From positions 163 through 64,162 of the forward strand of contig JAHFLL010000001.1 of the NCBI GenBank assembly GCA_023244895.1: a DNA stretch of 64,000 nt, given 5' to 3'. Origin of the DNA: Candidatus Liptonbacteria bacterium. Lineage in GTDB: Bacteria; Patescibacteriota; Minisyncoccia; UBA6257; 2-01-FULL-56-20. Below are positions 1 to 64,000 of the stretch, one piece after another. Position numbers and translations under genes: made by a program. Below the pieces are notes generated by a model. It was not told the DNA's origin. It made no database searches and was given only the letters and a program-made list of their open reading frames with translations. How positions within the stretch are numbered: the first letter of the stretch is position 1; the number at the start of each line of letters is the position of its first letter.

Positions 1-127
1 AATTACAAGAGTAGACTCTTTTCGTTAATTATAACTTATTTAAGAGGCAATAGCTGTGGAGATCTCCCCGCTAAGCTACCTGTTTGGGCCACGACCCCTT
101 AACTCCCTAAGTCCTAATCACTAAATT

Positions 128-904
128 CTAAATCTCTAACCTGGCTACAGCGCAAATCTGTTCAATATCTAAGTTTTGAGGGCGCGCCTCCGGACTAAGG
201 TTTATTTTGGCTAATTTTTCAATCAGCTCGGTTTTGCTCAATCCGCTCTCGCGGTCAAATAAGTTATTGAGTATATTTTTGCGTGGCTGGCGGAATATTT
301 TTCGGACAGCTTCATAATAGGCTTCTGCGCGCAAAGGCGTCTCATCTCTGCGAGCTGTAATTGAAACTACGACTGAATCGACCTTGGGCGCGGGTCGGAA
401 GTCCTTACTCCCCAGGTGCATTATTATTTTTGGTTCTCCCCAAAACTGGACCGAAGCGGCCAGGCGATTCATGTGGGGCGGTTTCGCCGCCAGTCTCTCG
501 CCCACTTCTTTCTGAATCATGACTACTATCCGCTGCGGTTTATTTTTCAGCTCGGAGATGGTTCTAAAAAAATAACCACTAATATAGTAGGGCAGATTTC
601 CCACGATTTTATAATCTTTGATTTTTTCGGTAATAACCGGAAGCTCTTCAAGGGCGTCCCCTAAAATTATTTTGCTTTCTTTTAGCTCCGGTCTGGAATT
701 AAGCGACCTCGCTAATTCGGCGTCTTTTTCTATCATAATCAAATTGCCTTTAAGTCGGGATAATTGTTCGGCTAACGGCAAGGAGAGTTCCCCATGTCCT
801 GGACCTATCTCAATCACACAATCCTTCCCTTCCAGTTCTAGGGCGCGGATTATTTTTGGGGTCGCGTCTTTGCGGATTAGAAAATGTTGTCCCAGTTTAG
901 CCAT
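128..904 (-). CDS. rsmA: 16S rRNA (adenine1518/1519-N6)-dimethyltransferase RsmA/KsgA
   Basis: The 258-aa ORF starts MAKLGQHFL..., which is the KsgA N-terminal signature. It also has an SAM-binding EIGPGHGELS motif. Confidence 0.85.
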   Translation of the reverse strand: MAKLGQHFLIRKDATPKIIRALELEGKDCVIEIGPGHGELSLPLAEQLSRLKGNLIMIEKDAELARSLNSRPELKESKIILGDALEELPVITEKIKDYKIVGNLPYYISGYFFRTISELKNKPQRIVVMIQKEVGERLAAKPPHMNRLAASVQFWGEPKIIMHLGSKDFRPAPKVDSVVVSITARRDETPLRAEAYYEAVRKIFRQPRKNILNNLFDRESGLSKTELIEKLAKINLSPEARPQNLDIEQICAVARLEI

Positions 905-1045
905 GCGTTTAGTTTAAAATTCCAAGTTCCAAATAACAAATTTCAAGCAAATCTAAATGACAGAAAAACCTCTCCCGCGACCAATGTGCCTTATCCGCCA
1001 GTTTGTTTTTTGGTGCTTGGTCTTTGGTGCTTCTTGGTAGCTTCA

Positions 1046-2953
1046 CTACCAAGAGATGTATCTTTCTTCATTGTCTTCAAACTCTCCTTCCTGGTCTCTC
1101 TCCCCGCTCGCCGCCAGATTTTTATAAGCCATAAGCTCGGCGGGTATTTCTCCTAAGAAGCGGGAGGGCGCGTCATAGAAACTCAGGGATAGTTTGTGTT
1201 TGGCACGGGTCATAGCCACATACATCAGCCGGCGCTCTTCTTCTGTTTCTTCCGGCCCAATCGCCCGCGCGTGAGGCAGGAGTCCCTCGTTACAGCCTAC
1301 AATAAATACGGCATCAAACTCCAGCCCCTTGGCCATGTGTATGGTCATTAAATATACTGGGCGAGAGCTATCGGTCTTGTTTTGGGGTTTATCGGTAGAT
1401 TGGAGCAAGGTGACCTGCTCCAAGAATTCAGAAAGATTTTTAAATTCAGTAGCAAAACGTATCAGTTCCAGTATGTTCTCCTGTCTTTCTAGCGGGTTGG
1501 TAAGGTCTTGGACCATAAAGTTAATATAGTCAAAATGCTCTATGCAAAACTTGATGGTGTCCGCCGGGGAAAGTCCAGACTTGCTCCGCATGGCTTCGTC
1601 AAAAGCCGCCGTCCGGCGCTTGCCGAAATTCTTTTCCAAACGTTCCCGGCTGATACTATCCTGGGGATTAGCCAGAAAGCGTGCCGCGGCCAGTAGGTCT
1701 TTTATTTCCTTTCTCTCATAGAATTTTATTCCTCCAAAAACCAAGTAAGGAATATTGGCTCGGAGCAGTGCTTGTTCTATGGCGCGTGACTGAGCGTTGG
1801 TGCGGTAAAGAATCGCCACGCTCTCTTCTTGGCCGGATTCACCTTCCGTATTTTTACTTGCCCGTCCGGAGTCTGACGCGGGAGGGACTTTTAAATTTTG
1901 AATTTCATGGGTCACCCAGCCCGCCTCTTGTTCTTCGTCTAATGCTTCAATCAGTTTTATTTTTTCTCCATCCGGCAGAACCGCCCGCAGATTTTTTTGT
2001 TTTTGCTGGCGATTGTTTTTAATGAGCGACCCTGCGGCGTGCAAAATATTTCCCGCGGAGCGATAGTTCTGTTCCAAAATTACCGACTCCGCCATCGGCC
2101 AATCACGTTCAAAGTTCAAGAATATTTTAAAGTTGGATCCACGCCAACTATAAATTGTCTGTTGGTCGTCCCCCACCACGCTTAGGCGCGCGCCTTTACC
2201 CACTAAGTGCCGCAACATTTCGTACTGACTATTATTAATGTCCTGGTACTCATCCACTAATACGTGTGTGAATTGATTATGGTAATAATCTCTAGTCTCT
2301 GGATTAGTTATAAATAGACGGTTGGTTTGATAAATCAGGTCATCAAAATCAAAACCGTTATTGCGGGTTAGCTCTCGTTCGTATTCTTCAAAGACCAAAG
2401 GGACCGCCTTTTCCACGGCGCGGCTACTGGACTCTAATTCCGTCGGGTCAAGCTGGCCGTTTTTTATTTTAGAAATTTTTTCCGCGAACCAGGCCGGACC
2501 TTCTTTGTGAGGCAGATCCAAGCGCTTCAAAGTTTTCTTAAGTGCGTGAAAAGAATCGTTTTCGTCAAAAATCGCGAAGTCTGCCGTGCGCCCCACGCGG
2601 GCATGGTATCTGCGCAGTATGCGCGCTCCTAAAGAATGGAAGGTGCTGATGCGGGGACGCTCTTCCGGAGCTAGTTGACCCTCAAAATAGCCATGGACGC
2701 GCTCCAACATTTCGCGCGCGGCCTTGTTGGTAAAGGTTATGGCGCAGATATTCTCTCCGGGCACGCCCTGAGATATCAAATATACTATCCGGCTGGTCAA
2801 GGTTCGGGTTTTGCCCGTGCCCGCGCCTGCTACTATAAGGAGGGGCTTATCAATGGGGGCGTTTGCCGCCCGCGCCTGTTCCGGGTTGAGTCCGATGTTC
2901 TGAATTATATTTTGAGCTTGGCTTTGGTTGTGGTGCTTGAAGTTTTCGGTCAT
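1046..2953 (-). CDS. UvrD/PcrA/Rep-family ATP-dependent DNA helicase
   Basis: The 635-aa ORF has a Walker A motif GAGTGKTRTL and the N-terminal LNPEQ...A motif. A DEYQD Walker B/helicase motif and a C-terminal UvrD-like region are present. Confidence 0.85.
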   Translation of the reverse strand: MTENFKHHNQSQAQNIIQNIGLNPEQARAANAPIDKPLLIVAGAGTGKTRTLTSRIVYLISQGVPGENICAITFTNKAAREMLERVHGYFEGQLAPEERPRISTFHSLGARILRRYHARVGRTADFAIFDENDSFHALKKTLKRLDLPHKEGPAWFAEKISKIKNGQLDPTELESSSRAVEKAVPLVFEEYERELTRNNGFDFDDLIYQTNRLFITNPETRDYYHNQFTHVLVDEYQDINNSQYEMLRHLVGKGARLSVVGDDQQTIYSWRGSNFKIFLNFERDWPMAESVILEQNYRSAGNILHAAGSLIKNNRQQKQKNLRAVLPDGEKIKLIEALDEEQEAGWVTHEIQNLKVPPASDSGRASKNTEGESGQEESVAILYRTNAQSRAIEQALLRANIPYLVFGGIKFYERKEIKDLLAAARFLANPQDSISRERLEKNFGKRRTAAFDEAMRSKSGLSPADTIKFCIEHFDYINFMVQDLTNPLERQENILELIRFATEFKNLSEFLEQVTLLQSTDKPQNKTDSSRPVYLMTIHMAKGLEFDAVFIVGCNEGLLPHARAIGPEETEEERRLMYVAMTRAKHKLSLSFYDAPSRFLGEIPAELMAYKNLAASGERDQEGEFEDNEERYISW

Positions 2954-3010
2954 TTGTTATAGCTTTATACCATTAGTACGCTTTCGGCTCAAATTAAAAG
3001 GAACTTCCAA

Positions 3011-4003
3011 TTGCCCCTAGGAACGGCGATTTTTTTCGTTTTAGCCTTATTTCTATTAAATCTAGCAATTCCGGCCCTTCCCGCCCACTCCGGCGAGCGT
3101 GGAGTTATGGGTGGCCCGGCTGATTTTGGTGGGATACCCCCTGTTTTGTCCTCAAATGGAGAGAAAAACGGGTTTTTAGAGGGTCGTCCCGGAGTGGAGC
3201 CTGCCCCCGTCCCAGGCATAGATAAGGCCTTTATTGCCACGGAAAGCATGAAAAACCAGGGCGGTCTCTATGGTACCCCGGATCTAGTGAGCTACTCTTC
3301 GGGGGTGGGCGGAGTTATCTCGTATTCCGTAAAAAGCGGAGACACTCCGGCTACTATTGCCGCCTCTTACGGCTTAACCACTCAAACCCTTATCGCCACC
3401 AACCCTGCCCTAAAGAAGAAGTCTCTCAAGTCCGGTCAGCTTGTCCAAATATTGCCCGTTTCCGGGGTCTTGCATAAGGTTGCCGATGGCGAGACGTTAG
3501 TCTCTATCGCCCAACTATATAATGTATCTAAAGATAATGTGCGCGAATTTAACTCCGGGATTGAATTGGATAATCTATTGGCCGGCACCAGTTTGGTAAT
3601 CCCCGGCGCGTCTGTAACCAAATCTTCTCCCGAGGGCGAGGCGAATAATACCAGGGGATATTTTCGTTTACCGGCGGAAGGAGTGAACTGGGGCATTCTT
3701 CATAATAAAAACGCGGTAGACATCGCGAACGTTTGTGGCACACCAATTTTTGCCTCGGCGGAAGGATTAGTAGTTGCTGCCGATTCCGTTGGTTGGAATA
3801 ATGGTTACGGCTCTTTTGTGACAATTGAACATCCTATTGGAACCAAAACCAAATATGCTCACTTGGAAAGGGTGGGCGTGGAAGTCGGTAATTATGTTAA
3901 ACAGGGCGACGTAATTGGAGATATGGGCCAGACCGGAGATGCGACCGGTTGTCATATCCATTTTGAAGTAGAGGGAGCCAAGAATCCGTTTGTGAAGCAA
4001 TAG
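3011..4003 (+). CDS. LysM-repeat peptidoglycan DD-metalloendopeptidase (M23 family)
   Basis: There are two LysM-like repeats (GDTPATIAASYGLTT..., GETLVSIAQLYNVS...). The C-terminal M23 motifs (GTKTKYAHL, GDATGCHIHFE) and an N-terminal hydrophobic anchor are present. The annotated start at 3011 is TTG; an internal ATG start is possible. Confidence 0.7.
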   Translation: MPLGTAIFFVLALFLLNLAIPALPAHSGERGVMGGPADFGGIPPVLSSNGEKNGFLEGRPGVEPAPVPGIDKAFIATESMKNQGGLYGTPDLVSYSSGVGGVISYSVKSGDTPATIAASYGLTTQTLIATNPALKKKSLKSGQLVQILPVSGVLHKVADGETLVSIAQLYNVSKDNVREFNSGIELDNLLAGTSLVIPGASVTKSSPEGEANNTRGYFRLPAEGVNWGILHNKNAVDIANVCGTPIFASAEGLVVAADSVGWNNGYGSFVTIEHPIGTKTKYAHLERVGVEVGNYVKQGDVIGDMGQTGDATGCHIHFEVEGAKNPFVKQ

Positions 4004-4063
4004 CGACCCGAGCTATCCGAATCGCATGCGAATGCTCCGAATGGCGTATAACCAATTCGTTTT

Positions 4064-5281
4064 TTAGGGTAGGTTGAAGCTCTTTAGAATCGCGTCGCTT
4101 GCAACCGAAAAAGATTCAGTCCTGTTTTGCTGAGAGTTGTTACTGGAATACGAAGCTACTAGACCCACGATGTATCCCCTCCAGAAAAGAGGCGAACCGG
4201 AACGTCCGCGATATATTTCCATATTGGTCGCGATAACGAGTGGTGTGCTCGCATAGTAAACGTCTCCCACATAAACCTCCTTAACGTTTCCTAAGCTACC
4301 CGAGAGGTACATAGTGGAGAAAGAATCGTTGCGCGCCGCGCCAATATCTCCCGGGAAGCCAAAGGTAATAACCTGCTGGCCGGGTGGCATAACTCCGTTG
4401 ATGGGAATAATTTTCGCGTATGGGAACGAGGCGGGCACGCTACTGTATCCGAAGGTAGGACCATCCGCCGAGACACCGTTTATTTTGAGCAGAGCGAAGT
4501 CCGCGTATTGTTTTTCCAGGTCCGACAATCCCACGCTGAGAGAAATTTTTTCCACGCTCGCGGTGTAGGGCAAGACCGTAACCATCACCAAGGGATTAAC
4601 CGCGCGTATCTCATCCGGCGTAGGCAGGGTGGTGTTGGGCGGTACCACGCCTACCAGGCACTGTTTCAGGGAATAGGTAAAATTTCCGGACACATTACTT
4701 CCGTCTATGATCGTGCTTTGTATTCCACCCTCTTTTTTAACAACGTGCCGATTGGTTAATATTTTGCCATCCGCGGAAACAATCACGCCCGAGCCCTTGG
4801 ATTCCACCTCTCCTTGCGCGATAAGTTTGTCCGAAACCTGGTCCTTAATTGTGAGATCGAATTTGCATAATAACCCAACCACAGTTTGATGATTAATGGC
4901 AATTTCGGGAGGTAGTTTGGGAGTAGCATTCTCGGGAGTGCTGGTAGGGCTCACCAATTTATTTTCCGGTAAAACGGGAACCTCTATTTTCTCCGGGACA
5001 ACTATTTTGGGCGGGGCTTGTTTGGCGGTAGTTGTAGCGGGAATATTATTTACGGGGGCGCTAGGTGTGCTAGTGGTAGTGCTGGTGAAAATAGGTTTTT
5101 CCACCTCGCTTCCCCTCTCCTCTTCCGTGGTTGTACTCGCGTTGTTTTGTGCGACCACTTCAGTTTGTTGCGCGGGCGCACTCTCAATTGGGATCTTTTT
5201 CTGAATTATTAAAACATAGCCCAACGCGACCACAATTGCGCCAGCTAGTAGAAAAGAAATTATTTTTTCCCAGATAAGCAT
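4064..5281 (-). CDS. membrane-anchored trypsin-like (S1/HtrA-like) serine protease
   Basis: The protein has an N-terminal TM helix, a Thr/Ser/Pro-rich linker, GSGVIVSADGKILTNRHVV (His region) and GRSGSPLF (Ser nucleophile region). Confidence 0.7.
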   Translation of the reverse strand: MLIWEKIISFLLAGAIVVALGYVLIIQKKIPIESAPAQQTEVVAQNNASTTTEEERGSEVEKPIFTSTTTSTPSAPVNNIPATTTAKQAPPKIVVPEKIEVPVLPENKLVSPTSTPENATPKLPPEIAINHQTVVGLLCKFDLTIKDQVSDKLIAQGEVESKGSGVIVSADGKILTNRHVVKKEGGIQSTIIDGSNVSGNFTYSLKQCLVGVVPPNTTLPTPDEIRAVNPLVMVTVLPYTASVEKISLSVGLSDLEKQYADFALLKINGVSADGPTFGYSSVPASFPYAKIIPINGVMPPGQQVITFGFPGDIGAARNDSFSTMYLSGSLGNVKEVYVGDVYYASTPLVIATNMEIYRGRSGSPLFWRGYIVGLVASYSSNNSQQNRTESFSVASDAILKSFNLP

Positions 5282-5357
5282 AACCTCTCCATTATAGCGG
5301 AAATAATAAGGTCGGGAGTATCATTGCTAAAACGCTCACTAGTGTTAATCTTTTTGT

Positions 5358-7127
5358 ATGAATAGCCAGAGTAAGCAGTGTCAGAATTGTAAATCCGATT
5401 TTACTATTGAATCCGAGGACTTTGCATTTTACGAGCGCATAAAGGTCCCCCCTCCGACCTTCTGTCCGGATTGTCGCCGGCAACGGCGCATGGCATGGCG
5501 TAACGAGAGGTCAATTTATCGCGCAAGTTGTTGTTTGTGCGGAAAAGCGATACTGACAATGTATCCCGAAGAATCGGGCGTGCAGTCTACCTGCCGGGAA
5601 TGTTGGTGGTCCGACTCCTGGGACCCCTTAAGTTATGGCGCGGACTATAATCCGGATAAAACTTTTTTCGCGCAGTTTTCTGAACTTGCCAAAAGGGCGC
5701 CGAGCCTGGCGCTATCCAATGTTGATTGCGTGGACAGCGACTACAGTAATTTCACCGCCTATAATAAAAATTGCTACCTGGTGTTCGGTAGCGGTTTTAA
5801 TGAGAACGTTCGGTATAGTAGGGCCTTGCGGTGCAGGGACTCCCAGGACTTGTTCGTGGGTAACAGCTGTGAGCTGTGTTACGAGTGTACGAATTGCTCC
5901 GATTCATACCGCCTGCTTTTTAGCTACAATTCCGAGAATTGTTCCGATTCCTATTTCTTATATAACTGCAGAAATTGTTCAAATTGTCTGGGCTGCATTA
6001 ATTTAGTCGATAAGTCCTATTGTATTTTCAATCAGCAATATAGCAAAGAAGAATATTCAAAAAAGATTGCGGAGTTGGAGCTCGGCAAATATTCGAGCCT
6101 GTTGAATCTGGAGGATAAGATTAAAAAAGAAGTGGTTTTAAAAGGGATACATAAATTCGCGAATATAGTGGCTTCTTCCCAGACAACCGGGGACAACATA
6201 AGGAATTCCCAAAATTGTCATTTCTGCTTCGATACTCTGGAAGATGTGCAAAATTGCAAATACTTGTATTACTGTACCGAACTTAAAGATTCTTATGATG
6301 GGATAGGTCAGTATAGGATGGAATTAGGGTACGAGAACGTGGACTGCAATGTAAGTAGCTCCGTCTTGGGTGGAATAACCATATACGACTCCAATAACAT
6401 TAGGTATTCCAAGAACTGCCACAACTGCAGTAATCTATTCGGTTGCGTTAACTTACGTAAAAAACAGTATTGTATTTTAAACAAGCAATATTCCAAAGAA
6501 GAATATGAACGGTTGATTTCTGAAATAATCGGGCAGATGAACTCCAATCCGTATTTGGATTCGAAAGGAAGAAAGCACGCTTATGGAGATTTCTATCCTA
6601 TTGAGCTGTCGCCATTTCCCTATAACCAAACCATAGCCCAGGAATACGCATTTCTGGATAAGGGTCTCGCATTAACCAATGGATACAAGTGGGAAGAACA
6701 TAACGATAAAAACTACGAGACAGATCTAACCTCCCTGGACTTACCGGATACCATAGCGGACGTTTCCGATAAGATTCTAAACCAGGTAATACAATGCGAG
6801 CATCTAGGGACCTGTGGTGAGCAATGCACTACCGCTTTTAAGATAATACCAGGGGAACTTCAGTTTTATAGAAAAATGAACTTACCCCTTCCTCGACTTT
6901 GTCACAATTGCCGCCACTACAAGAGGTTGAGGCAGCGTAATCCTCTTAAGCTCTGGTCTCGCAAGTGCCAGTGCGCAGGCCAAAAATCGGAGAATGGAAT
7001 TTATCAAAACACCATTGCTCACCCCCATGGCACGGATCGCTGCTCCAACGAATTCCAAACTTCTTATTCTCCCGACCGTCCGGAGATTGTGTATTGTGAA
7101 AATTGTTATCAAGCAGAAATCGTTTAG
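5358..7127 (+). CDS. cysteine-rich tandem-repeat protein (about 55 Cys; CxxC/NCxNC modules), function unknown
   Basis: The 589-aa ORF is divergent from the protease gene. It has an internal duplication in which both halves end ...NCxNCSNLxGCxNLxxKxYCIxNxQYSKEEY. The N- and C-terminal zinc-ribbon-like CxxC...CxxC segments mirror each other. There is no signal peptide. Confidence 0.65.
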   Translation: MNSQSKQCQNCKSDFTIESEDFAFYERIKVPPPTFCPDCRRQRRMAWRNERSIYRASCCLCGKAILTMYPEESGVQSTCRECWWSDSWDPLSYGADYNPDKTFFAQFSELAKRAPSLALSNVDCVDSDYSNFTAYNKNCYLVFGSGFNENVRYSRALRCRDSQDLFVGNSCELCYECTNCSDSYRLLFSYNSENCSDSYFLYNCRNCSNCLGCINLVDKSYCIFNQQYSKEEYSKKIAELELGKYSSLLNLEDKIKKEVVLKGIHKFANIVASSQTTGDNIRNSQNCHFCFDTLEDVQNCKYLYYCTELKDSYDGIGQYRMELGYENVDCNVSSSVLGGITIYDSNNIRYSKNCHNCSNLFGCVNLRKKQYCILNKQYSKEEYERLISEIIGQMNSNPYLDSKGRKHAYGDFYPIELSPFPYNQTIAQEYAFLDKGLALTNGYKWEEHNDKNYETDLTSLDLPDTIADVSDKILNQVIQCEHLGTCGEQCTTAFKIIPGELQFYRKMNLPLPRLCHNCRHYKRLRQRNPLKLWSRKCQCAGQKSENGIYQNTIAHPHGTDRCSNEFQTSYSPDRPEIVYCENCYQAEIV

Positions 7128-7191
7128 TAAAAATATTCCGAGCCGTTAGTCCCTATTATTTTGCTTTCCACATTTTCTACCTTCCACCCGA

Positions 7192-8721
7192 TTATTCTTC
7201 TCGTAAACGATAACTAAACGCTTCTGCCAAGTGTCCCGCGGAGACTTTTTCTTTTTCTTCCAGGTCCGCGATGGTTTGCGCAGTTTTGAGTAAGCGATAA
7301 TATCCGCGCGGAGATAATTTCGCCTTAGCTAGATTATCCATAAACTTCTGCGCTTCTAATTCTAATTCGATTAATTCTTCGGCCTGGCGGGAACTCATTT
7401 CGGAGTTGGTGGAAATTTTTAATCCCTTTTTGTTAAACCTCTCGCGTTGTTTAGAGCGCGCCTTCTCCACTTTGTCTTTTATCCCCGGACTGGTTTTTTG
7501 CTCCTCCGGCTTTTTGCGTAGCTCATCGTATTCCACCCGCAGAACTTTAAGCTGTAAATCAATTCTATCCATAAGGGGCCCCGAAATCTTTTTCTGATAA
7601 CGCACTACTTCATACGCGGAACACTTGCACTCTTTTTCCGGGTCGTTGTAGTAGCCACAGGGACAGGGATTCATAGCGGTTATAAGTGAAAATTTGGCGG
7701 GCAGAATTAGTGTGCCCTTGGCGCGCGCGATATGTACTAGCCCGCTCTCCAATGGCTGTCTTAGAGATTCTAAAATATTTTTTGGAAACTCCGGCAGTTC
7801 GTCTAGAAACAGAACTCCCCTATGAGCCAAGCTTATCTCGCCCGGACGCGGCACATTGCCTCCACCCACGACAGATATTAAAGACGCGGTCTGGTGCGGC
7901 GCGCGGAATGGTCGTTCATTAATTAGTCCGCCGGGATTAAGTCCCGCGGCACTATATATTTTCGTAACCTCAATCGCCTCTTCTCGGTCCGGTGCGGGCA
8001 GTATGCCGATTAAGGCTTGTGCCAGCAGGCTTTTACCGACTCCGGGCGGCCCCACCATAATCAGATTGTGCCCGCCCGCCGCCGCGATGATGAGCGCGCG
8101 CTTAGCGTGCTCCTGCCCTTTAATCTCCGAAAAGTCCGGCGCGCCCCTGCTCTCTCCCATGGCCTGCGAGAACACGGCAGGCTCCATTCTAATTCTCCCT
8201 TCTAATTCGCTCATTATCTCGGCCAAATCTTTCACTCCAAAGATTTCTACCCCCTCCACTACTGCCGCCTCGTTCGCGTTTTCTACCGGCAGATAAATTT
8301 TTTTGAAACCGGAGTTCTTCGCCATCTGCGCAATGCTTAAAACTCCGTTTACGGGTCGCAATCTGCCGTCCAAAGATAACTCGCCTAAAAATATTTTGTC
8401 TTTAGTTTCAAATTCCGAGATTTGTTTGGTGACCAAGAGATATGCCACAGCAATCGCGAGGTCATATTGCGAGCCGGTCTTTTTCACGTCCGCGGGCGCG
8501 AGATTGACCGTTATCTTTCTATTCTCGCGAGTCGGTGGTTTTACGCCCGCGTTCTTGAGCGCGGAGTTCACTCTTTCCTTCGCTTCATTCAAAGCCTTAT
8601 CCGCGAGTCCAACTATATTAAAAGAATGAAGGCCGACGTTTAAGTCGACCTCCACCTCAATCGGTCTCGCATGAATTCCTTCCAGTTCCGCGGAATAAAC
8701 TCTAGCGATCGTCTTGGACAT
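7192..8721 (-). CDS. comM: YifB/ComM family Mg-chelatase-like AAA+ ATPase
   Basis: The 509-aa ORF starts MSKTIARVYSAELEGIHARPIEVEVDL.... The central AAA+ Walker A is GPPGVGKS, and a C-terminal ChlI-like region is present. Confidence 0.85.
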   Translation of the reverse strand: MSKTIARVYSAELEGIHARPIEVEVDLNVGLHSFNIVGLADKALNEAKERVNSALKNAGVKPPTRENRKITVNLAPADVKKTGSQYDLAIAVAYLLVTKQISEFETKDKIFLGELSLDGRLRPVNGVLSIAQMAKNSGFKKIYLPVENANEAAVVEGVEIFGVKDLAEIMSELEGRIRMEPAVFSQAMGESRGAPDFSEIKGQEHAKRALIIAAAGGHNLIMVGPPGVGKSLLAQALIGILPAPDREEAIEVTKIYSAAGLNPGGLINERPFRAPHQTASLISVVGGGNVPRPGEISLAHRGVLFLDELPEFPKNILESLRQPLESGLVHIARAKGTLILPAKFSLITAMNPCPCGYYNDPEKECKCSAYEVVRYQKKISGPLMDRIDLQLKVLRVEYDELRKKPEEQKTSPGIKDKVEKARSKQRERFNKKGLKISTNSEMSSRQAEELIELELEAQKFMDNLAKAKLSPRGYYRLLKTAQTIADLEEKEKVSAGHLAEAFSYRLREE

Positions 8722-8734
8722 TTTATTCTCGCGA

Positions 8735-9067
8735 TTACTCTTTCTGCTTGCAGTTCTCGCACAATCTTGTTTCCGGTACCAGGTCTAATTCCCTTTCGGA
8801 TATCTGCCCTTGGCAGAATTCGCATTTGCCGTAATCCCCTACCAATATTTTAGCCAAAGCGGAATCTATGTCCGCGATGCGATCACGATAGGTGTGCGCA
8901 ACCGCGAGCTCATTAGAAAGATTCTCCGTCTCGTCCTGTTCTTCGGAATTGTCTTCCGTGTCATTGCCATAGTCGTCTCCTTTCTCATCTCCCTTCACCA
9001 TATCCAACAATTTAGCTCGCTCCGCTTCTAATTCTTCTTTATATGAATTTATCTTTTGCGCGTCCAT
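8735..9067 (-). CDS. DksA/TraR-family C4 zinc-finger protein
   Basis: The 110-aa protein has an N-terminal coiled coil. Its C-terminal CEFCQGQISERELDLVPETRLCENC matches the DksA/TraR Cx2C-x17-Cx2C finger. Confidence 0.7.
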   Translation of the reverse strand: MDAQKINSYKEELEAERAKLLDMVKGDEKGDDYGNDTEDNSEEQDETENLSNELAVAHTYRDRIADIDSALAKILVGDYGKCEFCQGQISERELDLVPETRLCENCKQKE

Positions 9068-9368
9068 AAATATTTATTATTGTATTTTTATTTATTAAAC
9101 CTCTATCGGAAAGCCTTGAAGTATTACCGAAGGATTTACTTAAGATTAAATGGTCTAGCAGGGTGGGTCAAGACGCGTAGCTGGAAATATGGAAATAAGC
9201 CGCCAAACAAAGGAGACCTCATAATTAATAGTATTCCGCTGTTGATAATTTTCCGTGCGATCAGCGAGACCATTTAATCTCTAATGGAAAAAGGCGGGAG
9301 TATGGGCTCAAAACCAACCAACTACTCCCCACAGAGGTCAAAATTCATAAAATAGGCTGCTTGGCGAC

Positions 9369-9441
9369 TTATCCCCATTCGGCAATTCGGCAAACGGGAC
9401 AACTGTGGATAACTTGTTGGATAACCCGGCAGTTATCCCCA
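9369..9441. promoter_or_regulatory. cluster of four DnaA-box-like 9-mers (TTATCCCCA x2, TGTGGATAA perfect, TTGGATAAC)
   Basis: I read these directly at 9369-9377, 9404-9412, 9417-9425 and 9433-9441. They sit inside an 860-bp ORF-free divergent intergenic region that also holds several ATTCGGCAAT/ATTGCCGAAT palindromes and an AT-rich stretch. Confidence 0.35.
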
Positions 9442-9545
9442 TGATTCGGCAATGCTATTCGGCAATTGCCGAATTAGACCATATAGAACTTGGCGATTGC
9501 CGAATTAGGCTAAAAACCCGGCAATTTATATATTTTGCCGGATTC

Positions 9546-9890
9546 TGACAAACATTTTTGTTTGTCAGAGCCTAAAAGCGCCATTTTTGACAAACAAAAG
9601 TGTTTGTCAGCGTAAAAAGTGTTTAGCGACAAACATTTTAGACAAAATGGGTCCGTAGCGGATGTTTAGCGACAAACATCCGCTATGTAGTGGTTGGTGA
9701 GATGTATCGGGAATATGATCGGTCTTTATCTGCAAAATAGCCTCTTGATATGTCTTCTGACTTAATTATCGCTGTCATAGGTGTTTGTCGCCAAACATAT
9801 TCAACAAATAAATTTAATGGTCGTATTTATTGTTTAGCGACAAACATTTTTAACGCGACAAGTGCGTTTTTTGTGTTTAGCGCTAAACAT
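9546..9890. repeat. array of at least 7 imperfect/perfect palindromes of type TGTTTAGCGACAAACA (TGTTT-N6-AAACA), operator-like
   Basis: Copies sit at about 9546, 9589, 9622, 9662 (extended palindrome GCGGATGTTTAGCGACAAACATCCGC), 9782, 9832 and 9873 (perfect TGTTTAGCGCTAAACA). Spacing is irregular at 32-120 bp. Confidence 0.6.
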
Positions 9891-9925
9891 CTGACACGCG
9901 ATTTAGTTTGTTTTAATATATAGTA

Positions 9926-10297
9926 ATGAGTAACTCGGAGGTAGGTAGGTTAGGCGAGGACCTGGCCTGCCGGTATCTAGAAAGGAATAGATATAGCGTA
10001 ATTGCCCGGAACTATCTTATTAAAAGAGTGGGGGAGCTGGATATTGTGGTTAAAGACAAATCCGGCATATTGGTCTTTGTGGAAGTCAAAACAATGTCCC
10101 CGGGGGAGCTAAAGCCCGAGGACCAATATTCTTTTGCGAAGAGAACTAAAATGACTCGCGCTTGCGAGGTTTTTCTGGCCAAGTATTCGGAATTAGTGAG
10201 CGATAGGGCGGGTTGGCGTATGGATTTAGTTGCAGTTGAGCTACCAGATCCAGAGGTCTCGGAGAAACCGAGAATCCGTCACTACCAGAACGTATAA
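9926..10297 (+). CDS. yraN: YraN/UPF0102 family endonuclease-like protein
   Basis: The 123-aa protein has GRLGEDLACRYLERNRYSVIARNY...DIVVKDKSGILVFVEVKT, the typical YraN core. Confidence 0.75.
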   Translation: MSNSEVGRLGEDLACRYLERNRYSVIARNYLIKRVGELDIVVKDKSGILVFVEVKTMSPGELKPEDQYSFAKRTKMTRACEVFLAKYSELVSDRAGWRMDLVAVELPDPEVSEKPRIRHYQNV

Positions 10298-10412
10298 TTG
10301 ACATAATTCGGCAAGTGTGTTTTAAATAAAATCAGAAAACGAGCGGCCCATTCCCGCTTGATAACAATCCAAGTTGGTGAATGGGGCCGACCTATTGGTT
10401 AGGAGTTTCGCC

Positions 10413-10790
10413 ATGAAGATTCTCGTCGTTGATGATGAGGCTGCTATTCGCGGTATCGTGACGCGCTGGCTCGAAGCCGCTGGTCATGAATCCTGGGCAG
10501 CGGTTAGCGCCGAGCAGGCCGTTGAAGAGCTGGAGTGCATAACTCCGGCTGTTGTCGTGAGCGACATCGAGATGTCCGCTCGCAACGGGTTCTGGTTGGC
10601 GGAAGAGATTGGCCGTCGATGGCCCAACACAGCAGTCATTCTGATGACCGGCTGTTTGGACGCGGGTATGGCCAGGCGGAGCATGAGTACGGGCGCGATT
10701 GACTATCTGCGCAAGCCATTCACGCGCGACCAGCTCGTGGCCTCCGTCAGTCGCGCGTTGCTCTGGCACCATTCACGAGTCGCTTCGTAA
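10413..10790 (+). CDS. stand-alone response-regulator receiver (CheY-like) domain protein, on high-GC island
   Basis: MKILVVDDEAAIRG..., the phospho-acceptor Asp region VVVSDIEMSARNG and ILMTG...K are present. A GGAG RBS lies upstream. No output domain or kinase is nearby. Local GC is about 62%. Confidence 0.7.
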   Translation: MKILVVDDEAAIRGIVTRWLEAAGHESWAAVSAEQAVEELECITPAVVVSDIEMSARNGFWLAEEIGRRWPNTAVILMTGCLDAGMARRSMSTGAIDYLRKPFTRDQLVASVSRALLWHHSRVAS

Positions 10791-10820
10791 TCGTAAACGG
10801 CAATCCAGGGAGGATATGTT

Positions 10821-11423
10821 ATGCGTTCGATTCTCGTGCTCGTCTTCGTGCTCATACTCGTGTCTGTGCCCGCAGTTGGCCAGACGTTGGCAACGGCCGA
10901 GACGGCTGGCTCCGGTAAGACCGCCGTCGTCGGCATGTACGACCGCGATTACGCGGGCGCATGGTTGGACGGCAGATTCGCGTTCGTGCGCGGCCTGTCC
11001 GACAGCTTCGACCTGTACCTGCTGACCGGACACACCAGGGTCGGCGGGGAGGGTCAGTGGTTTATCGCTGGGGGCGGCAACCTCCACCTTCTAGGGTGGC
11101 AGGGGACGCACCTGGCCGTGAACCCCATGATCGCTACCCCGGTCACGAATCGGAACAAGGCGTCCGTGGCGTGGTTCAACCCAGCGCTCATCGTCAGCCA
11201 GCGTCTCGTCGGAACCAAGCTCATCGCCTACGCGGCGGCGAATGTGGTGGTCCCGCTGGGCAAGACAGAGCGGGGCGTGTTTACCCCCGCGGAGACGTAT
11301 GTAAACTGGCCAGTTGGTCTCGCGGCCACCTTCGGCCAGTGGTCGGTTCTCGCAGAGTTCGACATCGGCGGGGAAAAGACCAGGGCGGTCGCCATTGCCG
11401 TGGCCTACCTACTGCCCAAGTAG
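10821..11423 (+). CDS. secreted hypothetical protein (signal peptide, beta-rich), high-GC island
   Basis: The signal peptide is MRSILVLVFVLILVSVPAVGQ, with a GGGAGG RBS. The protein ends with an aromatic-terminal-like ...AVAYLLPK. Confidence 0.5.
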   Translation: MRSILVLVFVLILVSVPAVGQTLATAETAGSGKTAVVGMYDRDYAGAWLDGRFAFVRGLSDSFDLYLLTGHTRVGGEGQWFIAGGGNLHLLGWQGTHLAVNPMIATPVTNRNKASVAWFNPALIVSQRLVGTKLIAYAAANVVVPLGKTERGVFTPAETYVNWPVGLAATFGQWSVLAEFDIGGEKTRAVAIAVAYLLPK

Positions 11424-11483
11424 GTGGAGCTACGGCCAGAGGAGGGTCCCGTTGCGCGCGGCGTAATGGGGCCTTTCTGTTTC

Positions 11484-11513
11484 TTGACGAATTTTTGTCT
11501 CCACTATAGTATG
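11484..11513 (+). promoter_or_regulatory. candidate sigma70-type promoter for nusA (TTGACG ... TATAGT)
   Basis: TTGACG at 11484 and TATAGT/TAGTAT about 15-18 bp downstream. Two leader hairpins follow: GTCCGCccctgaaGCGGAC and CCCGTCTttcgggAGACGGG. Confidence 0.35.
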
Positions 11514-11618
11514 AAACTGTTGTGAGTCCGCCCCTGAAGCGGACATTATTTTTAAAAGGTTCGGACAATCCCGTCTTTCGGGAGACGGGTAAATAAAAAC
11601 TAAATAACAATTAAATAA

Positions 11619-12851
11619 ATGTTAAACGTAAAAGAGTTAGATAAGGCGGTTAAGCAGGTCGCGGAAGAAAAAGGTCTGGCGCCGGAGAGGGTAATGGAGG
11701 CGATTGAGTCTTCCATCGCGGCGGCCTACAAAAAAGAGTATGGCACGCGCGGGGAGTTAATTCGCGCCAAACTGGATATGAAATCCGGTGATTTAAACTT
11801 TTGGCGCATCAAAACCGTAGTGGACGAGACCACGGTTCGTTTTCCGGATCCAAATGCGGAAGAAGAAATAGAAGAGGGGAGCAGCGAAAATTCCAAGGCT
11901 CAAGTGGAGGAAGTAATTGAAGAAGACGATGAAACCAAATTGCCCCGCTTCAACCCGGAACGGCACATCTTACTCGCGGAAGCGAAGGAGATAAAAAAAG
12001 ACGTGGCGCTTGGAGAAGAAATGAGTTTTCCACTGGAGACCCACGAAGAGTTCGGACGCATCGCGGCACAGGCCGCCAAGCAGGCCATCTTCCAGCGCTT
12101 GCGTGAATCGGAGCGCGAATCAATTTTGACGGAGTGGAAAGAAAAGGACGGTCAGATAGTGAGTGGCACCGTGCAGAGATTTGAGCGGGGGAATGTTTAT
12201 ATTGACCTCGGACGCGCGGTGGGCGTGATGTTCGCGAACGAATCCATCCCGGGCGAGCACTATCGCAACGGTGAACGTTTGCGCTTTTTGGTTACGGCGG
12301 TGCAGGAAGATACGCGTTTGCCGGGCATAATTCTTTCTCGCTCCCATCCTAAGTTTGTGGCAAAGCTTTTTGAAATGGAGGTGCCGGAAGTTGCGGATGG
12401 CGCGGTGGAAATAAAAATGATTACGCGTGAGCCAGGCAGTCGCACCAAGGTTGCCGTTGTCTCGCACGTGGATGGAGTAGACCCGGTGGGTGCCTTAGTT
12501 GGTCAGCGCGGTACGCGGGTAATGGCCGTTAACAACGAATTAGGCCAGGAAAAGATAGATATTATTGAGTATTCTGAGGATATTGAAAAATTCATCGGCA
12601 ACTCTCTCTCGCCTGCCAAAACAAAATCAGTGGAGATTTTGGACAAGCGGGAAGCGCGGGTATATGTCGCGGAAGATCAGCTGTCTTTGGCCATTGGCCG
12701 AGGGGGACAGAATGTGCGTTTGGCGGCCAAGCTGACCGGCTGGAAAATAGACGTGCGCTCTCAGTCCCGTCCGGAAGATGTGCAAGAGGGAGGAGTCGGC
12801 GCGGTAGATTCTGAGGAAGAGGTCGAATCGGAAGATAAGGAGAATTCTTAA
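11619..12851 (+). CDS. nusA: transcription termination/antitermination factor NusA
   Basis: The 410-aa ORF has the NusA N-terminal domain, an S1 domain and two KH domains ([21 protein letters not shown]). There is an acidic insertion after residue 80 and an acidic C-terminal tail. Confidence 0.9.
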
Positions 12852-12883
12852 TTTCCACTAGAGTCAAAATAAAAAACAAAAAT

Positions 12884-14887
12884 ATGAATCCAAATATTTT
12901 GTATCTCGGAGCGGCGGTAATCTCAATACTATTTAGTGGTGGGCTGATCGGAATCTTGCGCAAGAGCCCGAGAGGAGATGAAAAGATGTTGGCCATTCAG
13001 TCGGCTATTCGGGAAGGATCCAAGAGCTATCTCCGCCGGCAGAATAAAACGGTGGCGGCAGTGGCGCTTGTAATCGCGATCGTGCTTTATTTCGCGATGG
13101 ACTGGAAAACATCCCTCGGTTTTGTGCTGGGAGCATTCGCTTCCGCGCTGGCGGGTTATCTTGGAATGATGACCGCGGTAGATACCAATGCCCGCACTAC
13201 CGAAGCGGCCAAGTCCGGAATTGCGAAGGCCTTTCGGGTGGCGTTCTTGGGTGGTTCGGTTACTGGTTTCCTAGTAGTCGGTTTGGGGCTTCTGGTCACA
13301 GGAGGCTTCTATTATATATTCCGGGACGCACAGGCCTTAACAGGCTTGGCTTTCGGTAGCTCTCTCATTTCTGTTTTCGCGCGCTTGGGTGGTGGAATAT
13401 TTACCAAGGCTGCGGATGTGGGCACGGATATGGTCGGTAAAATTGAAGCCGGAATTCCGGAAGACGATCCGCGCAACCCGGGTGTTATCGCGGATAACGT
13501 TGGCGACAACGTGGGGGATTGCGCTGGTATGGCAGCGGATTTGTTTGAAACTTACGCGGTGACTTTGACCGCGGCGGTTCTCTTGGGTTGGGCGGGTATG
13601 ACGGAGGGTCAGGTGGTGTTCCCGTTTGTTCTGGGTGGCCTGGCGGTTATAGCTTCAATCCTAGGCACGCTTTTTGTGAGACTCGGGAAAGATGGCGGGA
13701 TTATGAAGGCGCTCTACAAGGGCCTGGCAGTTACAATTGTTGCTTCCGCAATCTTATTCTATTTTGCGGCTAAGTTTTTCTTCGGAGACTCTCTGGATGG
13801 TATTGGCTATATGGATGTCTTCGTGGCGAGCCTGGTTGGCTTAGCGGTTACGATACTGATGGTATTGGTAACCGATTACTACACCGCCAAGAAGTACCGT
13901 CCCGTAAAGAGCATCGCGGAAGCTTCCAAAACCGGACATGGCACCAATATTATTATTGGTCTCGCGGTCGGAATGGAATCCACCTTCTTGCCGATACTTA
14001 TAATAGTAGGCGGAATTTTGACGGCTTATAGCTTGGTGGGTGTTTATGGTATCGCTATCGCGGCAGTTAGCATGCTTTCGGTCGCGGGCGTGATTGTGGC
14101 GATAGATTCTTTCGGTCCCATCACCGACAACGCGGGTGGCATCGCGGAAATGACCGGCGCGCCGGAAAATGTGCGCGAAGCGACAGACGCCCTAGACGCG
14201 GTCGGCAACACCACCAAAGCGATTACTAAGGGTTACGCGATTGCATCCGCCGGCTTAGCCGCTCTGGTTCTCTTTGGCGGATACACGGAAGAGCTGGCTA
14301 AGAAATTCGGCGCAGACGCGGTGGATGGATTCTTCCGCTTGAGCGATCCCATGACCCTGGCGGGACTTCTAATCGGCGCGGCCATTCCTTATCTTTTCGG
14401 TTCCATGGCCATGCGTGCGGTCGGTAAAACGGCGGGCGTGCTGGTGGTAGAGATTCGCAGGCAGTTCCATGAGATTAAGGGAATTATGACTCACGAACAG
14501 AAGCCGGAGTACGGCAAGGCGGTAGATATTGTAACCAAGGCGGCTTTGCGCGAAATGGTCGCGCCCGCTCTGGTTGGAATAATAATCGTGCCTATTGTAG
14601 GTTTTGGCTTAGGTGCGAACGCGTTGGGCGGACTACTAATCGGAACTATTGTTTCCGGCTTATTCGTAGCTATCTCTATGACCTCCGGCGGAGCCGCTTG
14701 GGACAATGCCAAGAAGTATATTGAAGCCGGCAATTTCGGAGGTAAGGGCTCGGAGGCCCACAAGGCGGCCGTAACGGGAGACACTGTCGGCGATCCTTAT
14801 AAAGACACCGCTGGTCCGGCTATCAATCCCTTAATCAAGGTCATCAACATCGTAGCCCTGCTGTTAGTAAAATTCCTGCGGGGTTAA
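12884..14887 (+). CDS. hppA: membrane-bound proton-translocating pyrophosphatase (H+-PPase)
   Basis: The 667-aa polytopic membrane protein carries [25 protein letters not shown] and other H+-PPase signature motifs. Confidence 0.9.
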
Positions 14888-14896
14888 AATAGATAC

Positions 14897-15478
14897 ATGA
14901 ATCTAATTCCAACAGTTATTGAAAAGTCGCAGTACGGTGAGCGCGCCTACGATATATACTCCCGCCTATTAAAAGAAAGAATCATCTTTCTAGGTGGTCC
15001 GGTAAATGACGTGGTGGCGAACGCCGTGATCGCGCAATTGCTTTTCCTGCAACACGAAGACCCCAAGAAGGATATTCAGTTATACATCAATTCTCCGGGC
15101 GGCTCGGTGGCGGCGGGACTCGCGATTTACGACACCATGCAATATGTGAGGCCGGACGTGTCCACGATCTGTGTGGGCATGGCCGCCTCTATGGGCGCGG
15201 TTCTACTCGCAGCAGGCAAGAAGGGTAAGCGCTTCGCTCTGCCCAACTCTCAAATTCTCTTGCACCAGGTAATGGGTGGAGTGGAGGGTCAGGCGAGCGA
15301 GGTGGAAATCACCGCGCGTCAGATACTAAAGATAAAAGAGAAGATGAATCAGATCTTGGCCAAGCACACCGGTCAGTCCATCTCTAAAGTAGAGAAGGAC
15401 ACTGACCGTGACTTCTATATGACTCCAGAGGAGGCTAAGAAGTATGGTCTGATAGATCAGATGATAAAATCTAAATAG
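14897..15478 (+). CDS. clpP: ATP-dependent Clp protease proteolytic subunit
   Basis: The 193-aa protein has [19 protein letters not shown] and [13 protein letters not shown] (catalytic Ser) motifs. Confidence 0.9.
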
Positions 15479-15513
15479 TAAGCAGATAGTAGTAAGTAGT
15501 AGGTAGTGTTGGT

Positions 15514-15552
15514 AAAAACAAATAGCCCCGCGCATGCGGGGTTATTTGTTTT
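15514..15552 (+). terminator. rho-independent terminator after clpP
   Basis: The hairpin is aaaacaaataGCCCCGCgcatGCGGGGttatttgtttt, followed by a T-tract. Confidence 0.6.
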
Positions 15553-15651
15553 CTGTTCCCTCAAAAAGTTATTGACATTGTTTCCATAAAAATATAAAAA
15601 CTATACAGGGACTGGGACGGACCTGGTCTTTTTTCGTTGGAGGGGCTCAGG

Positions 15652-16068
15652 ATGGCGAACGTAAAGGGAAAGATGGACGAGGGTAGGCATGGAGAGTTGC
15701 GGGCCATGTTGGAAGAACTTTTGACCAAATTCCGGACCGATACCCGGGATAAGGTCAGAAGGGCTCGTCCGCAGGATGGCGACCGTCGTATTGGCGCAAC
15801 CGACGATGATCCGCCGGAAGACCTGGAGCGCGGGGTGATTCTCGCGACGGCACAGGTCGCATCGGAAATGGCTAGTGCCGTGGGGCAAGCCTTGGCGCGA
15901 CTGGAGGAGGGCGCCTACGGCTTCTGCTGCGATTGTGACGATGACATCTCTCCCGCCCGGCTCCGGGCACTGCCGTTCGCTGTGCGCTGTACGGACTGCG
16001 AGAGGATTCGTGAGCAAGGAAAAGAATGGGAACGGCGCGAGACTCCGACCTCGTTGTTCCTCCAATAG
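15652..16068 (+). CDS. DksA/TraR-family C4 zinc-finger protein (second paralog, on high-GC island)
   Basis: GAYGFCCDCDDDISPARLRALPFAVRCTDCE matches the TraR/DksA finger, and a GGAGGGG RBS sits upstream of the ATG at 15652. The island is about 65% GC, so I discount the overlapping opposite-strand ORF. Confidence 0.55.
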   Translation: MANVKGKMDEGRHGELRAMLEELLTKFRTDTRDKVRRARPQDGDRRIGATDDDPPEDLERGVILATAQVASEMASAVGQALARLEEGAYGFCCDCDDDISPARLRALPFAVRCTDCERIREQGKEWERRETPTSLFLQ

Positions 16069-16146
16069 ATGCGGCGAGCGTGGCGTGGGCCCGGGTGCGT
16101 AATGCGCCCGGGCTCCTAAATTTATCGGCACCTATTTATTTATCGA

Positions 16147-16944
16147 TTAAACCTGGGATATAGTTTTATTCTTTATATCCATATCTAATCTTTTGGCTTC
16201 CGCCCAGGCCAGCTCGTAAATCTCTTTCATTGCCTCCGCTATTTCCTGACTTTCTATTATAATGCCCAACTTTTCCCGCCAGGAGGCAATCATAACCTTA
16301 TTGTCGTAGATATTTATCTCCGGAGAAAAATGGAACTTGTCCGCCGGCACCAAGGCCGTCTCGCGCGACTCATCCTTATCTTGACTGGCCCTTTCCATTC
16401 CCGCGGGATTGGCGGGAATTATGGCGCGAATTGAAATCCCCTTACCGGCCCGCCGTTTATAATATTGTGGGAAGTAGTGTGGTAGAGCTCCATGCATGTC
16501 CTCTATGCTCGCGAAAGCCCTTATCGACTCGCGTGATGTTAGAGTGTCTTCATAAACTTCTTCCATCCCCTCTGTGCCCTCATGGAAGATAACTCTCGGC
16601 CTGGCCCCTTTCTGATAGATGGACTTAAGCTCGGGTACTAATTTTTGGGCGATAGACATGTGTTCTTGACCGCGAGCAACCTCATCTTGAAGAAGCTTGA
16701 GTATCTTTTCGGGGTCCTCGGCGGTGTATTGCTGTTTAGGTTTCTTGCCCGAGACAGAAATCATTTCTCGTGCGACCAAGTTGTCTAAAATACTGTATCC
16801 AGTGGTGCGATTAATTCCCGCCTTGCGGGTGATTTCAGTTACCGTGCCCTGACCCATCTCTAGAATCGCCAGATAGACCATGGCCATTCTAGCCTGGAGA
16901 CCAAGCGAGATGAGTTGTTTTTGAAGGGGGGATTCTTGGGCCAT
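16147..16944 (-). CDS. TrmB-family transcriptional regulator (N-terminal winged HTH plus sugar-binding-like C-terminal domain)
   Basis: The 265-aa protein has an N-terminal LAILEMGQGTVTEITRKAGINRTTGYSILDNLV helix-turn-helix typical of TrmB. Confidence 0.6.
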   Translation of the reverse strand: MAQESPLQKQLISLGLQARMAMVYLAILEMGQGTVTEITRKAGINRTTGYSILDNLVAREMISVSGKKPKQQYTAEDPEKILKLLQDEVARGQEHMSIAQKLVPELKSIYQKGARPRVIFHEGTEGMEEVYEDTLTSRESIRAFASIEDMHGALPHYFPQYYKRRAGKGISIRAIIPANPAGMERASQDKDESRETALVPADKFHFSPEINIYDNKVMIASWREKLGIIIESQEIAEAMKEIYELAWAEAKRLDMDIKNKTISQV

Positions 16945-17042
16945 ATTGTCTATATCTTATACCTATCCCAGCATTGTGTCAATTACTATCAACAAAACAT
17001 CATATAATCCTTGTATTTATTGACTAAAACAGACGTAAGTGC

Positions 17043-17071
17043 TTGACAAGGATATTGGAGCGTGCTATAAT
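17043..17071 (+). promoter_or_regulatory. consensus sigma70 promoter TTGACA-17-TATAAT
   Basis: TTGACA is at 17043-17048 and TATAAT at 17066-17071, with an exact 17-bp spacer. It drives a leader of about 480 nt upstream of the liv operon. Confidence 0.55.
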
Positions 17072-17557
17072 AGGCGCAAGATTGAAGATAGTCTTCGATC
17101 TAGCACCTTGAGAGGCGATGATGCTAGTAAGACTACTCAGATTCACTACCCTAGAGTGCGGTTGCGTCGTAGGACTATACAAGGAGCTTGGCTCTCCTAA
17201 GAAAGTGGCATTTATCGAGGAGAAGGGTTGGGGATGTAGGGCGCATAGGCGCAACCGCCGAATCTCCGAAGATCGGCTTGCAAGAGACGAGGATGCCCAT
17301 CTCTCGTGTCGGCCAAAGTGAAGACGACCTTGCGTCCATTCCTGAGAGAGCAAGGCATGAAGTTGGCCCCGACAACCCAAGTTCGTCGGGGCTCCTACCT
17401 CGGATCATTAACCCCAGAAATTAGTGATTCGAGCCGGGAGGGAAATCCTCAAAAGGTCATAGACAGATAAAAACCAAAATAGTAATATCACACATATAAA
17501 GGTTCGCGTTCCCCGAGGTAGTAAAGGTCATTTGGTTAGATAATATAAACAAGCATT

Positions 17558-18691
17558 ATGAATAAAACAACAAAAATAATATTGGGCGTAGTGGCAGTCG
17601 TGTTGTTGGTTTGGATTGTGGTGGCGAGCAATGGCTCTCAAAATAACTCCGAAATTAAAGTTGGCGTGATTTTGCCTCTTTCCGGAGACGCGGCGAGCTA
17701 TGGCGAGCCCTGGCGTAACGTATTTGATATGACGGCAGAGGAAATAAATAATGCGGGAGGCATAGACGGCAAAAAATTAGTACTGATAGTTGAGGACGGT
17801 AAATGCTCTGGTAAAGATGGCGCTTCCGCAATGGAAAAGTTGGTTAACATAGATAAGGTGCAGGTGGTTTTAGGTGGCTCTTGTAGTAGTGAATCTTTGG
17901 GCGCGGAACCCATCGCGACCAGGGCTAAGGTTCTGCTTTTCTCCGCGGTTTCCAGCAGTCCTGACCTGACCGGCAAGAGCAAGTTTTTCGTGAGGGATTA
18001 TCCCAGCGACTCCGCGCAGAGTAAGGTTTTGGCGGAATTAGCCATACAAAAAGGTTGGAAAAACGTAGCTTTTATTCAGGAGCAAACAGATTTCGCGGTG
18101 GCGCTTCATAAATCATTTACGGACAACTTTCAGGCAGAGGGAAGAACTGTTTCTAAAGAGGAATTTCCTAAGGATACAGCAGACTTCAGGACGATTATAG
18201 CTAAAGTGCGCGCCGGCAATCCGGACGCGGTGTTTGTGGATGTGCAGACCGCTATGGCTGGAGAGAGGATATTCAAGCAGATGCAAGAGATAAGCTGGAA
18301 GCCGAACTTGTTATTGTCGGACCCAGCTATGGGCGACGGGCAGATGCTAGAGAAGAATAAGGTCTTTTTAGAAGGTGCTTTCGGTGCGGAGTTCGTAATA
18401 GATCCTCAGAATACCAAGCTACAACACCTACTTGAAGCGTATAAGGCTAAGTTTGGTAAGGATGTAGAGTATCAGAGTTATGCCCAGGCCATCTACGACC
18501 AAGTATATCTACTAAAGGATGGGATAGAGGCGGTTGGATATAATGGAGAGAAGCTTGCGGGTTGGTTGCGTACAGTGAATAATTGGCAGGGCGCCTCCGG
18601 CTCCATTACCATCGGAGCCGATGGCGATCGAGTGAGCGCTCATTCCTTGGAGATTGTCCGGAGTGGCAAGGCCGAAAGAGTGATAGAATAG
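17558..18691 (+). CDS. livK: branched-chain amino acid ABC transporter substrate-binding protein (LivJ/LivK family)
   Basis: The 377-aa protein has an N-terminal anchor and KVGVILPLSGDAASYG...GGSCSSE, typical of the type I periplasmic-binding protein family. Confidence 0.8.
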   Translation: MNKTTKIILGVVAVVLLVWIVVASNGSQNNSEIKVGVILPLSGDAASYGEPWRNVFDMTAEEINNAGGIDGKKLVLIVEDGKCSGKDGASAMEKLVNIDKVQVVLGGSCSSESLGAEPIATRAKVLLFSAVSSSPDLTGKSKFFVRDYPSDSAQSKVLAELAIQKGWKNVAFIQEQTDFAVALHKSFTDNFQAEGRTVSKEEFPKDTADFRTIIAKVRAGNPDAVFVDVQTAMAGERIFKQMQEISWKPNLLLSDPAMGDGQMLEKNKVFLEGAFGAEFVIDPQNTKLQHLLEAYKAKFGKDVEYQSYAQAIYDQVYLLKDGIEAVGYNGEKLAGWLRTVNNWQGASGSITIGADGDRVSAHSLEIVRSGKAERVIE

Positions 18692-18752
18692 TAGTAGAGA
18701 AACGAAACAAAAAGGGCTGGGCCATTACTCGGACGTCGGCTCCAGCCCTCTT

Positions 18753-19637
18753 TTGTTTAGTTTGATTAATATGGACTATCTGGCGCAGTTTACTCTAAAT
18801 AGCATCATCAATGGCGCGCTCTACATCCTAATTACCTTAGGATTCAATTTGATTTACGGGGTGACAAAGTTTGTGAATATTAATCATGGAGCGATAGCAG
18901 TGGTGGGTGGCTACACCACCTACTATCTATTTCGGGTGTTGGGCTGGCAGGTTTCGGTCAGTATAGTTTTAGGAGTTTTAGTGGCGGGACTACTGGGATT
19001 GCTCTTAGACCGAATCGTTTTTCGTTATCTAAGAGAAAATAAATCATCTAACGTGACCCAGTTTATCGCTTCTCTAGGTTTATTTACCATAACCCAATCA
19101 GTGTTAGCGATAGTGTTCGGATCTCAGTTGTGTTCCTTGATGGGAGACGGTCCAGCGCGTCCCTATAATATCTTCGGGGGATTTTTAACTAGCGTGCATC
19201 TAGCCACGATTATCTCCGCTCTCTTAGCTGTCTTTTTTATGTTTTTACTCCTGCGTTATACCCGCTTCGGCAAGATAGTTCGAGCCCTAAGCGACGACGA
19301 AGAAGTCGCGAAAATTATGGGTATTAATACCGGTCAGGTAATTGGTTGGGTTGTCTTTATCGGCTCTGCGCTGGCAGGTCTAGCCGGCGTGCTGGTGGGC
19401 TTTGATCTAGGTATATATCCCGCCATGGGTCTAATTATATTAATGAGCGGAATAATCGCCTCCATTATTGGTGGTATAGGAAATTTCTACGGCGGAGTTT
19501 TGGGTTCTATCATCTTGGTCGTGATAGAAAACTTAGGGATGGTGGTTTTCCCTAGCGAATGGCGCATGGCAGTGGCTTTCGCTGTTTTGGTTCCATTTTT
19601 AATCTGGCGACCACAGGGTATTTTGGGTAAAAAATAA
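18753..19637 (+). CDS. livH: branched-chain amino acid ABC transporter permease LivH
   Basis: The 294-aa polytopic protein shows LivH-type permease conservation (INHGAIAVVGGYT...). Confidence 0.85.
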   Translation: MFSLINMDYLAQFTLNSIINGALYILITLGFNLIYGVTKFVNINHGAIAVVGGYTTYYLFRVLGWQVSVSIVLGVLVAGLLGLLLDRIVFRYLRENKSSNVTQFIASLGLFTITQSVLAIVFGSQLCSLMGDGPARPYNIFGGFLTSVHLATIISALLAVFFMFLLLRYTRFGKIVRALSDDEEVAKIMGINTGQVIGWVVFIGSALAGLAGVLVGFDLGIYPAMGLIILMSGIIASIIGGIGNFYGGVLGSIILVVIENLGMVVFPSEWRMAVAFAVLVPFLIWRPQGILGKK

Positions 19638-19638
19638 T

Positions 19639-20505
19639 ATGGAATACCTGCTCCACATTCTCATATATTTTGCCATTTACGCGCTTTTAGGGATCAGTCT
19701 TAATCTAATAGCGGGTTATACGGGACTTTTATCCATTACTCACGCCTCTTTCTTTGGAATTGGTGCCTACGCAGTGGCAATCTTGACCACTCAATTCGGG
19801 CTAGGCTTCTTTGGTGCCGCCTTAATAGGCATGGTTCTCGCGGGAATAGGCGGGCTAATTATAGGCTGGGTTTTATCTCGTCTAAGCGGAGACTACTATA
19901 TGTTGGGGACGGTTGGCTTTAGCTATATTATCTTCGCGATAATGATGAATTGGTCATCCCTAACCCGTGGGCCCCTAGGAATTCCCGCGATTCCAAGGCC
20001 CAGTCTGTTCGGCCTGGGGCTTGGCGACAATCTAAAACTGTTTCTACTCCTATTGTTTGTACTCCTAGTGATATATCTTTTAAGCAGAAAATTGGTTGCC
20101 TCTTCTTTTGGTCGGGTTTTGCGGGCCATTCGGGAGGATGAGAATGCGTTACGGGTGTTTGGTTATGAAACCACAAATTATAAACTAGCTATTTTCGCGA
20201 TAGCGGCCGGAATGGCGGCTATGGCCGGAGCCTTTCTTGCCACTTATATTACATTTGTTGACCCGCTTAGTTTCACCATAATGGAGTCCGTGTTCATTAT
20301 GTCTATAGTCATTTTTGGGGGATTCGCCAGCTTAGAGGGTTCTCTCTTGGGCGCGTTTCTCTTGGTCCTTTTGCCGGAATTACTGCGCTTTATGGGTCTA
20401 CCCTCCGAGATTGCTGGCCACGTACGGCAGGGCGTGTACGGACTACTTCTGGTTTTGTTTATGATGTACTGGCCGAAGGGATTAATGGGAAAATATAAAG
20501 TATAG
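19639..20505 (+). CDS. livM: branched-chain amino acid ABC transporter permease LivM
   Basis: The 288-aa permease is translationally coupled to livH. Confidence 0.85.
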   Translation: MEYLLHILIYFAIYALLGISLNLIAGYTGLLSITHASFFGIGAYAVAILTTQFGLGFFGAALIGMVLAGIGGLIIGWVLSRLSGDYYMLGTVGFSYIIFAIMMNWSSLTRGPLGIPAIPRPSLFGLGLGDNLKLFLLLLFVLLVIYLLSRKLVASSFGRVLRAIREDENALRVFGYETTNYKLAIFAIAAGMAAMAGAFLATYITFVDPLSFTIMESVFIMSIVIFGGFASLEGSLLGAFLLVLLPELLRFMGLPSEIAGHVRQGVYGLLLVLFMMYWPKGLMGKYKV

Positions 20506-20506
20506 A

Positions 20507-21238
20507 ATGGATATTCTGGAAATAAGAAAAATCAAAAAAAGATTCGGAGGAGTTTTGGCGCTAGACAGCCTATCTTTAACTATCCGCAAAGGTGAGATTA
20601 CGGCAGTCATTGGACCGAACGGTTCTGGTAAGTCCACCCTGATCAATCTTCTGACTGGAGTTGTGCCTTGGGATCAGGGCGTGGTGGCAATAGATGGAGT
20701 ATTAATCAGTGAGCTGTCTATGGAAGAGGTGGCGGAATATGGTATCACTCGGACGTTTCAGGAAGTGCGGTTGTTTGAGCAGATAACAGTTTTGGATAAC
20801 ATCTTAGTCATTCTGACTAGTCGGAGCTTATGGGGATCAATTTTAGAACGTCACAGCAAGCTTCATTTAAAACAGGCCGAAGACGTTTTAAAGACGGTCG
20901 GTCTCTGGGATAAGCGTGGGGATTTAGTTGTAAATCTGTCTTATGGTCAACGTAAGTTATTAGAAATTTCCCGCGCCCTAGCCATGAAGGCAGAGATATA
21001 TTTATTTGACGAACCCTTCGCGGGCCTATTTCCGGAGATGACCAAGTTGGTTGCCTCGGTTTTGGAGGGTCTGCGCGTCCAGGGCAAGACAGTAGTTTTA
21101 ATAGAGCACAATATGGACTTGATTCGGCAGTTATCCGACTGGGTATGTGTCTTAGATGGTGGCACGCTTCTCGCGGAAGGTCGCCCAGAGGTAGTGCTTT
21201 CCCAAAGAGAGGTAATTGAGGCCTATCTGGGCGACTAA
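20507..21238 (+). CDS. livG: branched-chain amino acid ABC transporter ATP-binding protein LivG
   Basis: Walker A is GPNGSGKST, the ABC signature is LSYGQRKLLEI, and Walker B is IYLFDEP. Confidence 0.85.
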   Translation: MDILEIRKIKKRFGGVLALDSLSLTIRKGEITAVIGPNGSGKSTLINLLTGVVPWDQGVVAIDGVLISELSMEEVAEYGITRTFQEVRLFEQITVLDNILVILTSRSLWGSILERHSKLHLKQAEDVLKTVGLWDKRGDLVVNLSYGQRKLLEISRALAMKAEIYLFDEPFAGLFPEMTKLVASVLEGLRVQGKTVVLIEHNMDLIRQLSDWVCVLDGGTLLAEGRPEVVLSQREVIEAYLGD

Positions 21239-21239
21239 T

Positions 21240-21962
21240 ATGCAATCCGCGCTTATAAAAATAGAAGATGTAAGTGTTCGTTATGGTGGGGTTCGGGCAC
21301 TGGACGGAGTTTCTCTGTCTTTGGGCGAGAGAGAGATAGTGGCCCTAATGGGTCCAAACGGCGCAGGTAAATCCACTATTCTCAAATCCATTTTCGGATT
21401 AGCCGAGATTAATTCCGGAAAGATTATTTGGCAAGACCATTTGATTCGGCCCCTGCCTCACGAGATGGTCCGGCGGGGGATAGTTCTTGTCCCTCAGGGT
21501 CGGCGCGTCTTCCCAAGCCTATCTGTCCGAGAGAACTTAGAGGTGGGCGGATTTATGATTCCCGACAAACAAGAACTTGCACGTCGTATAGAGAACGTGC
21601 TTGTAACGTTCCCGTCTCTAAGGCATCGTCTTGGTGCATCCGCGCGAGGTTTGTCTGGTGGCCAACAGCAGATGTTGGCTTTAGCGCGTGGTCTAGTTGC
21701 CAATCCTAAAATATTACTCCTAGACGAACCTTCTTTAGGATTGGCTCCCAAGATAGTTAAAGAAGTGTTTGATAAGATAAAAGAAATTAATCAGAAAACT
21801 GGCACGGCAATATTAGTTGTGGAGCATAATATAAAATCGTTATTAAAAATAGTGGACCGAGTATACGTTTTAGACAAAGGCAGGGTGGTGGCGGATGGAG
21901 ATGCGAGTATATTAATGGGTAGTGAAATTCTTAAAAAAGTCTTTCTGGGAGAGTTGGAATAG
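21240..21962 (+). CDS. livF: branched-chain amino acid ABC transporter ATP-binding protein LivF
   Basis: Walker A is GPNGAGKST, the signature is LSGGQQQMLALAR, and Walker B is LLLDEP. I chose the ATG at 21240, immediately after the livG stop. Confidence 0.85.
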   Translation: MQSALIKIEDVSVRYGGVRALDGVSLSLGEREIVALMGPNGAGKSTILKSIFGLAEINSGKIIWQDHLIRPLPHEMVRRGIVLVPQGRRVFPSLSVRENLEVGGFMIPDKQELARRIENVLVTFPSLRHRLGASARGLSGGQQQMLALARGLVANPKILLLDEPSLGLAPKIVKEVFDKIKEINQKTGTAILVVEHNIKSLLKIVDRVYVLDKGRVVADGDASILMGSEILKKVFLGELE

Positions 21963-22020
21963 CTAATAAGCGTTTTATAAAAACGAAAACAGCCGCGGGC
22001 GCGTGGCCGGCGGACTGTTT

Positions 22021-22617
22021 CTACTTCTCCTGCGACTTTTTCTCTATTCTCACCATGACGACCAGGAGCATGGTGGTCATGATTGTCGATCGGCCCGCAT
22101 AGGTCATCGCCATCGGATTTCGATCCGCCGTGGCGATTGCTAGGCCAGCCAAACCTGAAAGCCAGATCATAACCCACGGCAAGAATGGCTCTGTGTTCTT
22201 GCCCATACGCCTCATCTTGAACAGGGTTGGCAGATAGGCGATGGTCATGATGGCCTGGGTGGCGAGATTCGTCGCGAGCGCGTCTCGTCTCGCTAGCCAG
22301 AAAACTAGAACAAGTCCAAGCGCGAAGAAGCATGAAGCGTCCATCTTCTCCATCTTGTACTTATCTGGATCTGGCGTGATCACGATTGCGCCGAGTATTG
22401 CGACCACTAGGAACGCATCGGCGAAGTTGACAATGTTGCTTACGATGCCGTTCTGCCCCAGGCTTGAGTATGACCACAAGCTCAGTACGATGGCTATTTC
22501 GAACATCGTCCAGGTCGCGATAGCAGGATGGGTATCCCGCCGTCGTATCCTCTGGATCCGGATTATTGTCGCCACCACTGCTAGGAGGGTGGAAACGAGC
22601 GCTAGGGCCTCTCGCAT
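22021..22617 (-). CDS. hypothetical polytopic membrane protein (about 6 TM)
   Basis: The 198-aa protein has hydrophobic segments throughout and is convergent with livF. Local GC is moderately elevated. Confidence 0.45.
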   Translation of the reverse strand: MREALALVSTLLAVVATIIRIQRIRRRDTHPAIATWTMFEIAIVLSLWSYSSLGQNGIVSNIVNFADAFLVVAILGAIVITPDPDKYKMEKMDASCFFALGLVLVFWLARRDALATNLATQAIMTIAYLPTLFKMRRMGKNTEPFLPWVMIWLSGLAGLAIATADRNPMAMTYAGRSTIMTTMLLVVMVRIEKKSQEK

Positions 22618-22754
22618 TTTTCCCTCCTCGGGTTTTGTCGCAGACGATATGTCCGCGAGGCTGGGCTAAATTAAAACCATTTTACGGTTTGTGTCAAGCA
22701 TAGAAATCAGAAGAGCCCGGTCGCCGCGCGACCAGGCTCTCTCTGCTATTGCAC

Positions 22755-23054
22755 CTAGCGAATCATGCCCGCCTTGCGGAGTCCTGCCACATCCCGACAG
22801 ATGTGCGAGTTCTTGCCGTCGTCCACGAGCACGTGACCTTTGAGCCGACGACAGATTCTTCCGCCATTGACGATGACCCTGGCGGTTTCTTGCACGCTGA
22901 GCGGAGGCTCGTCGTCGGAATCTCGGTACGCCGCACCAGACTCTCTGATCAGTCTGATGCTGACCACGCCTCTGCCATTGCCGAGGCAGCGTTTCGCGGC
23001 CGCGAGCACTCTGCGTCTGGCCGACTGTTCCGCGGCCTGTCTGGTTCGGATCAT
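22755..23054 (-). CDS. hypothetical small basic protein on high-GC patch (weak S4-like VxVNG motif)
   Basis: The 99-aa ORF lies in a 62%-GC patch where several frames are open, so this is a very tentative call. Confidence 0.2.
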   Translation of the reverse strand: MIRTRQAAEQSARRRVLAAAKRCLGNGRGVVSIRLIRESGAAYRDSDDEPPLSVQETARVIVNGGRICRRLKGHVLVDDGKNSHICRDVAGLRKAGMIR

Positions 23055-23142
23055 GCAGCTCTCCTCTCATTGTTTTTTATCAGAGATTGCTCCGTCCCGT
23101 CAAATTGGATTTTTCCCCGGGGTTCTTATAAGATTTGGTTAT

Positions 23143-24339
23143 ATGATTAAACTGAACAAGGAGCAAAAGATCCAAGAAGTTTTAACTCGCAACGTAGAGC
23201 AGGCGATAGACAAAAACCATTTGGAGCAAGTTCTGCGAAGTGGCAAAAAACTACGGGTGAAGTTGGGCATAGATCCAACCGGTTCCAAGATTCATATTGG
23301 TCGCGCCGTGCTTTTATGGAAATTGCGTCAGTTCCAAGATTTGGGGCACAAGATTGTTTTGATAATCGGGGATTTTACCGCCCTGGTGGGAGATCCCTCC
23401 GACAAAACCGGCAAGCGCCCCATGCTGTCTCGGAAGCAAGTTAAAGAAAATCTCAAGAATTATCTATCGCAAATAGGTAAAATAATTGACCTTAAGAAAA
23501 CAGAGATACGCTACAACAGCGAGTGGTTGGGCAAGCTGGATTTTAACGAGATCGCGGAACTGGCGGAAAATTTTAGCGTGCAACAAATGATTGAGCGCAG
23601 GAATTTTAAAGAACGTTGGGATAAACACGAAGAAATAAGTTTGCGGGAGTTTATGTATCCTCTTATGCAGGGCTATGATTCGGTAGCAGTCAAAGCAGAT
23701 GTGGAGTTGGGTGGTACAGACCAGTTATTTAATCTTATGGCCGGTAGAAAAATCCAGCCTCATTACGGACAGAAACCACAGGATATTATGACTATGGGTA
23801 TGCTCTCCGGCCTGGATGGCAGAAAAATGAGCACTTCTTGGGGCAACGTTATAAACATAATTGACTCGCCGGAAGAGCAATACGGCAAGCTTATGTCCAT
23901 GCACGACAATATGATGATGGACTACTTCCGTTTCGCGACTCTTTTGCCGGAAGTAGAGATAAAAAAGCATCACGAGGCGTTGCATAAAGGCAAAAATCCT
24001 AAAGAAATAAAACAGGCTCTTGCGTGCGAGATAGTTTCGCTTTACCACGGGGAGAAAGCGGCCAAACTAGCGGGCGAAAAATGGGAAAAATTATTTTCCC
24101 AAAAGGAAGCTGGTGGGAGCGATCTGCCGGAATTAAAGTTGAAGTCCAAAACAATATCCATAATAGAGTTGGTAACCATCTCTGGCGTGGCAAAAAGCAA
24201 CAGCGAGGCGCGCCGTCTGGTGGAGCAGGGTGGAGTTAAGATAAATGATGTTACGAAAAATAATCCCAAAGAAGTATTGGAGCTTAAGAAGGGAGATGTG
24301 GTTAGGGTGGGAAAGAAAAATTATTTGAGGGTGGTTTAA
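23143..24339 (+). CDS. tyrS: tyrosine--tRNA ligase
   Basis: The HIGH-like motif is HIGRAV, KMSKS is KMSTSWGN, and a C-terminal S4 domain is present. I placed the start at the ATG at 23143; the longer upstream ORF extension is GC-driven. Confidence 0.9.
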   Translation: MIKLNKEQKIQEVLTRNVEQAIDKNHLEQVLRSGKKLRVKLGIDPTGSKIHIGRAVLLWKLRQFQDLGHKIVLIIGDFTALVGDPSDKTGKRPMLSRKQVKENLKNYLSQIGKIIDLKKTEIRYNSEWLGKLDFNEIAELAENFSVQQMIERRNFKERWDKHEEISLREFMYPLMQGYDSVAVKADVELGGTDQLFNLMAGRKIQPHYGQKPQDIMTMGMLSGLDGRKMSTSWGNVINIIDSPEEQYGKLMSMHDNMMMDYFRFATLLPEVEIKKHHEALHKGKNPKEIKQALACEIVSLYHGEKAAKLAGEKWEKLFSQKEAGGSDLPELKLKSKTISIIELVTISGVAKSNSEARRLVEQGGVKINDVTKNNPKEVLELKKGDVVRVGKKNYLRVV

Positions 24340-24785
24340 TGGACTATTCCCAGAGATTCAAAATAGTGACAGCCTCGTATCTAATGCTAATTAGGGACGA
24401 CAAGATTCTTCTTTCTCGTCGCTTTAACACCGGATATGAAGATGGTAATTATAGCCTTCCGGCAGGGCATGTGGACGAAGGAGAGACGCTGGCAGGGACA
24501 TTAGTGAGAGAGGCAAAAGAAGAGATAGATATAACACTGGACCGTTCTGGATTGGAGTTGAAACATGTTATGCATCGCGGCGCGACAAATTTGGAAGGGG
24601 AATATATAAGCTTTTTCTTTGTGGCTAAAAAATGGCAAGGCGAACCAAAAATAATGGAGCCTCATAAATGTGATGATTTGAAATGGTTCCTATTAAACGA
24701 CTTGCCCGTCAATCTCATTCCCTATGTGCGTGTTGCTATAGAATCTGCTCTTGCCAACAATTCCTACTCTGAATTCGGTTGGTAG
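24339..24785 (+). CDS. NUDIX hydrolase
   Basis: The Nudix box is GHVDEGETLAGTLVREAKEEIDI. Confidence 0.8.
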   Translation: MDYSQRFKIVTASYLMLIRDDKILLSRRFNTGYEDGNYSLPAGHVDEGETLAGTLVREAKEEIDITLDRSGLELKHVMHRGATNLEGEYISFFFVAKKWQGEPKIMEPHKCDDLKWFLLNDLPVNLIPYVRVAIESALANNSYSEFGW

Positions 24786-24787
24786 AT

Positions 24788-24840
24788 TGTAGCGACAAAC
24801 ATCTGATAAACAGATTTGTTTGGCGACAAACAAAAAACAT
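24788..24840. repeat. second locus of the GCGACAAACA / TGTTTGGCGACAAACA operator-like palindrome
   Basis: tgtagcgacaaacatctgataaacagatttgtttggcgacaaaca lies immediately upstream of the MFS transporter gene. Confidence 0.5.
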
Positions 24841-24857
24841 GATTATATAAGTAGGTT

Positions 24858-26054
24858 ATGTCTTTTAGCCTGCTTCAGAAAATTCGGGCCAAGCCAGTCC
24901 GAACATATTACGCGTTCAGCTTCTTTAGGGAGTTTATGCTATTCTCCGGTGTTTTAGTGCCGTTTTTTACTGATTGGGGTCACATAAGCCAGGGGCAGAT
25001 ACAGCTTTTGCAGTCCTGGTTTATGCTCTGGATATTCATTTTGGAGGTGCCTACTGGCGCGATAGCAGATTATCTGGGGCGGAAAAACTCCATACTTATG
25101 GGAATCATAGTGGATATAATCGGCGTACTAGTCTATGTTTCCGCGCCCCAGTTTGGAATTTTCTTGCTGGGCGAATTTCTGATGGCGGTCGCAGTCGCGC
25201 TTATCTCCGGTGCCGACCAGGCCTTAATATACGACACCGCCAAGGAGGCCGGGCTGGAAGCTGAAAGTAAAAAAATATTTGGCCGGGCCCACTCTTTTAA
25301 GCTGGCGGGCATGCTTATCGCCGCGCCTATTGGCAGTATCGCCGCTCAGTATCTGGGTATGTCGGCGCCAATGTACCTGTCCTCCATACCCTTATTCTTC
25401 GCGGCTCTTTGCATTTGGCTTATGCCGGAGCCGAAGAAGACAGAACAGGAATCCGAGAGTAGGAGATATCTGGAAGTTGTGAAGAAGGGGGCGCTTTATT
25501 TTCATCGCCATCCTACCTTGAAATTTATAGCCATAGACGCAATGGCAATTGCTTCTATCGGTTATTTCATCATTTGGCTCTACCAGCCTACCGCCCTATC
25601 GGTTGGAATTCCGCTTTTATATCTTGGAGTAATCCATTCCGTTTTTGTCTTGGCTGAAATCTTTATCTCCAGTAACTTCTCCCGCTTGGAGAAAATATTC
25701 GGGTCTAGTTTTAACTATCTGCGCTTCTCCGCGATTATAACGGGGGCGATGTTTCTTATGGTCGCGATTTGGCCGAGTAAAATATCCGTAATTGCACTCG
25801 TCATAGTAGCGGGCTCCCTAAGCTTAACTCGCCTAGAGTTCATTTCCTCACATATGAATAAGCTGATACCATCCACGGAACGCGCCACAGTTCTTTCCGC
25901 CATATCTATGTTGCGCAGGATCGCGCTCGTAGTACTAAACCCGATCATAGGGTTTATGGCAGACAACTCTCTCGCTTTAACGCTTGGCGTCCTGGGTGGC
26001 CTGGCAATCCTTGCCACCTTTTTCTCCCCGCTCAAACGGGAGATGTTGGATTAG
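24858..26054 (+). CDS. MFS transporter
   Basis: The 398-aa protein has 12 predicted TM helices and an MFS-type D-R/K-x-G-R loop (ADYLGRKN). Confidence 0.8.
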   Translation: MSFSLLQKIRAKPVRTYYAFSFFREFMLFSGVLVPFFTDWGHISQGQIQLLQSWFMLWIFILEVPTGAIADYLGRKNSILMGIIVDIIGVLVYVSAPQFGIFLLGEFLMAVAVALISGADQALIYDTAKEAGLEAESKKIFGRAHSFKLAGMLIAAPIGSIAAQYLGMSAPMYLSSIPLFFAALCIWLMPEPKKTEQESESRRYLEVVKKGALYFHRHPTLKFIAIDAMAIASIGYFIIWLYQPTALSVGIPLLYLGVIHSVFVLAEIFISSNFSRLEKIFGSSFNYLRFSAIITGAMFLMVAIWPSKISVIALVIVAGSLSLTRLEFISSHMNKLIPSTERATVLSAISMLRRIALVVLNPIIGFMADNSLALTLGVLGGLAILATFFSPLKREMLD

Positions 26055-26089
26055 CGCGACAGGAGATAGCCCGGTCCGGGCTCTTAGTT

Positions 26090-26683
26090 TTAGAGTAATG
26101 GCTGGCCCACAGATTGCCAAACCTTGAGCGCCTGAATCGGCTTTATGAGCATAATAACGTTTAAAGTAAGATTGTCGCGGACCCAAATCAAGCACCCGAC
26201 TTCCATCGCTATTATTGCCAGCACACTCATCCAAATCTTGGCTCGGTAAGCGAACAAGAATCCAAGCGCCATCATTACTACGTCGCAACAGGAGTTAAGG
26301 ACGCTGTCGCCCACATATCCTTGAGCGATGGTTGCTTCGCGGTAGCGATTAATAATAAGGGGTGAGTTCTCCAGTATTTCCCATCCAACCTCGAGCAGTA
26401 CCGCGATTAAAAACCTGTAGTTACGGGGCACCCTACGAGCCACCCACCACAGAAAAGCGTAAAACAATATGCCATGTATGATATGAGAAAAAGAGTAAGC
26501 GTCTGCTACGCGCTGGGAGTTTTCGCTACCCCAGATATTTCCGTCCCACCAGCCGAACTTACCATCCGGGCCAAGCGGGGATCGCCCCATCCATAATTCT
26601 ATCCCAGCCGTAAGCGCGATTATAGCCAAGAACACCAAGACATCCCATTTATGTTTCGCCCAGAAATAATTTATCTTTTGCAT
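26090..26683 (-). CDS. hypothetical polytopic membrane protein
   Basis: The 197-aa hydrophobic protein has no motif I can recognise. Confidence 0.5.
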   Translation of the reverse strand: MQKINYFWAKHKWDVLVFLAIIALTAGIELWMGRSPLGPDGKFGWWDGNIWGSENSQRVADAYSFSHIIHGILFYAFLWWVARRVPRNYRFLIAVLLEVGWEILENSPLIINRYREATIAQGYVGDSVLNSCCDVVMMALGFLFAYRAKIWMSVLAIIAMEVGCLIWVRDNLTLNVIMLIKPIQALKVWQSVGQPLL

Positions 26684-26714
26684 AACATTAATAATAGCAC
26701 GGCGGTAATATAAA

Positions 26715-26779
26715 AATGCTTCTATGGCAGACGGGGATTAGGGGTCATTTTCGCTCTGCGGCCCGCGGTTCGACTCCCC
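26715..26779 (-). other. truncated copy (C) of tRNA-flanking conserved element
   Basis: On the minus strand it reads GGGGAGTCGAACC, the reverse complement of the tRNA-Gly T-loop and stem. The conserved GCGGGCCGCA follows, then a diverged copy of the tRNA-Gly 3' end (gacccctaatccccgtctgcca). Confidence 0.45.
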
Positions 26780-26788
26780 ATAACCACA

Positions 26789-26830
26789 AAAACAAATCAA
26801 CCCACCGGGAAGGTAGATTGATTTGTTTTT
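26789..26830 (-). terminator. bidirectional hairpin terminator abutting tRNA-Gly 3' end
   Basis: aaaacaaatcaa...ttgatttgtttt forms a 12-bp stem. Confidence 0.55.
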
Positions 26831-26904
26831 TGGAGCGGGTAAGGGGAGTCGAACCCCTCTCATCAGCTTGGAAAGCTGAGGTAATACCGATATACGATAC
26901 CCGC
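26831..26904 (-). tRNA. tRNA-Gly (anticodon UCC), CCA encoded
   Basis: I folded the cloverleaf by hand. The acceptor stem is GCGGGTA/TACCCGC and the anticodon stem TCAGC/GCTGA. The anticodon loop TTTCCAA gives anticodon TCC, and the T-arm is AGGGG-TTCGACT-CCCCT. Confidence 0.85.
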
Positions 26905-27111
26905 CTGTCCTGAGTTTATCGAAGGGCCTTCGCTGAACCTGCCTGCCGGCAGGCAGGGCTTCGGCGCTTATCCTCCCCAAGAGGAGATAAACCCACTACA
27001 ATTCCATAGGCGAATTGAGCACTCCCATTCTACATTCTAGCCTCTAAATTCTCAAGTTTATTATGCTTGCGCAAAAGGCGGAAATGAGATAAAACTATCA
27101 GAACAATAAGC

Positions 27112-27708
27112 ATGAGTTTTCCTAGGTGGGCTAAAATCTGTGTCGCTGTGGTTATTATCCTGGTAGTTGGATTTGCCATAGCTAAATTCCGCCTTTTTTC
27201 CGCGGACGTAGCACCGGCTTTTGAGCAAGCTAGGATGCAGGGAGCTATTATCTCAGACACAATCGTGCGCCTTTCCAATGATATTTCAACGGAACTATCT
27301 AGGGTAAGCGAGTTGGATCGCGCCGGAAATCCCAGGGACGCCCTGAGCCTTACAATAGAGGTGCAGGCCAAGGCCAAGGAGGTAAGAAACAGAGCTAATG
27401 AGCTTTCCGAGGAGCTCAAAAAAATGATTAGCGCCATGGATAGCATAAAGTCCCCGGAGGCCAAGCAGGCCGCGATGGAGGCAGTGACTAATCAGATGGC
27501 CATAATCTCTCGCCTGATTAGTTATAGCGAGTATTTGCAGGAACTTTCCCAGGTTCTATCCAATCATTTCACGGGGGGATACGATAAGCGTAGCGTCAGT
27601 GTTATAATTTCCCAAGTCAACGCAGAAGTAACTGCCGTAAACAGCTTCAATAAGCAGGCGGTGCAAGCGATGGAGAGGTTTGAGGCGGCGTTGAAAGCGG
27701 ACCAGTAG
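27112..27708 (+). CDS. hypothetical membrane-anchored coiled-coil protein
   Basis: The 198-aa protein has an N-terminal TM helix and a long helical region. Confidence 0.5.
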   Translation: MSFPRWAKICVAVVIILVVGFAIAKFRLFSADVAPAFEQARMQGAIISDTIVRLSNDISTELSRVSELDRAGNPRDALSLTIEVQAKAKEVRNRANELSEELKKMISAMDSIKSPEAKQAAMEAVTNQMAIISRLISYSEYLQELSQVLSNHFTGGYDKRSVSVIISQVNAEVTAVNSFNKQAVQAMERFEAALKADQ

Positions 27709-27759
27709 CGCGCGTAGGGCCGACGCTTAAGTCGGTTTCTGCGCCTTCGACATTAGAAT

Positions 27760-27833
27760 GCGCATGTAGCTCAATTGGTTAGAGCCCCAAGCTTATACCT
27801 TGGTGGTTCCAGGTTCGAGTCCTGGCATGCGCA
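27760..27833 (+). tRNA. tRNA-Ile (anticodon UAU)
   Basis: The acceptor stem is GCGCATG/CATGCGC, the D-stem GCTC/GAGC and the anticodon stem CCAAG/CTTGG. The anticodon loop CTTATAC gives anticodon TAT, and the T-arm is CCAGG-TTCGAGT-CCTGG. No CCA is encoded. Confidence 0.85.
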
Positions 27834-27835
27834 CA

Positions 27836-27879
27836 AAAAACAGAATGTGATATTCTTTACGAGTATCACGTTCTGTTTT
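27836..27879 (+). terminator. bidirectional rho-independent terminator
   Basis: aaaacagaatgtgata ttctttacgag tatcacgttctgtttt has an A-tract on one side and a T-tract on the other. Confidence 0.7.
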
Positions 27880-27884
27880 ATATG

Positions 27885-27975
27885 GTAGGACTCGAACCGC
27901 GGGCCGCAGGCTCCGAAGAGGAGCCGAAGGTTTCGAGCATAGTAATGCGAGAGGCGAGTCCTGGCATGCGCACCA
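27885..27975 (+). other. conserved tRNA-flanking structured element, copy A (tRNA-Ile associated)
   Basis: It begins GGTAGGACTCGAACC, the reverse complement of the tRNA-Ile T-arm. It ends GAGTCCTGGCATGCGCACCA, a 20-nt direct copy of the tRNA-Ile 3' end. The core is shared with copy B and contains two covarying hairpins. Confidence 0.6.
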
Positions 27976-27983
27976 AGTATTTT

Positions 27984-28457
27984 ATGGATAAATCCATAAT
28001 CCTTAAGAAATTTATAGAAGAACTGCGGGCCAGAAAGGACGAACTGGAACGTTCATATTTGGAGCACAAAGAAGAGGCGAAGAACGCTCCTTCCGCCATG
28101 CAGTCCGCGTCGGATATGTCGCGCCATCAGGCCAACACCATGGCGGAAAATGTGCGTGCGGAAATAGATGTTTTGGAAAAGGCGATAGACTTTCTTTTGA
28201 AACCGGAATCCCATCCCAAAGAAGGGGGCGCCCTAGGTTACGGAGACCTATTTATAGTTGAATACAATAGCGGGAAGAAGGGATATCTAATTGTGCCGAA
28301 GGGCGCGGGCGGAAGAGAGGTAAAAGGCCTTGGCATAGACCTATTTTCAATTTCGCCAAATTCCCCGATAGGAGAGAAACTGATCCGCGCGAAAATAGGG
28401 GAGAACGTTAAGCTCCACCCCAACGAACCAGAAACGAAGGTGGTGAATATTCTTTAG
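27984..28457 (+). CDS. GreA/GreB-family-like transcript cleavage factor (C-terminal FKBP-like domain)
   Basis: The C-terminal ...LIVPKGAGGREVKGLGIDLFSISPNSPIGEKLIRAKIGENVKL resembles the GreA C-terminal domain, and the N-terminal region is helical. I chose the ATG at 27984. Confidence 0.55.
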   Translation: MDKSIILKKFIEELRARKDELERSYLEHKEEAKNAPSAMQSASDMSRHQANTMAENVRAEIDVLEKAIDFLLKPESHPKEGGALGYGDLFIVEYNSGKKGYLIVPKGAGGREVKGLGIDLFSISPNSPIGEKLIRAKIGENVKLHPNEPETKVVNIL

Positions 28458-30286
28458 GCCACTAAGGGCTTAATCTCGAAAGGCTTCAGAAGCGCGTAAA
28501 ACTCTTCCTGCTCTAAAACTTCTTTTTCTATCAAGACGTCCGCGATCTTCTTAAGTGCTTTTTTGTTTTGCTTCAAAATCTTATCCGCTACGTTGTAGGC
28601 GCGCTCCACTATCTTTGCCACTTCATCATCAATTTGAGCGGCAATTTTTTCGGAATAATTCCGCTCGTGTCCGAGTTCCCGACCCAAAAAGACCATCTCC
28701 TCGTTACTGCCGAAAGTCGTCGGTCCAAGATCGCTCATGCCGTACTTAGTAACCAGTTTGCGCGCGATCTCGGATGCCTGCTTTAGGTCGCTCGAAGCAC
28801 CCGTGGTAACGTCTCCAAAGGTAAGTTTCTCCGCAATGAATCCTCCTAGGGACATTGCAATCTCGTTTATGAATTGAGTCTTGGTGCGTAGACGTCGTTC
28901 TTCATTAGGTAGCTTCATAGTATATCCACCCGCGAAGCCGCGGCTGATTATGGAGATCTTGTGAATCGGGTCAAAATCTTTAAGTCCGGCCGCTACGAGC
29001 GCGTGCCCACCTTCGTGATAGGCGGTTACCTCTTTTTCTTTGGGAGAAATAGCGAGTGTTCTGCGCTCCGGGCCGAGTAGAACCTTTTCCACCGATTCCA
29101 GGATGTCGCTCTGCCCCACGGACCTCTTATTATTCCGGGCGGCAAAAATCGCGCCCTCATTCATAAGGTTGGACAAGTCCGCTCCCGAAAAGCCGGGGGT
29201 GCGGGTAGCTATCTTCCTAAAATCAATATTCTTATCGAGTATTTTCCCTCGGGCATGAACCTTTAGAATAGCCTCCCGCTCGTTTATGTCCGGCAGGTCC
29301 AAGACAACTCTACGATCAAATCGTCCGGGCCTCAAAAGGGCTGGGTCTAGCACGTCCGGGCGGTTAGTGGCCGCGAGCACTATCACGCGCGTGCCCTGCT
29401 CAAAGCCGTCCAGCTCTACCAGGATCTGGTTTAGGGTTTGCTCTCGTTCGTCGTTGCCTCCGCCCATGCCCGCGCCCCTTTGTCGTCCGACTGCGTCTAT
29501 TTCGTCTATAAAAAGAATGGAGGGCGCCGCTTTGCGCGCGGTGGCAAACGCGTCCCTAATGCGGGAAGCGCCCACGCCCACGAACATCTCCACGAATTCG
29601 GAAGCGGAAACGCTAAAGAAGGGCACATTGCTTTCTCCCGCAACCGCCCGCGCCAAGAGTGTCTTGCCCGTGCCGGGTAAGCCGGCCAGCAATACGCCCT
29701 TGGGAATGCGCGCGCCAATATCAAAGAATTTTTTGGGACTGCGCAAAAATTCCACTATTTCTTTAAGCTCTTCTTTGGCTTCTTTGAGTCCAGCCACGTC
29801 TTCAAAAGTAACTTTCTGTTTTCCGCCCAGAGACAAGCGGATATTAGAACGGCCGAAACTAAAGGCCTGATTAGCGCCGGACTTAGCCTGACGAAACATA
29901 AACCAGAACATGAGTCCAATAAGCAAGATGGGGAGTAGGGTGGAAATTAAAACGCCCCCCCACATATCCCAGCCCGAAGCGGCTTTTACCGAATAGTCGG
30001 CCTTGCGCATATTCTCTTCGCTCACGCCCAGATTACGCAGAGTTACGGTCGCGTCCACGCCGGATTCTTTCTCCGACTCTGCTTTTCTGCCGTCCTGGAG
30101 AACTATATTGAATTTATCTCCCTCTATGGAAATCTTTTTTACTTCTCCCGCAGTCATTTTCTCCGCTACCTGACTTAGGGTTAACTTCTCCGGCTTGGCG
30201 GTTGGCTGCACAAAGAATGAGAATACAAGCGAGATAGCAATAAGGGTTAGAATCGCCCAAGTGAAATTTTTGGTAAAGTTGGTCAT
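28454..30286 (-). CDS. ftsH: ATP-dependent zinc metalloprotease FtsH
   Basis: The AAA+ Walker A is GPPGTGKT, the SRH region is present, and the protease domain has the HEXXH motif HEGGHAL. Confidence 0.9.
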
Positions 30287-30461
30287 GAGATTGGTTGATG
30301 GTTGATAACTGAAAACTTATAAACCAGAGGGCGCTTATATGAACAGCGCCGTACTCCGCCATTATAAATTACTAATTATCCGTTGTTTGTTCGTACTCCA
30401 ATTCTAAAGCCCCACCCTCCGGGTGTCAAAAAATTATATATTCCCGCCAATGAAATAAAAC

Positions 30462-30773
30462 CTACTTGGACAAGTTATCCAAAAAATCTGCACTTTCCTT
30501 CTGAAATCCCTCTACTTCTTCTCGGATAATCTCTTCTAGGTTCGGCACCTTGTTGCGCATAAAGCTTAAAAGCGCGTCTTCGTCATCCGGCTTTTCGGTA
30601 AGTATTTTATTCAACTCTTCTTGATCTGCTTCGGGCATATCTTCCAGCGCGCGCATATTTACCCGCTCATAGATTTCCTGCCCTATTTGAAGCAGAACCG
30701 CCTCCCGCTGGTCTTGGGGTAACTTCGCGAGCTGTAGTTTCTCCAATATGATTTCTTCTAGAAATGACTTCAT
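30462..30773 (-). CDS. small acidic helical hypothetical protein
   Basis: The 103-aa ORF is tightly linked (8 bp) upstream of the giant protein gene on the same strand. Confidence 0.5.
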   Translation of the reverse strand: MKSFLEEIILEKLQLAKLPQDQREAVLLQIGQEIYERVNMRALEDMPEADQEELNKILTEKPDDEDALLSFMRNKVPNLEEIIREEVEGFQKESADFLDNLSK

Positions 30774-30781
30774 GTTTTTAT

Positions 30782-33700
30782 TTATGGTTTTTCGTAGGCC
30801 TTGATGAATTCGCTAACGCTCATCCTTCCTATTTTGTCTCCACCCGCGAATCTTTGGTTCATATCCATGTGGTTAGCGAGCACCCCATATCCCTTGTTTA
30901 AGGATATATTTATTTTTTCTCCACTGGGTAGCTTGAACTTGGCAGTATGCCCAACCAGATTTTCTGGATTTCCATGTTGCTCCGGTAAATTCTTCAGAAA
31001 TTCATCCACCCGGACTTTTCTTAGAGACAAGTATTCCGGGCTGCGCAGTTCGCTTGGTGAAAATCTGAATAGTCCCCGCTGATTTTCTAGTAGGGAGCAC
31101 TCTTTAGAGTACGCAACTGCGTCCTGCATAAAGCTCTTGTTTTGCATCAAGTCTTCTATTGTATCAGTGCGTAACCCCGGGGAGAGATTAGGGGCGCCGT
31201 GCTCCAGGGAGAACGGACCGGGATGTTCGTGTATGAATTGGGTAACAAAATATCTAACATCTGCCCGCTCGGCGTTAGATAATAGATGCTCGCCTATTCC
31301 ACCCATATATCTGTCTAGCCCTTTCGATATAGCAGCCTCCATCTGATTGTATCCGGTCGGCATCTGGTATGGTTCCACATATTCATTTGCAAGGGGGGAT
31401 GTCTCGCCTATGCCTACAGGCGTGCCTTCCAGGGTAGGGGGCAATTCTGCCGGCACGCTCTGACCTAGCTCGTGAATCTCTGCCGGGTTGATTCCTGCCG
31501 GGCCGGATGCCTCCTCGGGAAGGTTGCTTTTCGGAGACCATTCATACGTGTGCCCGCTCTCTATTTTTATCTTGCCGTCCGCGTCAAATACCGCCTTTGA
31601 GCCAGGCTCCAAGCGAATGCGCACCTCTGAACCATCTGGTTTCACATAGCCCTGTTCTTTAAGCAGTTCCAGGGTGCGCGCGTCTACGGCGTGATTTATC
31701 TTGGCTTCATCGTCCAGGTCGTCTACCGTAAGTCCGAATTTAGCTTTCAACTCTTCGGGAGTTAAAGAATGGATTTGTTGTCTTAGATGTTCTTGTTCCA
31801 GCTTCCAAAAACTATCTCCTTTTTGTATGTCTATGGACTCGGGAGCCCTAACCGTTCCAACTTTAGGCTCCGTTACAGTGACTCGGGGGTTGTTCTCGGC
31901 TGGCATTGTGCCGGGCATGTTCCCGTTAGAAGCTCTGCCAGGCGTGTCTACTCCAGTCGGCTGACTAGCCGTAGATGCCCCTCTCTGATTTTCAACTAGA
32001 GTAGAACCACCTTTCGTCCCGGGCTCAGGAGTGATCTTGCCTCCAACGGTAGAGACATCAACCCCACCACCCCAAAGACCACCCAAGTGGTCAAAGGCAT
32101 AAGAAGTTCCGCGACCGGTAAGATACCCGACGCCCAGCATAACCATGAGTCTTGGAGCCAGGGTCGCGGCGGTTGTGACTCCTTTTCCAACCTCCATCCA
32201 CTTGGATATTTTCTGATATATTTCGTCCTCCCGAGATGCTTCTCCCTGGAACGCCCGGGCTCTTTCCATAAGCTCTTTTTCTCTTGGATCAACAAACATT
32301 TTGTTGCCCGCCCAGGTCATAGCTTTATCAATAGCTTTGCCTCCAAGTTTGCCGTATCCCTCATTAGCCGCGGTTGCAGCGCTACCAGCCAGGAACGCGC
32401 CGGCTACTCTTCCGGTCGCATATAAAGCGAGAGCCCCCAAGCCCAGACCGGTTGTAAAGTAGAATCCGGTCATCAATCCCGTTGTTACAAGTATTCTGGC
32501 CTTACGGTGTTCGCGCAGGTAGCGCAGGGTTGATTTGCCATGATTTTCCCAGGCCTTCCCCATCCATCCTTGCCCCTCTAGCGCACGGAACTTTTGGCTT
32601 TCTCCAATTACCATAACTTGATAAAGATCCGCGCTTACGGAGCGAAGTTCTTGTTCCAGCGCTGCCTTATCTTCTGCGCTCCAACTATCAAAGTCCGGCC
32701 CATGGGTATCTCTGTACCGCTTAGATATTTCTCCGGTCTTATCCGTGTAGGTGGCCTTGCCCAGTGAATCTTTATCGCGATTGTATTCCGCAGACAGCAC
32801 TCTTTCTCGATAAATCGCTAGAGCTGTCTCTTTGGACAGACCAAGCAGCTCTGTAGCTTTTTGGATAAATCTTTCTTGTTTTTCGGCGTCCTCCAAGTCT
32901 CCAGCTCCCGGTTTGAGTTCTGGGATATCAAAAAGCGTCTCCGCCCCCTTGTTGGATTTAATCGCTTTGCGCCACTCTTTTTTGTGTTTGCCCTTTCGTG
33001 CCTCTGCTAGACTTGCTCTCGCGACATCCAATCTGCTCGCGAGCGCTTCCGCCTGTTCGGCTGATAGAACTTTTAAGACCGGCTTTTCCCTTTCGGCTTC
33101 CTTTTGTTCTGGCGCGACAACCGGGGATTCGTTGCTTTTGCCGCCGAACAATCTAGTCCAAAAGCCACGCTTGGCGTCGGTCGCGGGATTATTCTCTGCG
33201 GGCGCGGTTGCGCTCTGATCAAGGAACGGTATCTCAAGCGGCTTACGACGGGAAATCGTAACTTCGGGGGATATATAACTCGTGTTCGCATTCGTGCTTT
33301 CCGCGGTTGGTTCTGTTGTTCCGCTGTCTGGCGGGGTTGCCGTTGCCGTCTGCTCGCCCCTGTCTATTGTTCTCTGAAGTATCGCCCGACTGTTCGTAAT
33401 ATCCCCCGTGAATCCTATTAACGCCTCTTCGTGTAATAATTTTGAAGCGTCATCTGGGAACTCGCCCACGAGCGGAGTCGCCTTCAGCTTCTTTAGTCGT
33501 AGGGCCACGGCTTCTAACTCTGTTTTTAAGGCCGGGACATCATCTATCTTTCGATCGCGTTCGCCGACACTGCCGCGCGCAAACAAGTCTCTTATCTGTT
33601 CTCCTATCTGGTCCAATTCTCGTCCAGCTTGTTCCGGCGTTATGGATTTCGGCTCATTCTCTGGTGTCCTGGCCCGCTCGCCTGGGGTTGATAATATTTC

Positions 33701-34462
33701 TTTAACTTCTGACTCAATATCTAAAATCCTCTTTTCGGCATCTTTAAGTATGTCTAAATAATCCGCCTTCTGTTCCTTGGTGGGGGATTTTATCAATTTG
33801 TGTATTCTCAGCATCTCCCGCATCAATTCCTCAATCCTCGGATCAGAGTATCTACCGGAAGTGCCTATCAACTTATTTAATTCCTGTAGACCGCTAAGAA
33901 TCTTGGTCTTTATAGCACCTTCAGTTTCTTCGCTGGGGGCTGTCTCCGGAGTGGGCTCTGGCTTCGCGCCAGCACTAATCTCCGGTTCTACCACTCCCTC
34001 TCCTACTGTAGGTGTTAGTGTTTTTGCCTCAGCGCTTCCTGGGACTGCGTCCGCGGTAGGAGTCTGCGTTTCTGCCGCGCTTGGCACCTCCGGGCTTGAT
34101 GGCGTTGCTTCGGGTATAAAAATAGCAGCATCTGGGACGAGCTGCTTTAATTCCGCCTCTATTTCTGCGAGTCTTGTTTGCTGACCCCTCAGTCTAGCTT
34201 CATACCCCGGCAATTTTTTATTTTTTCCAGAGGCAAGAAAGTTGGTTATGTCTACCAGCCTCCTGTCCAGCTCTCTAGCCTTCGGCGTGTCCGAGCTCCT
34301 GGATACGGATCTTAAGTATCTAGTTTTTAATTTTATTTCCTTTTCCGAAAGGGTTCTTTCGGGAGAGACTTCCATTCCCGGCTCTAAGCTTTCCATGGCC
34401 TGACCATCCGTTTCGACTGCCTGACCTGTGGGTTGATCGAAGTTAGGATTAAGTTTTGGCAT
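30782..34462 (-). CDS. giant (1226 aa) hypothetical membrane protein with long N-terminal coiled-coil/low-complexity region
   Basis: The ORF is intact and long. Two Gly-rich hydrophobic segments (ILVTTGLMTGFYFTTGLGLGALALYATG..., VTTAATLAPRLMVMLGVGYLTG) split an N-terminal part of about 700 aa with coiled-coil/Pro-Thr-Glu-rich character from a globular C-terminal part of about 400 aa. I recognise no enzymatic motifs. Confidence 0.7.
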   Translation of the reverse strand: MPKLNPNFDQPTGQAVETDGQAMESLEPGMEVSPERTLSEKEIKLKTRYLRSVSRSSDTPKARELDRRLVDITNFLASGKNKKLPGYEARLRGQQTRLAEIEAELKQLVPDAAIFIPEATPSSPEVPSAAETQTPTADAVPGSAEAKTLTPTVGEGVVEPEISAGAKPEPTPETAPSEETEGAIKTKILSGLQELNKLIGTSGRYSDPRIEELMREMLRIHKLIKSPTKEQKADYLDILKDAEKRILDIESEVKEILSTPGERARTPENEPKSITPEQAGRELDQIGEQIRDLFARGSVGERDRKIDDVPALKTELEAVALRLKKLKATPLVGEFPDDASKLLHEEALIGFTGDITNSRAILQRTIDRGEQTATATPPDSGTTEPTAESTNANTSYISPEVTISRRKPLEIPFLDQSATAPAENNPATDAKRGFWTRLFGGKSNESPVVAPEQKEAEREKPVLKVLSAEQAEALASRLDVARASLAEARKGKHKKEWRKAIKSNKGAETLFDIPELKPGAGDLEDAEKQERFIQKATELLGLSKETALAIYRERVLSAEYNRDKDSLGKATYTDKTGEISKRYRDTHGPDFDSWSAEDKAALEQELRSVSADLYQVMVIGESQKFRALEGQGWMGKAWENHGKSTLRYLREHRKARILVTTGLMTGFYFTTGLGLGALALYATGRVAGAFLAGSAATAANEGYGKLGGKAIDKAMTWAGNKMFVDPREKELMERARAFQGEASREDEIYQKISKWMEVGKGVTTAATLAPRLMVMLGVGYLTGRGTSYAFDHLGGLWGGGVDVSTVGGKITPEPGTKGGSTLVENQRGASTASQPTGVDTPGRASNGNMPGTMPAENNPRVTVTEPKVGTVRAPESIDIQKGDSFWKLEQEHLRQQIHSLTPEELKAKFGLTVDDLDDEAKINHAVDARTLELLKEQGYVKPDGSEVRIRLEPGSKAVFDADGKIKIESGHTYEWSPKSNLPEEASGPAGINPAEIHELGQSVPAELPPTLEGTPVGIGETSPLANEYVEPYQMPTGYNQMEAAISKGLDRYMGGIGEHLLSNAERADVRYFVTQFIHEHPGPFSLEHGAPNLSPGLRTDTIEDLMQNKSFMQDAVAYSKECSLLENQRGLFRFSPSELRSPEYLSLRKVRVDEFLKNLPEQHGNPENLVGHTAKFKLPSGEKINISLNKGYGVLANHMDMNQRFAGGDKIGRMSVSEFIKAYEKP

Positions 34463-34547
34463 ATTTTATTTATTATCTATGTTTATCGGTTAATTATAAC
34501 CTTTTGGTAAGAAAATATAAGATTGAAGCTACTTTATAAAAATTTGG

Positions 34548-34590
34548 TGCCCAGCTGCAGAGGACGTGTTGTCGTTCTGCAGCTGGACGG
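34548..34590 (-). terminator. hairpin terminator downstream of minus-strand GC-island gene
   Basis: The hairpin is CCAGCTGCAGAGGACGtgttgTCGTTCTGCAGCTGG, followed on the minus strand by a T-run. Confidence 0.45.
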
Positions 34591-34634
34591 GTTCTTCCGA
34601 GCTAACTACCGGCTCGGTTCGGTTTCGTCCGCGG

Positions 34635-35777
34635 TTAGTTCCCGCGGCGAGGGAGGTCTTCCGCCGGGGCCGCCGGGGCCGCGGGCGGTTCGGCCGGAGG
34701 CTGTGCCTGGGCAGCCGCCTCTTCCGCTTCGGCTTGCCGCCGAAGCTCTTCAACTGGGTCGCCCTCCGGCCCGGCGATCGTCGCGGGCGCCGCGGGCGTC
34801 GCGGGCGCCGAGTCGGGTCCGCCGAGGAGGCTCCGGACGTCCGGCGTCTGGGGCGTCGGGGCCACGGGCTGACGCGCCTTCCGGTAGAGCCAGGCGCATC
34901 CGACGAGCGCGACGAGGAGGAGGGCCAAGAAGATGTACCGCCACATGCTGGCGGAATCACGAGCGGCCTGGACATTCCCGACCTCCACGATGGAAGATTC
35001 GAGAACGACATCAGCATCCTTCGCCTTGCCGTCCTTGTCCTTCTCTGTCACGCCCAGCTTGAGAGCCAGGCGGTGGATGCCGGCGGTGAGCTTGTCGAGC
35101 AAGCTCCCGAGTTCCAGCGCCTTCTTCTCGGCCCTCTCCTTGTCGTTCTTGAGGGTCTCGCTCTTGGCTGCCACGGCGTCGATTGCATCCACGAGCGACG
35201 TGTCCTTGTCGACCTTGGCCCCCACCACCTCCGCAGCCTTCTTGGCGGCGACGGTGGCGTCCGCGATGATCTTGTCGCGCTTGGCGATGCCGCTGCGCAG
35301 TCCTGCGCGGTCGCGCTCGGCCCGATGCTGATAGGCCGAGAGAGCAGCCATCACCTCGTCGGCGTTGGCGGGCGCCTGGGCGCCACAGGTCGTCGGAACG
35401 TCGATGTTGATCGGCGTACGGACAATGGCGTCCGCGTCCAGTTTCGCGACGCGGAGCGCCGACGAGAGCCACGACGGGTGGCATTTGGCGGCTGTCAGCG
35501 CCTGATAGACGCGGAGTTCGGCGTTGCCGACCTTCACGACGATGCGTGTGCTTCCCGTCGCCGTCGCCGGGATGATCACGGGGGTCGGCGCCGTCGCCGA
35601 CGAGGTCGTGGTCATCTGCGAGGCTGCCTTGGGGGCATCCTGGTCGCAGGCCACCGTGAGCATGATCGGCTGGCCGCACTTGGCCTTGATCGTCGAAGCG
35701 TCCTGCGCGACCACGGGGGTGGCGCAGAGAGCGAGAACGCAGAGAGCGAGAACGCAGAGAGCGAGCTTCTTCGCCAT
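34635..35777 (-). CDS. secreted/membrane-anchored coiled-coil protein on high-GC island (Pro/Ala-rich C-terminal tail)
   Basis: The signal peptide is MAKKLALCVLALCVLALCATPVVAQ. A long helical Lys/Ala/Asp-rich region, a C-terminal TM helix (WRYIFLALLLVALVGCAWLY) and a PAAPA-rich tail follow. Local GC is about 66-70%, so several overlapping ORFs on both strands are spurious. Confidence 0.5.
   Translation of the reverse strand: MAKKLALCVLALCVLALCATPVVAQDASTIKAKCGQPIMLTVACDQDAPKAASQMTTTSSATAPTPVIIPATATGSTRIVVKVGNAELRVYQALTAAKCHPSWLSSALRVAKLDADAIVRTPINIDVPTTCGAQAPANADEVMAALSAYQHRAERDRAGLRSGIAKRDKIIADATVAAKKAAEVVGAKVDKDTSLVDAIDAVAAKSETLKNDKERAEKKALELGSLLDKLTAGIHRLALKLGVTEKDKDGKAKDADVVLESSIVEVGNVQAARDSASMWRYIFLALLLVALVGCAWLYRKARQPVAPTPQTPDVRSLLGGPDSAPATPAAPATIAGPEGDPVEELRRQAEAEEAAAQAQPPAEPPAAPAAPAEDLPRRGN
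35724..35765. repeat. 15-bp tandem repeat x2.8 (gcagagagcgagaac) encoding ALCVL repeats in the signal peptide
   Basis: I read the repeat directly from the sequence. Confidence 0.8.
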
Positions 35778-36015
35778 GGTGTCTAGGGGTCCTTGGCCCC
35801 ATGCCTAGTAGTTGAAGGAGAGCTAGGCCTCTCCGTAGATTGTGGGGTGCTGGATGGGGGCGGAAATGCCACCTTCCATACCTAATATTGTACCTTATTT
35901 TGCATAAAATGTCAATATGTATTATAGTATGGTTGATTAGCCTTATAAACTAAGGTAAAATCACCCTACTAAACGGTTCTAGCCATGTTTTACGGAGCCG
36001 GATAGTAAATGTAAC

Positions 36016-36087
36016 GGTGCCTATAGTTTAGTGGTAAAACTCCAGTTTGTGGCACTGGCGTCGAGGGTTCAATTCCCTCTAGGCACC
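36016..36087 (+). tRNA. tRNA-His (anticodon GUG) with G-1
   Basis: A G-1 precedes the acceptor stem GTGCCTA/TAGGCAC. The anticodon stem is CCAGT/ACTGG, the loop TTGTGGC gives anticodon GTG, and the T-arm is GAGGG-TTCAATT-CCCTC. Confidence 0.85.
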
Positions 36088-36173
36088 CAAAATTGAACGA
36101 AAATCGGTAATCAGAATCGTTTCCAGCCGTCTAGTATAATGTAGTACATTCGTGCTACACTCAATCCACCTGT

Positions 36174-36569
36174 ATGAGGCTTATTTCCATATCATTTTTG
36201 CTCTGTTTTTTTGCTCTGGCGGTTTTGGGTTTCGTGGGCGCGTCCCAAGCCATGAACTATAATGTTACCTGCGTAGGTGACGCGGCCCACGGTGCGGCTT
36301 GCCCGGGAGACGTAGCCCCGGGAGCCCTCGCGGAGACCATCCACCATCTTTCTGGGTTAAAATTATTCTCTCTCGCAATTTCTAGCTCTGTGTTTTTATT
36401 GTTATCCGCCATTTATCTACTACTTACAGTTTTCCCAATGCCGATCTCGCAGGGGACGAGCGGGTTCGTATCATCTCTGAATTATTGGAATATAAATCTT
36501 CGCCCCGGGGCGGTCCGTAGACGCAGTTGGCTGACACTTCTAGAGAAGCGCGACCCCTACAATATATAG
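36174..36569 (+). CDS. small hypothetical membrane/secreted protein
   Basis: The 131-aa ORF has an N-terminal signal/TM helix and a second TM helix. A TATAAT at about 36137 lies upstream. Confidence 0.45.
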   Translation: MRLISISFLLCFFALAVLGFVGASQAMNYNVTCVGDAAHGAACPGDVAPGALAETIHHLSGLKLFSLAISSSVFLLLSAIYLLLTVFPMPISQGTSGFVSSLNYWNINLRPGAVRRRSWLTLLEKRDPYNI

Positions 36570-36593
36570 TAGCCGATACCACGTCGGCGATTT

Positions 36594-37418
36594 TTGGTAT
36601 TTAGGTCGGTTTTGCTATCTAAACAAAAAATGAAACATAAAAAACATCTAATCGCGCTCGTTCTTCTGGCGGTCGCGATAGTCTCTACGGTATTGGTATT
36701 CCAAAGTTACGAGCCAGCCAAGGAGTTGATGGGCAAGGTGGCGGTAGGCGATTCCGGTTTCGTGCCAATTCTCGTAATCGCGGCATTGGTAGACAGTATT
36801 AACCCCTGCGCCTTCTCCATCCTACTCCTTACGGTCGCATTCTTGTTCGGTATTGGTCGTAGTAAAAAGAACATACTATATGTAGGCGGATCGTTCATAT
36901 TGGGAATATTCCTGGTCTATATTCTGATAGGACTGGGGATATTAAGCACGCTCAGCATGCTGGGTATGCCTCACTTTATGGGCAAGGTGGGCGGAACAAT
37001 TCTGATTATCACCGGATTCTTAAGTTTGATCGGACACTACTATCCCGACTTTCCAATCCGCCTCAAGATTCCAGAATTAGCCAAGGGGACCATCGCCAAG
37101 TACATAGAAAAAGCTTCTGTGCCAACGGCGATAGTCTTGGGAATTTTGGTCGGGATGTACGAGTTTCCCTGCACGGGCGGACCGTATCTTACCATCCTGG
37201 GACTGTTGCACGACTACTCCAACTACTGGAAAGGTTTCGGCTATCTGGTGCTCTACAACATCATCTTCGTTCTACCCCTCGTAATAATGCTTTTCATCGC
37301 GAGCGAGGAAGCATTGCTTAAGAAGGTAGACTCTTGGCGCAAGACTCAAGTTGGTCCGACGCGCGTTTACGGCGGGCTCATAATGATAGTTCTAGGATTG
37401 ATAATCTTTGCGCTATAA
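36594..37418 (+). CDS. ccdA: cytochrome c-type biogenesis / thiol-disulfide transporter CcdA (DsbD-core family)
   Basis: The polytopic protein has the two conserved Cys in NPCAF and FPCTGGPY motifs. Confidence 0.8.
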   Translation: MVFRSVLLSKQKMKHKKHLIALVLLAVAIVSTVLVFQSYEPAKELMGKVAVGDSGFVPILVIAALVDSINPCAFSILLLTVAFLFGIGRSKKNILYVGGSFILGIFLVYILIGLGILSTLSMLGMPHFMGKVGGTILIITGFLSLIGHYYPDFPIRLKIPELAKGTIAKYIEKASVPTAIVLGILVGMYEFPCTGGPYLTILGLLHDYSNYWKGFGYLVLYNIIFVLPLVIMLFIASEEALLKKVDSWRKTQVGPTRVYGGLIMIVLGLIIFAL

Positions 37419-37490
37419 TAATAGCGCAACACGAATCTACGAATTCATCCGAATGACACGAATAAGAATAATAAACAATAAATTAACCAC

Positions 37491-37991
37491 ATGTCTCAAC
37501 CAAACATAGACTTAGACAAATTAATACAAAAAGTAGCGGAGCTCAAAAAGTCCGGTACGGTAGATCTCTCCACGGAGGAAGACCTCTCTATCGCGATAAT
37601 GAATCTGATCAGCCTGGAGGAACACTTTTTCTTCTCGGCGGAAAAAACTGGCAAGACGGATTACTTTGACATGCTGAGCGAAGTGCGGGAGATGCGTAAA
37701 TCCCTCTTGGCTAAAATGATGGACAAGAATGAGGGCGAGAGCTGGTGCATTAGTAAACATCTCTTGGCCGCCTCAATGCGCATGATGGAAGTAGGCACTA
37801 AATTGCAGACGGACGGCAAGAAAGAGGAGTCTCGGGACATGTTCCAAAAAGCATACGAGGCCTACTCCATGTTTTGGGCCTTGCGTCTCAAAGTAATTGA
37901 CGCGAGCGGATTCAAAAAAGTCGCGGAAGAAGAAAAGCCTTGGACCTACAAGGACATAGTCAGCAAGTTGGTAAATTGCTGCGACGAGTAA
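37491..37991 (+). CDS. hypothetical cytoplasmic protein
   Basis: The 166-aa ORF looks like clean coding sequence but has no recognisable motif. Confidence 0.5.
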   Translation: MSQPNIDLDKLIQKVAELKKSGTVDLSTEEDLSIAIMNLISLEEHFFFSAEKTGKTDYFDMLSEVREMRKSLLAKMMDKNEGESWCISKHLLAASMRMMEVGTKLQTDGKKEESRDMFQKAYEAYSMFWALRLKVIDASGFKKVAEEEKPWTYKDIVSKLVNCCDE

Positions 37992-38011
37992 TAAAAGACC
38001 AATAATCAACA

Positions 38012-38386
38012 ATGAACAATAAAATAATCTTTTGGGTAATTCTGGTTCTGGCTTGCGTGGCCATAGTCTGGCTTGGCGTAAAAAGCTTTGGACCGGGTCC
38101 GACCGGCAAGTACGACACCTTTGCTAAATGCATAGCTAGTAAAAAGGTAACAATGTATGGCGCTTATTGGTGCACGCATTGTCAAAACGAAAAACGCAAC
38201 TTTGGCTCTTCTTTCAAGTACGTACCTTACGTGGAGTGTACTCAAGAGACCGCGTTATGCCAGGCTAAGGGCGTAGCTGGGTATCCAACTTGGATAACGG
38301 AAGACGGTAAAAAATACGAAGGCGAACAAGGTCTAAACCGCATAGCGGAGTTTAGCGGTTGCGAGCTGGTTCAAGATGCTAATTAA
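38012..38386 (+). CDS. membrane-anchored thioredoxin-like protein (CxxC)
   Basis: There is an N-terminal TM helix and a WCTHCQ active-site motif. It is adjacent to ccdA. Confidence 0.7.
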   Translation: MNNKIIFWVILVLACVAIVWLGVKSFGPGPTGKYDTFAKCIASKKVTMYGAYWCTHCQNEKRNFGSSFKYVPYVECTQETALCQAKGVAGYPTWITEDGKKYEGEQGLNRIAEFSGCELVQDAN

Positions 38387-39647
38387 AAACGGACAAGAAT
38401 TAGGTTCAACCGAACTGCGCCGCCAGGCTTTGCAGATTTTAGAGGCAGGCTTGGCGGCGGCGGCACCCGATGCGGTCATTCGCAAAAACGTAGAGATATC
38501 CTCCGTGGGGCTTAAAATAGCCGGAGAAGATATTGCTTTCGGAGAATTTGATAGGATTTTTGTTCTCACGTTCGGAAAGTGTGCCTTCTCTTCCGCTCTG
38601 GTCTTAGAAGACATTCTGGGCGATCGTATCTCGGGCGGAGCGGTTTTGGACGTCTATGCCGGCAACCTTAAACATCTGAAGTGTTATGTAGGCGATCATC
38701 CCTATCCCAGCGAGCGCAACATCCTTGCGACTCGCGCGATACTAGAATCCTTGAACGGTTTAACCGCAAGAGATTTGGTTCTTTTCGTTGTCTCGGGTGG
38801 TGGTTCTACTCTCCTGTGCCAGCCCAGCGGCATTACCCTGGAAGATGAGATGGGCATGGTGGAAAATCTTTTTAAAAAAGGGGCGACCATAGCCGAGCTG
38901 AATACGGTACGCAAGCATATCTCCTCCGCGCGCGGGGGATTTATGGCGATGAGGGCCTATCCTGCGCGAGTTTTCTCCCTGATTTTTTCAGATGTGCCCG
39001 GGAATGATCTCGGACTAATTTCTTCTGGTCCTACCGTTAAAGATAAAACTACCACAGATGAGGTACGGGGAATACTTTATAAATATGGAATCGGTTTGCC
39101 CGAAGCGGGGATTCTGGAAACCCCTAAGGAGGAAAAGTTTTTTGAAAGGGTGGAAAACATTCTGGTTGCATCCAATCAAATCTCATTAACCGCGATGTCT
39201 TCTAAGGCCAAAGAATTGGGTCTTTCGCCCAAACTAATCAGTTCGTCTCTGGAAGGCGAGGCAAGAGTTGTTGGCTCAAAAATAATCCAAGAAATACGTC
39301 TCGCCACTCCGGGAACCGTGAATCTATACGCGGGGGAGACCACGGTGACCATAAAGGGAGATGGCCAGGGCGGACGTAATCAGGAATTAGTATTGGGCGC
39401 GGTGGATGGAGTAGAGAAAGGAGAGTTGCTTGCGTCTATCGCTTCCGACGGCAGAGATAACGGCGACCATGCCGGCGCGTTGTGTGATATAATAACCAGA
39501 GAAAAATCCGTCGTACTAAATTTAAATACGGGCGATTATCTGGCGCGCAACGATTCTTATAATTTCTTCCGCGCAACCAAGGACTATTTGGAAACCGGGC
39601 GGACCGGAGCAAATCTTTCTGATTTGATGATCGCCATCAAATCCTAA
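38376..39647 (+). CDS. glycerate 2-kinase (MOFRL/GckA family)
   Basis: The 423-aa ORF has the ILEAGLAAAAPDAVIRKN N-terminal region and a MOFRL-like C-terminal domain. Its neighbours ppsA, 2-hydroxyacid dehydrogenase and enolase fit the same pathway. Confidence 0.6.
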   Translation: MLIKNGQELGSTELRRQALQILEAGLAAAAPDAVIRKNVEISSVGLKIAGEDIAFGEFDRIFVLTFGKCAFSSALVLEDILGDRISGGAVLDVYAGNLKHLKCYVGDHPYPSERNILATRAILESLNGLTARDLVLFVVSGGGSTLLCQPSGITLEDEMGMVENLFKKGATIAELNTVRKHISSARGGFMAMRAYPARVFSLIFSDVPGNDLGLISSGPTVKDKTTTDEVRGILYKYGIGLPEAGILETPKEEKFFERVENILVASNQISLTAMSSKAKELGLSPKLISSSLEGEARVVGSKIIQEIRLATPGTVNLYAGETTVTIKGDGQGGRNQELVLGAVDGVEKGELLASIASDGRDNGDHAGALCDIITREKSVVLNLNTGDYLARNDSYNFFRATKDYLETGRTGANLSDLMIAIKS

Positions 39648-42091
39648 TGGGCAAAAACAACAAGTTCATATTGTGGTTTAAGGAGGTCGGCATAGAAGAC
39701 ATCCCGCTGGTGGGTGGCAAAAATGCCGCCTTGGGTGAGATGGTGAGTAATTTGGTGCCACTGGGCATTAGCGTGCCGGATGGCTTTGCGCTTACATCTT
39801 ACGCCTATAGATATTTTTTAGAAAAAGCAGGGCTCGCGAATGATATTAAAAAGATTTTAACGGGACTTAACACGCACAACATCGCTGATTTACAGCGGCG
39901 CGGCAAGTTGGTACGCCAAACTATTTTAAAAGCAAAATTGCCCGCCGACTTGAACGAGGCAGTAGCGGAGGCTTACGCCAAAATGTGCGATAAGTATTAC
40001 GGCAACGTGGACGTGGCAGTACGCTCTTCCGCCACCGCGGAGGATTTACCCGGTTCTTCCTTCGCCGGTCAGCAGGAAACATATTTGAACGTTTCGGGCA
40101 TTGAGGAAGTTTTAATAGCGGTCAAGAAATGTATCGCATCTCTTTTTACGGACCGCGCGATTTCTTACCGTACCGATAAGGGCTTTTCTCATTTTGACGT
40201 GGCGCTTTCAGTGGGGGTGCAAAAAATGGTCCGCTCCGATCTGGCTGTTTCGGGTGTGGCCTTTACGCTTGATACCGAGACCGGTTTTGACGGAGTAGTG
40301 GAAATAAACGCTTCTTATGGCTTGGGCGAAATGATCGTGCAGGGCAAGGTCACTCCGGATGAGTTTATTGTTTTTAAGCCTACCTTAGATAAGAAACATA
40401 ACTCCATCATAGCGCGTACCCTAGGAGACAAAGAGGCCAAAATTATTTATTCCGCGAAGGGTATAAAGGAAGTTGCGGTACCCCAAAAAGACAGGGCTAG
40501 ATATTGTCTGAGCGACGCGGAGGTTATGAAGCTGGCTTCCTGGTGCGTAAGGATTGAGCAATATTTTTCCAAGAAGCACGGGCATAAACAGCCCATGGAT
40601 ATAGAGTGGGCAAAAGACGGCAAAACAGAAGAGTTGTTTATCGTGCAGGCCCGGCCGGAAACAATCCACTCTTCCAAGGACCACAATCTAGTGGAAGAGT
40701 ATCGTCTCCAGAAGACCGGCAAAGTGTTGGTAACCGGAATACCGGTGGGAGGCAAAATCGGTCAAGGAGAAGTTTCTATTTTAAACAGTTCCAAGCAAAT
40801 CAAGGATTTTCCGAAAGGAGGAGTGTTGGTAACCGACATTACCGACCCGGATTGGGAGCCGATTATGAAAATAGCTTCCGCAATCGTGACCAATAAAGGC
40901 GGTCGCACCAGTCACGCCGCGATTGTTTCCCGCGAGCTGGGCATTCCCTGTATCGTGGGTACAGATAACGGAACCAGCATTTTGAAATCCAGACAGGTGG
41001 TCACAGTGGACTGCTCCGGCGAAGAGGGCAAGGTTTATGAGGGCAAGCTGCCTTTTGAGCGCATAGAGCATCATATCGGCAAACTGCCCAAAACGCGCAC
41101 CAAGATAATGGTAAACGTCGGTTCGCCGGACGAAGCCTTCAAGAGCCACTATCTACCCACTAAGGGCGTCGGTTTGGGACGGCTGGAATTTATCATCGCT
41201 TCCCACATTGGCATTCACCCTAACGCCCTGCTTGATTTTCGTAAGATAAAGTCCGAGTCGGGCGCGAAAAAAGAGCTAAAACAATTAGTGCTGGAGATAG
41301 AGAAGAGGACCGCTGGCTACGCGGTTAAGGAAGATTATTATGTGGACAAACTGGCGGAGGGTATTGCGAAAATCGGAGCGGCGTTTTACCCCAGCGACGT
41401 GATTATCCGCTTTTCGGACTTTAAGACCAATGAGTATCGCACCCTTCTGGGCGGAGATTTGTATGAACCGCACGAGGAAAATCCAATGCTTGGCTGGCGC
41501 GGAGCCTCTCGCTACTACAATCGCAATTTTGATAAAGCCTTTGGCTTGGAATGCAGAGCTTTGGTAAAGGTAAGGGACGAGATGGGGCTTAAAAATGTTT
41601 TGCCCATGATTCCATTCTGTCGCACACCGGAAGAGGGCAAGAAGGTGGTAGCGATTATGGCCAAACATGGCTTAGACCGGAAGAGCGACAAGACCTTGAA
41701 GATTTACGTAATGTGCGAAATTCCTTCCAATGTATTGCGCGCCGAAAACTTCTTGGAGATTTTTGATGGCATGTCTATCGGGTCCAACGATCTGTCCCAA
41801 TTAGTCTTAGGCTTGGATCGCGACTCCGGTATCGTGGCGGGCATCTCTAATGAAAATGACTATGCCGTGAAAGAAATGATAGCGGAGGTTATCCGGGTTT
41901 GCCGCAAGAAGAGAAAGTACATCGGTATCTGCGGGCAGGCGCCTTCAGACTATCCCGACTTTGCCCAGTTCTTGGTGGCGGAAGGAATCGAGAGTATGTC
42001 CTTAAATCCAGACTCCATTGTGAAAACAATTCCTAAAATAGCGGAGGCGGAAAAGAAGCATCGCCATCTTCTGAGGTTTCTGTGGAGGTAG
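39647..42091 (+). CDS. ppsA: phosphoenolpyruvate synthase (pyruvate, water dikinase)
   Basis: The N-terminal region is IPLVGGKNAALGEM, the phosphohistidine domain has GGRTSHAAIVSRELGIPCIVG, and a C-terminal PEP-utilizing TIM-barrel domain is present. Confidence 0.9.
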   Translation: MGKNNKFILWFKEVGIEDIPLVGGKNAALGEMVSNLVPLGISVPDGFALTSYAYRYFLEKAGLANDIKKILTGLNTHNIADLQRRGKLVRQTILKAKLPADLNEAVAEAYAKMCDKYYGNVDVAVRSSATAEDLPGSSFAGQQETYLNVSGIEEVLIAVKKCIASLFTDRAISYRTDKGFSHFDVALSVGVQKMVRSDLAVSGVAFTLDTETGFDGVVEINASYGLGEMIVQGKVTPDEFIVFKPTLDKKHNSIIARTLGDKEAKIIYSAKGIKEVAVPQKDRARYCLSDAEVMKLASWCVRIEQYFSKKHGHKQPMDIEWAKDGKTEELFIVQARPETIHSSKDHNLVEEYRLQKTGKVLVTGIPVGGKIGQGEVSILNSSKQIKDFPKGGVLVTDITDPDWEPIMKIASAIVTNKGGRTSHAAIVSRELGIPCIVGTDNGTSILKSRQVVTVDCSGEEGKVYEGKLPFERIEHHIGKLPKTRTKIMVNVGSPDEAFKSHYLPTKGVGLGRLEFIIASHIGIHPNALLDFRKIKSESGAKKELKQLVLEIEKRTAGYAVKEDYYVDKLAEGIAKIGAAFYPSDVIIRFSDFKTNEYRTLLGGDLYEPHEENPMLGWRGASRYYNRNFDKAFGLECRALVKVRDEMGLKNVLPMIPFCRTPEEGKKVVAIMAKHGLDRKSDKTLKIYVMCEIPSNVLRAENFLEIFDGMSIGSNDLSQLVLGLDRDSGIVAGISNENDYAVKEMIAEVIRVCRKKRKYIGICGQAPSDYPDFAQFLVAEGIESMSLNPDSIVKTIPKIAEAEKKHRHLLRFLWR

Positions 42092-42138
42092 TTTTTATAA
42101 CTTTTTTATCTTTGCATCTCGCGTGTTAGAATTAACCC

Positions 42139-43143
42139 ATGATTATAGGTTTTTTTGAGACCGAGCCATGGGAAGAGGAAGCCCTAAGAAAATCATTCCC
42201 ACAGGATGAATTAGTCTTTGTTCCCCATATAATCGGTCCGGATAATTTGCCCGAGCGTAAAGACCTGGAGGCTATTTGCGTATTCGTGCAGTCGCACGTA
42301 ACAGAGGAGGTTCTAAAAGAATTGCCTCAGTTAAAGATGATAACCACTCGCAGTACGGGCTTTGACCACATAGATGTTGTCTCCGCGAAGGCGCGCGGCA
42401 TAAGAGTTATGTATGTGCCGGGCTATGGAGACAACACCGTAGCGGAGATGGCCTTTGGATTACTGCTTAATCTGACTCGCAAAATATATCTTTCCATTGA
42501 CCGTATTAAAGAAACTGGTTCGTTCGCTTTGGATGGTCTGCGGGGTACGGACCTGAAGGGCAAAACCATAGGTATCATCGGAACTGGACGGATCGGGAGA
42601 GAGGCGATTAAAATCGCGAGAGGTTTTGGCATGGAGGTTTTGGCATATGATGTTATGCCCAATCCCGCCCTGCCACCGGAATTGGGCTTTAGATATGTCC
42701 CCCTAGAAGAACTTCTTGCCCAGTCAGATGTTATTTCTCTGCATTGCCCATATACGCCCGAGACCAAGCACATCATCAACTCTAAGAATATTGGGCGTAT
42801 CAAAAAGGGCGCGTACCTGATAAATACCGCGCGCGGAGGATTGGTAGAAACAGAAGCACTAACCGAGGCTTTGCGAGTAGGCGCCTTGGTCGGAGCGGGT
42901 TTGGATGTGATAGAAGAGGAGGGCGAGATGCACGACGAGCTCAAGGTTCTGTCTCAGGGTCATCCCCAGGAAGAAGAGCTAAAAGTTATGCTTCAGAATC
43001 ATGCTTTAATGAAAATGCCGAACGTTCTGATTACACCGCACAACGCCTTCAACTCCGATGGCGCACTTCGCAGAATACTGGAAACAACTATTCTTAATAT
43101 AGACTCGTTCAAAAAGGGCGTAGTAACCAATTTAGTTCCGTAA
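42139..43143 (+). CDS. D-isomer-specific 2-hydroxyacid dehydrogenase (NAD-binding)
   Basis: The Rossmann motif is GIIGTGRIGREAIKIARGFGMEV, and catalytic R/E/H region spacing is present. Confidence 0.85.
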   Translation: MIIGFFETEPWEEEALRKSFPQDELVFVPHIIGPDNLPERKDLEAICVFVQSHVTEEVLKELPQLKMITTRSTGFDHIDVVSAKARGIRVMYVPGYGDNTVAEMAFGLLLNLTRKIYLSIDRIKETGSFALDGLRGTDLKGKTIGIIGTGRIGREAIKIARGFGMEVLAYDVMPNPALPPELGFRYVPLEELLAQSDVISLHCPYTPETKHIINSKNIGRIKKGAYLINTARGGLVETEALTEALRVGALVGAGLDVIEEEGEMHDELKVLSQGHPQEEELKVMLQNHALMKMPNVLITPHNAFNSDGALRRILETTILNIDSFKKGVVTNLVP

Positions 43144-43145
43144 CA

Positions 43146-44333
43146 ATGAAAGTAGAAGCGCTTAAATATAGAACAGTTTTTAATTCCGGCGGGCACGCGG
43201 CGTTGGAGGTCGGGATTATGTCGGACAAAAGATGGTATTTTTCCCAAATTCCGTCCGGACAGAGCGCGGGCGAGAGGGAGGCGAAAGTATTTTCCGTGCC
43301 GGAGGTGCAATCCGTCTGGAAAAAGATAAACTTGCAAGCGGAGGGTCGTAAGTTCAAAAATTTGGCGGAGTTTGATGATTTTATTTTGCGATTGGATGGC
43401 ACCGAACGCAAAACAGTTTTAGGTGGGAATGTTCTCTTGGGCCTGTCTCTCGCCTTCGCGCGCGCCCTAGCGGACGGGAAGCGGATGGAGTTGTGGGAGA
43501 TTTTGCGCGAGGAGTTTTTCGGCAAGGTTAGGGGCGTGGAATATCCGGTCATATATGCCAACTTGATTGAGGGCGGAGTGCATGCCCAGAATAACTTAGA
43601 CATTCAGGAGTATCTAGTTTTGGCCCAAACCGGTCCAAACCCAATCGCTACGGTCGGGGAATTAATAGCGTTTTATGAAACGTTAGGAGAATATCTGGCC
43701 AATAAAGCTAAATTGCGCCCATTACCCATCGGTTCCGAGAGCGGATATAACCTTATCTGGAGGAATAACGAAGAGCCGATTACCGCCTTGGCTAAAATAA
43801 TTAAAGCCACTAATTTGCCATTCCGTATCGGCCTGGATGTGGCCGCGAGTGAGTTTTACGAAGATGGAGCTTATCGTTTTGAAGGACGCAAGAAAACTAC
43901 GCTAAATTTGCGGAATATCTACGCCAAGTATTTTAAAAAATATCCTGGACTGATTTCCCTGGAGGATCCTTTTGGAGAAAACAATCGGGACGGGTTTAGA
44001 GAGATAATGAAAAATTCAGAGGGCAGGTTAGTGGTGGGGGACGACCTGACGACCACCAATCCGAAAGAAATAGAAAGGTGCGCCAGGGAAAAACTTATCT
44101 CGGGGGTGATTATAAAAGCCAATCAGATTGGCACCCTCTCCGAGACTTGTTTGGCGATAGAAACGGCGCATAGGAATGGCTTAAAATGCATCATTTCTCA
44201 TCGCGGGCAGGAAACGGAAGACGTGTTTTTAATGCATATTGCTCGCGCCGCGAACGCTTACGGCGTGAAAATCGGCGCGCCCGGCCGGGAAAGGATTTTA
44301 AAGTATAACGAGCTTTTAAGGTTGTACCCCTAG
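43146..44333 (+). CDS. eno: enolase (divergent)
   Basis: The C-terminal DDLTTTNPKEIERC...IKANQIGTLSETC...SHRGQETEDVFLMHIARAANAYGVKIGAPGRERILKYNELLRL matches enolase signature regions. The N-terminus has SGQSAGEREA, an enolase-like motif. Confidence 0.8.
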   Translation: MKVEALKYRTVFNSGGHAALEVGIMSDKRWYFSQIPSGQSAGEREAKVFSVPEVQSVWKKINLQAEGRKFKNLAEFDDFILRLDGTERKTVLGGNVLLGLSLAFARALADGKRMELWEILREEFFGKVRGVEYPVIYANLIEGGVHAQNNLDIQEYLVLAQTGPNPIATVGELIAFYETLGEYLANKAKLRPLPIGSESGYNLIWRNNEEPITALAKIIKATNLPFRIGLDVAASEFYEDGAYRFEGRKKTTLNLRNIYAKYFKKYPGLISLEDPFGENNRDGFREIMKNSEGRLVVGDDLTTTNPKEIERCAREKLISGVIIKANQIGTLSETCLAIETAHRNGLKCIISHRGQETEDVFLMHIARAANAYGVKIGAPGRERILKYNELLRLYP

Positions 44334-44339
44334 TATAAA

Positions 44340-44680
44340 AATTTTTGAGCCCCGGACGCGATGATGCTGCATCCGGGGCTTCCCGCCACCCTCAGGCAAC
44401 GGCCCTTCGAACCTGGCGAGGGTCGACCCGATACCGCCCGCACAAAGTGGTGTATCGGAGCAACCACCCCCCGAACGTTCGCTTCGCGAAGCGAAGCAAT
44501 CCTCCCTTGGTCCGGCCAAGGAGCTTGTAGCCGAACCGGAACAACTCTCGCGCCGCCCTTCCGAGACGACGCATCGCTTCTTGCGCTGGCCCTTTGCGCA
44601 TATTCCAGCCTCCTCATGTGCTGGAATTGGTCCGCTTGCCCCGCTGGGATGGGTAGGGCGAACGTGACTGATTTCCAATG
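44340..44680 (+). other. 340-bp GC-rich (about 62%) non-coding segment dense in hairpins/palindromes; candidate structured RNA or foreign DNA remnant
   Basis: There is no convincing ORF. Hairpins include GCCCCGGA...TCCGGGGC, a perfect 20-bp palindrome CTTCGCTTCGCGAAGCGAAG, CCTTGGtccggCCAAGG and CCGATAC...GTATCGG. Confidence 0.3.
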
Positions 44681-44767
44681 ATAATTGTTTTTTTATTCAG
44701 GTCAAGTGCTGTTTCTTATCATTATTTACTACTATCTACTTACTGCATACTTTTATATAATGTATTC

Positions 44768-45109
44768 ATGAAGCACCACCTGGGTATGAAGCATTTAAAT
44801 GATCGTATTCAAAAGGGAGAAGTAGCGGAGGTAGAGTTAGAGAGAAAACTGCACTTGATGTGGCTGGATCGTTTGGCGTTAGGAATGGGGATTCTTGGAC
44901 CACTAACAGCCCTTCCGCAATTATGGGTCATTCTTTCAGCTCGGTCCTCGGAAGGCGTGTCTTTGTGGACCTGGCTCCTATCTATCTTTACTTCGCTCGT
45001 TTGGACTGCATATGGGCTGGCCCACCGGGAAAAGGTAATCATAGTTCCGGGTCTTTTGTGGTTGGTTCTGGAGGTGGCTATAGTGCTCGCGATAGTGGCT
45101 TATCCCTAG
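44768..45109 (+). CDS. SemiSWEET (PQ-loop) sugar transporter
   Basis: A protein of about 113 aa with 3 TM helices and the PQ motif GILGPLTALPQLWVIL. I chose the ATG at 44768 over the longer AT-rich upstream extension. Confidence 0.6.
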   Translation: MKHHLGMKHLNDRIQKGEVAEVELERKLHLMWLDRLALGMGILGPLTALPQLWVILSARSSEGVSLWTWLLSIFTSLVWTAYGLAHREKVIIVPGLLWLVLEVAIVLAIVAYP

Positions 45110-45208
45110 TTTCTAAATAGATTAGAGATAATTTTGTGTAGTATAAAATGCTCTGGCCCGGACGCGAATGTCCGGGCCGAGTTGTTGCGCACTCCGTTCG
45201 CCGTGTAA

Positions 45209-45664
45209 TTACCGCCGCGGCGGCATTGGGGCCACGTCGTCCTTCTTGGCGTAGAAGAACCAGAACGTAGCCTTAGTGCTGTCGTCCAACGCCGTGCCTT
45301 GATCGGGAGGAGAGATCCTGATTTCCAGAATCTCATATCTCTCCGGGTTGGATTGTCCCATCCGGAAGATCTCCCACCAAGTCACCCCCGAACATGCTCT
45401 GGGGTAAGCATCGCCCTTCGCGAAAGAGCACTCCACGGCCGTGGTCATGATGCCCAGGGGGTTCTGAGTCCGCCTCTCGAGTTCGGGGAGTCGGTAGAGT
45501 ACTGCCGCCCCCATGGAGGCCACGCTTCCCGCTCTACCCCCCGAGGAAGATCCCAGCATTCCTCCGAGCAGTCCGCCGAAAAACGCGCCCTGGGCGTTGA
45601 CGGGCATGACCGACAGAACTAGCATCGCAAAGATCCCAATGATTGTGACGAGCACTTTCTTCAT
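45209..45664 (-). CDS. small secreted Gly-rich hypothetical protein on high-GC patch
   Basis: The signal peptide is MKKVLVTIIGIFAMLVLSVMPVNAQG, followed by GGLLGGMLGSSSGG. Confidence 0.4.
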   Translation of the reverse strand: MKKVLVTIIGIFAMLVLSVMPVNAQGAFFGGLLGGMLGSSSGGRAGSVASMGAAVLYRLPELERRTQNPLGIMTTAVECSFAKGDAYPRACSGVTWWEIFRMGQSNPERYEILEIRISPPDQGTALDDSTKATFWFFYAKKDDVAPMPPRR

Positions 45665-45835
45665 TTGGTGCGGCCCCCCTTCGAGCCGAGTCTGGGCGCA
45701 ATAATGAAACATATTAAGCTGTGAGTCAAGAGTTGGTCAGATAACCATGTTCATGCTAAATTTATGGATATGATTTAGCTGTTTTACTCATCAACCGGCA
45801 CGTTTAGAAATTAGGTCAATTAGAAACTTATCAAA

Positions 45836-46534
45836 ATGCTTTTATCTCAAGAACAAATATTAAAACATATAGAGCAGGGTACGATTGTAATAGACCCCTT
45901 TAACCCTAAGCAGCTTAAAACTACCAGCTACGACGTTACTCTGGGAGAGTGGTATTTTAGAGAAAAGACTCCGGCGGATGGTTCGGCCATATACAATATG
46001 TATGACGAAGCGCACACCGCCCAGGTTTGGGAGGGTCCCTTTGAGGCGGAAAAGGTCTCCGATCTTTTAGAGCGGTTGGACATAGACTTTAAAAACGTAC
46101 CCAAAGATGCCCGTGCGATATTGCTTGGTCCGCACGAGACAATTCTCGCGCACACCCAGGAGTTTATTGGTGGCAAGGATGTGGTGGTTGCCAAGATGCA
46201 CGCCCGCTCCTCTATGGGCAGGAATTTTCTGGAAGTCTGTAAAGACGCCGGCTGGGGAGATGTGGGCTACTTCAATCGCTGGACTATGCAGATAACCAAC
46301 AACTCCCAGCACTATACCATCCCGCTTATCGTTGGCAGAAGAATAGCGCAGATAATTTTCTATGAAGTTGCGCCGCTTACCGATAAAAAGGTGGACTACG
46401 TGGGCGAAGGCGGAAAATATCAGACCTCCCAAGAACTAGAGAAAATGAAGCAAGAATGGAGACCGGAAATGATGTTGCCTCAAATGCACTTGGACTGGGA
46501 AGTAAAGCTGATGCAGGGAGAGTTAAAGATGTAA
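45836..46534 (+). CDS. dcd: dCTP deaminase family protein
   Basis: The 232-aa protein has an N-terminal IEQGTIVIDPFNPKQLKTTSYDVTLG, matching the Dcd/dUTPase-fold signature. Confidence 0.75.
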   Translation: MLLSQEQILKHIEQGTIVIDPFNPKQLKTTSYDVTLGEWYFREKTPADGSAIYNMYDEAHTAQVWEGPFEAEKVSDLLERLDIDFKNVPKDARAILLGPHETILAHTQEFIGGKDVVVAKMHARSSMGRNFLEVCKDAGWGDVGYFNRWTMQITNNSQHYTIPLIVGRRIAQIIFYEVAPLTDKKVDYVGEGGKYQTSQELEKMKQEWRPEMMLPQMHLDWEVKLMQGELKM

Positions 46535-46645
46535 TTGACCTAATTGCTTTAATTTCTAAACAGCCACCAATGATTTAGCTTATCAATTATCTATCGTATA
46601 GTGTTCAGGTCAATTAGGAATTAGAATAATTATAAATTTAAAATA

Positions 46646-47893
46646 ATGAATAACCTACAAACTCAGGATCCGGACATTTTCGGTTTAATACAGAAGGAAA
46701 AAACCCGTCAGAAAGAGGGCTTAGAATTAATCGCTTCCGAAAATTATGTTTCAAGCGCGGTCTTGGAGGCGATGGGTAGCGTGCTCACTAATAAATACTC
46801 GGAGGGCTATCCCGGCAAGAGATATTATGGCGGGAATATAGTGATAGACGAGGTGGAATCCCTGGCCATAGAACGCGCTAAACTGCTTTTCGGCGCGGAG
46901 CATGTGAATGTCCAGCCTCTTTCCGGCAGTCCGGCTAATCTGGCAGTCTATATGGCGCTTCTTAACCCGGGTGATAAGGTTTTGGGCTTCTCTCTGGATC
47001 AGGGCGGACATCTTTCTCATGGTCACCCGCTCAATTTTTCCGGCAAGCTTTACACAATTATTCCTTATTTCGCCAAGCGGGAGACGGAGATAATAGATAT
47101 GGACGAGGTGGAAGAAATTGCCCTACGCGAAAAACCCAAAATGATTCTGGCGGGATTTTCGGCATACAGTCGCAGTATGGATTGGCAGAGGTTTAAACAA
47201 ATCGCGGACAAAATCGGAGCATTTACTTTTGCGGACATAGCACACATTGCGGGACTTATCGCGGGCAAGCAGTTGGAAAGTCCGGTGCCCTACTTTGACG
47301 TTGTTTCTACCACGACTCATAAAACTCTGCGCGGTCCGCGAGGTGCGATGATTATGTGTAAAGAGAAATTCGCTAAAGATATTGACCGGGCGGTTTTCCC
47401 GGGCGTTCAGGGTGGTCCGCACGACCATATCAATGCCGCGAAAGCCGTAGCCTTCGCAGAGGCTTTGAAGCCGGAGTTTACGGAATACAGCCGACAGATA
47501 ATCGCGAACGCGCGCGCTCTGGCAGACGCTCTTACGAAACGGGGCTACAGAGTCATTTCCGGCGGGACTGATAACCATATAGTTCTTCTGGACGTGTTTG
47601 GCAGTAAGCAGATTACCGGCAAGGAGGCGGAGCACGCCTTGGAGGTTGTAAATATCTCCGTCAATAAAAATATGATTCCTTATGACCCCAGGAAGCCGCT
47701 TGACCCATCCGGCGTAAGAATCGGTACGCCAGCCCTAACCACTCGGGGCATGAAGGAGGGAGAGATGGAGACGGTCGCGGATTTAATAGACCAAGCTCTG
47801 ATGAATAAGGACAACGAAGCCAAGCTTCTTGAAATCAAGTCTCGTGTGACCGAATTCGCATTGCAATTCCCCGTACCAGGGATAAATAATTAG
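46646..47893 (+). CDS. glyA: serine hydroxymethyltransferase
   Basis: LELIASENYVS and the PLP-binding TTTHKTLRGPRG motif are present. Confidence 0.95.
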   Translation: MNNLQTQDPDIFGLIQKEKTRQKEGLELIASENYVSSAVLEAMGSVLTNKYSEGYPGKRYYGGNIVIDEVESLAIERAKLLFGAEHVNVQPLSGSPANLAVYMALLNPGDKVLGFSLDQGGHLSHGHPLNFSGKLYTIIPYFAKRETEIIDMDEVEEIALREKPKMILAGFSAYSRSMDWQRFKQIADKIGAFTFADIAHIAGLIAGKQLESPVPYFDVVSTTTHKTLRGPRGAMIMCKEKFAKDIDRAVFPGVQGGPHDHINAAKAVAFAEALKPEFTEYSRQIIANARALADALTKRGYRVISGGTDNHIVLLDVFGSKQITGKEAEHALEVVNISVNKNMIPYDPRKPLDPSGVRIGTPALTTRGMKEGEMETVADLIDQALMNKDNEAKLLEIKSRVTEFALQFPVPGINN

Positions 47894-47938
47894 GACTATT
47901 TATTGACCCTGAACTCCGTTGGTTATACTCTATACCCA

Positions 47939-48796
47939 ATGATTGTTATTGACGGTAAAAAAATCGCGGAAGAAATACTGGACAGTTTGCGTGAGCTACC
48001 GAAGCCCAAGAAGTATTTGGCAGGCGTAATTATCGGCGAAGACGCCGCTTCAGAAAGCTTTCAGAGTCTTAAAAAGCGCGTGGCGGAGTCGCTAGGTTTG
48101 GATTATCGTATTTACCATTTGGATGAAAAAGTATCTCAAGATAAATTGCGAGAGGAGGTGGGCAAGTTGGCGAATCATAAAACCTGCGGAGGTATTTTAG
48201 TGCAATTGCCATTACCCTTAGGAATTAACCGCCATTATGTGATAAACGCTATTCCGCGCGATAAGGACGTGGATGTTTTAGGCGAGCGCGCGATTGGAGC
48301 TTTCTATAATAATCGCAACAAAGTAATTCCGCCTGCCGTAGCGGTGGTGGAGGAGATATTTAAACGTTTAGAAATAAATCTCAAGGGAAAACGGATTGCG
48401 GTGGTGGGTCCGGGGTTTTTGATTGGTCGGCCAATCGCATTATGGCTGACGCACAAAGCGTTAGAAGTGGATGTGTTGCGCCGGGGATCCAGCTATGAGA
48501 CCTTGAAGTTGGCCGATATCGTCATTTCCGGAGTTGGTCAAGCGGGGCTAATAAAGCCGGATATGCTTAAAGCTCGCGCGGGCGTGATTGACTTTGGATA
48601 TAGTCCGGCGCAGAAAGACACAGACCAGATACAAACAGACGTGGACATGAAGCTGGTCGGTGACTTTGACTCCTCCCCGCTAAGTTCTAAAGATTATGTC
48701 CCAAATCTTAGTTTCTACACTCCCACTCCTGGAGGCACTGGTCCGATTTTGGTGGCAAAACTGATGGAGAATTTCTACAGATTGAATCAGGCGTAA
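47939..48796 (+). CDS. folD: bifunctional methylenetetrahydrofolate dehydrogenase/cyclohydrolase
   Basis: IDGKKIAEEI..., the NAD(P) site GKRIAVVGPGFLIGRPIALWL and the C-terminal PGGTGP are present. I chose the ATG at 47939. Confidence 0.9.
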   Translation: MIVIDGKKIAEEILDSLRELPKPKKYLAGVIIGEDAASESFQSLKKRVAESLGLDYRIYHLDEKVSQDKLREEVGKLANHKTCGGILVQLPLPLGINRHYVINAIPRDKDVDVLGERAIGAFYNNRNKVIPPAVAVVEEIFKRLEINLKGKRIAVVGPGFLIGRPIALWLTHKALEVDVLRRGSSYETLKLADIVISGVGQAGLIKPDMLKARAGVIDFGYSPAQKDTDQIQTDVDMKLVGDFDSSPLSSKDYVPNLSFYTPTPGGTGPILVAKLMENFYRLNQA

Positions 48797-48838
48797 GATA
48801 TTTTGGGTTTTCAGCTAAACAGTATAAAATTGGGCCAT

Positions 48839-49753
48839 ATGAAACCACTTAGCGAACGCACCCCCGACTCTCAATATCACGATCTTCTCCAAAAGATAAT
48901 GGATGAGGGCGTAGAGGTGAATCCCATCCACGGCACCTTGGCGGGCAATAAGGGTGGAGAGAAGGCTAGGATGTTGGTGGGTCAGCAACTACGGTACAAG
49001 CTGGAGAACGGCTTCCCCGTTATAACTGAAAGAGATTTATCCGGACAGATGTTCACGGGCGCGCTCGCAGAGCACATTGCATTTCTAAACGGCGCGCGGA
49101 CTCAAGAACAACTGGAAAAATTCGGTTGTTCTTGGTGGAAGAAGTGGGTCACCAAAGAAAAGTGTGACATTTTTGGTTTACCGGAGGGCGACCTGGGCGA
49201 TGGTTCTTACGGTGCGGCCTGGGCCAGCTTTCCCACCAAAGAAGGGGAGCCGTTTAATCAGATAAAAAACCTAGTACAGCAGATAAAAGAGAGGCCATAC
49301 CTGAGGACTCATTTTATTTCGCCCTGGATTCCGCAATATACCTTGCAACACTCCGGTTTGCGCCGCAAAGTCGTGGTTGCGCCCTGCCACGGCTGGATAC
49401 ACATTCTGGCATTTCCAGAAACCAAGGAGCTTGTGGTACATCACTTCCAGAGAAGCGCGGATTTTCCGGTGGGAGTGCCGTTTAACATGATTCAGTATGC
49501 CGCCTTCGGAATGATGTTGGGCCAGATTTTAGGCTACTCGCTTAAGGAAGTAGTTTATACTTTTTCCGACATCCATATTTATGAGAGTCAGTATGAAAAG
49601 GTAAAAGAGCTCTTAGCGCGCGAGCCACGGAGACTGCCGACGGTTGCAATAAACAATCTTGGCGTTACCGACATCTTTGAATTCAGGCCGGAGCATTTCA
49701 ATTTGAGCGATTACGAACCGCACGAAAAAATGTTTATACCAACTCCGGTATAA
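48839..49753 (+). CDS. thyA: thymidylate synthase (ThyA-type)
   Basis: The active-site motif is APCHGW, with SADFPVGVPFNMIQYA and DIHIYESQ. I chose the ATG at 48839. Confidence 0.8.
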   Translation: MKPLSERTPDSQYHDLLQKIMDEGVEVNPIHGTLAGNKGGEKARMLVGQQLRYKLENGFPVITERDLSGQMFTGALAEHIAFLNGARTQEQLEKFGCSWWKKWVTKEKCDIFGLPEGDLGDGSYGAAWASFPTKEGEPFNQIKNLVQQIKERPYLRTHFISPWIPQYTLQHSGLRRKVVVAPCHGWIHILAFPETKELVVHHFQRSADFPVGVPFNMIQYAAFGMMLGQILGYSLKEVVYTFSDIHIYESQYEKVKELLAREPRRLPTVAINNLGVTDIFEFRPEHFNLSDYEPHEKMFIPTPV

Positions 49754-49757
49754 GAAT

Positions 49758-50204
49758 ATGAAGAATAAACTATTCGTTAACGTTACGAGCGCTAAAAATC
49801 GTCCGGACTATGCCGCCGAGCTGGAGTCTATAAAGGAAGCGGGCATCTGCCCTTTCTGCCCGGACAATGTAAAAAAATACTTAAGTAAGATCATCTATCG
49901 CGAGGGTAGGCATTGGCTAATCGCGGATGCGACCTATCCTTATAAAAACGCGAAATACCACTTTATCCTGGTTCATCATGCTCATATTGAAAACGCTTCC
50001 GATATAAGCGAAGAAGGTTGGAGTGAACTCAAGGAGTTCGTAGATTGGATTTGCGGTCTAAAGCAGATAAAGGGAGCCACGCTTATAATGAGATTTGGAG
50101 ATACCAACTGCACCGGGGCAAGCGTCACTCATCTGCACGCCAGTTTAGTCTCCGGAGATGGAGACCAAAAAGACCGGGAGCCGGTTTTAACAAGGGTAGG
50201 CTAG
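49758..50204 (+). CDS. HIT-superfamily protein
   Basis: The N-terminal CPFCP resembles the Hint CxFC motif, and an HxHxx-type histidine triad-like VTHLHASLV is present. Confidence 0.5.
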   Translation: MKNKLFVNVTSAKNRPDYAAELESIKEAGICPFCPDNVKKYLSKIIYREGRHWLIADATYPYKNAKYHFILVHHAHIENASDISEEGWSELKEFVDWICGLKQIKGATLIMRFGDTNCTGASVTHLHASLVSGDGDQKDREPVLTRVG

Positions 50205-50212
50205 GATAGTAG

Positions 50213-51043
50213 TTAATCCTTGACCAAGATTATTTCTACGCCAAACGCTTTGAGTATGTCTTCTGCGTCAAGCAAAGAGTAGCCTTTCCTATAATAGAGC
50301 TTATTTATGCCGGCCACGGCGAGAGATTTGGCGCAAACCGGGCAGGGGAAGGTGGTTACATACATAAAGGAGCCTTCTAAGGCTATGCCCTTTTTGGCTG
50401 CCTCCGCGATAAGATTCGCTTCGGCATGAATGGTTTTTACGAGCTCAATGTTTTGTCCCGCGTCAAAATTACTGCGCGGGTCACCCATGGCGTTAAGGGT
50501 ATACTCTGAGGGCAAAACAGTATTGTGTCGCGACAAAACAACTTTGCCATCTTTTAAAACCAGGGCTCCGATCTGGCGCCACCAATCCGGGCTCTTGTCT
50601 GCCTCCTCCTGCGCCACGTTCATAATTTCTTTATCAAAGTCACTTTGAGAGATAATGCGGTCGGGCGGAACTATAAGCTCGGCGGTGGAAATCTGTTTGT
50701 CCCAGCGCAGAAACGTTGAAACAAAGCTTGTTTTCGCGTCCGCTAAATACTTTTGGGCAAATGTTCTATTCACGTCTTCGTCCGGCAGAATAATCTCTAC
50801 TCCGCTATTTTTAAGAATCCCCAAAGTATTCTCGTCTAAAACATTAACTTTAGAGAAGATGCCTAGAGACTCTACTGCTTTTTTAACCTCCTCCGGTTCC
50901 AGGGCGCGTATATCCCGGTCCAGGCGGGGAGTTTCTAGCACGAACTTTTTATCCAGTATGTATAGCTCGCCCGGATATTTTTTGAAGAAATCCAAGTAGC
51001 CTTTATGCAGGGCGGGAACATAGGAGATAACCACGTTGGCCAT
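50213..51043 (-). CDS. dCMP (deoxycytidylate) deaminase with N-terminal extension
   Basis: Zinc-binding HAE...PCPVC motifs are present. Confidence 0.75.
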   Translation of the reverse strand: MANVVISYVPALHKGYLDFFKKYPGELYILDKKFVLETPRLDRDIRALEPEEVKKAVESLGIFSKVNVLDENTLGILKNSGVEIILPDEDVNRTFAQKYLADAKTSFVSTFLRWDKQISTAELIVPPDRIISQSDFDKEIMNVAQEEADKSPDWWRQIGALVLKDGKVVLSRHNTVLPSEYTLNAMGDPRSNFDAGQNIELVKTIHAEANLIAEAAKKGIALEGSFMYVTTFPCPVCAKSLAVAGINKLYYRKGYSLLDAEDILKAFGVEIILVKD

Positions 51044-51044
51044 G

Positions 51045-51668
51045 TTATCTGGAGCCTTCTAGAAATCCTTGAATCAATCTTTGCACCTCCTCTGCCAACT
51101 TCTGCGCGCCCTCAATGGTAAGGGTACGGATTCTGCCGGTAGTGGTAGAGGTGGCTTGAGGTGGCAAAACAACTATCTTGCCGCAGTATCTGGAATATTT
51201 TCCGGAAGACAAATCGCTGCTGAAGTCGGAGGTGCTCTCTGACGCCACCAATACATCCGGCTTTACCAATCTGATCAGATCTCCGATGTCGTGATGCGCC
51301 TCGCGCAGGGTCACAATATCCACGTGGCGCAAGTGCACCAGCATTTTGAGCCTCTCTTCCTGAGGCACAATCGGTCGGGTTGGCCCTTTGCGCTTTTTGG
51401 TCAGCTCGTCTGAATCCACGCCCACTATCAAGACGTCTCCCTGGGCTTTCGCGGCCTCTAGGTAGAGCGCATGCCCTTCGTGAATAAGGTCGTAAACTCC
51501 CTGAGTCAGGACAACCTTCAGCCCTTTCTTTTTGCACTCCTTGACCGCCTCTTCTAATTTTTTAAAGTCCGGAATAAAACGTTTTTCAAAATTGGTCCCT
51601 CGGCCCAAGACCGAATCCACGTTGGAATAATTTTTACGAGGCTTAAGCTCCGATTTTTTAGTGGGCAT
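51045..51668 (-). CDS. cytidylyltransferase-family nucleotidyltransferase (TagD/RfaE-II-like, HxGH)
   Basis: GVYDLIHEGHALYLEAAKAQGDVLIVGVDSD is present. Confidence 0.65.
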   Translation of the reverse strand: MPTKKSELKPRKNYSNVDSVLGRGTNFEKRFIPDFKKLEEAVKECKKKGLKVVLTQGVYDLIHEGHALYLEAAKAQGDVLIVGVDSDELTKKRKGPTRPIVPQEERLKMLVHLRHVDIVTLREAHHDIGDLIRLVKPDVLVASESTSDFSSDLSSGKYSRYCGKIVVLPPQATSTTTGRIRTLTIEGAQKLAEEVQRLIQGFLEGSR

Positions 51669-51707
51669 TTGTAAAATCAGTATAGGTTAGCGGTGGAGAT
51701 AAGGCAA

Positions 51708-52211
51708 TTAGGGGGCTGGCACAGTCCTTTCGTAGGTTACGAATGTGTGCCGGAAGGAGTTCTGCTCGTCCGCGGGGTGCTCCTCTGAGCTTACAACTTT
51801 CCACTCTACAGGGTTCCATTCTGGGAAATAAGTGTCTCCTTCTGGAGAGGCATCCACGAGCGTTAGGTACATTCTCTGCGCGAGGGGGAGGAAAGAGGCA
51901 TAGACCATGCCGCCTCCTATTATGAATATCTCTTCCTGCCCGCTGTCTCGCGCAAGCGACAGGGCGGAACTAATATCTTTTACAACGGAACATCCTTCCG
52001 GACGAAAATCAGCATCTTGCGAAAGAACAATGTTTTGCCGGCCGGGCAGGGGCTTGCCGATAGATTCAAAAGTGCGCTGGCCCATAATGACCGGCTTGCC
52101 CAGAGTTGTTTCCTTGAAATGCTTAAAGTCGTTCGGCAGATGCCAAAGTAACTGATTGGCTTTGCCGATGACCCTGTTTTTCCCTATGGCGGCGATAAGC
52201 GAAATTATCAT
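51708..52211 (-). CDS. folA: dihydrofolate reductase
   Basis: The DHFR signature is MIISLIAAIGKNRVIGKANQLLWHLPNDFKHFKETTLGKPVIMGQRTFESIG. Confidence 0.85.
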   Translation of the reverse strand: MIISLIAAIGKNRVIGKANQLLWHLPNDFKHFKETTLGKPVIMGQRTFESIGKPLPGRQNIVLSQDADFRPEGCSVVKDISSALSLARDSGQEEIFIIGGGMVYASFLPLAQRMYLTLVDASPEGDTYFPEWNPVEWKVVSSEEHPADEQNSFRHTFVTYERTVPAP

Positions 52212-52657
52212 ATTAATAATAATCCCAAGGCTAATACGGATAATATTAACTCAATTTTGGAATTATTGGGTATGAAGCCTCTGAACCCCCATTTGCTAAA
52301 GGGCACGAAGGGCTGGTGCGCGTTTTTCATAAGATAATCCAAAAATATATGAATCGCCTGAAAGAGTGGTAATATCCACCACCGAATATCGGGGTAGGTA
52401 AGATTAATCAATAGCCCAATCAGTGATCCGACGACCAGGCCGGGCAGTAGCTCTTGTATCCAGCTGTGGTGGTTTTGGTTGTTCATCCGTTGGCCAGTTT
52501 TTATAAATTCTAGAAATGTTTTTCGCCAACCAGGCTTGAATAGGTGATCTATATCTACCAGGACTCCGCCCGCTAAAGCAACTATCATTTCCGGAACTTG
52601 CAGACCCAGTCCTTTCCCGAGCCAAACAGTTACGGCGATATGGGTCGTTATCAGCAT
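52208..52657 (-). CDS. hypothetical membrane protein
   Basis: The 149-aa hydrophobic protein has its annotated ATG overlapping the CCA end of tRNA-Val, so the true start may be internal. Confidence 0.45.
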   Translation of the reverse strand: MLITTHIAVTVWLGKGLGLQVPEMIVALAGGVLVDIDHLFKPGWRKTFLEFIKTGQRMNNQNHHSWIQELLPGLVVGSLIGLLINLTYPDIRWWILPLFQAIHIFLDYLMKNAHQPFVPFSKWGFRGFIPNNSKIELILSVLALGLLLI

Positions 52658-52733
52658 GGTGCGCGCTAAGGGATTCGAACCCCTGACCTTCTCGGTGTAA
52701 ACGAGACGCTCTAACCAACTGAGCTAAGCGCGC
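52657..52733 (-). tRNA. tRNA-Val (anticodon UAC), CCA encoded
   Basis: The acceptor stem is GCGCGCT/AGCGCGC and the anticodon stem TCTCG/CGAGA. The loop TTTACAC gives anticodon TAC, and the T-loop is TTCGAAT. Confidence 0.85.
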
Positions 52734-52778
52734 AGATTCCATTATCCTAAACGAAAGCAGACGTTGAATCAACCTTGT

Positions 52779-52847
52779 CGGGCCGTCGGGAATCGAACCC
52801 GATCTGCGTGTACCCAAAACACGTGTACTACCGGTATACTACGGCCC
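52779..52847 (-). tRNA. tRNA-Pro (anticodon UGG)
   Basis: The acceptor stem is GGGCCGT/ACGGCCC and the anticodon stem CGTGT/ACACG. The loop TTTGGGT gives anticodon TGG, and the T-arm is CGGG-TTCGATT-CCCG. Confidence 0.8.
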
Positions 52848-53008
52848 GCCTCCACTCCGTTTAGGCGGGCAGGCCCGCTCCAATGGAATGTCTTTTGTCG
52901 AGGCTACGACGCTTGTCCGCCTAAGGAGGAGGCAAGCCCGCTCAAACACAGTGAATCGTAGCCTCTTTAAATTATCTTATTTTTCGTCTATTATCAAACC
53001 CGTCCATT

Positions 53009-53080
53009 GCCCTCGTAGCTTAATGGATAAAGCAGGGCTCTTCTAAGGCCTTGATGGGGGTTCGATTCCCTCCGGGGGCA
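53009..53080 (+). tRNA. tRNA-Arg (anticodon UCU)
   Basis: The acceptor stem GCCCTCG/CGGGGGC has one G-U pair. The anticodon loop CTTCTAA gives anticodon TCT, and the T-arm is GGGGG-TTCGATT-CCCTC. Confidence 0.8.
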
Positions 53081-53126
53081 CATAGGAAAGAAAGCATCTA
53101 AGCAGGACGTTTTGTTTCATTTTAAA

Positions 53127-53216
53127 GCCGGAATCGAACCGCGGGCCGCAACTCGCGAAGAGCGAGTGAAGGTCTCGAGTTTAGTAAAACGAGAGGCGAT
53201 TCCCTCCGGGGGCACA
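53127..53216 (+). other. conserved tRNA-flanking structured element, copy B (tRNA-Arg associated)
   Basis: It begins GGAATCGAACC, the reverse complement of the tRNA-Arg T-loop region, and ends CGATTCCCTCCGGGGGCACA, a 20-nt direct copy of the tRNA-Arg 3' end. The core matches copy A with compensatory hairpin changes. Confidence 0.6.
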
Positions 53217-53305
53217 ATAAAAATCGCCACGATACGGGAACTTTATTTCCCGGTATTTTAGGCGTGCTATAATTGGACGCAGAAGGTCTTTAAAATAATA
53301 TTTTA

Positions 53306-54154
53306 ATGTCTAGATCTATTCGTAAGTTTGTTTTACAGATTATCGTGCCGGTCACGTTATTGGTGCTACCTATTTTCCTGCCAGCCTACAATTCAACGTT
53401 TGATGTATCAATATTGCTCACAGCTGTTTCTTTGGTTTTTGCAATATTAGTGGGATTTTTTATCGCCGCAGCCACGACGAATTATCTGCGTTTGCAGTCG
53501 CTTATCGCGGACGAAGACAGTGCCCTTATGAGCATTTTCCGTCTAGGCAAGATGGTTCAACCATCTATTACGGCCAAGCTTAGGAGATTGATTGATGATT
53601 ATGCGACCTTCGCGCTTGATTTTGAATTAGGAGAGTATGTGGACAAGACAAAAATTCAGTTTGACGCACTCATATCTTTTCTGGATGGTCTTTCTCCTAA
53701 AGGTGCCAAAGGGATGGAACTTTTAGGGAACCTTCAAGACAAGAAAGATTTAATGATAAGAACGCGACAGGAAATAACGCTGGTAGCCAGAAAAGTCGTT
53801 ACCGGATTGCACTGGACAGTGCTCGTTTCCCTAGATGTTTTGTTGGTCTTTCTGCTCCTGTCTCTACGGGATGGGGGAATAGTACTTTCTCTTATAACGG
53901 GGATACTTTCCGCCTCGCTTTATCTGGTGCTGGTCCTCCTCCATGAAATTGACAGTAATGTGTTCTTGGAAGAGATGCTTGCGTATCAAGATACTCAAAT
54001 GGTTTTTGAAACGATCGGCACGATGAAATATCTTCCAGGGATAGCCCTTAAAAATAAAAGAGTCGCCAAGCCGAGGGGAGATTATAGGCTGGGCATATTA
54101 AAAGGTGGCTCAGATCTCGCGGAGAGAGAGATAAAAGTAATACGCGGGGTCTGA
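53306..54154 (+). CDS. hypothetical membrane protein
   Basis: The 282-aa protein has several TM segments. A TATAAT lies at about 53268. Confidence 0.5.
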   Translation: MSRSIRKFVLQIIVPVTLLVLPIFLPAYNSTFDVSILLTAVSLVFAILVGFFIAAATTNYLRLQSLIADEDSALMSIFRLGKMVQPSITAKLRRLIDDYATFALDFELGEYVDKTKIQFDALISFLDGLSPKGAKGMELLGNLQDKKDLMIRTRQEITLVARKVVTGLHWTVLVSLDVLLVFLLLSLRDGGIVLSLITGILSASLYLVLVLLHEIDSNVFLEEMLAYQDTQMVFETIGTMKYLPGIALKNKRVAKPRGDYRLGILKGGSDLAEREIKVIRGV

Positions 54155-54181
54155 GTATTTGGTCCCGTTGGGAACGACTCG

Positions 54182-54253
54182 TGCCGGATCCCAGAGTCGA
54201 ACTGGGCACGCCTGCCTCTTCAGGGCAGCGCTCTACCGATGAGCTAATCCGGC
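54182..54253 (-). tRNA. tRNA-Phe (anticodon GAA)
   Basis: The acceptor stem is GCCGGAT/ATCCGGC and the anticodon stem CTGCC/GGCAG. The loop CTGAAGA gives anticodon GAA, and the T-loop is TTCGACT. Confidence 0.85.
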
Positions 54254-54313
54254 GACTATCATCAACTGCCACAGATTACATTATCTCTGAAAAACATTCA
54301 ATATCTAGATACT

Positions 54314-54354
54314 AAAAACCCCGCGCCCGCCAGGGGCGGGTAAACGGGGTTTTT
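54314..54354. terminator. bidirectional hairpin terminator (downstream of rpsA)
   Basis: aaaaaCCCCGCGCCCGCCaggGGCGGGtaaaCGGGGttttt. Confidence 0.55.
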
Positions 54355-54389
54355 GATGTCCCTAAGTTCTAACGACCAAGTCCTAGCTC

Positions 54390-55487
54390 CTATTTCTTGA
54401 ATTTAAGGGTAATTCTCTTTTCTTCGGACTTAATGGCGTCAATGATGAAGTCGTAGCTCTTGCCAAGCTCCAACTGCTTTTTCATTTCATCCAACCCGCC
54501 GAATTCGGAAATGTGAATCATGCCTTGTAGGCCACCTTCCAGATCTATAGTCGCACCAAAGGGATTAAACTTGTAAACCTTGCCCTTAACCTCCGCTCCG
54601 GAACTGTACTGGCCGATATTCTTTTCCCAGGGGTCCTCTTTGAGCGCCTTAAGAGAGAGGAAAACTCGTCCTTCCCGGATATCTATTATCTTTATCTTGA
54701 TGGCCTCATTTAGTTTCACCACCTCTTTGGGGCTGTCTATGATGCGATGATCAATCTCTGAGATGTGCACCAACCCTTCTATTTGAGGATTGTCCGCGAA
54801 ACGCACAAAGATACCGAAGTCGGCCAGGCCGGAAACGATACCATCTACTACTTGTCCAATCTGATACTGCGCGAGTAATTCTTTGATGTTGGCGCTCATG
54901 GTTTCCCGCTCGGAAACTATCAGCTTGTTGTTACGCGCGTTGACATTGATTATCTTTACGCTGACCTCTTCTCCGACCAACTTCTTAAGTTCATCAATAA
55001 CTTTTTGGCGGTCGCTTATTTCGCCCAAAGACGCATAGCGATCACTGGACAACTGGGAGATTGGTAAAAAGGCACGTAGGTCTTCCAGCATTCCCAAGAG
55101 CCCGCCCGCGTTTGCGCCGGATATCTTCATCTTTACTATTTCCCCGGCCTCCTGTAGATCTTGTACTTTTTGCCACAGCTTTTGCTTACCAGCCTCGGCC
55201 AGAGATAGTTCCGTGTAGCCACGCTCTCCGTCCAGGTCTACGATCTTAGCCGATAGCTTGTCGCCCGGTTCTAAGTCCTTGATTGCCTCCTTGGCATTCA
55301 AGAATTCCGCGCCGAAGACCATGCCCGTGCCAAAACGTCCCAAGTCAAAATACGCGGCCTTAGGCTCACGCTTAATGAAAATTGCCTCTACTACGTCGCC
55401 CTCGCGCAAGCGGCTACCCGCGGCCTCATTCTTTAGGATGTGGGCCAAAATCGCGCTGCTTTTAAGATTCTGATTGTCTGTATTCAT
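54390..55487 (-). CDS. rpsA: 30S ribosomal protein S1 (short, four S1 domains)
   Basis: There are repeated S1 OB-fold motifs (GxV.G.V..I...G.FV.L). The 365-aa length is typical of reduced genomes. Confidence 0.85.
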   Translation of the reverse strand: MNTDNQNLKSSAILAHILKNEAAGSRLREGDVVEAIFIKREPKAAYFDLGRFGTGMVFGAEFLNAKEAIKDLEPGDKLSAKIVDLDGERGYTELSLAEAGKQKLWQKVQDLQEAGEIVKMKISGANAGGLLGMLEDLRAFLPISQLSSDRYASLGEISDRQKVIDELKKLVGEEVSVKIINVNARNNKLIVSERETMSANIKELLAQYQIGQVVDGIVSGLADFGIFVRFADNPQIEGLVHISEIDHRIIDSPKEVVKLNEAIKIKIIDIREGRVFLSLKALKEDPWEKNIGQYSSGAEVKGKVYKFNPFGATIDLEGGLQGMIHISEFGGLDEMKKQLELGKSYDFIIDAIKSEEKRITLKFKK

Positions 55488-55892
55488 TTCTGATCGCAGG
55501 TTTATATTGGTTTATTATGAGCAGTTCTCGTTGGAGACCGCAACATATTGAGTAGGTCATATGGGAAAACCTATAGCCCCATATCAGCTATGGAATATGT
55601 CGCAAGGATTATACCTGGGATTGCCTTTTTGGCAAGCCTTTTTCTGGCCTAACCGATAGCCCCGAGTTAAAATCTCTTCCTAGACCCGATCCGGACCCAT
55701 CGCTCGTTTTGTGTCTTTTTACGTTTTAACTCACTTGAAAAAGTCATTTTTTTCTGATAAACTGTAGCCAATATGTTCCGCGCAGGATAGGGAGAAACCC
55801 CTTTTCTTCCGGGTGGAGCATCTGAGCTAAGAATAGGAATCAATAAAAGTCGCAGGTAGAGTCTATCGAAAAAGCTTAATTTCCAACGGGAC

Positions 55893-56459
55893 ATGGTAGT
55901 AAATTACTTCGGTAATGGTTGTTTTCGTTTGCAGAGCGGGGATACTTCTCTGGTCGTGAACCCAACCAGTAATCGTTTCAAGGCGGATGCTGTCTTGCGG
56001 ACTCTTATGTTGTCCGGAGATCCAGTGGTGCCCGAGGAAATTTCTTTTCCGGGCGAGTACGAGGTCAAGGGCATAGAGATACAGGGCTGGCCGCTTAAAG
56101 AAGAGTCTACCGCCAAGATAGTAAAAAGTATTTTTATGGTGACTTGGGAGGATGCCAAGATGCTTTTTTTGGGACATATTTCAAAATCCCTGCCAGCCGA
56201 TATATTAGAGGAGGTTGGCGACCCGGATTTGGTTTTTATTCCGACCGGAGACGAACACTTCATTCCGGCGGAGGATGCGGTTAAGCTCATTAAGCGGCTT
56301 GAGCCCAAGATAGTGATACCCGCGTTTTATAAGAATGCGACAGCTTTAGAAAAGGCGATGGGCAAGGGTTCTGAGACTCAGGAAAAATTTGTCTTTCGGC
56401 GTAAGGACCTAGGGGAAGAGGCCAAGGCAAAATTAATAATCTTAGAAAGCAAGGGATAA
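55893..56459 (+). CDS. MBL-fold/UPF0173-like metal-dependent hydrolase (tentative)
   Basis: The 188-aa protein has an N-terminal ...GNGCFRLQSGDTSLVVNP... beta-lactamase-fold-like pattern. Confidence 0.4.
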   Translation: MVVNYFGNGCFRLQSGDTSLVVNPTSNRFKADAVLRTLMLSGDPVVPEEISFPGEYEVKGIEIQGWPLKEESTAKIVKSIFMVTWEDAKMLFLGHISKSLPADILEEVGDPDLVFIPTGDEHFIPAEDAVKLIKRLEPKIVIPAFYKNATALEKAMGKGSETQEKFVFRRKDLGEEAKAKLIILESKG

Positions 56460-56591
56460 AAGCGCGATGTCCCGTAAGAAATATGGAGAAAAATGTTTTC
56501 TCCATAAAAAACGGAGAACCCAAACAGCTAAGCACTACTAAATAAAATGTCGTCAGATACAACAACGGAAAACATTTAATTTTTTACGGGA

Positions 56592-56882
56592 ATGCCTAAT
56601 TTTTTAGAGAGAATTAGAATCTCTGACGATCAAACCAAAAAGCGCTGGCTAATAGGCGTAAGTGCCGCGATTATGTTCCTGGTAATATGGGTTTGGCTGG
56701 GATATTTTAATTCTCTTTTTGTGCGCCCAGAGACAACCCAGTCGGAACCCACGAACACGTTTTCCTTTTGGGACAGCGTTAAGGGAGGAAGTAGCGCCGC
56801 TTGGAGCAGTTTAACGGCTTCTATGAAAAATATCGGTGGAATGTTTGTCTCTCCTAAAGAATATATAATTCAGCCTCAATAA
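56592..56882 (+). CDS. small hypothetical membrane protein
   Basis: The 96-aa ORF has one TM helix and lies just upstream of gyrA. Confidence 0.4.
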   Translation: MPNFLERIRISDDQTKKRWLIGVSAAIMFLVIWVWLGYFNSLFVRPETTQSEPTNTFSFWDSVKGGSSAAWSSLTASMKNIGGMFVSPKEYIIQPQ

Positions 56883-56898
56883 TATTTAATTTATTCTT

Positions 56899-59337
56899 AT
56901 GGATATACAAAAGAGAGAGATAACGTCTGAACTGCAAGAAGCGTATCTGGATTACGCCATGTCGGTTATTGTCTCCCGCGCCCTGCCTGACATTCGGGAC
57001 GGTCTAAAGCCAGTTCACCGCCGCGTGCTCTGGGCCATGTGGGATTCCGGGTTGACCCATCAGGCTAAATTCCGCAAATCCGCTAACGTCGTAGGAGAAA
57101 CGATGGGTAGGTATCACCCCCACGGCGACTCCGCTATTTACGACACCTTGGTCCGTTTGGCCCAGGATTTTTCTATGCGTTATCCGCTCGTGCAGGGTCA
57201 GGGTAACTTTGGTTCGGTGGATGGCGATTCCGCCGCGGCTATGCGTTACACCGAAGCGCGCTTAGCGAAGATTTCCGAGGAGCTCTTGGGCGATATTGAG
57301 AAAGAGACGGTAGATTTTATTCCCAACTATGACGCCACCCGTACCGAACCGAGAGTTCTGCCCGCCAAACTCCCTAATCTTCTTTTGAATGGCAGTCAGG
57401 GAATCGCGGTGGGTATGGCGACCAGTATTCCGCCTCACAATCTTAAGGAGGTGGTGGATGCCGTTCTGTATCTGTCCGAAAATCCAGATGCTACCAACGA
57501 CGACCTGATGGATATTATCCAGGGTCCCGACTTTCCGACGGGGGGCATAATTTTTGATCGTAAATCCATCAAGGAAGCATATGCTTCCGGTCGGGGAGGA
57601 ATTATCTGTCGCGCCAAGATAGACGTGGAGGAGCGCAAGAACCGCCAGTTTGATTTGATAGTGACAGAGATTCCGTACCAGGTTAACAAGTCGGAGCTTA
57701 TCAAAAAAATCGCGGAGTTGGTTCAGGATAAAAAGGTAGAAGGCATCCGAGATGTTCGGGATGAGTCCGATCGGGAGGGCATGCGTATCGTGATTGAGCT
57801 AAAGAATGATATCGCGCCTCAGCGCATAATGAACCAGTTGTTTAAATACACCGATCTTCAAAAGGATTTTCATTTAAATATGATCGGTTTAGTGAACAAT
57901 GGACTGGAGCCGCGCCTTTTATCAGTCAAAGACATCTTAGAAGCCTATCTTGATTACCGTAAGATCGTTATTCGCCGTCGCACCGAGTTTGATCTCCGAA
58001 AAGCGGAGGAGCGTGCCCACATATTGGAAGGTTTAGCCAAGGCGCTCGCCACCATAGACAGGATTATTGCCACCATTAAGAAGTCCAAAAACAAAGACGA
58101 CGCGCACAAGAACCTGGTTGGCCAATTCAAATTGAGCGACGTCCAAGCCACCGCTATTTTAGAGATGCGCCTTCAGACCCTGGCCGCCTTGGAGCGCCAG
58201 AAGATAGAGGACGAGCTCAAGGAGAAAAGAGATTTAATCAAAGAATTACAGACGATCTTAAAGAGTCCTGCCAAGATGCTCGCAATCATCAAAAAAGAGA
58301 TAACCGACCTGTCTAAAACCTACGACAACGGCCGACGCACCCAAGTAGTCCAGAACGGGCTAACGGAAGTAAAAGACGAGGATCTCATTCCTCAGGAAGA
58401 AGCGGTTATAACTTTCTCGTCCGGAGGATACATCAAACGTTTACCGCCCGACACCTTTAAGAGTCAGAAGAGGGGAGGCAAGGGATTAATTGGCTCAGAA
58501 GTGGGCGAGGAAGACTTCTTGATTCACTTCTTATCTGCCGCCACCCATGACAACATTTTATTCTTCACCGACCGGGGTCGGGTTTTCCAGACTAAGGTTT
58601 ATGAAATTCCTCCCGCCAGCCGCACGTCCAAGGGTCGCGCCATTCACAATTTCTTGGAACTGCCTACGGATGAAAACATCGGCGCGATAATAGCCTACCC
58701 CGATAACAAAAAAGTGTTGGCTGATTCCGCTCTGGTTATGGTTACGCGGGATGGTGTTATCAAAAAGACCATGCTGGAAGACTTTCGCAATATCCGCCGT
58801 ACGGGCATAATTGCTATTTCGCTCAAAAAGGGAGACTTACTAAAAGGTGTGAAAATGTCGGATGGCAAAAGCCAGATAGTGCTTACTACCGAGAAGGGAC
58901 AGTCTATTCGCTTCAAGGAGTCCCAGGTGCGCAAAATGGGACGTTCCGCGGCCGGTATTCGCGCTATTCGCCTCAAGAAAGGGGATCAGGTGGCCAGTTT
59001 TGATTTAATTTTAGAAAGCGAAAAGGAAAAGGGTAAGGAGGGCAGGTTGCTGGTCGTGATGTCAAACGGTTTCGCCAAACAAACTAAACTTAAGGAATAC
59101 AAGGTTCAGAATCGGGGTGGTTCTGGTATTCGCACCGCCAACATCACCGCAAAGACGGGTAACCTGATAGACGCGCGCATTATAACCGAAGAAACGGAAC
59201 TCTTGGCGCTATCCGCTAAGGGTCAGGTGATACGCACCGAGCTTAATAGCGTGAGAACAACCGGACGTTCCGCGCAGGGGGTGCGTATTATGACTCTTCA
59301 CTCGGGCGACCGCTTGGCAGGGATAGTGGTAATTTAG
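56899..59337 (+). CDS. gyrA: DNA gyrase subunit A
   Basis: The active-site region is [38 protein letters not shown]-terminal beta-pinwheel repeats are present. Confidence 0.95.
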
Positions 59338-59429
59338 TCAGTAGGCGGTGGGTATCACATGGCAGATACGGGCCTCCTGTTGTTACCTACTGCTCACCAC
59401 TCATCACCTACTTATGATAGAATATATCC

Positions 59430-60707
59430 GTGCTTCCTTTATCTAAAAAACAGCTGATAATCTTAGGCGGCTTAATATTTTTGGGGCTGATTGTGGTCGG
59501 AGTGGTTTTTATGAATTTACGCACGAACACCGATCCGCAACCCGTGCTTATTAAAGTTTGGGGGTTGGACTCAAAAAACGTATTTGACCAGTTCGCCAGT
59601 TCGTATCGCGCAGCAAACCCAAACGTAACTATAGAATATAAGGAGCTCAACCCGGAGTATTATGGGGATCAGGTAGTAGATGCAATGGCGACCGGCGAGG
59701 GTCCGGACGTGTTTATGGTGCATAATCGTAACCTGTCTGGTTTTCAAGATAAGATAGTTCCATATGGAGGACTTATTCCTTCCGCAACTCAAGACAAAAA
59801 TGCTTTTAGTATCGTTGGGTTGAGAAGCTCCTTCCCGTCCATAGTGGAGCAGGACTTCGTGCGAGGAGGGAAGATATACGCACTACCGCTTTATATAGAC
59901 ACCTTGGCTATGTTTTATAATCAGGATCTTTTTGACCGCGCGTCCATAGTAACTGCTCCGCGCACCTGGGAAGACTTTAAGAAGGTAGTTCCTTACTTAC
60001 GCTCCATGAATCAAAACAACCAAATCGTTCAGTCTGCCGCGGCGATTGGCGGTTCGGATAAAACGGTCCGACACTCCGCAGGCCTAGTGGAGCTTTTATT
60101 GACTCAAAATACTGACGGCCAATCTTCCAGTCGAGACAAGGAGCAAGACGCCTTTGATTTTTATCTGCAATTCGGAAACTCCGGCAGTAGTTACTACACT
60201 TGGAACGAAACTTTAGGGAAGGATTACGAAGCGTTTCAAAACGACAAGGTGGCGATTATTTTTGGTTATCACGCCGACAAGAAAGAACTCCTCCAAAAAA
60301 ATCCCTACTTAAACCTACGGGCGGTCCAGGTTCCTCAAGTTGGCTCTAACGCTAAAAGCTTTGCGGATTATTGGGGTCTGGCCGTCTCTAAACAGAGCAA
60401 GATACCCACTGAAGCCTGGGATTTTATAGTTAAATTTACCACTTCCTACAGTACGGCTAAACAGTATATGACTGCGACCCAGCGCCCACCAGCCCTGAAA
60501 TCCCTGATAGAAGAGAACATAAACGATATTGAGCTGGGAGTTTTCGCCCGCCAAGCTTTAACGGCGCGGGTCTATCCGGTTACAGATGGCCAAGCAGCGG
60601 ACACATATATCAATCAGGCCATAAATAAAGTCGTATCCGGCCAGGTAGATTCCCGAGCTGCTTTTTCGGAAGCAAAATCAAAATTGGATTTGATAAAATT
60701 AAAGTAA
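59430..60707 (+). CDS. extracellular solute-binding protein (ABC transporter, family 1-like)
   Basis: The 425-aa protein has an N-terminal anchor and an SBP-like domain composition. Confidence 0.6.
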   Translation: MLPLSKKQLIILGGLIFLGLIVVGVVFMNLRTNTDPQPVLIKVWGLDSKNVFDQFASSYRAANPNVTIEYKELNPEYYGDQVVDAMATGEGPDVFMVHNRNLSGFQDKIVPYGGLIPSATQDKNAFSIVGLRSSFPSIVEQDFVRGGKIYALPLYIDTLAMFYNQDLFDRASIVTAPRTWEDFKKVVPYLRSMNQNNQIVQSAAAIGGSDKTVRHSAGLVELLLTQNTDGQSSSRDKEQDAFDFYLQFGNSGSSYYTWNETLGKDYEAFQNDKVAIIFGYHADKKELLQKNPYLNLRAVQVPQVGSNAKSFADYWGLAVSKQSKIPTEAWDFIVKFTTSYSTAKQYMTATQRPPALKSLIEENINDIELGVFARQALTARVYPVTDGQAADTYINQAINKVVSGQVDSRAAFSEAKSKLDLIKLK

Positions 60708-61424
60708 ATGAATATCTATAAAAAGTACTTATTGGGCCTGGCTCTTTCCTTGTTTGTGTTTTTAGCCCTGTCCTCTTTCGCGTCGGCTCAAACTTCAAAT
60801 GTCGAGTTCCCGTATTGGCCGGACAAAACCACGCCGCTTCTTTCCTGCTCGGGCGACTACACTAATCCCTCCTCAACCCAGTGTAGAAGCTTGTGTGATG
60901 TTATTTCTACTTTTCAGCGCATTCTCTATTTCATTATGACCCTGATTCTTTTTGTCGGGGCGCCAATTATGTTTATCTTGGGCGGAGGAATGATTTTTTT
61001 CGCGGGCACCAATCCGTCTCTGCTAGAGCAGGGCAAAAAGGTTATATGGGGCGCGGTTATCGGCGTAGTCTTAGCTTTATCCGCCTATATTATAGTCGGC
61101 ACATTTCTATGGCTAATCGGTAATCCTGAGGCAGGTAAAAAAGATGCGCAAGGCAATAGCGTTCAAAGGGTTAGTTGGCCCGATATTTCCTGTGATCCCG
61201 CGGCTATTTTTGGCGGTCAATTGGAGCTTTGGAAGGGAAATGCCACTGCTGGCCCGGTGCCCAACAGGAGTACTGATGGAGGAGGGGGCAAGGGTTCGCC
61301 AACTTGGAGCGGATGCAAGGGGTTCTTTACTGTGGGGTGTCATTTTGGGACCACACTGTGCGAGGGAAAAACATGTGAGTGTGTTACCGGCGCTACTGCC
61401 GCAGAGTGTAAAAGCAAACAGTAA
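60708..61424 (+). CDS. TrbC/VirB2-like (T4SS-pilin-type) protein with Cys-rich C-terminal domain
   Basis: It has a signal peptide, two TM helices and the conserved FFAGTNPSLLEQGKKVIWGAVIGVVLAL turn motif. Paralogs downstream share the xAGDPEK/AGNPG motif. Confidence 0.6.
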   Translation: MNIYKKYLLGLALSLFVFLALSSFASAQTSNVEFPYWPDKTTPLLSCSGDYTNPSSTQCRSLCDVISTFQRILYFIMTLILFVGAPIMFILGGGMIFFAGTNPSLLEQGKKVIWGAVIGVVLALSAYIIVGTFLWLIGNPEAGKKDAQGNSVQRVSWPDISCDPAAIFGGQLELWKGNATAGPVPNRSTDGGGGKGSPTWSGCKGFFTVGCHFGTTLCEGKTCECVTGATAAECKSKQ

Positions 61425-61478
61425 AATATCTTGTTTGGAAGAGCTGGTAAGCATTCTGGCATAATCAATTTTTGAACA

Positions 61479-62345
61479 ATGCAAAGAGCATTAACAATTT
61501 CACTAGCCTTGCTTCTGTTACCGCTTTTAGTTTTAGCTGCTAATACTCCCGCCCCCGTCGGCGGTCCCTCTTTCACGTCTACCCCTAAGTCTCTCCAGAC
61601 AGTCATTCAGAATATATTCAATCTAGCCCTTCTGGTCTCGGGCATCTTAGCGTTTGGAGCGGTTATCTATGGTGCTTTTATGTATACCTTCAGTGCGGGT
61701 AACCCAGGCATGCAATCTGATGCCCGAGACCAGATTCTACAAGCCTTCTTGGGTCTAGCCCTCCTTCTGGGAGGATATCTGGTCTTAAACCTCATTAACC
61801 CCAACCTGACCAATATGACTCTAAGCCCCCTGCCTGCGGTGGAGGCGCCGAAGAGTCCCTACAATCCCAGATATTTAGTAGGCAACTGTAGTCTATTGAC
61901 CTCTCCCTGGGGTGACCCCGACTCCCTGAGGCCGTATTTTGGAGTCAACGCAGAGATGGCTTCCCGCATAGTGAACCAGGAGAGCGGTAATCGTCCATTC
62001 GCGGAGAGTAGCATGGATAAGTGCAAAGATGGTAATAAGTTTTCCATGGGCTTATTCCAGATTAATATAATCGCTCATGGAGGAAATCTCGGGTGCGAAG
62101 CAGGCATCTTTGAGACTAACGGAGGGGGCACTCAGGGAAACTGTTTGCGTAGAAATCCAGTCAAGAAATATTGCGAAGAATGGGATTGCAAGGTTGTAGC
62201 CGGCAAAGAGGCTGCCTATAATAGCTGTAAGGCGATAGCAAAGGATCCCCAAAGAAACATAGAGTATGCCTCTAGAATATCCAACAAGGGGGCGAACTGG
62301 GGTCCTTGGCAATATACCTATGACTTATGCAAGGGCGCGCAATAG
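61479..62345 (+). CDS. pilin-like N-terminal domain fused to lytic transglycosylase (SLT/VirB1-like) domain
   Basis: The N-terminal part has a signal peptide and a TM hairpin with FSAGNPGMQSDARDQILQAFLGLALLL. The C-terminal part has the SLT motifs QES...SMGLFQIN and AAYNS. Confidence 0.6.
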   Translation: MQRALTISLALLLLPLLVLAANTPAPVGGPSFTSTPKSLQTVIQNIFNLALLVSGILAFGAVIYGAFMYTFSAGNPGMQSDARDQILQAFLGLALLLGGYLVLNLINPNLTNMTLSPLPAVEAPKSPYNPRYLVGNCSLLTSPWGDPDSLRPYFGVNAEMASRIVNQESGNRPFAESSMDKCKDGNKFSMGLFQINIIAHGGNLGCEAGIFETNGGGTQGNCLRRNPVKKYCEEWDCKVVAGKEAAYNSCKAIAKDPQRNIEYASRISNKGANWGPWQYTYDLCKGAQ

Positions 62346-62357
62346 AAATATAAAAAA

Positions 62358-62855
62358 GTGAAAAAAACAATTATCGGGACAATAATATTAATAATACTCG
62401 GCGCCATAGTCTGGGGTATCATTTCGTATCTGGGTGGTGCCGGCGGGGACGGGTCCGGGGCGGGCGGGGGCGGGAGTCTGCCGCCAATAGTTTTACCTCG
62501 GGTAGAAACTAGCACTTTACCAGTCAGCGACAAAATAGTTGTAGATACCCCTACAGGGGGAGTGGAAATGAATAATTTTTATAAGACCGCTAAAGAAGTA
62601 AATAGCGAGAGAGATGTTCTGGTTCAAAAGGATAACAGATTTGATGTGACCTATATATCTTCCGGAGGCAACTTTATAATAGGGATATTACAAGAGCCCA
62701 TTGAAGAAAATCGTTTAGTAGCGGAGCGTGCGTTTTTGTCCGGGCTTGGGATATCTGAAGCGCAGGCCTGCCGGCTGACGGTATGGGTGGGTGTTCCGAG
62801 AGAGGTAAGCGAAGCATATTCTGGTCGCAATCTTGGTCTAAGTTTCTGTAGATAG
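62358..62855 (+). CDS. hypothetical membrane-anchored protein with Gly-rich linker
   Basis: The 165-aa ORF has an N-terminal TM helix and a GGAGGDGSGAGGGGS linker. Confidence 0.45.
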   Translation: MKKTIIGTIILIILGAIVWGIISYLGGAGGDGSGAGGGGSLPPIVLPRVETSTLPVSDKIVVDTPTGGVEMNNFYKTAKEVNSERDVLVQKDNRFDVTYISSGGNFIIGILQEPIEENRLVAERAFLSGLGISEAQACRLTVWVGVPREVSEAYSGRNLGLSFCR

Positions 62856-62895
62856 CCTATCCGCGCCATGCTTTATCAACTATTAGCCATAAATT

Positions 62896-63339
62896 ATGAG
62901 TTGTCTGGGACGGGTTGATTTTGCTATAATATATCCAATGAAAAAAGTAGTGTTTATGGTGGCTTTTGCGGCTTGGGCCATGTTGCTATTGGGGGCGCTT
63001 ATATCTCCAGTGTTAGTTTCGGGAGCGGACAACGAAGGTCCTGGTGGTAACTCCACTACTACTGTTATCAAATTTCCGAACCCCTTGGGCAACTGCGCGC
63101 CGACGGGCAACCAGTTGCAGTGTGTTATCTATCTGATAATAGACAAGCTGATACTGCTTTCCATACCCATAGTAAGCGCGCTGGTTATATTCGCGGCCTA
63201 TCAGATTATGACTTCCGCTGGCGACCCCGAGAAATTCAAAACCGGAACGAAAACCTTGCTTTATACGGCAATAGGATTTGCCATAATCCTTGCTTCCAAA
63301 GGGGTTGCCCTACTCTTACAGGACATACTAAAGAGTTAG
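62896..63339 (+). CDS. TrbC/VirB2-like (T4SS-pilin-type) protein
   Basis: IFAAYQIMTSAGDPEKFKTGTKTLLYTAIGFAIILA is the family motif, and there is a signal peptide. Confidence 0.6.
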   Translation: MSCLGRVDFAIIYPMKKVVFMVAFAAWAMLLLGALISPVLVSGADNEGPGGNSTTTVIKFPNPLGNCAPTGNQLQCVIYLIIDKLILLSIPIVSALVIFAAYQIMTSAGDPEKFKTGTKTLLYTAIGFAIILASKGVALLLQDILKS

Positions 63340-63428
63340 TTGTGTTATATAATTAAAACTGATAATATCGCTGAGTAGAGATAGATTGAAAGAAAGGTCG
63401 AGCAAATATCTAAATATATCTAAATAGG

Positions 63429-63785
63429 ATGAGTAAAGCAGTAAAACTAACTTTAATCGCGCAGTTTCTACCGTTGTTGGCCTTCGCGCAACAGCAGACG
63501 CCTGGCGTAGACGTTTCTACTTTCGCCCGGTTAATTCAAGTGATTTGTACTTTAGTTGGTTACGCGTTCGCGCTATTAATTGTGTTGGCTGTTATATTTG
63601 TGATTTATGCTGCCTTCTTATATCTGACCGCCGCTGGCGACCCAGAGAAAGTTAAGAAAGCAAACTCCACAATTCTGTACGCCGCAATTGCCGTAGCCGT
63701 AGCGCTTCTGGCTAAGTCTATGCCGTTCTTGGTTGCCTCTATTCTTCAGGTCAATATCGGTACTGGAAACACCTGCGGAACATAG
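63429..63785 (+). CDS. TrbC/VirB2-like (T4SS-pilin-type) protein
   Basis: It has a signal peptide and AAFLYLTAAGDPEKVKKANSTILYAAIAVAVALLA. Confidence 0.65.
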   Translation: MSKAVKLTLIAQFLPLLAFAQQQTPGVDVSTFARLIQVICTLVGYAFALLIVLAVIFVIYAAFLYLTAAGDPEKVKKANSTILYAAIAVAVALLAKSMPFLVASILQVNIGTGNTCGT

Positions 63786-64000
63786 AGCTTTCTTATGTTT
63801 TGTTTTGCAAGAACCTCCTCTTTTGGGGGTTTTTGCTTTTGTGCTTTTAATAAAATATATCTGCGGACTACTCGGAACTTTTATAATAAATTTTTAGGCG
63901 CCGGGGATTGAATCCTCGGCGCCTATAGCTTCACCTCTCTTTCAGTGTCGGAAGATCCTCTGCCCTACTTCTCTTCCATCTCGGGTTGGGAATCGGAATT

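Follow-up and report, generated by a model that had tools for sequence, protein, structure and literature searches.

A probable horizontally acquired islet between yraN and nusA in a "Ca. Liptonbacteria" genome, encoding a single-domain receiver and a predicted beta-barrel protein

The DNA analyzed here, a stretch of 64,000 nt that we refer to as the window, belongs to a Patescibacteria/CPR bacterium of "Ca. Liptonbacteria" with a genome of roughly 0.84 Mb; the closest homologues of its NusA are named Liptonbacteria, Paceibacterota, or Patescibacteria. On the plus strand of the window, yraN (UPF0102; 9926 to 10297; PF02021, E = 6e-19) and nusA (11619 to 12851; Pfam NusA_N and KH_5) enclose an islet of 1152 bp (10330 to 11481, plus strand). 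Its ends were set by blastn and manual comparison of the junctions with the closest relative, L007, in which 55 unrelated bases occupy this position. A first-pass annotation of the same DNA had placed the limits at 10330 and 11470, an almost exact match, and had named both flanking genes correctly. yraN, with 47.3% GC, aligns with its counterparts in three related genomes (L007, L008, and L011), while nusA has 51.9% GC.

Both ends of the islet carry hairpins. At the left edge, a scan for terminators and the folding of 10330 to 10412 revealed a GC hairpin on the minus strand (AGCGG-N7-CCGCT; 10342 to 10358), which is terminator-like on that strand alone. At the right end lies an intrinsic-terminator-like hairpin on the plus strand (11440 to 11478), found by the same scan and by folding, with an 18-bp stem followed by a U-rich tract and a fold energy of -33.3 kcal/mol (z = -3.1). 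It ends the islet immediately upstream of the nusA promoter. Homology with L007 starts again at 11482, and the sequence that follows is that of the host: a promoter-like site on the plus strand (TTGACG-17-TAGTAT; 11484 to 11512) and, upstream of nusA on the same strand, a conserved leader hairpin with a T-run (GTCCGC-CCCTGAA-GCGGAC; 11526 to 11552). The leader hairpin recurs unchanged in L007 and L008 and almost unchanged in L011, and an analogous element is present in L142, a contig of 1 kb. A search of Rfam over 9000 to 11700, with E values up to 1, returned chance miRNA-like matches to a hairpin at 9545 to 9610 and nothing else. The slot between yraN and nusA adjoins an oriC-like spacer (9068 to 9925).

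The islet differs from its surroundings in composition. The window has 48.5% GC (mean 0.485 and standard deviation 0.055 in 300-bp windows), while 10330 to 11481 reaches 61.5%, close to the 62% or so first reported for the stretch between yraN and nusA. The run from 10401 to 11500 likewise has 61.5% GC, peaks at 65.7%, and is the second-longest high-GC run of the window. Measured in 1.1-kb windows, the tetranucleotide usage of the islet departs from the average of the window with z = 4.0 (rank 8 of 630), a distance exceeded solely at 34.4 to 36.0 kb. The tetranucleotide profile of the islet showed no correlation with that of the remaining window (r = 0.04). With 70%-GC loci of the Vicinamibacterales type it correlated at r of about 0.79, and the values for L001, L002, L013, and L012 were 0.78 to 0.80. 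The GC content at third codon positions (GC3) was 67.5% in the first gene of the islet and 82.1% in the second, compared to 54.0 ± 3.6% in 19 host genes and 87 to 92% in the homologues of donor-type loci. Relative to the host, GC3 is thus higher by 13 points in the first gene (3.8 standard deviations of the host genes) and by 28 points in the second (7.9). Furthermore, GC1 and GC2 of the islet genes exceed those of host genes by about 8 to 11 points, and the excess GC of the islet is partly due to amino acid composition.

The first gene (10413 to 10790, plus strand) is an intact ORF of 125 aa that runs from an ATG at 10413 to a stop codon ending at 10790, with a Shine-Dalgarno sequence, AGGAG (10401 to 10405), 7 nt upstream of the start. 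Its product is a response-regulator receiver, in which residues 3 to 112 match positions 1 to 110 of the 111 in the PF00072 profile (E = 4.2e-22; 78.9 bits with a cut-off of 30.2). The domain fills the ORF, leaving no output domain, and the NCBIfam matches concern only the receiver part of multidomain regulators, all far below their cut-offs. The stand-alone receiver of the first-pass annotation is therefore correct. Residues D7, D8, D51, T79, and K101 fall on columns that are invariant across 16 clade members; from the receiver fold, we take D7 and D8 to be the acidic pair and D51 the phospho-acceptor, and we assign the roles of T79 and K101 in the same way. No histidine kinase was found in the 64-kb window, as tblastn with two donor-type hybrid kinases matched the receiver alone, and neither HisKA nor HATPase_c was present among the window ORFs scanned against Pfam.

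The receiver is 65 to 71% identical at the amino acid level to a clade of proteins (P0003 to P0022) encoded in contigs with a GC content of ~70%. Beyond this clade, relatives among 5.8 billion proteins drop to 56%, 53%, and then 39% or less. In a set with one genome per GTDB species, the receiver matched Vicinamibacterales (an order of the Acidobacteriota, here of soil) at 69%, with the next match at 43%. The sole named genome with this receiver clade is thus of Vicinamibacterales, and not of the Actinobacteria that the first-pass annotation had suggested as possible best hits. In the donor-type loci, which lie in contigs of 70 to 71% GC, the receiver gene sits between two pseudopilin-like genes and beside a PAS-HisKA-HATPase-REC hybrid kinase. 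DNA identity between the islet and these loci (68 to 72%) is limited to the ORF of the receiver. Compared with clade members from L001 to L005 and L013, the window receiver shares the PF00072 fold, the acidic pair, the phospho-Asp, the Thr, and the Lys, has a similar overall length, and fits 66 of the 80 invariant columns. In contrast to them, it lacks a C-terminal tail of 5 to 15 residues and carries the substitutions P55S, G56A, and D58N just past the phospho-Asp, and the pseudopilin-like neighbors and the hybrid kinase are missing around it.

The second gene (10821 to 11423, plus strand) encodes a protein of 200 aa and is preceded by GGGAGGA (10808 to 10814), 6 nt upstream of its start. Both genes thus have the good ribosome-binding sites originally ascribed to them. 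The N terminus of the product, MRSILVLVFVLILVSVPAVG followed by QT, can be read directly from the sequence as a Sec signal peptide, and the family consensus at this point is AxAQ; the hydrophobic signal sequence fits the earlier description of a signal-peptide protein. A word-indexed search for relatives recovered the protein itself only, and there was no match in Pfam, NCBIfam, PHROGs, or PDB sequences, nor in IMG/VR contigs, INPHARED phages, or PLSDB plasmids. Exhaustive HMMER searching of 1.84 billion proteins yielded 50 representatives of a rare, unannotated family of ~200 aa, whose invariant residues are retained in the window copy. The AF2 model (pLDDT 85.1, pTM 0.78) is all-beta with 10 long strands, most of which have alternating hydrophobic and polar faces. 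In a Foldseek search of the PDB, the top 50 matches were all transmembrane or outer-membrane barrels (TM up to 0.56, probability 1.0), and the best viral structural matches were phage porin-like barrels (TM 0.62 to 0.68). Thus, the product is predicted to be a transmembrane beta-barrel of roughly 10 strands and of the outer-membrane or phage-porin type.

The predicted barrel resembles KdgM/NanC, OmpG, the COG4313 channel, and the FapF barrel in its signal peptide and all-beta antiparallel architecture, and, with ~180 mature residues and alternating strand faces, it is similar to small monomeric outer-membrane barrels. It is also structurally like the phage porin-like barrels, such as lambda Lom-type morons, and one member of the family is found in a T4-like phage contig. 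It differs from the known small outer-membrane barrels, which have 8, 12, or 14 strands, in having about 10, and from these proteins in lacking any sequence match to the database entries. In most members of the family, the last residue is F or W. The C terminus of the window copy reads ...AVAYLLPK, in which Y is fifth from the end; short C-terminal tails also occur in a few other members. Finally, its gene belongs to a lineage for which no outer membrane is known: CPR bacteria are generally held to lack both an outer membrane and the BAM machinery.

The barrel family occurs mostly in higher-GC contigs, with the taxonomy of its carriers read from the content of a few contigs, and its genes are GC-richer than their own contigs in L011, L140, and L141. 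The nearest member, about 41 to 44% identical to the window copy, lies on a contig of 67% GC with a gene for a TonB_C protein. In a neighbor-joining tree, the barrels of the window and of L011 are not sisters; the L011 copy clusters first with P0157 and P0160, and next with P0158, which comes from a 67%-GC, TonB-encoding contig. We found no conserved partner gene beside the barrel gene in L011, L012, L140, L141, or L142.

Comparison with relatives showed that the contents of the slot vary. In L007, the closest relative (98.5% aa identity in NusA), yraN and nusA are adjacent, and in L008 to L010 (about 92%) the slot is empty, with yraN followed directly by nusA. Conservation in all relatives, which the first-pass annotation had named as evidence against transfer, is thus not seen for this islet. 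In L011 (NusA about 89 to 91%), the slot is occupied by a gene of the TrmB family and by a barrel gene, the latter located directly upstream of the nusA promoter and 35% identical to that of the window (E = 3e-34). The slot therefore exists in three states: empty, with receiver plus barrel, or with TrmB plus a divergent barrel. In L142, the barrel gene is followed by a terminator, a TTGAC promoter, and a hairpin with a T-run, as in the nusA leader, which suggests that it probably occupies the same slot upstream of nusA; the CPR membership of L142 is unproven, and the comparison comprises five or six genomes. Because a barrel member is present in L011 and probably in L142, the barrel has a history in the clade that goes beyond one insertion event.

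The window and L007 diverge more strongly around the slot. Amino acid identity is only 79% for YraN, whereas three further genes in the comparison reach 96 to 98.5%. Where the residues are identical, third positions differ in 9% and 18% of cases in the two genes on the left, but in 35% in yraN and 29% in nusA. This pattern suggests recombination tracts at the locus. The TrmB-family gene of L011 is not an orthologue of the TrmB-family gene in the window (16147 to 16944), with which it shares 29% identity. Local alignment gave no sign that the terminators downstream of the three barrel genes (window, L011, and L142) are homologous, or that the 55 bases of L007 are a terminator remnant indicative of deletion, as the scores were no better than those of shuffled sequences (p ~0.15 to 0.97).

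Together, these data make it likely that 10330 to 11481 is a genuine islet, acquired horizontally by a CPR bacterium of "Ca. Liptonbacteria" and placed in the short spacer that separates the yraN stop codon from the nusA promoter. Its composition is foreign, the nearest relatives lack it, the receiver has a clear phyletic affinity, and the fold of the barrel is predicted, while the direction and route of the transfer we infer from sequence comparison. The best donor-type identities are about 70% for the receiver and about 44% for the barrel, and the GC3 values are intermediate between those of host and donor. Thus, the transfer does not appear to be recent, or it proceeded via an intermediate. 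The high-GC donor originally proposed is supported insofar as the DNA is foreign and the close kin of the receiver reside in ~70%-GC contigs. Similarly, the proposed two-gene unit holds as two ORFs with ribosome-binding sites; however, the genes need not have been transferred as one unit, because they are not neighbors in any donor-type locus, their nearest relatives occur in different contexts, and their GC3 differs (67.5% versus 82.1%).

No integrase or transposase was found, no tRNA lies within 15 kb of the islet, and direct or inverted repeats at its ends did not exceed chance. Candidate target-site duplications and flanking repeats proved to be short chance matches, such as AATGGGGCC at 10380 and 11465. 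Because mobility genes and repeats are missing, the DNA would have entered by illegitimate or flank-mediated recombination. It would then have resided long enough for partial amelioration, unless it arrived through an intermediate. Both genes may be transcribed by read-through or from a TTGACA-type site after yraN, with transcription ending at the strong hairpin at 11440 to 11478, and each would be translated from its own Shine-Dalgarno site. The receiver could obtain its phosphoryl group from an unlinked kinase or from a small phosphodonor and then act by contact with other proteins. The barrel would be exported by Sec and located in, or released from, the cell envelope. Because CPR bacteria are generally held to lack an outer membrane and BAM, both genes may be functionless passengers.

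The evidence from the slot would also allow an older residence with subsequent loss in L007 and L008, instead of a gain in the lineage of the window. On this account, which we regard as unlikely, the barrel is an old inhabitant of the slot, a fast-evolving or frequently replaced envelope cassette that was lost in L007 and L008 to L010, with only the receiver, or neither gene, having been gained in the lineage of the window. The position of the L011 barrel immediately upstream of the nusA promoter and its similarity to the window copy, the nusA-like layout downstream of the L142 barrel, and the jump in divergence from L007 at the slot all fit such a history, but a GC3 of 82% would be hard to keep through long vertical descent in a genome with a GC3 of 54%. 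The separation of the window and L011 copies in the neighbor-joining tree, the lack of significant similarity among the three terminators, and the absence of a remnant in the 55 bases of L007 also speak against it. Moreover, the known CPR cases number only three, including L142 with its unproven membership.

Exchange at the slot resembles replacement-type flexible genomic islands, which likewise have a fixed site (here yraN-nusA) with alternative contents among close relatives, deviant composition, and locally raised divergence of the flanks. Such islands usually encode exposed envelope components. Unlike them, the cassettes described here are tiny, a link to phage pressure has no support, and the sample is five or six genomes. 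A more elaborate scheme, which we consider a long shot, is that the origin-side slot is a dedicated site for exchangeable cassettes, at which Liptonbacteria-type CPR cells would keep a secreted barrel derived from their diderm hosts or from phages of these hosts. After delivery to the outer membrane of the host or to the CPR envelope, the barrel would work as a channel or as a shield against adsorption. The Vicinamibacterales-type receiver, which is linked to pseudopilins in the donor clade, would point to the physical host and connect with the type IV pilus apparatus of the CPR cell. If true, the islet would tell which lineage hosts an uncultured CPR group and would bring to light a new tool of epibionts.

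It is very improbable that the high GC is native and simply reflects an Ala/Gly/Val-rich barrel and the composition of the receiver. Although GC1 and GC2 of both genes are above those of the host and barrel-family genes are also GC-richer than the surrounding contigs in L011, L140, and L141, the greatest excess falls on synonymous third positions (+13 and +28 points), both genes are missing from the closest relatives, and a search of 5.8 billion proteins gave no relative of the receiver above 56% identity beyond the ~70%-GC clade. An artefact of assembly or binning, the chimera that the first-pass annotation had offered as its alternative, in which DNA of a high-GC organism was joined into a CPR contig, is scarcely credible despite the metagenomic source of the genome and the sharp shift in composition at both ends, as an independently assembled Logan contig (L006) is 100% identical over 6783 to 13474 with both junctions inside (6.7 kb), and both proteins are encoded on four contigs that differ in size class. 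A chimera would also require two wrong joins at a distance of 1.15 kb, placed precisely in the gap from a stop codon to a promoter. GC3 is intermediate between host and donor values, and the exact genes occur in no sampled high-GC genome, where the best matches are 71% and 44%.

Because horizontal transfer into CPR bacteria has already been documented, the horizontally acquired islet represents an event of a known kind; we regard it as ordinary in type and unusual in cargo. In groundwater Patescibacteria, the donors of horizontally transferred genes include unrelated diderm phyla, according to the excerpted text of Gios et al. (mSystems 2025, PMC12455944), which, similarly to what we observe, describes small foreign segments in streamlined CPR genomes. 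The affinity of the receiver here is to Vicinamibacterales, whereas Acidobacteriota are not mentioned in the text of PMC12455944. A receiver together with an outer-membrane-type barrel is not among the functions in the excerpt, and, unlike the islands it describes, the islet has no mobility genes and spans only 1.15 kb.

The locus provides a junction-verified case of transfer, and a receiver whose only close kin are of the Vicinamibacterales type leads to a hypothesis on the partner organisms of the Liptonbacterium. It also places an outer-membrane-type barrel family in an assumed-monoderm lineage, where two or three related genomes carry it at one shared site. Barrels in CPR cells would be either decaying passengers or put to an unexpected use. 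In addition, a previously unannotated family of ~200-aa barrels has been flagged.

The remaining high-GC patches of the first-pass annotation were all recovered by the GC profile (15.6, 22.7, 34.5 to 35.9, 44.2 to 44.7, and 45.2 to 45.7 kb), which also revealed patches at 29.3 to 29.7 kb and, within comM, at 7.8 to 8.2 kb. Compared by blastn-short and tblastx, eight patches shared chance 13-mers only and hence are not copies of one mobile element. For the region of 30 to 50 kb, a metagenome scan with the PEP-utilising enzyme (39647 to 42091) found no relatives closer than 67 to 70% at the amino acid level. The statement that each patch lies between conserved genes stands for 10.3 and 22.7 kb, and for 15.6 kb at the edge of a 6.5-kb indel. 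At least two patches, at 22.7 and 44.3 kb, contain no convincing ORF. As had been claimed, spurious ORFs accompany the high GC: we found overlapping ORFs of 100 to 180 aa on both strands. The short GC-rich islets of this genome yield many such ORFs and may thus give rise to annotation errors.

The first-pass annotation had claimed a high-GC island between yraN and nusA, and this observation is confirmed. The islet spans 1152 bp (positions 10330-11481 of the window), and GC reaches 61.5% across 10401-11500, with a maximum of 65.7% in the 300-bp profile, as compared to 48.5% for the whole window (300-bp windows: mean 0.485, sd 0.055). Its tetranucleotide profile lies 4.0 sd off the window average in 1.1-kb windows, where the sole more deviant stretch is at 34.4-36.0 kb (up to 7.6 sd). 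The flanking genes are likewise those claimed, with yraN/UPF0102 (9926-10297) on the left and nusA (11619-12851) on the right. The two genes with ribosome binding sites described there are also present: both ORFs are intact and have their own Shine-Dalgarno sequence. The first encodes a stand-alone receiver of 125 aa (10413-10790), which matches PF00072 (E 4e-22) and carries no further domain, and the second encodes a 200-aa protein (10821-11423) with a hydrophobic N-terminal signal sequence, hereafter called the barrel after its predicted fold. Overlapping GC-driven ORFs were, as reported, seen on both strands.

The closest NusA homologues carry the names Ca. Liptonbacteria, Paceibacterota, or Patescibacteria, and the contig from which the window was taken measures 840,672 bp; thus, the host is a CPR bacterium with a small genome. 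The annotation had left chimeric assembly as the alternative to horizontal transfer, which would require a pair of false joins separated by 1.15 kb and falling precisely in the gap from a stop codon to a promoter. A Logan contig from an independent assembly (L006, run SRR14366791, 6692 bp) matches window 6783-13474 at 100% identity and spans both junctions, and both islet proteins are encoded exactly by four contigs of different size classes. We consider a chimeric origin excluded short of read-level proof.

We compared the slot between yraN and nusA with that of related genomes. The closest relative, L007 (GCA_964529845.1), has a NusA 98.5% identical in amino acids to that of the window, and the alignment of the two stops at 10329 and restarts at 11482, with 55 unrelated bases in L007 versus 1152 in the window. 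In three further relatives (L008, L009, and L010; NusA ~92%), nusA directly follows yraN and the slot is empty. L011 (GCA_043801735.1, named Liptonbacteria; NusA ~89-91% identical) holds different cargo, consisting of a minus-strand TrmB-family gene and a 199-aa barrel-family gene, which is 35% identical to the window barrel (E 3e-34) and is also raised in GC (58% GC, GC3 73%). A third family member, 65% identical to the L011 copy, was found on a 1-kb contig (L142), where the gene precedes a terminator, then a TTGAC promoter and a hairpin plus T-run, in a layout resembling the nusA leader. Thus, the slot is variable, and the barrel family is recurrent there. The annotation had named islands conserved at identical positions with the same GC in all relatives as evidence against acquisition; instead, the slot is empty in L007-L010 and differently filled in L011. 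Together with the foreign composition and the Vicinamibacterales-type kin of the receiver described below, the empty slots support acquisition by horizontal transfer. Neighbor joining does not place the barrels of the window and L011 as sisters, which, for a tree without support values, would favor separate origins over vertical descent.

The divergence of the flanking genes bears on how the slot may be exchanged. Third-position differences at identical residues, counted between window 4650-14466 and L007, amount to 9% in a 589-aa gene at 5358-7127, 18% in comM, 35% in yraN, and 29% in nusA. The YraN protein is 79% identical in L007, 74% in L008, and 71% in L011, so that L007 is nearly as diverged as the other two. 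This pattern would be expected had homologous recombination among diverged Liptonbacteria swapped the slot along with its flanks, which we infer rather than demonstrate, and suggests that the recombination tracts may be centered on the variable slot. A LAGLIDADG homing-endonuclease gene lies just left of yraN in L007 (5087-5563) and L010 (4695-5153), at a position corresponding to about window 9640-9925, and is absent from the window, L008, and L009; thus, the origin-proximal spacer is itself variable.

Among 5.8 billion proteins, a compact group of relatives stands at 65-71% identity to the receiver, after which the matches drop to 56%, 53%, and then ≤39%. The relatives examined sit in contigs of 70-71% GC, and among genomes sampled at one per GTDB species the sole close match (69%) was an uncultured Vicinamibacterales (Acidobacteriota), with the runner-up at 43%. 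The best receiver matches fall in high-GC contigs, as the annotation had anticipated, with the one named genome in Acidobacteriota rather than in Actinobacteria, the group that it gave as an example. Nucleotide identity to these relatives (68-72%) is limited to the receiver ORF. Residues D7, D8, D51, T79, and K101 occupy columns invariant across the clade, and the window protein agrees with 66 of 80 clade-invariant columns; its departures are mostly conservative, with P55S, G56A, and D58N directly after the phospho-Asp. By its conserved residues, the protein appears to be a functional single-domain response regulator. The 64-kb window contains no detectable histidine kinase and no detectable second receiver, in line with the reported lack of a kinase. 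In the donor-type loci, the receiver gene is flanked on both sides by ~200-aa pseudopilin-like genes, with weak or faint Pfam matches to T2SSG (GspG-type), and adjoins a divergent PAS-HisKA-HATPase-REC hybrid kinase. The order PAS hybrid histidine kinase, pseudopilin-like, single-domain receiver, pseudopilin-like is conserved in six such loci of ~70% GC (L001-L005 and the Vicinamibacterales locus L013), and the locus appears to be an uncharacterized pilus or pseudopilus control module.

A word-indexed search with the 200-aa protein found no match beyond itself, and HMMER, run exhaustively against 1.84 billion representatives, recovered 50 relatives at 24-44% identity, nearly all of ~200 aa with a signal peptide and many with a C-terminal Phe or Trp. 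The family has no match in Pfam, NCBIfam, PHROG, or PDB sequences. From an alignment of 25 sequences, AlphaFold2 gave a confident model (pLDDT 85, pTM 0.78) that is all-beta with about ten long strands, most of which alternate hydrophobic and polar faces. All top Foldseek matches in the PDB are transmembrane outer-membrane barrels (TM up to 0.56), among them OmpG, KdgM, the COG4313 channel, the FapF barrel, NanC, and a designed 10-strand barrel, and the best matches in a viral structure set are phage-encoded porin-like barrels of 181-213 aa (TM 0.62-0.68). The nearest relative, P0158 (~41-44% identical), is encoded in a 67%-GC contig together with a TonB_C protein, which argues for a diderm organism. 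Another member, P0165, lies on a 6198-bp Logan contig (L141, SRR28401763), with T4-type baseplate and gp19 tail-tube genes on one side and an AcrVA2-like gene on the other; thus, at least one family member is phage-borne. Outer-membrane barrels borne by phages or mobile elements that block phage adsorption are known (bioRxiv 10.1101/2025.02.28.640651).

GC3 is 67.5% in the receiver and 82.1% in the barrel, as compared to 54.0 ± 3.6% in 19 host genes and 87-92% in the homologues of the donor-type loci, so third-position GC also sets the islet apart from the host. These intermediate values, together with the modest best identities, point to a transfer that was not recent or passed through an unsampled lower-GC intermediate. 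The islet is marked by no integrase, transposase, tRNA, or terminal repeat. No barrel-family member was found in the 6-10 kb of flanking sequence fetched around the Vicinamibacterales-type receiver loci; thus, the two genes are not neighbors in any known source. These separate contexts and the GC3 gap, about three binomial standard errors by our own estimate, hint at two acquisitions rather than one unit, while the gap could also reflect gene-to-gene scatter within a donor genome.

Transcription of the islet would enter from yraN or from a TTGACA site (10298-10303) conserved in relatives, and would stop at a strong terminator-like hairpin with a U-rich tract (11440-11478; 18-bp stem, -33 kcal/mol, z -3.1), leaving nusA regulation unaffected. 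The nusA promoter, TTGACG-17-TAGTAT (11484-11512), lies just after this hairpin. Once phosphorylated by a kinase encoded elsewhere or by a small phosphodonor, the receiver would act through protein-protein contact, and the donor context suggests that it may be tied to the control of a pilus or pseudopilus. Export of the barrel would proceed via the Sec pathway. CPR bacteria are generally regarded as having neither an outer membrane nor BAM. The barrel may be a passenger undergoing decay, part of the envelope, or a protein handed over to a diderm partner; it retains every residue invariant in the family, which argues against advanced decay. The nusA leader element (11484-11552) consists of the promoter followed by the hairpin GTCCGC-CCCTGAA-GCGGAC and a T-run; it is identical in L007 and L008 and near-identical in L011, with an analogue in L142, and resembles an attenuator within the leader that may serve NusA autoregulation.

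The annotation had counted about six such patches. Several small GC-rich inserts in the window are a real pattern, and comparison with L008 showed two stretches that this relative lacks; the patches are mutually unrelated in sequence, and the islet shares none with the others. A high-GC segment of 385 bp without a convincing ORF (22719-23103) stands in place of 54 bp in L008, just upstream of tyrS. It lengthens the tyrS ORF by ~100 spurious codons from a TTG at 22840, and the real start is probably near 23146. In the 6.5-kb stretch 15479-21973, missing from L008, a GC-rich ORF (15637-16068) encodes a zinc-finger protein of the DksA/TraR type, and further genes encode a TrmB-family regulator, a periplasmic binding protein, and an ABC transporter for branched-chain amino acids. 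Composition deviates most strongly at 34.5-35.9 kb (tetranucleotide z 7.6, GC up to 76%), where a minus-strand gene (34635-35777; 68.5% GC, GC3 84.5%) lies ~240 bp from a tRNA-His at 36017. The 380-aa product of this gene is Ala/Pro-rich, is anchored to the membrane at its C-terminus, and begins with a signal peptide in which an LALCV motif is duplicated; it has no match in Pfam or NCBIfam. The patch at 44334-44700 has no ORF with coding-like GC periodicity, and that at 45209-45712 encodes, on the minus strand, a 167-aa signal-peptide protein with a Gly-rich segment (GC3 72%); neither gave a family match. No close relative covering the 34.5, 44.3, and 45.2 kb patches was found.

The islet is one more example of a type of event that is already known. 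Less ordinary are the Vicinamibacterales-type affinity of its receiver, the unannotated family of predicted outer-membrane-type barrels in a presumed monoderm, the recurrence of this family at one slot, and the location of the slot, ~400 bp to the right of an oriC-like spacer. This AT-rich non-coding spacer of 860 bp (9068-9925) looks like a replication origin by its sequence features. It contains the cumulative G-C minimum of the window and 4 of its 15 DnaA-box-like 9-mers, one of which, at 9404, is the sole perfect TTATCCACA. A palindromic motif of the form TGTTTAGCGACAAACA occurs there at least five times, along with ATTCGGCAA repeats. To the left of the spacer, nearly all large annotated genes lie on the minus strand, and to its right follows a series of genes on the plus strand. 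Elsewhere, the window encodes a tRNA-Ile with the anticodon UAU (27760-27834), an uncommon bacterial way to read AUA.

Follow-up and report, generated by a model that had tools for sequence, protein, structure and literature searches.

Insertion into tRNA genes leaves a classical signature, namely a direct repeat of the tRNA 3′ end together with a restored tRNA gene. Genomic islands located in tRNA and tmRNA genes, and CIMEs, their derivatives without an integrase, are inserted in the 3′ part of the gene, from the T-loop on, with the gene restored by the insert and the displaced 3′ fragment left as a direct repeat ending at the tRNA 3′ end. Such insertions are present in some relatives and absent from others, and they may accrete in tandem. 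tRNA genes are also targeted by the homing crRNA of type V-K CAST elements. Another mobile-element guide RNA, the IS110-type bridge RNA, lies beside a DEDD/Piv-type recombinase and carries target and donor guides in two internal loops. Here we describe elements from Patescibacteria (CPR) that share the above features of the tRNA-gene islands, including tandem accretion (locus L052). They differ from the islands, however, in that the insert measures ~110-140 bp, has no integrase in any copy and usually no cargo, contains its target in inverted orientation as well as a conserved 60-nt core that shows covariation of RNA type, and places one nearly invariant core at no fewer than 20 tRNA species.

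In the window, i.e. the whole stretch of 64,000 nucleotides analysed here (Candidatus Liptonbacteria bacterium, GCA_023244895.1, contig JAHFLL010000001.1), 3 of the 7 tRNA genes carry the element. Copy A lies on the plus strand after an intact tRNA-Ile(tat) gene, located at 27760-27833 by the Rfam tRNA model (72.4 bits) and at 27760-27834 by ARAGORN. The final 19 nt of this gene (27816-27834, tRNA positions C56 to C74, CGAGTCCTGGCATGCGCAC) are the first copy of the direct repeat. The spacer that follows (27835-27879) is an AT-rich, terminator-like hairpin with arms AAAAAACAGAATGTGATA...TATCACGTTCTGTTTT, flanked by an A-run and a T-run, and is placed inside the insert by the CCA statistics given below. 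The original prediction had seen a bidirectional terminator starting at 27836. The hairpin is indeed present, one nucleotide earlier, and a bidirectional terminator is plausible, but a simple terminator scan did not call it, because its loop is 11 nt long and it is AT-rich. Next comes the inverted arm X′ (27884-27898, GGTAGGACTCGAACC), the 5′ strand of helix P1 and the reverse complement of the tRNA-Ile T-loop region GGTTCGAGTCCT (positions 52-63). The element had thus been correctly described as opening with an inverted copy of the T-arm, although it starts at 27884 rather than 27885. The 74-nt three-way-junction core spans 27888-27961 on the plus strand and matches the covariance model at 100.4 bits, its structure being drawn from the RNAalifold consensus, the MFE fold and covariation. 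P1 pairs 27888-27894 with 27955-27961 and is followed by an AA bulge and then CC/GG; P2 pairs 27902-27905 with 27929-27932; hairpins P3 (GGCUCC GAAGA GGAGCC) and P4 occupy 27909-27925 and 27933-27952. The tail (27955-27975), which also provides the 3′ strand of P1, consists of the second repeat copy (27955-27973) plus CA. The predicted direct copy of the tRNA 3′ end is therefore real, but its exact identity with 27816-27834 extends over 19 nt, not 20. After the repeat the tail reads on as CA, completing CCA, while the tRNA-Ile gene reads on as AA, a difference that had been pointed out before and holds in the sequence. The start codon of a GreA-like gene is found at 27984, 8 nt past the CCA of the tail.

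Copy B follows tRNA-Arg(tct) (53009-53080). Its core (53130-53203, plus strand) matches the covariance model at 99.2 bits, its tail (53197-53216) is a 20-nt repeat of positions 53063-53082 of tRNA-Arg(tct), and a terminator lies downstream at 53235-53252. Sequence comparison bears out the common core of A and B and the compensatory changes in both hairpins. A 32-nt pattern of the 3′ half occurs twice in the window against 0.00 expected and a 16-nt 5′ pattern four times against 0.57 expected; the match between A and B is far beyond chance, which is excluded as its source. A match at 36281-36296, with three mismatches and located inside an ORF without the remaining element, was dismissed as chance. 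Copy C (26696-26779, minus strand) follows tRNA-Gly(tcc) at 26904-26831 and is decayed: only GGGGAGTCGAACCGCGGGCCGCA (26779-26757), the first 23 nt of the core, is intact, and the remainder is degenerate.

The element is widespread in Patescibacteria. In a genome collection with one genome per species, a core-spanning pattern matched 32 loci, all in Patescibacteria MAGs, under labels that include Saccharibacteria, Parcubacteria, Kaiser-, Nomura- and Harrisonbacteria, Paceibacterota and Spechtbacterales. A pattern of the 3′ half only matched 103 metagenome stretches, part of them being chance matches in coding DNA. A covariance model trained on 33 copies recovered 36 and later 83 matches, and gave ~115 matches at 57-102 bits in related loci, some of which are one sequence under several loci. 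Together, the covariance-model and pattern searches found ~90 further copies beyond the window, recurring after tRNA genes with neighbour-specific termini as the original prediction anticipated. Their hosts are a tmRNA and tRNAs of 20 or more species; tRNA-Gln (15 copies) and tRNA-Tyr (8) are accompanied by Asp, Trp, Ser, Arg, Glu, Val, Lys, Ile, Gly and Met, and some element-bearing tRNAs are interrupted by group I introns. Genomes hold several copies at different tRNAs, and at locus L025 one of eight tRNA genes carries the element. Searches of Rfam 15 with copy A and one long form gave no family match, either at the gathering thresholds or at E <= 10; the Rfam scans, which included ribozymes, riboswitches and small RNAs, returned only tRNA and group I intron matches, none of them on the element. 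The element is also absent from IMG/VR viral contigs, INPHARED phages and PLSDB plasmids, and the searchable literature, queried with a sequence string and keywords, contains no description of it. Accordingly, the suspicion that no described element has this architecture was well founded, further copies do exist in relatives, and the core matches no known phage attachment arm in the viral, phage and plasmid collections. Copy A is a member of an undescribed Patescibacteria family of RNA-like modules, each a three-way junction of 74 nt.

The RNAalifold consensus and the single-sequence MFE fold concur on the 74-nt three-way junction (z = -3.4). The P1 consensus is GGANUCG/CGANUCC, in which N covaries and is the same base as at T-loop position 59 of the adjoining tRNA; beyond P1 come an AA bulge and a CC/GG pair. 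P2 has the consensus GGCC/GGUY, and the internal loop GCA/GAA is invariant. P3 is a 6-bp stem with covariation at every pair and a GAAGA pentaloop (variants GACGA, GAUGA and GAGGA); one sub-class has true GNRA tetraloops in place of the pentaloop, plus a tandem G.A in the stem. P4 consists, in order, of UC/GA, an invariant tandem G.A/A.G, a 4-bp stem whose three inner pairs covary, and an AGYA loop. Expansion segments occur at two fixed sites, one inside P4 (L022, L025) and the other at GCGGG|CCGCA (long forms). Among 75 distinct copies, 96.7% of the cells are paired and 290 cells carry double changes, against 82+-8 in shuffles, none of 500 shuffles reaching 290; in slid-partner controls pairing falls to 31-47%. 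The three-way junction is under selection for structure on the tRNA-sense strand. The original reading of the two hairpins as a selected secondary structure is therefore confirmed, and the covariation did not vanish when more copies were aligned.

The preference for the tRNA strand, suspected earlier from one wobble pair, follows from the invariant G16.U44 pair, from the invariant tandem G.A, which would read C.U on the opposite strand, and from the excess of G.U over A.C (17 versus 7) in P3 and P4. The partner of G15 is U in 51 copies and C in 24. This strand preference disfavours the earlier suggestion of an RNA antisense to the 3′ end of the tRNA. Another reading, a minus-strand tRNA or tRNA-like gene suggested by the 74-nt length, the 7-bp closing helix and a 17-nt hairpin, was rejected: it would have no T-arm, its D-arm would contain U.C mismatches, and the G.U pairs would become A.C. 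Motifs of RNA type (GNRA and GAAGA loops, tandem G.A) favour a transcript over a folded DNA single strand, and the module is probably a transcript. GAAGA is the pentaloop of lambda nutL boxB. P3 resembles boxB as a short G+C-rich stem with this pentaloop, swappable for GNRA as a GNRA-like fold; however, the likeness is confined to a single hairpin in another context, with neither boxA nor an N-like protein, and could serve as a lead rather than a finding.

The layout of the family is constant. tRNA positions 1-55 are followed by a repeat of positions 56-74, a spacer (usually a terminator-like hairpin), X′, the conserved 60-nt core, a second repeat of positions 56-74 and then the flank native to the locus. 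The tRNA is made whole by the first repeat; the second pairs with X′, an inverted copy of approximately positions 65-52, closing the 74-nt junction. A flanking repeat of the tRNA 3′ end with a restored intact tRNA gene is found in most copies. The direct repeat has a modal length of 19-21 nt, from C56 to positions 74-76, i.e. to the tRNA 3′ end. Including X′, P1 extends over 6-20 bp in all, most often 10-12 bp (positions 56-65), and this length does not correlate with repeat length. The tail reads GG-CGANUCC, the T-arm minus T54 and T55. The inverted arms differ between target tRNAs, and both arms are tRNA-specific (10-12 nt of X′, 19 nt of tail), whereas cores can be identical across tRNAs. 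A fixed architecture at the 3′ end of tRNA and tmRNA genes, with the gene restored and its 3′ fragment displaced, is the footprint of tRNA-gene integration. A long target-site duplication embracing the tRNA 3′ end and the terminator was considered and rejected, since similarity beyond ~20 nt is seen only in L052, L018, L045 and partly L028, with z near 0 in the rest. Neither can the hairpin stems be target guides, as they are identical at different tRNAs of one genome. The family does not behave as MITEs do, with their conserved terminal inverted repeats and a target-site duplication that is short and constant in length: its inverted arms vary by tRNA, and instead of a simple duplication its flanks are an inverted and a direct copy of the target.

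The distribution of encoded CCA provides a clue to the boundaries of the insert. CCA after the first repeat is found in 0/59 element-bearing tRNA genes versus 14/63 element-free genes of the same loci (p = 6e-5), while 4 of 29 good tails have CCA and another four have CCT. This asymmetry indicates that the spacer hairpin is inside the insert and that the sequence downstream of the tail is the native tRNA flank. In agreement with this, tails adjoin the next gene as a native tRNA end would: in L040, where tRNA-Ile has no element, the GreA-like gene starts 3 nt beyond the tRNA, to be compared with the 8 nt past the tail in the window, and in L017 a tRNA-Thr lies 5 nt beyond the tail. However, the tails of L018 and L056 correspond to a functional tRNA allele of another genome and not to the resident tRNA. 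These foreign alleles complicate the reading of the tail as the native end, and they point to recombination within or beside the core.

The same tails bear on a possible reverse-transcribed origin. Template switching onto a tRNA 3′ end is the logic of the Mauriceville retroplasmid, and a retro-mobile RNA using a reverse transcriptase from elsewhere could switch in this manner, its cDNA then recombining at the tRNA gene. The tRNA-derived segments do start around positions 56-59 and run to the 3′ end of the tRNA, and four tails carry a CCA that is missing from their genes (window copy A, L028b, L043 and L042). However, 25 of the 29 tails have no CCA, and tails often share a genomic trailer of 1-14 nt with the tRNA gene (L007, L028a). 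The CCA of copy A thus loses its value as a sign of copying from mature tRNA, and the trailers together with the few CCA ends identify the tails as DNA-level copies rather than cDNA of mature tRNA. Moreover, the reverse transcriptase to be expected of a tRNA-capturing retroelement is not found near the element in 111 loci, and group II introns are reported absent in Patescibacteria (PMC13011429). Together, these observations make a retro-mobile origin very improbable.

The order of the segments in X′ brings to mind introns. Read from 5′ to 3′, X′ gives first the complement of the beginning of the 3′ exon and then that of the end of the 5′ exon, as in a group I internal guide, and could act at T-loop junction 55/56 as a guide pairing with both “exons” (GGUU/AACC and CGANUCC/GGANUCG). 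The core would then be a small catalytic or processing RNA, and splicing would be dispensable because the insert brings along a 3′ exon copy. Group I introns are abundant in the tRNA genes of Patescibacteria, in a study that concerns tRNA position 35/36 only (PMC13011429), and a 50-nt module is common to the long-form cores and a tRNA group I intron. Nevertheless, neither group I introns (RF00028 core) nor self-cleaving ribozymes match the element in Rfam even at E <= 10, whereas genuine introns in neighbouring tRNAs score 67-71 bits with the group I intron model. The core is too small for the group I helices P3-P9, the 5′ junction is a U-A pair instead of the G.U of group I, and the upstream tRNA is already complete and followed by a hairpin. 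An intron-like or ribozyme nature is therefore quite improbable.

The comparison with element-free relatives was based on orthologous tRNA-Ile loci, traced via the flanking 198-aa protein. The tRNA-Ile gene is empty in L035-37, L038 and L040, where this protein is 93%, 81% and 63% identical, respectively. Conversely, L038 carries an intact element (1458-1533, 93 bits) after tRNA-Gly, at the site of the decayed copy C of the window, so that empty and occupied sites of tRNA-Ile, and intact and decayed ones of tRNA-Gly, coexist among relatives. Among relatives examined for an empty site of copy B, L145 is rearranged, L147 has a fossil tail without tRNA-Arg, and L148 contains other repeats. In L052 the unit [repeat - terminator - X′ - core] is duplicated in tandem. 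Short assembly unitigs from the same strain terminate inside the element, as expected for a repeat. Judged by sequence comparison, the unit has evidently been gained, has decayed and has been duplicated. No empty site was found with flanks that align to those of a filled site in a close relative, and no excised form was seen; mobility therefore rests on presence and absence between species-level relatives.

Cores are more alike within a genome than by tRNA type. In one Nomurabacteria MAG, the cores at tRNA-Trp and tRNA-Tyr are identical, with unrelated spacers and arms. L001 and L012 have homologous spacers, X′ arms that have decayed in a similar way and, 14 nt upstream, a TATAGT box in common; despite the decay of the arm their cores are intact and differ by compensatory changes. 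Such cores imply that purifying selection acts on them where they are or that other copies have converted them, and they fit a host-useful RNA gene no less well than they fit selfish DNA. The free decay of the distal tail next to an intact core weakens another of the options proposed originally, a possible small RNA with a tRNA-like 3′ tail.

The element may belong to a family of host small-RNA genes, functional in trans or in cis, for example as protein-binding RNA or as a processing module or leader of downstream transcripts. Such genes would be born beside a tRNA by local duplication of its 3′ end and maintained by purifying selection and gene conversion, with mobility only incidental. The RNA-type motifs with strong covariation, the intact compensated cores of L001 and L012 and the TATAGT box upstream of their decayed X′ are consistent with this possibility. 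So are the bimodal covariance-model scores (57-102 bits or nothing over the first 283 kb searched), the tolerance of expansion segments at fixed positions, and the terminators that follow the tail in copy B and several further copies. On the other hand, several copies occur per genome at different tRNAs, the same tRNA is element-free in relatives whose flanking protein is 63-93% identical, copy C is decayed, and many copies have no upstream -10 box. Nor is it explained what need a host RNA would have for both an inverted and a direct T-arm copy of each neighbour. Overall, a host RNA is the main alternative, one that we take seriously and on balance doubt. As for a dedicated promoter, TANNNT is weakly enriched at -11 to -19, and a sigma-70 scan of copy A was negative; given the many copies without an evident promoter, transcription of the module is a prediction.

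The neighbouring genes give no indication of machinery carried in cis. ORFs within 4 kb of the element were clustered over 111 loci, and no recurrent or mobile-element family emerged, the largest cluster being present at 7/111 loci and representing a housekeeping gene. In the window, copies A, B and C are neighboured by genes for an MFS transporter, DUF2585, a GreA-like protein, DHFR, YdjM, a bestrophin-like protein and S1, all of them housekeeping, in line with the earlier statement that the window has no integrase. Neither a recombinase nor a transposase is linked to any copy. An HNH gene (L022) and a GIY-YIG gene (L038) were considered as linked proteins and rejected as single cases; they are plausibly tied to introns or homing. 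Because no recombinase is linked to the element and identical cores occur with different arms, this is not a classical integrase/att system, and a simple site-specific integrase model does not explain tRNA-specific arms around identical cores.

Could the copies be scars of larger integrated elements, such as prophages, ICEs or islands, in which the core is the attR-proximal arm left after internal deletion? The direct repeat with a restored gene is what classical integration would leave, and a 930-nt ORF separates tRNA-Tyr from the core in L054. However, the distance to the tRNA is within ~100 nt for nearly all of the ~90 copies. Neither a full-length element nor a nearby integrase was found, and matches in the viral, phage and plasmid collections are lacking. 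Furthermore, arm-type protein-binding DNA would not show RNA-like compensatory covariation. We therefore regard such scars as an improbable source of the family.

Two other groups of mobile systems deserve comparison. First, the element parallels integron cassettes and their attC sites in the order core site, cargo, inverse core site, structured centre and core site, and may further resemble them in its imperfect inverted repeat with two bulged bases (AA) and its strand-specific structure. An attC-like single-strand fold would contain the AA bulge in P1, and the G.U and G.A pairs would favour the plus strand for it as well, a level at which computation cannot separate RNA from single-stranded DNA. 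However, attC shows the reverse of what is seen here, where the centre of the element is conserved and its arms vary with the target. In place of the RYYYAAC/GTTRRRY boxes the element has NTCGAAC and G--CGAN (the ends read NTCGAACC and GG-CGANTCC). There is no IntI gene, attI site or array, and the GNRA-type loops point to RNA. Second, IS110 bridge RNA/seekRNA, TnpB omega/reRNA and type V-K CAST crRNA may be compared with the element, as they place a conserved structured scaffold at an element end, with short flanks matching the target on both strands. tRNA genes as safe-harbour targets are a further parallel with the CAST homing crRNA. In contrast to these guide RNAs, no recombinase, transposase or nuclease gene is adjacent to the element, and its target-matching segments pair together in a helix instead of residing in internal loops. 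With regard to IS110-type RNAs in particular, no ORF family adjoins the element, the variable segments pair in P1, and the internal loops are invariant.

Taken together, the best explanation is that the element is a miniature non-autonomous insertional cassette in tRNA genes, whose module is a recognised element or a guide; we assign this a probability of roughly 45%. Of the options raised originally, a miniature integrative element at tRNA 3′ ends is the best fit, given the 19-21-nt repeat, the presence/absence pattern and the decayed and tandem copies, whereas the part of that proposal that invoked att-site use finds no recombinase in 111 loci and is contradicted by identical cores with different arms. 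We infer the integrating machinery and the mechanism as follows. The unit may enter by insertion or recombination within positions 56-74, as tRNA-gene islands do. The junction module, probably as a transcript and less probably as a folded DNA single strand, would act as a cis element or as a guide-like RNA at the near-universal T-loop sequence GGTTCGANTCC, and the acting machinery would be encoded elsewhere or be supplied by host recombination. Cores within one genome could be kept alike by re-insertion, with re-templating, or by gene conversion of the 60-nt core. Theoretically, the 74-nt module may even be the RNA or folded-strand part of an insertion system programmed by base pairing, which has no integrase in cis and rebuilds both arms for each target. 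Its targets would be tRNA and tmRNA genes, recognised by their universal T-loop sequence, and the tRNA would receive a replacement 3′ end and a terminator from it. We consider this more specific proposal tentative and rather unlikely.

Patescibacteria have tiny genomes with little non-coding DNA, yet several copies of the element are kept, nearly base-for-base conserved across lineages labelled as distant as Saccharibacteria and Parcubacteria. In any case, the element breaks assemblies and leaves duplicated tRNA 3′ ends, its 60-nt homology patches may drive the exchange of tRNA alleles, and it deserves an Rfam entry. If it is a host RNA, it would represent a new widespread class of structured RNA associated with tRNA genes, in bacteria about whose RNA biology little is known. 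If it is a mobile cassette, it would reveal a way to invade tRNA genes without carrying a recombinase, and might lead to a recombination activity, RNA-structured or RNA-guided, that is useful as a tool. Should the system programmed by base pairing prove true, CPR bacteria would have a class of RNA-structured mobile elements that is new and specific to them.

The element is found in tandem at one locus and only as a remnant at another. Downstream of tRNA-Tyr in L052 (946-1153, minus strand), two complete units, each consisting of repeat, terminator, X' (the inverted copy of the T-loop region) and core, follow one another and differ from each other by a few bases. The pair could have arisen either by unequal crossing-over between the repeats or by repeated insertion into a regenerated site. 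L147 carries a fossil tail at 395-415: CTCTCCGGGGGCAC survives there, and so does the conserved bestrophin-like-gene flank downstream of it, but on the upstream side tRNA-Arg is missing and no core can be recognised.

Some of the tRNA genes at these loci are themselves interrupted. Rfam identifies group I introns, at 67-71 bits, in tRNA genes of L006 (7663-7941, minus strand), L007 (691-946, minus strand), L018 (4426-4660, minus strand) and L141, and ARAGORN called none of these genes. In L006, L007 and L141 the intron-bearing tRNA gene is followed by the element, and in L018 it is a different tRNA gene, at a distance of about 2 kb, that contains the intron. L022 has an HNH endonuclease ORF (4131-4475, minus strand) that may be part of a tRNA group I intron. 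In L108 (about 2700-2960, plus strand) and L022 (about 3460-3560, minus strand), GGTTCGANTCC is replaced, in the RNA gene upstream of the element, by an unusual sequence resembling a T-loop, GTTCTAAAC(A/G)(C/T)ATCC, and ARAGORN called no tRNA at either gene.

A second, tiny element was also seen. It is a roughly 50-nt hairpin (CCTGTTTT...AAAACAGCAGTCCTTTA) with the 6-nt direct repeat GGGCYC on either side. It is located on the plus strand in L044 (1560-1618) and L144 (9336-9402), and on the minus strand in L043 (about 2965-3030), L024 (about 1100-1160) and, twice, L018 (about 4640-4700 and about 3513-3580). Its settings are four: within the expanded 'long-form' cores, between GCGGG and CCGCA; within a tRNA group I intron; within the tail of one tRNA-gene element; and on its own in intergenic DNA. 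The hairpin has the appearance of an independent miniature insertion, with structured-RNA genes as its landing sites.

The perfect 20-nt palindrome CCTGCCTGCCGGCAGGCAGG (chance expectation 0.00) lies upstream of tRNA-Gly in the window (26938-26957) and is kept in relatives. It is present in L040 (89-108) and in L022 (3337-3356), where it recurs directly after an element tail, and variants occur in L097, L148 and L150. It is a REP-like repeat family of these genomes.

At the tRNA-Ile locus of L040 (1047-1053), the GTG start of the GreA-like gene lies 3 nt beyond the tRNA 3' end, which suggests that its mRNA is almost leaderless and is made by tRNA 3' processing. In L038 (2608-2871) and L039 (1035-1298), an 87-aa GIY-YIG nuclease-family gene, absent there from the window and L035, is inserted between the flanking 198-aa gene and tRNA-Ile. 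In L035, whose flanking protein is 93% identical to that of the window, a different insert follows tRNA-Ile (995-1627; also in L036 and L037). It is about 630 nt long, contains a 190-aa ORF and occupies the position that the element has in the window. The region 3' of tRNA-Ile is an insertion hot spot.

Follow-up and report, generated by a model that had tools for sequence, protein, structure and literature searches.

In the 64,000-nt stretch of Candidatus Liptonbacteria DNA analysed here, referred to as the window, the gene for tRNA-Arg is followed by a short element whose ends resemble the 3' part of the same tRNA. This raises the question of what kind of element is present at this locus, and how it acquired the termini of its neighbour. 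In the preliminary description, the layout was given as tRNA-Arg, a spacer and the element. This was borne out, since the tRNA is called by both ARAGORN and Rfam, the 46-nt spacer contains a weak hairpin, and the element, designated copy B, scores 98 bits over 53123-53216 on the plus strand with a covariance model from 49 copies, the alignment of which itself contains the window copies A and B. The neighbouring genes code for bestrophin-like, YdjM and DHFR proteins. The locus is composed as follows.

52966..52994, plus strand: promoter-like site TTTAAA-17-TATTAT, 5' of tRNA-Arg (consensus match only)
53009-53081 (ARAGORN) or 53009-53080 (Rfam tRNA, 66.8 bits), plus strand: tRNA-Arg(TCT), the target or neighbour
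53063..53082, plus strand: X, first copy of the 20-nt direct repeat, tRNA-Arg C56 to A73 plus CA (repeat search)
53081-53126, plus strand: spacer of 46 nt (part 53083..53122), weak hairpin, -9.3 kcal/mol, z -2.9
53127..53136, plus strand: 5' arm GCCGGAATCG, in which GGAATCG forms helix P1 with CGATTCC of the tail
53137..53150, plus strand: conserved junction AACCGCGGGCCGCA, exact in all three window copies
53151..53167, plus strand: hairpin P3, ACTCGC-GAAGA-GCGAGT
53168..53173, plus strand: junction GAAGGT, second base variable (A/T/G)
53174..53195, plus strand: hairpin P4, CTC-GA-GTTT-AGTA-AAAC-GA-GAG, with tandem G·A pairs and a tetraloop
53197..53216, plus strand: tail X2, exact tRNA-Arg C56-A73 plus CA, the first 7 nt pairing with the arm as P1
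53235..53262, plus strand: intrinsic-terminator-like hairpin (53235-53252) with T-run, predicted to close the unit
53268-53273: TATAAT downstream of copy B, read from the sequence

The element had been described as ending in a 20-nt direct repeat of the tRNA-Arg 3' end plus 2 nt, and an exact match was found: CGATTCCCTCCGGGGGCACA is present at 53063-53082 and at 53197-53216, running from C56 in the T-loop to the discriminator base plus 2 nt, with 114 nt between the two repeats. The 5' arm had been considered to be antisense to the T-arm. This holds only for GGAATCGAACC, which makes up 11 of the first 14 nt of the element, and not for the outer GCC; GGAATCG together with the following AACC is the reverse complement of tRNA residues G52-C62. 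Between arm and tail lies a conserved core of about 60 nt. The terminator hairpin with its T-run and the TATAAT box reported behind the element were both located. In the unit of copy B, the tRNA is preceded by a promoter-like site and the tail followed by a terminator, while the spacer has no terminator-like site. The site at 52966..52994 is likely to be the start of a transcription unit comprising tRNA-Arg and the element, judged from its consensus match, and the element would probably be cotranscribed with the tRNA as a plus-strand RNA.

Two further copies are present in the window.

27760..27834, plus strand: tRNA-Ile(TAT), neighbour of copy A (ARAGORN, Rfam)
27837..27879, plus strand: copy A spacer, a perfect 19-bp palindromic hairpin, -24.9 kcal/mol, z -9.6
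27881..27974, plus strand: copy A of the element, 102 bits (covariance model)
26831..26904, minus strand: tRNA-Gly(TCC), neighbour of truncated copy C (ARAGORN)
26722..26784, minus strand: copy C, internally deleted, 22.8 bits, E 2e-4

The colinearity claimed for copies A and B was recovered by alignment, with the loops GAAGA and (T)AGTA(A) being identical. Their stems covary as had been proposed, both sides having changed with pairing kept in five of the six pairs of hairpin 1 and in two of the three inner pairs of hairpin 2. The tail of copy A (27955-27973) corresponds to tRNA-Ile C56-A73 plus C; at 27972-27975 the sequence is ACCA, in place of the ACAA of the tRNA-Ile gene. Copy C, which follows tRNA-Gly(TCC), is a third window copy that had been overlooked. 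It retains the arm GGGGAGTCGAACC, the reverse complement of the tRNA-Gly T-arm, and the segment GCGGGCCGCA, has lost P3 and P4 and ends in a degenerate tail. Within the window, GCGGGCCGCA has exactly three occurrences, and all of them lie shortly 3' of a tRNA.

The distribution of the element outside the window was followed in two independent pattern scans, one of genomes and one of metagenomes with a different anchor. Of 89 stretches matched in the genome scan, 52 were real copies, all in metagenome-assembled genomes of the CPR; the metagenome scan yielded 94 further stretches. In total, 113-124 distinct copies were identified, all in genomes or metagenomes of Patescibacteria (CPR). The presence of the same architecture in more than 110 distinct copies elsewhere excludes a chance origin. 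In three scans of viral contigs (IMG/VR), no copy was identified, the two matches being chance hits in high-GC coding DNA; a phage or plasmid vector was rejected on the viral-contig scans. Wherever an adjacent tRNA was detected, it lies upstream and on the same strand as the element, and the distance from N73 to CGAACC peaks at 54-68 nt. In the fetched CPR loci, 91 of 171 tRNAs, with 26 anticodon types, carry the element at their 3' side, and tmRNA also precedes it in two loci (L152, L155). Occupancy is patchy even within one tRNA type.

The element comprises about 95 nt, or about 115-135 nt with its spacer, and the core is near-invariant across Saccharibacteria and Parcubacteria. A subfamily of the L101 type lacks AACCGCG entirely. 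In most copies other than B, the spacer is a long perfect palindrome, and in about 70% of copies a strong terminator-like hairpin separates tRNA and element. This hairpin could be the terminator of the tRNA itself, since 46% of the element-free tRNAs also have a strong hairpin.

A comparison to known families gave no assignment. With Rfam 15 at gathering thresholds, only seven tRNAs were detected in the whole window, and the element was not matched; with E values up to 10 over 52600-53350, the only match to 53127-53216 was an 11-nt tmRNA fragment of 7 bits. A tRNA or tmRNA gene was rejected on both strands, as neither is called by ARAGORN, RF00005 or RF00023. In the literature, no description of the element was found. 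TIGR-Tas systems encode tigRNAs in arrays of 36-nt units with box C/D-like edges beside a Tas gene (PMC12045711). Guide arrays of this kind were rejected, as the element copies are single, lie beside tRNAs and have no Tas-like neighbour. Since neither a described RNA family nor a described mobile element was matched, it probably represents a novel type of genetic element targeting tRNAs, or else a tRNA-linked RNA.

The fold is supported by covariation. Helix P1, formed by arm and tail, closes a three-way junction, and the core consensus consists of AACCGCGGGCCGCA, P3 with the loop GAAGA, the junction GNAGGU and P4 with its tandem G·A pairs, which are replaced by Watson-Crick pairs in one copy (L060). 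Three helices covary strongly. In a covariation analysis of the stems, 91% of the cells were paired compared to 72% in shuffles, with changes on both sides in 19 of 24 pairs, and slid controls gave 35-50% paired. In P3, all six pairs covary across 49 copies, and both P3 and P4 were recovered by RNAalifold. For P1, the inner seven pairs are kept in at least 82% of the copies and the outer three are paired in 61-67%, while pairing of the acceptor part is usually lacking. In a 3'-anchored sample that was unselected on this segment, conservation of the 5' junction amounts to 90-97%. The invariance of AGGT in the sample obtained with the scan pattern is not independent, because the pattern demanded AGGT.

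The helices also bear on the question of the strand. G·U pairs exceed A·C pairs by 9:1 in P3 and by 34:5 in P4, which favours the plus (tRNA) strand, and the outer arms decay without such a bias (28:25). A tRNA or tRNA-like gene on the minus strand was rejected on these wobble pairs and because no model call was obtained; a minus-strand T-stem is impossible, since its 5' side is constant and its 3' side variable. A tRNA minihelix, in which acceptor and T-stem run on as one helix of approximately 12 bp ending in 3' NCCA, was not found either. With the tmRNA domain, viral tRNA-like structures and mascRNA, the element shares a helix-closed 3' end consisting of T-stem and acceptor 3' strand, sometimes with CCA. 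In contrast to these, it has no T-loop, its acceptor 5' strand is usually unconserved, the mimicry is specific for the neighbour, and tRNA and tmRNA models remain below threshold.

The fold might instead be one of single-stranded DNA, either as the hairpins of an HUH/Y1 transposase or an attC-like site, or as a palindromic DNA repeat of the REPIN/PATE type. The hairpin-rich architecture and the long perfect palindromes adjoining it would agree with this, G·T pairs being tolerated in single-stranded DNA as well, and no dedicated promoter was found, in that no position-specific TANNNT box is present upstream of the arm among 113 copies. However, no RAYT- or TnpA-like gene recurs nearby, the wobble strand bias fits the transcribed sense, and strict co-orientation with tRNA transcription, a tandem G·A motif and tetraloops would more typically be expected of an RNA, so that we regard a role as a DNA fold as improbable.

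Central to the problem are the ends. The first description had claimed that one element lies beside unrelated tRNAs with termini taken from its own neighbour, which held in two independent samples, and the recurrence of such termini argues for a recurrent mechanism and not for a single duplication, as was also proposed. Next to the occupancy of tRNAs of many anticodon types, this is supported by the tails: in 48 of 85 copies, the tail is identical to the adjacent tRNA from C56 to the discriminator base, with no mismatch over 18 nt. The direct repeat always starts at C56 and has a length of 10-32 nt, 19 nt being the commonest. The arms are inverted copies of the tRNA 3' strand, with two loci (L004, L086) being informative at G·U positions, and behind one tmRNA (L152), the arm matches the reverse complement of the tmRNA end perfectly over 20 nt. 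In L075a, the order is X plus 14 nt direct, an inverted copy, the core, X plus 14 nt direct again and a second terminator. Common to the ends of all copies are only GGAWTCG and CGAWTCC, while the outer parts follow the neighbouring tRNA. In three loci (L116, L104, L121), the tail differs from the adjacent tRNA and resembles the orthologous tRNA of another lineage. Where the pairing of the tail with the tRNA 5' strand was examined, point differences between tail and tRNA were partly wobble-preserving, four being not. Tail residues 66-73 are unpaired within the element.

Two observations bear on the template of the copied ends. CCA is present in 11 of 62 tails, two of these rows being self-matches. 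In nine cases, tail positions 74-76 read CCA where the gene flank has none, and the reverse was found in two. This excess is suggestive of a retro-copy of mature tRNA; beside it stand several repeats that run 7-14 nt into the 3' flank of the gene (L075a, L146, L134), and which imply that at least these were copied from DNA or a precursor.

Tyrosine integrases targeting the T-loop are classically recognized by direct repeats of the tRNA 3' end beginning in that loop, and islands and prophages of this type likewise leave the tRNA intact. The element could accordingly be the scar of such an integration, with the direct repeats as attL and attR and the core as leftover attP arm, and the direct repeat of the tRNA 3' end is confirmed here. 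However, only about 115-135 bp lie between the repeats instead of an integrase-bearing island, with no integrase nearby, and no copy was found in the viral contigs scanned. Integrase lineages are tRNA-specific, whereas one core occurs with 26 anticodon types and tmRNA. Moreover, the additional inverted copy and the RNA-type covariation of the hairpins would be left unexplained. Integrase scars are therefore largely refuted and very improbable.

A second reading starts from the arm, in which 5'-GGAWUCG|AACC-3' spans the junction GGUU|CGAWUCC. A small ribozyme of guide, core and exon, or a ligase splint, would on this sequence match align a tRNA body ending in U55 with a tail starting at C56. 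As a result, the tRNA 3' end would be replaced or repaired, or the segment of X, spacer, arm and core would be excised like an intron. The logic is that of group I P1/P10 and trans-splicing, with the arm read as a P10 strand followed by a P1 strand: AACC fits G52-U55 and GGAWUCG fits C56-C62, by inspection and as sequence compatibility only. As in group I guide and trans-splicing ribozymes, a two-sided 5' guide, a structured core and a 3' exon duplicating the target are present, and the last base of the core, immediately before the tail, is a G. Within the element, nothing pairs with AACC, which is nevertheless 90-97% conserved in the 3'-anchored sample, and catalytic RNAs typically have such unpaired junction nucleotides of high conservation; GACC, present in three loci (L103, L184, L185), would give a U·G junction pair. 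In silico, an alternative fold of the cotranscript is energetically favoured, in which the 5' acceptor strand of the tRNA pairs with the tail, and its T-arm with the arm of the element.

Against this stands the size of the core, whose 60 nt are far below any group I core. The P3-P9 core (RF00028) was not found, no Rfam family, those of introns and self-cleaving ribozymes included, matched with E values of up to 10, and the junction is mostly U-A rather than the U·G pair of a group I splice site. In addition, the L101-type subfamily lacks the AACCGCG segment, and the upstream tRNA is complete, therefore splicing is unnecessary. A ribozyme or splint of this kind is consequently quite improbable. 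Distinctly unlikely, too, is a new class of RNA-based agent targeting tRNAs, a minimal catalytic or enzyme-recruiting RNA with an internal guide that would read the universal T-loop. It would attach its own tRNA-specific 3' tail to tRNA bodies or, by way of RNA or cDNA, become joined to tRNA genes. Some of the upstream tRNAs contain group I-like introns (L022, L026, L089, L074), which are separate from the element; a relic of a group I intron was rejected, as the tRNA introns lie apart from it in these loci. In a paper on tRNA introns of Patescibacteria, the introns were located at position 35/36 in the anticodon loop.

Several signs point to mobility. Copies at different tRNAs within one genome are more alike than copies between genomes (0.23 versus 0.42, permutation p < 1e-4). 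Truncated copies are known from the window (copy C) and from L031 and L175, tandem copies from L107 (two) and L148 (three), and orphan copies also occur. The comparison of syntenic loci that had been suggested revealed a tRNA-Arg(TCT)-bestrophin locus without the element (L092), with 62% protein identity, which is the sole clean comparison of a filled and an empty site. Of the other candidates, L097 (80% identity) is rearranged, L099 (76%) contains only a tail-like relic, and L094 and L095 show no synteny. None of the copies was found linked to a transposase, integrase or reverse transcriptase, and all-against-all clustering of the open reading frames within ±3.5 kb of the 52 loci of the genome set revealed no neighbour protein recurring in more than six loci. 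A 5'-UTR regulator of the next gene was rejected: in 74% of cases this gene is co-directional, but it lies at distances from 3 to more than 1000 nt, with no recurrent gene family.

These data have to be weighed against a noncoding RNA that benefits the host. Such an RNA would be cotranscribed, processed by tRNA-maturation enzymes and present a tRNA-specific mimic of the acceptor 3' strand and T-stem, in some cases with a CCA end, on a conserved core binding protein or RNA. It might act as a decoy for tRNA 3'-end enzymes or toxins, regulate termination or the maturation of the tRNA 3' end, or serve as a spare 3' half. The core is highly conserved across CPR classes and its helices covary, the strand is the same in all cases with a detected adjacent tRNA, and more than half of the tails are fully identical to their tRNA though residues 66-73 are unpaired. 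The CCA excess in the tails, the predicted pairing of tRNA and element in the cotranscript, and TATAAT-like boxes upstream of some orphan copies (L072, L128) also speak for a host function. However, many copies are decayed, truncated or short-tailed, the element is patchy even for the same tRNA type and missing from the syntenic L092 locus, the arm has not kept its acceptor part, some tails mismatch their tRNA, and the strong terminator-like hairpin lies ahead of the element in most copies. On balance, a host RNA appears rather unlikely.

What these data show is the family itself, its position and strand, the ends matched to the target and the covarying helices. We see an even chance that copy B is a non-autonomous, selfish and structured mobile element of tRNA 3' flanks, with termini built from its target. 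Elements of this kind would colonize the 3' flanks of tRNA-like genes. The arm is an inverted copy of the T-loop and the T-stem 3' strand of the neighbour and, in fresh copies, also of the acceptor 3' strand. Copying may proceed by copy-choice (template-switch) synthesis, for which the near-palindromic T-arm GGTTCGAA / TTCGAACC would provide the seed. The tRNA 3' end would thereby become triplicated in the order direct, inverted, direct, and the core would lie where the inverted copy meets the second direct one. The fold might then be kept by selection for propagation or for contact with a conserved trans factor. Counting against a mobile element is the near-invariant core, which is unusual for MITE-like elements and fits a host function at least equally well. 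The same applies to the lack of a linked transposase, integrase or reverse transcriptase, of a target-site duplication of constant length and of a promoter at a conserved distance, to the spacer hairpin as a possible terminator of the tRNA itself, to the single clean pair of filled and empty sites, and to the tails that differ from their tRNA.

The comparison to known mobile elements shows how far such an element would depart from them. Like Correia/NEMIS, RUP, ERIC and REPIN/BIME repeats, and like MITEs in general, it is short, noncoding and present in multiple copies per genome, with inverted ends that form a hairpin if cotranscribed, with decayed, truncated and tandem copies, and with copies within a genome being most alike. 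Unlike these, it extends over a superphylum with its near-invariant core and is confined strictly to the same-strand 3' flank of tRNA or tmRNA. Instead of terminal inverted repeats constant in all copies, it has target-specific ends, of which one is inverted and the other direct; a fixed-length target-site duplication is absent, the repeats from C56 varying as given above, and no cognate transposase was found. To our knowledge, there is no transposon, intron or integrative element in which the inverted and the direct end are both built from the target.

The primer-binding sites of LTR retroelements consist of 18 nt complementary to the tRNA 3' end and are bounded in the T-loop. Similarly, the segment copied into the element comprises about 18-21 nt, bounded by the tRNA 3' end and the T-loop (C56-A58), and the minus strand of the element reads as such a site, with TGG where the tail has CCA. 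In contrast to LTR elements, no reverse transcriptase or LTRs are present, and the structured strand is the tRNA-sense strand. With class IIC group II introns and insertion sequences found after terminator hairpins, the element shares the location a few nucleotides 3' of a terminator-like hairpin, but it has neither the intron domain structure nor an intron-encoded protein. Group II introns were reported to be absent from tRNA genes of Patescibacteria (PMC13011429).

For genome annotation, the duplicated tRNA 3' ends will be misread by island and tRNA finders as att sites or tRNA fragments, and the covariance model from this analysis can be used for annotating the element. Mobility of the element would imply a mechanism of insertion that is new and has the T-arm at its centre. 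If it is a functional RNA, its copies would form a family of mimics of the 3' ends of particular tRNAs, built on an ultra-conserved core, and if a catalytic reading were true, it would provide replacement or repair of tRNA 3' ends, or a new target-templated retromobility in bacteria otherwise without group II introns. Around half of the sampled tRNA genes in element-containing loci are occupied, despite the tiny genomes of Patescibacteria, which have little room for junk. The element would thus be either a very successful parasite or a part of tRNA biology that has been overlooked in a large part of bacterial diversity.

For copy B, the element is located directly downstream of a tRNA-Arg(TCT) gene. 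The features of this locus, and those of the two other copies in the window, are as follows.

52966-52994: promoter-like site 5' of tRNA-Arg
53009-53081, forward strand: tRNA-Arg(TCT), identified by ARAGORN and the Rfam tRNA model
53063-53082, forward strand: first direct repeat, CGATTCCCTCCGGGGGCACA, the last 20 bases of tRNA-Arg(TCT)
53197-53216, forward strand: second direct repeat, an exact copy of CGATTCCCTCCGGGGGCACA, forming the tail of copy B
53235-53252: terminator-like hairpin 3' of the copy B tail
27881-27974: copy A, 3' of tRNA-Ile(TAT) and ending with the tRNA-Ile 3' end
26722-26784, reverse strand: copy C, 3' of tRNA-Gly(TCC)
26831-26904, reverse strand: tRNA-Gly(TCC), the neighbour of copy C

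The repeat CGATTCCCTCCGGGGGCACA spans the tRNA from C56 of the T-loop to the discriminator, plus CA; the 20-nt direct repeat of the tRNA-Arg 3' end plus 2 nt, claimed in the preliminary description, is exact at both sites. The 5' arm GCCGGAATCG and AACC follow a spacer of 46 nt that has a weak hairpin (-9.3 kcal/mol), and the arm region contains GGAATCGAACC, the reverse complement of tRNA-Arg G52-C62. Located 3' of arm and AACC are the block GCGGGCCGCA and a first hairpin of 6 bp with the loop GAAGA. The junction GAAGGT connects it to a second hairpin, which has tandem G·A pairs and the loop AGTA; a lone G then leads into the tail. With a promoter-like site ahead of the tRNA, no terminator-like site detected in the spacer and a terminator-like hairpin after the tail, copy B and tRNA-Arg look like a single transcription unit. 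Between the divergent tRNA-Pro and tRNA-Arg genes, a GC-rich intergenic stretch with nested inverted repeats (52849-52968) has, on either strand, a far more stable predicted fold than shuffled sequence (z -3.4 and -4.3). It may be a leader of tRNA-Pro or a further structured RNA.

The 10-mer GCGGGCCGCA has three exact occurrences in the window, all downstream of a tRNA. Copies A and B are colinear with stems that differ by compensatory changes, and they are the same element, as had been proposed. Copy A is preceded by a perfect 19-bp palindromic hairpin (-24.9 kcal/mol), and its tail at 27972-27975 reads ACCA, versus ACAA in the tRNA-Ile gene; 9 other copies likewise have N73-CCA in the tail and a gene flank other than CCA. 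Copy C, preceded by a strong palindromic spacer hairpin, has kept a tRNA-Gly-specific arm, GGGGAGTCGAACC, and GCGGGCCGCA; both hairpins were lost by internal deletion and the tail is degenerate. The window itself is chromosomal DNA of the CPR type, encodes FtsH, DHFR and S1, and has a GC content of 46-55% (mean about 48%).

A genome scan with an exact pattern and one genome per species matched 89 stretches, 52 of which have the full architecture. All 52 are found in Patescibacteria-type MAGs (a few records are titled just 'bacterium'), from Saccharibacteria, the Parcubacteria group, Kaiser-, Nomura-, Harrison- and Adlerbacteria, Paceibacterota and Spechtbacterales. The other matches were rejected as chance matches in coding sequence of high-GC taxa. 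With the other half of the element as anchor, a scan of metagenomes identified 94 additional stretches with the same organisation. The family is real, not a product of chance, and much larger than the preliminary description had it. No copies were present in the viral contigs scanned, no match was obtained in Rfam and no description was found in a full-text literature search; no known family among those tested accommodates the element.

In the genome set, ARAGORN calls a tRNA on the same strand for 38 of the 52 copies, its end lying 13-74 nt ahead of the invariant AACC, and several others follow a tRNA-like 3' end missed by ARAGORN. At such missed tRNAs (L022, L026, L074/L120, L089), the sequence upstream of the 3' ends resembles a group I intron (…GATATAGTCC…), in line with a report that tRNA introns are abundant in Patescibacteria (PMC13011429). 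Across all fetched CPR loci, the element follows 91 of 171 tRNAs with 26 anticodon types, and 48 of 85 tails are free of mismatches to the adjacent tRNA over 18 nt; the same element is thus found beside unrelated tRNAs with ends taken from its own neighbour, as first suggested from two copies. Leu, Ala, Val, Thr, Cys and Phe tRNAs make up 0/91 of the element-bearing versus 34/80 of the element-free tRNAs of these loci, which could reflect either a preference for certain targets or the place that a tRNA has in its operon. Two copies on metagenome contigs, L152 (Ga0265297_10000014) and L155 (Ga0209541_10026388), lie downstream of what was read as a tmRNA (ssrA) 3' end, and over 20 nt the L152 arm is perfectly reverse-complementary to the tmRNA T-arm and acceptor end. 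The spacing between N73 and CGAACC has its main peak at 54-68 nt and lesser ones at 32-41 and 2-12 nt; at L037, L064 and L103 the arm directly adjoins the end of the tRNA or extends into it.

Structural covariation was also present in the larger sample. For three helices in 49 copies, 91% of cells were paired, compared to 72% in shuffles and 35-50% with slid partners; 19 of 24 helix pairs showed double changes, and both hairpins were recovered independently by RNAalifold. G·U outnumbers A·C by 9:1 in P3, the GAAGA hairpin, and by 34:5 in P4, the hairpin with tandem G·A pairs, which favours the tRNA-sense strand. In P1, the arm-tail helix, whose outer part decays, the two are nearly balanced (28:25) and favour neither strand. 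An ssDNA-level palindromic repeat, to be weighed against the strand bias of P3 and P4, is considered improbable. In a sample anchored on the 3' half, conservation is 90-97% along the unpaired 5' junction AACCGCGGGCCGCA. Subfamilies (L193, L149, L101, L104, L121, L153, L118, L141) carry inserts of ~20-50 nt splitting GCGGG^CCGCA or replacing the AACCGCG segment; extra hairpins occur inside GCGGG^CCGCA (L193, L149, L101 type) and before GAGAGG (L067 and L071, a 23-nt insert, CCCAGTAGGTCATTCTACTGAAT). Tolerance of extra hairpins at defined sites is typical of structured RNAs. In the predicted MFE fold of a tRNA plus element transcript, the tRNA 5' acceptor strand pairs with the element tail, and the T-arm and 3' end pair with the element arm, making a competing conformer plausible. 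A guide-core-exon ribozyme or splint is regarded as quite improbable.

The tail is copied from the adjacent tRNA starting at C56, with a commonest exact run of 19 nt; most tails with mismatches agree over 10-14 nt, beyond which the similarity ends sharply. The arm repeats the tRNA 3' strand in inverted orientation rather than the 5' strands in direct orientation, as seen at L004 and L086, where G·U pairs tell the two apart. In most copies the spacer consists of a long perfect palindrome that begins no more than a few bases from the tRNA end, so that tRNA 3' end, spacer and arm form one extended palindrome. At L075a, the tRNA end with 14 nt of flank in direct orientation is followed by a short hairpin top and the same 37 nt inverted, now degenerate, then by the core, the tRNA end with the same 14 nt again direct, and a second, different terminator. 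This order reads as a direct-inverted-direct triplication of the target 3' end with the core at the second junction. To our knowledge, no cut-and-paste, integrase or intron mechanism yields such a triplication, and integrase att scars are a highly improbable origin. Copy-choice synthesis, with the near-palindromic T-arm (GGTTCGAA) as microhomology, would produce it, as we infer. Several direct repeats run 7-14 nt into the tRNA gene 3' flank, which may speak against a pure retro-copy origin.

That the element is a host RNA mimicking tRNA ends is a possible, though rather unlikely, explanation. In its favour are the near-invariant core across deep CPR lineages, the perfect conservation of most tails although residues 66-73 are unpaired within the element, and the excess of CCA at tail positions 74-76 where the gene flank has none (9 cases versus 2 the reverse; CAA is the commonest reading of tRNA gene flanks in element-bearing genomes).

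Other observations suggest a past as a selfish or mobile element. No recurrent protein family is encoded beside the element. Copies at different tRNAs within a genome are more alike than copies between genomes (0.23 versus 0.42 at variable stem positions, permutation p < 1e-4, 15 pairs), and the tails of L116, L104 and L121 are closer to another lineage's orthologous tRNA than to the neighbour tRNA. Internally deleted copies (copy C, L031, L175) exist, as do tandems: L107 has two units with a 134-nt period, both ending in a tRNA-Tyr tail, which unequal exchange between the direct repeats would produce, and L148 has three units within about 280 nt, degenerate on their 5' sides. There are also orphan copies without an adjacent tRNA. 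In a relative, the syntenic tRNA-Arg(TCT)-bestrophin locus L092 is devoid of the element, a comparison that had been proposed for copy B. In the closer relative L099 (165-425, 76% protein identity), a relic resembling the copy B tail is retained together with the terminator and promoter seen at copy B (…GCGGTTCTCTCCGGGGGCAC…); the approximately 230 nt preceding this stretch are neither tRNA-Arg nor the element and have no Rfam match.

Upstream of seven orphans (L007, L033, L072, L082, L087, L113, L128), an A-rich stretch is followed by GGTTCGAAyTT..GT….AAT, a motif which could be a promoter or a T-arm relic; in L072 and L128, TATAAT occurs some 50 nt 5' of AACC. At L092 (2600-2960), the tRNA-Arg(TCT) lies between long direct and inverted repeats (cttcagcctgaggctgatccgcc…; cccacactcatcccc / ggggatgagtgtggg), a tRNA-flanking structure different from the element.

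Taken at about even confidence, the element would be a non-autonomous, structured mobile element, specific for tRNA and tmRNA 3' flanks, which copies its ends from its target.
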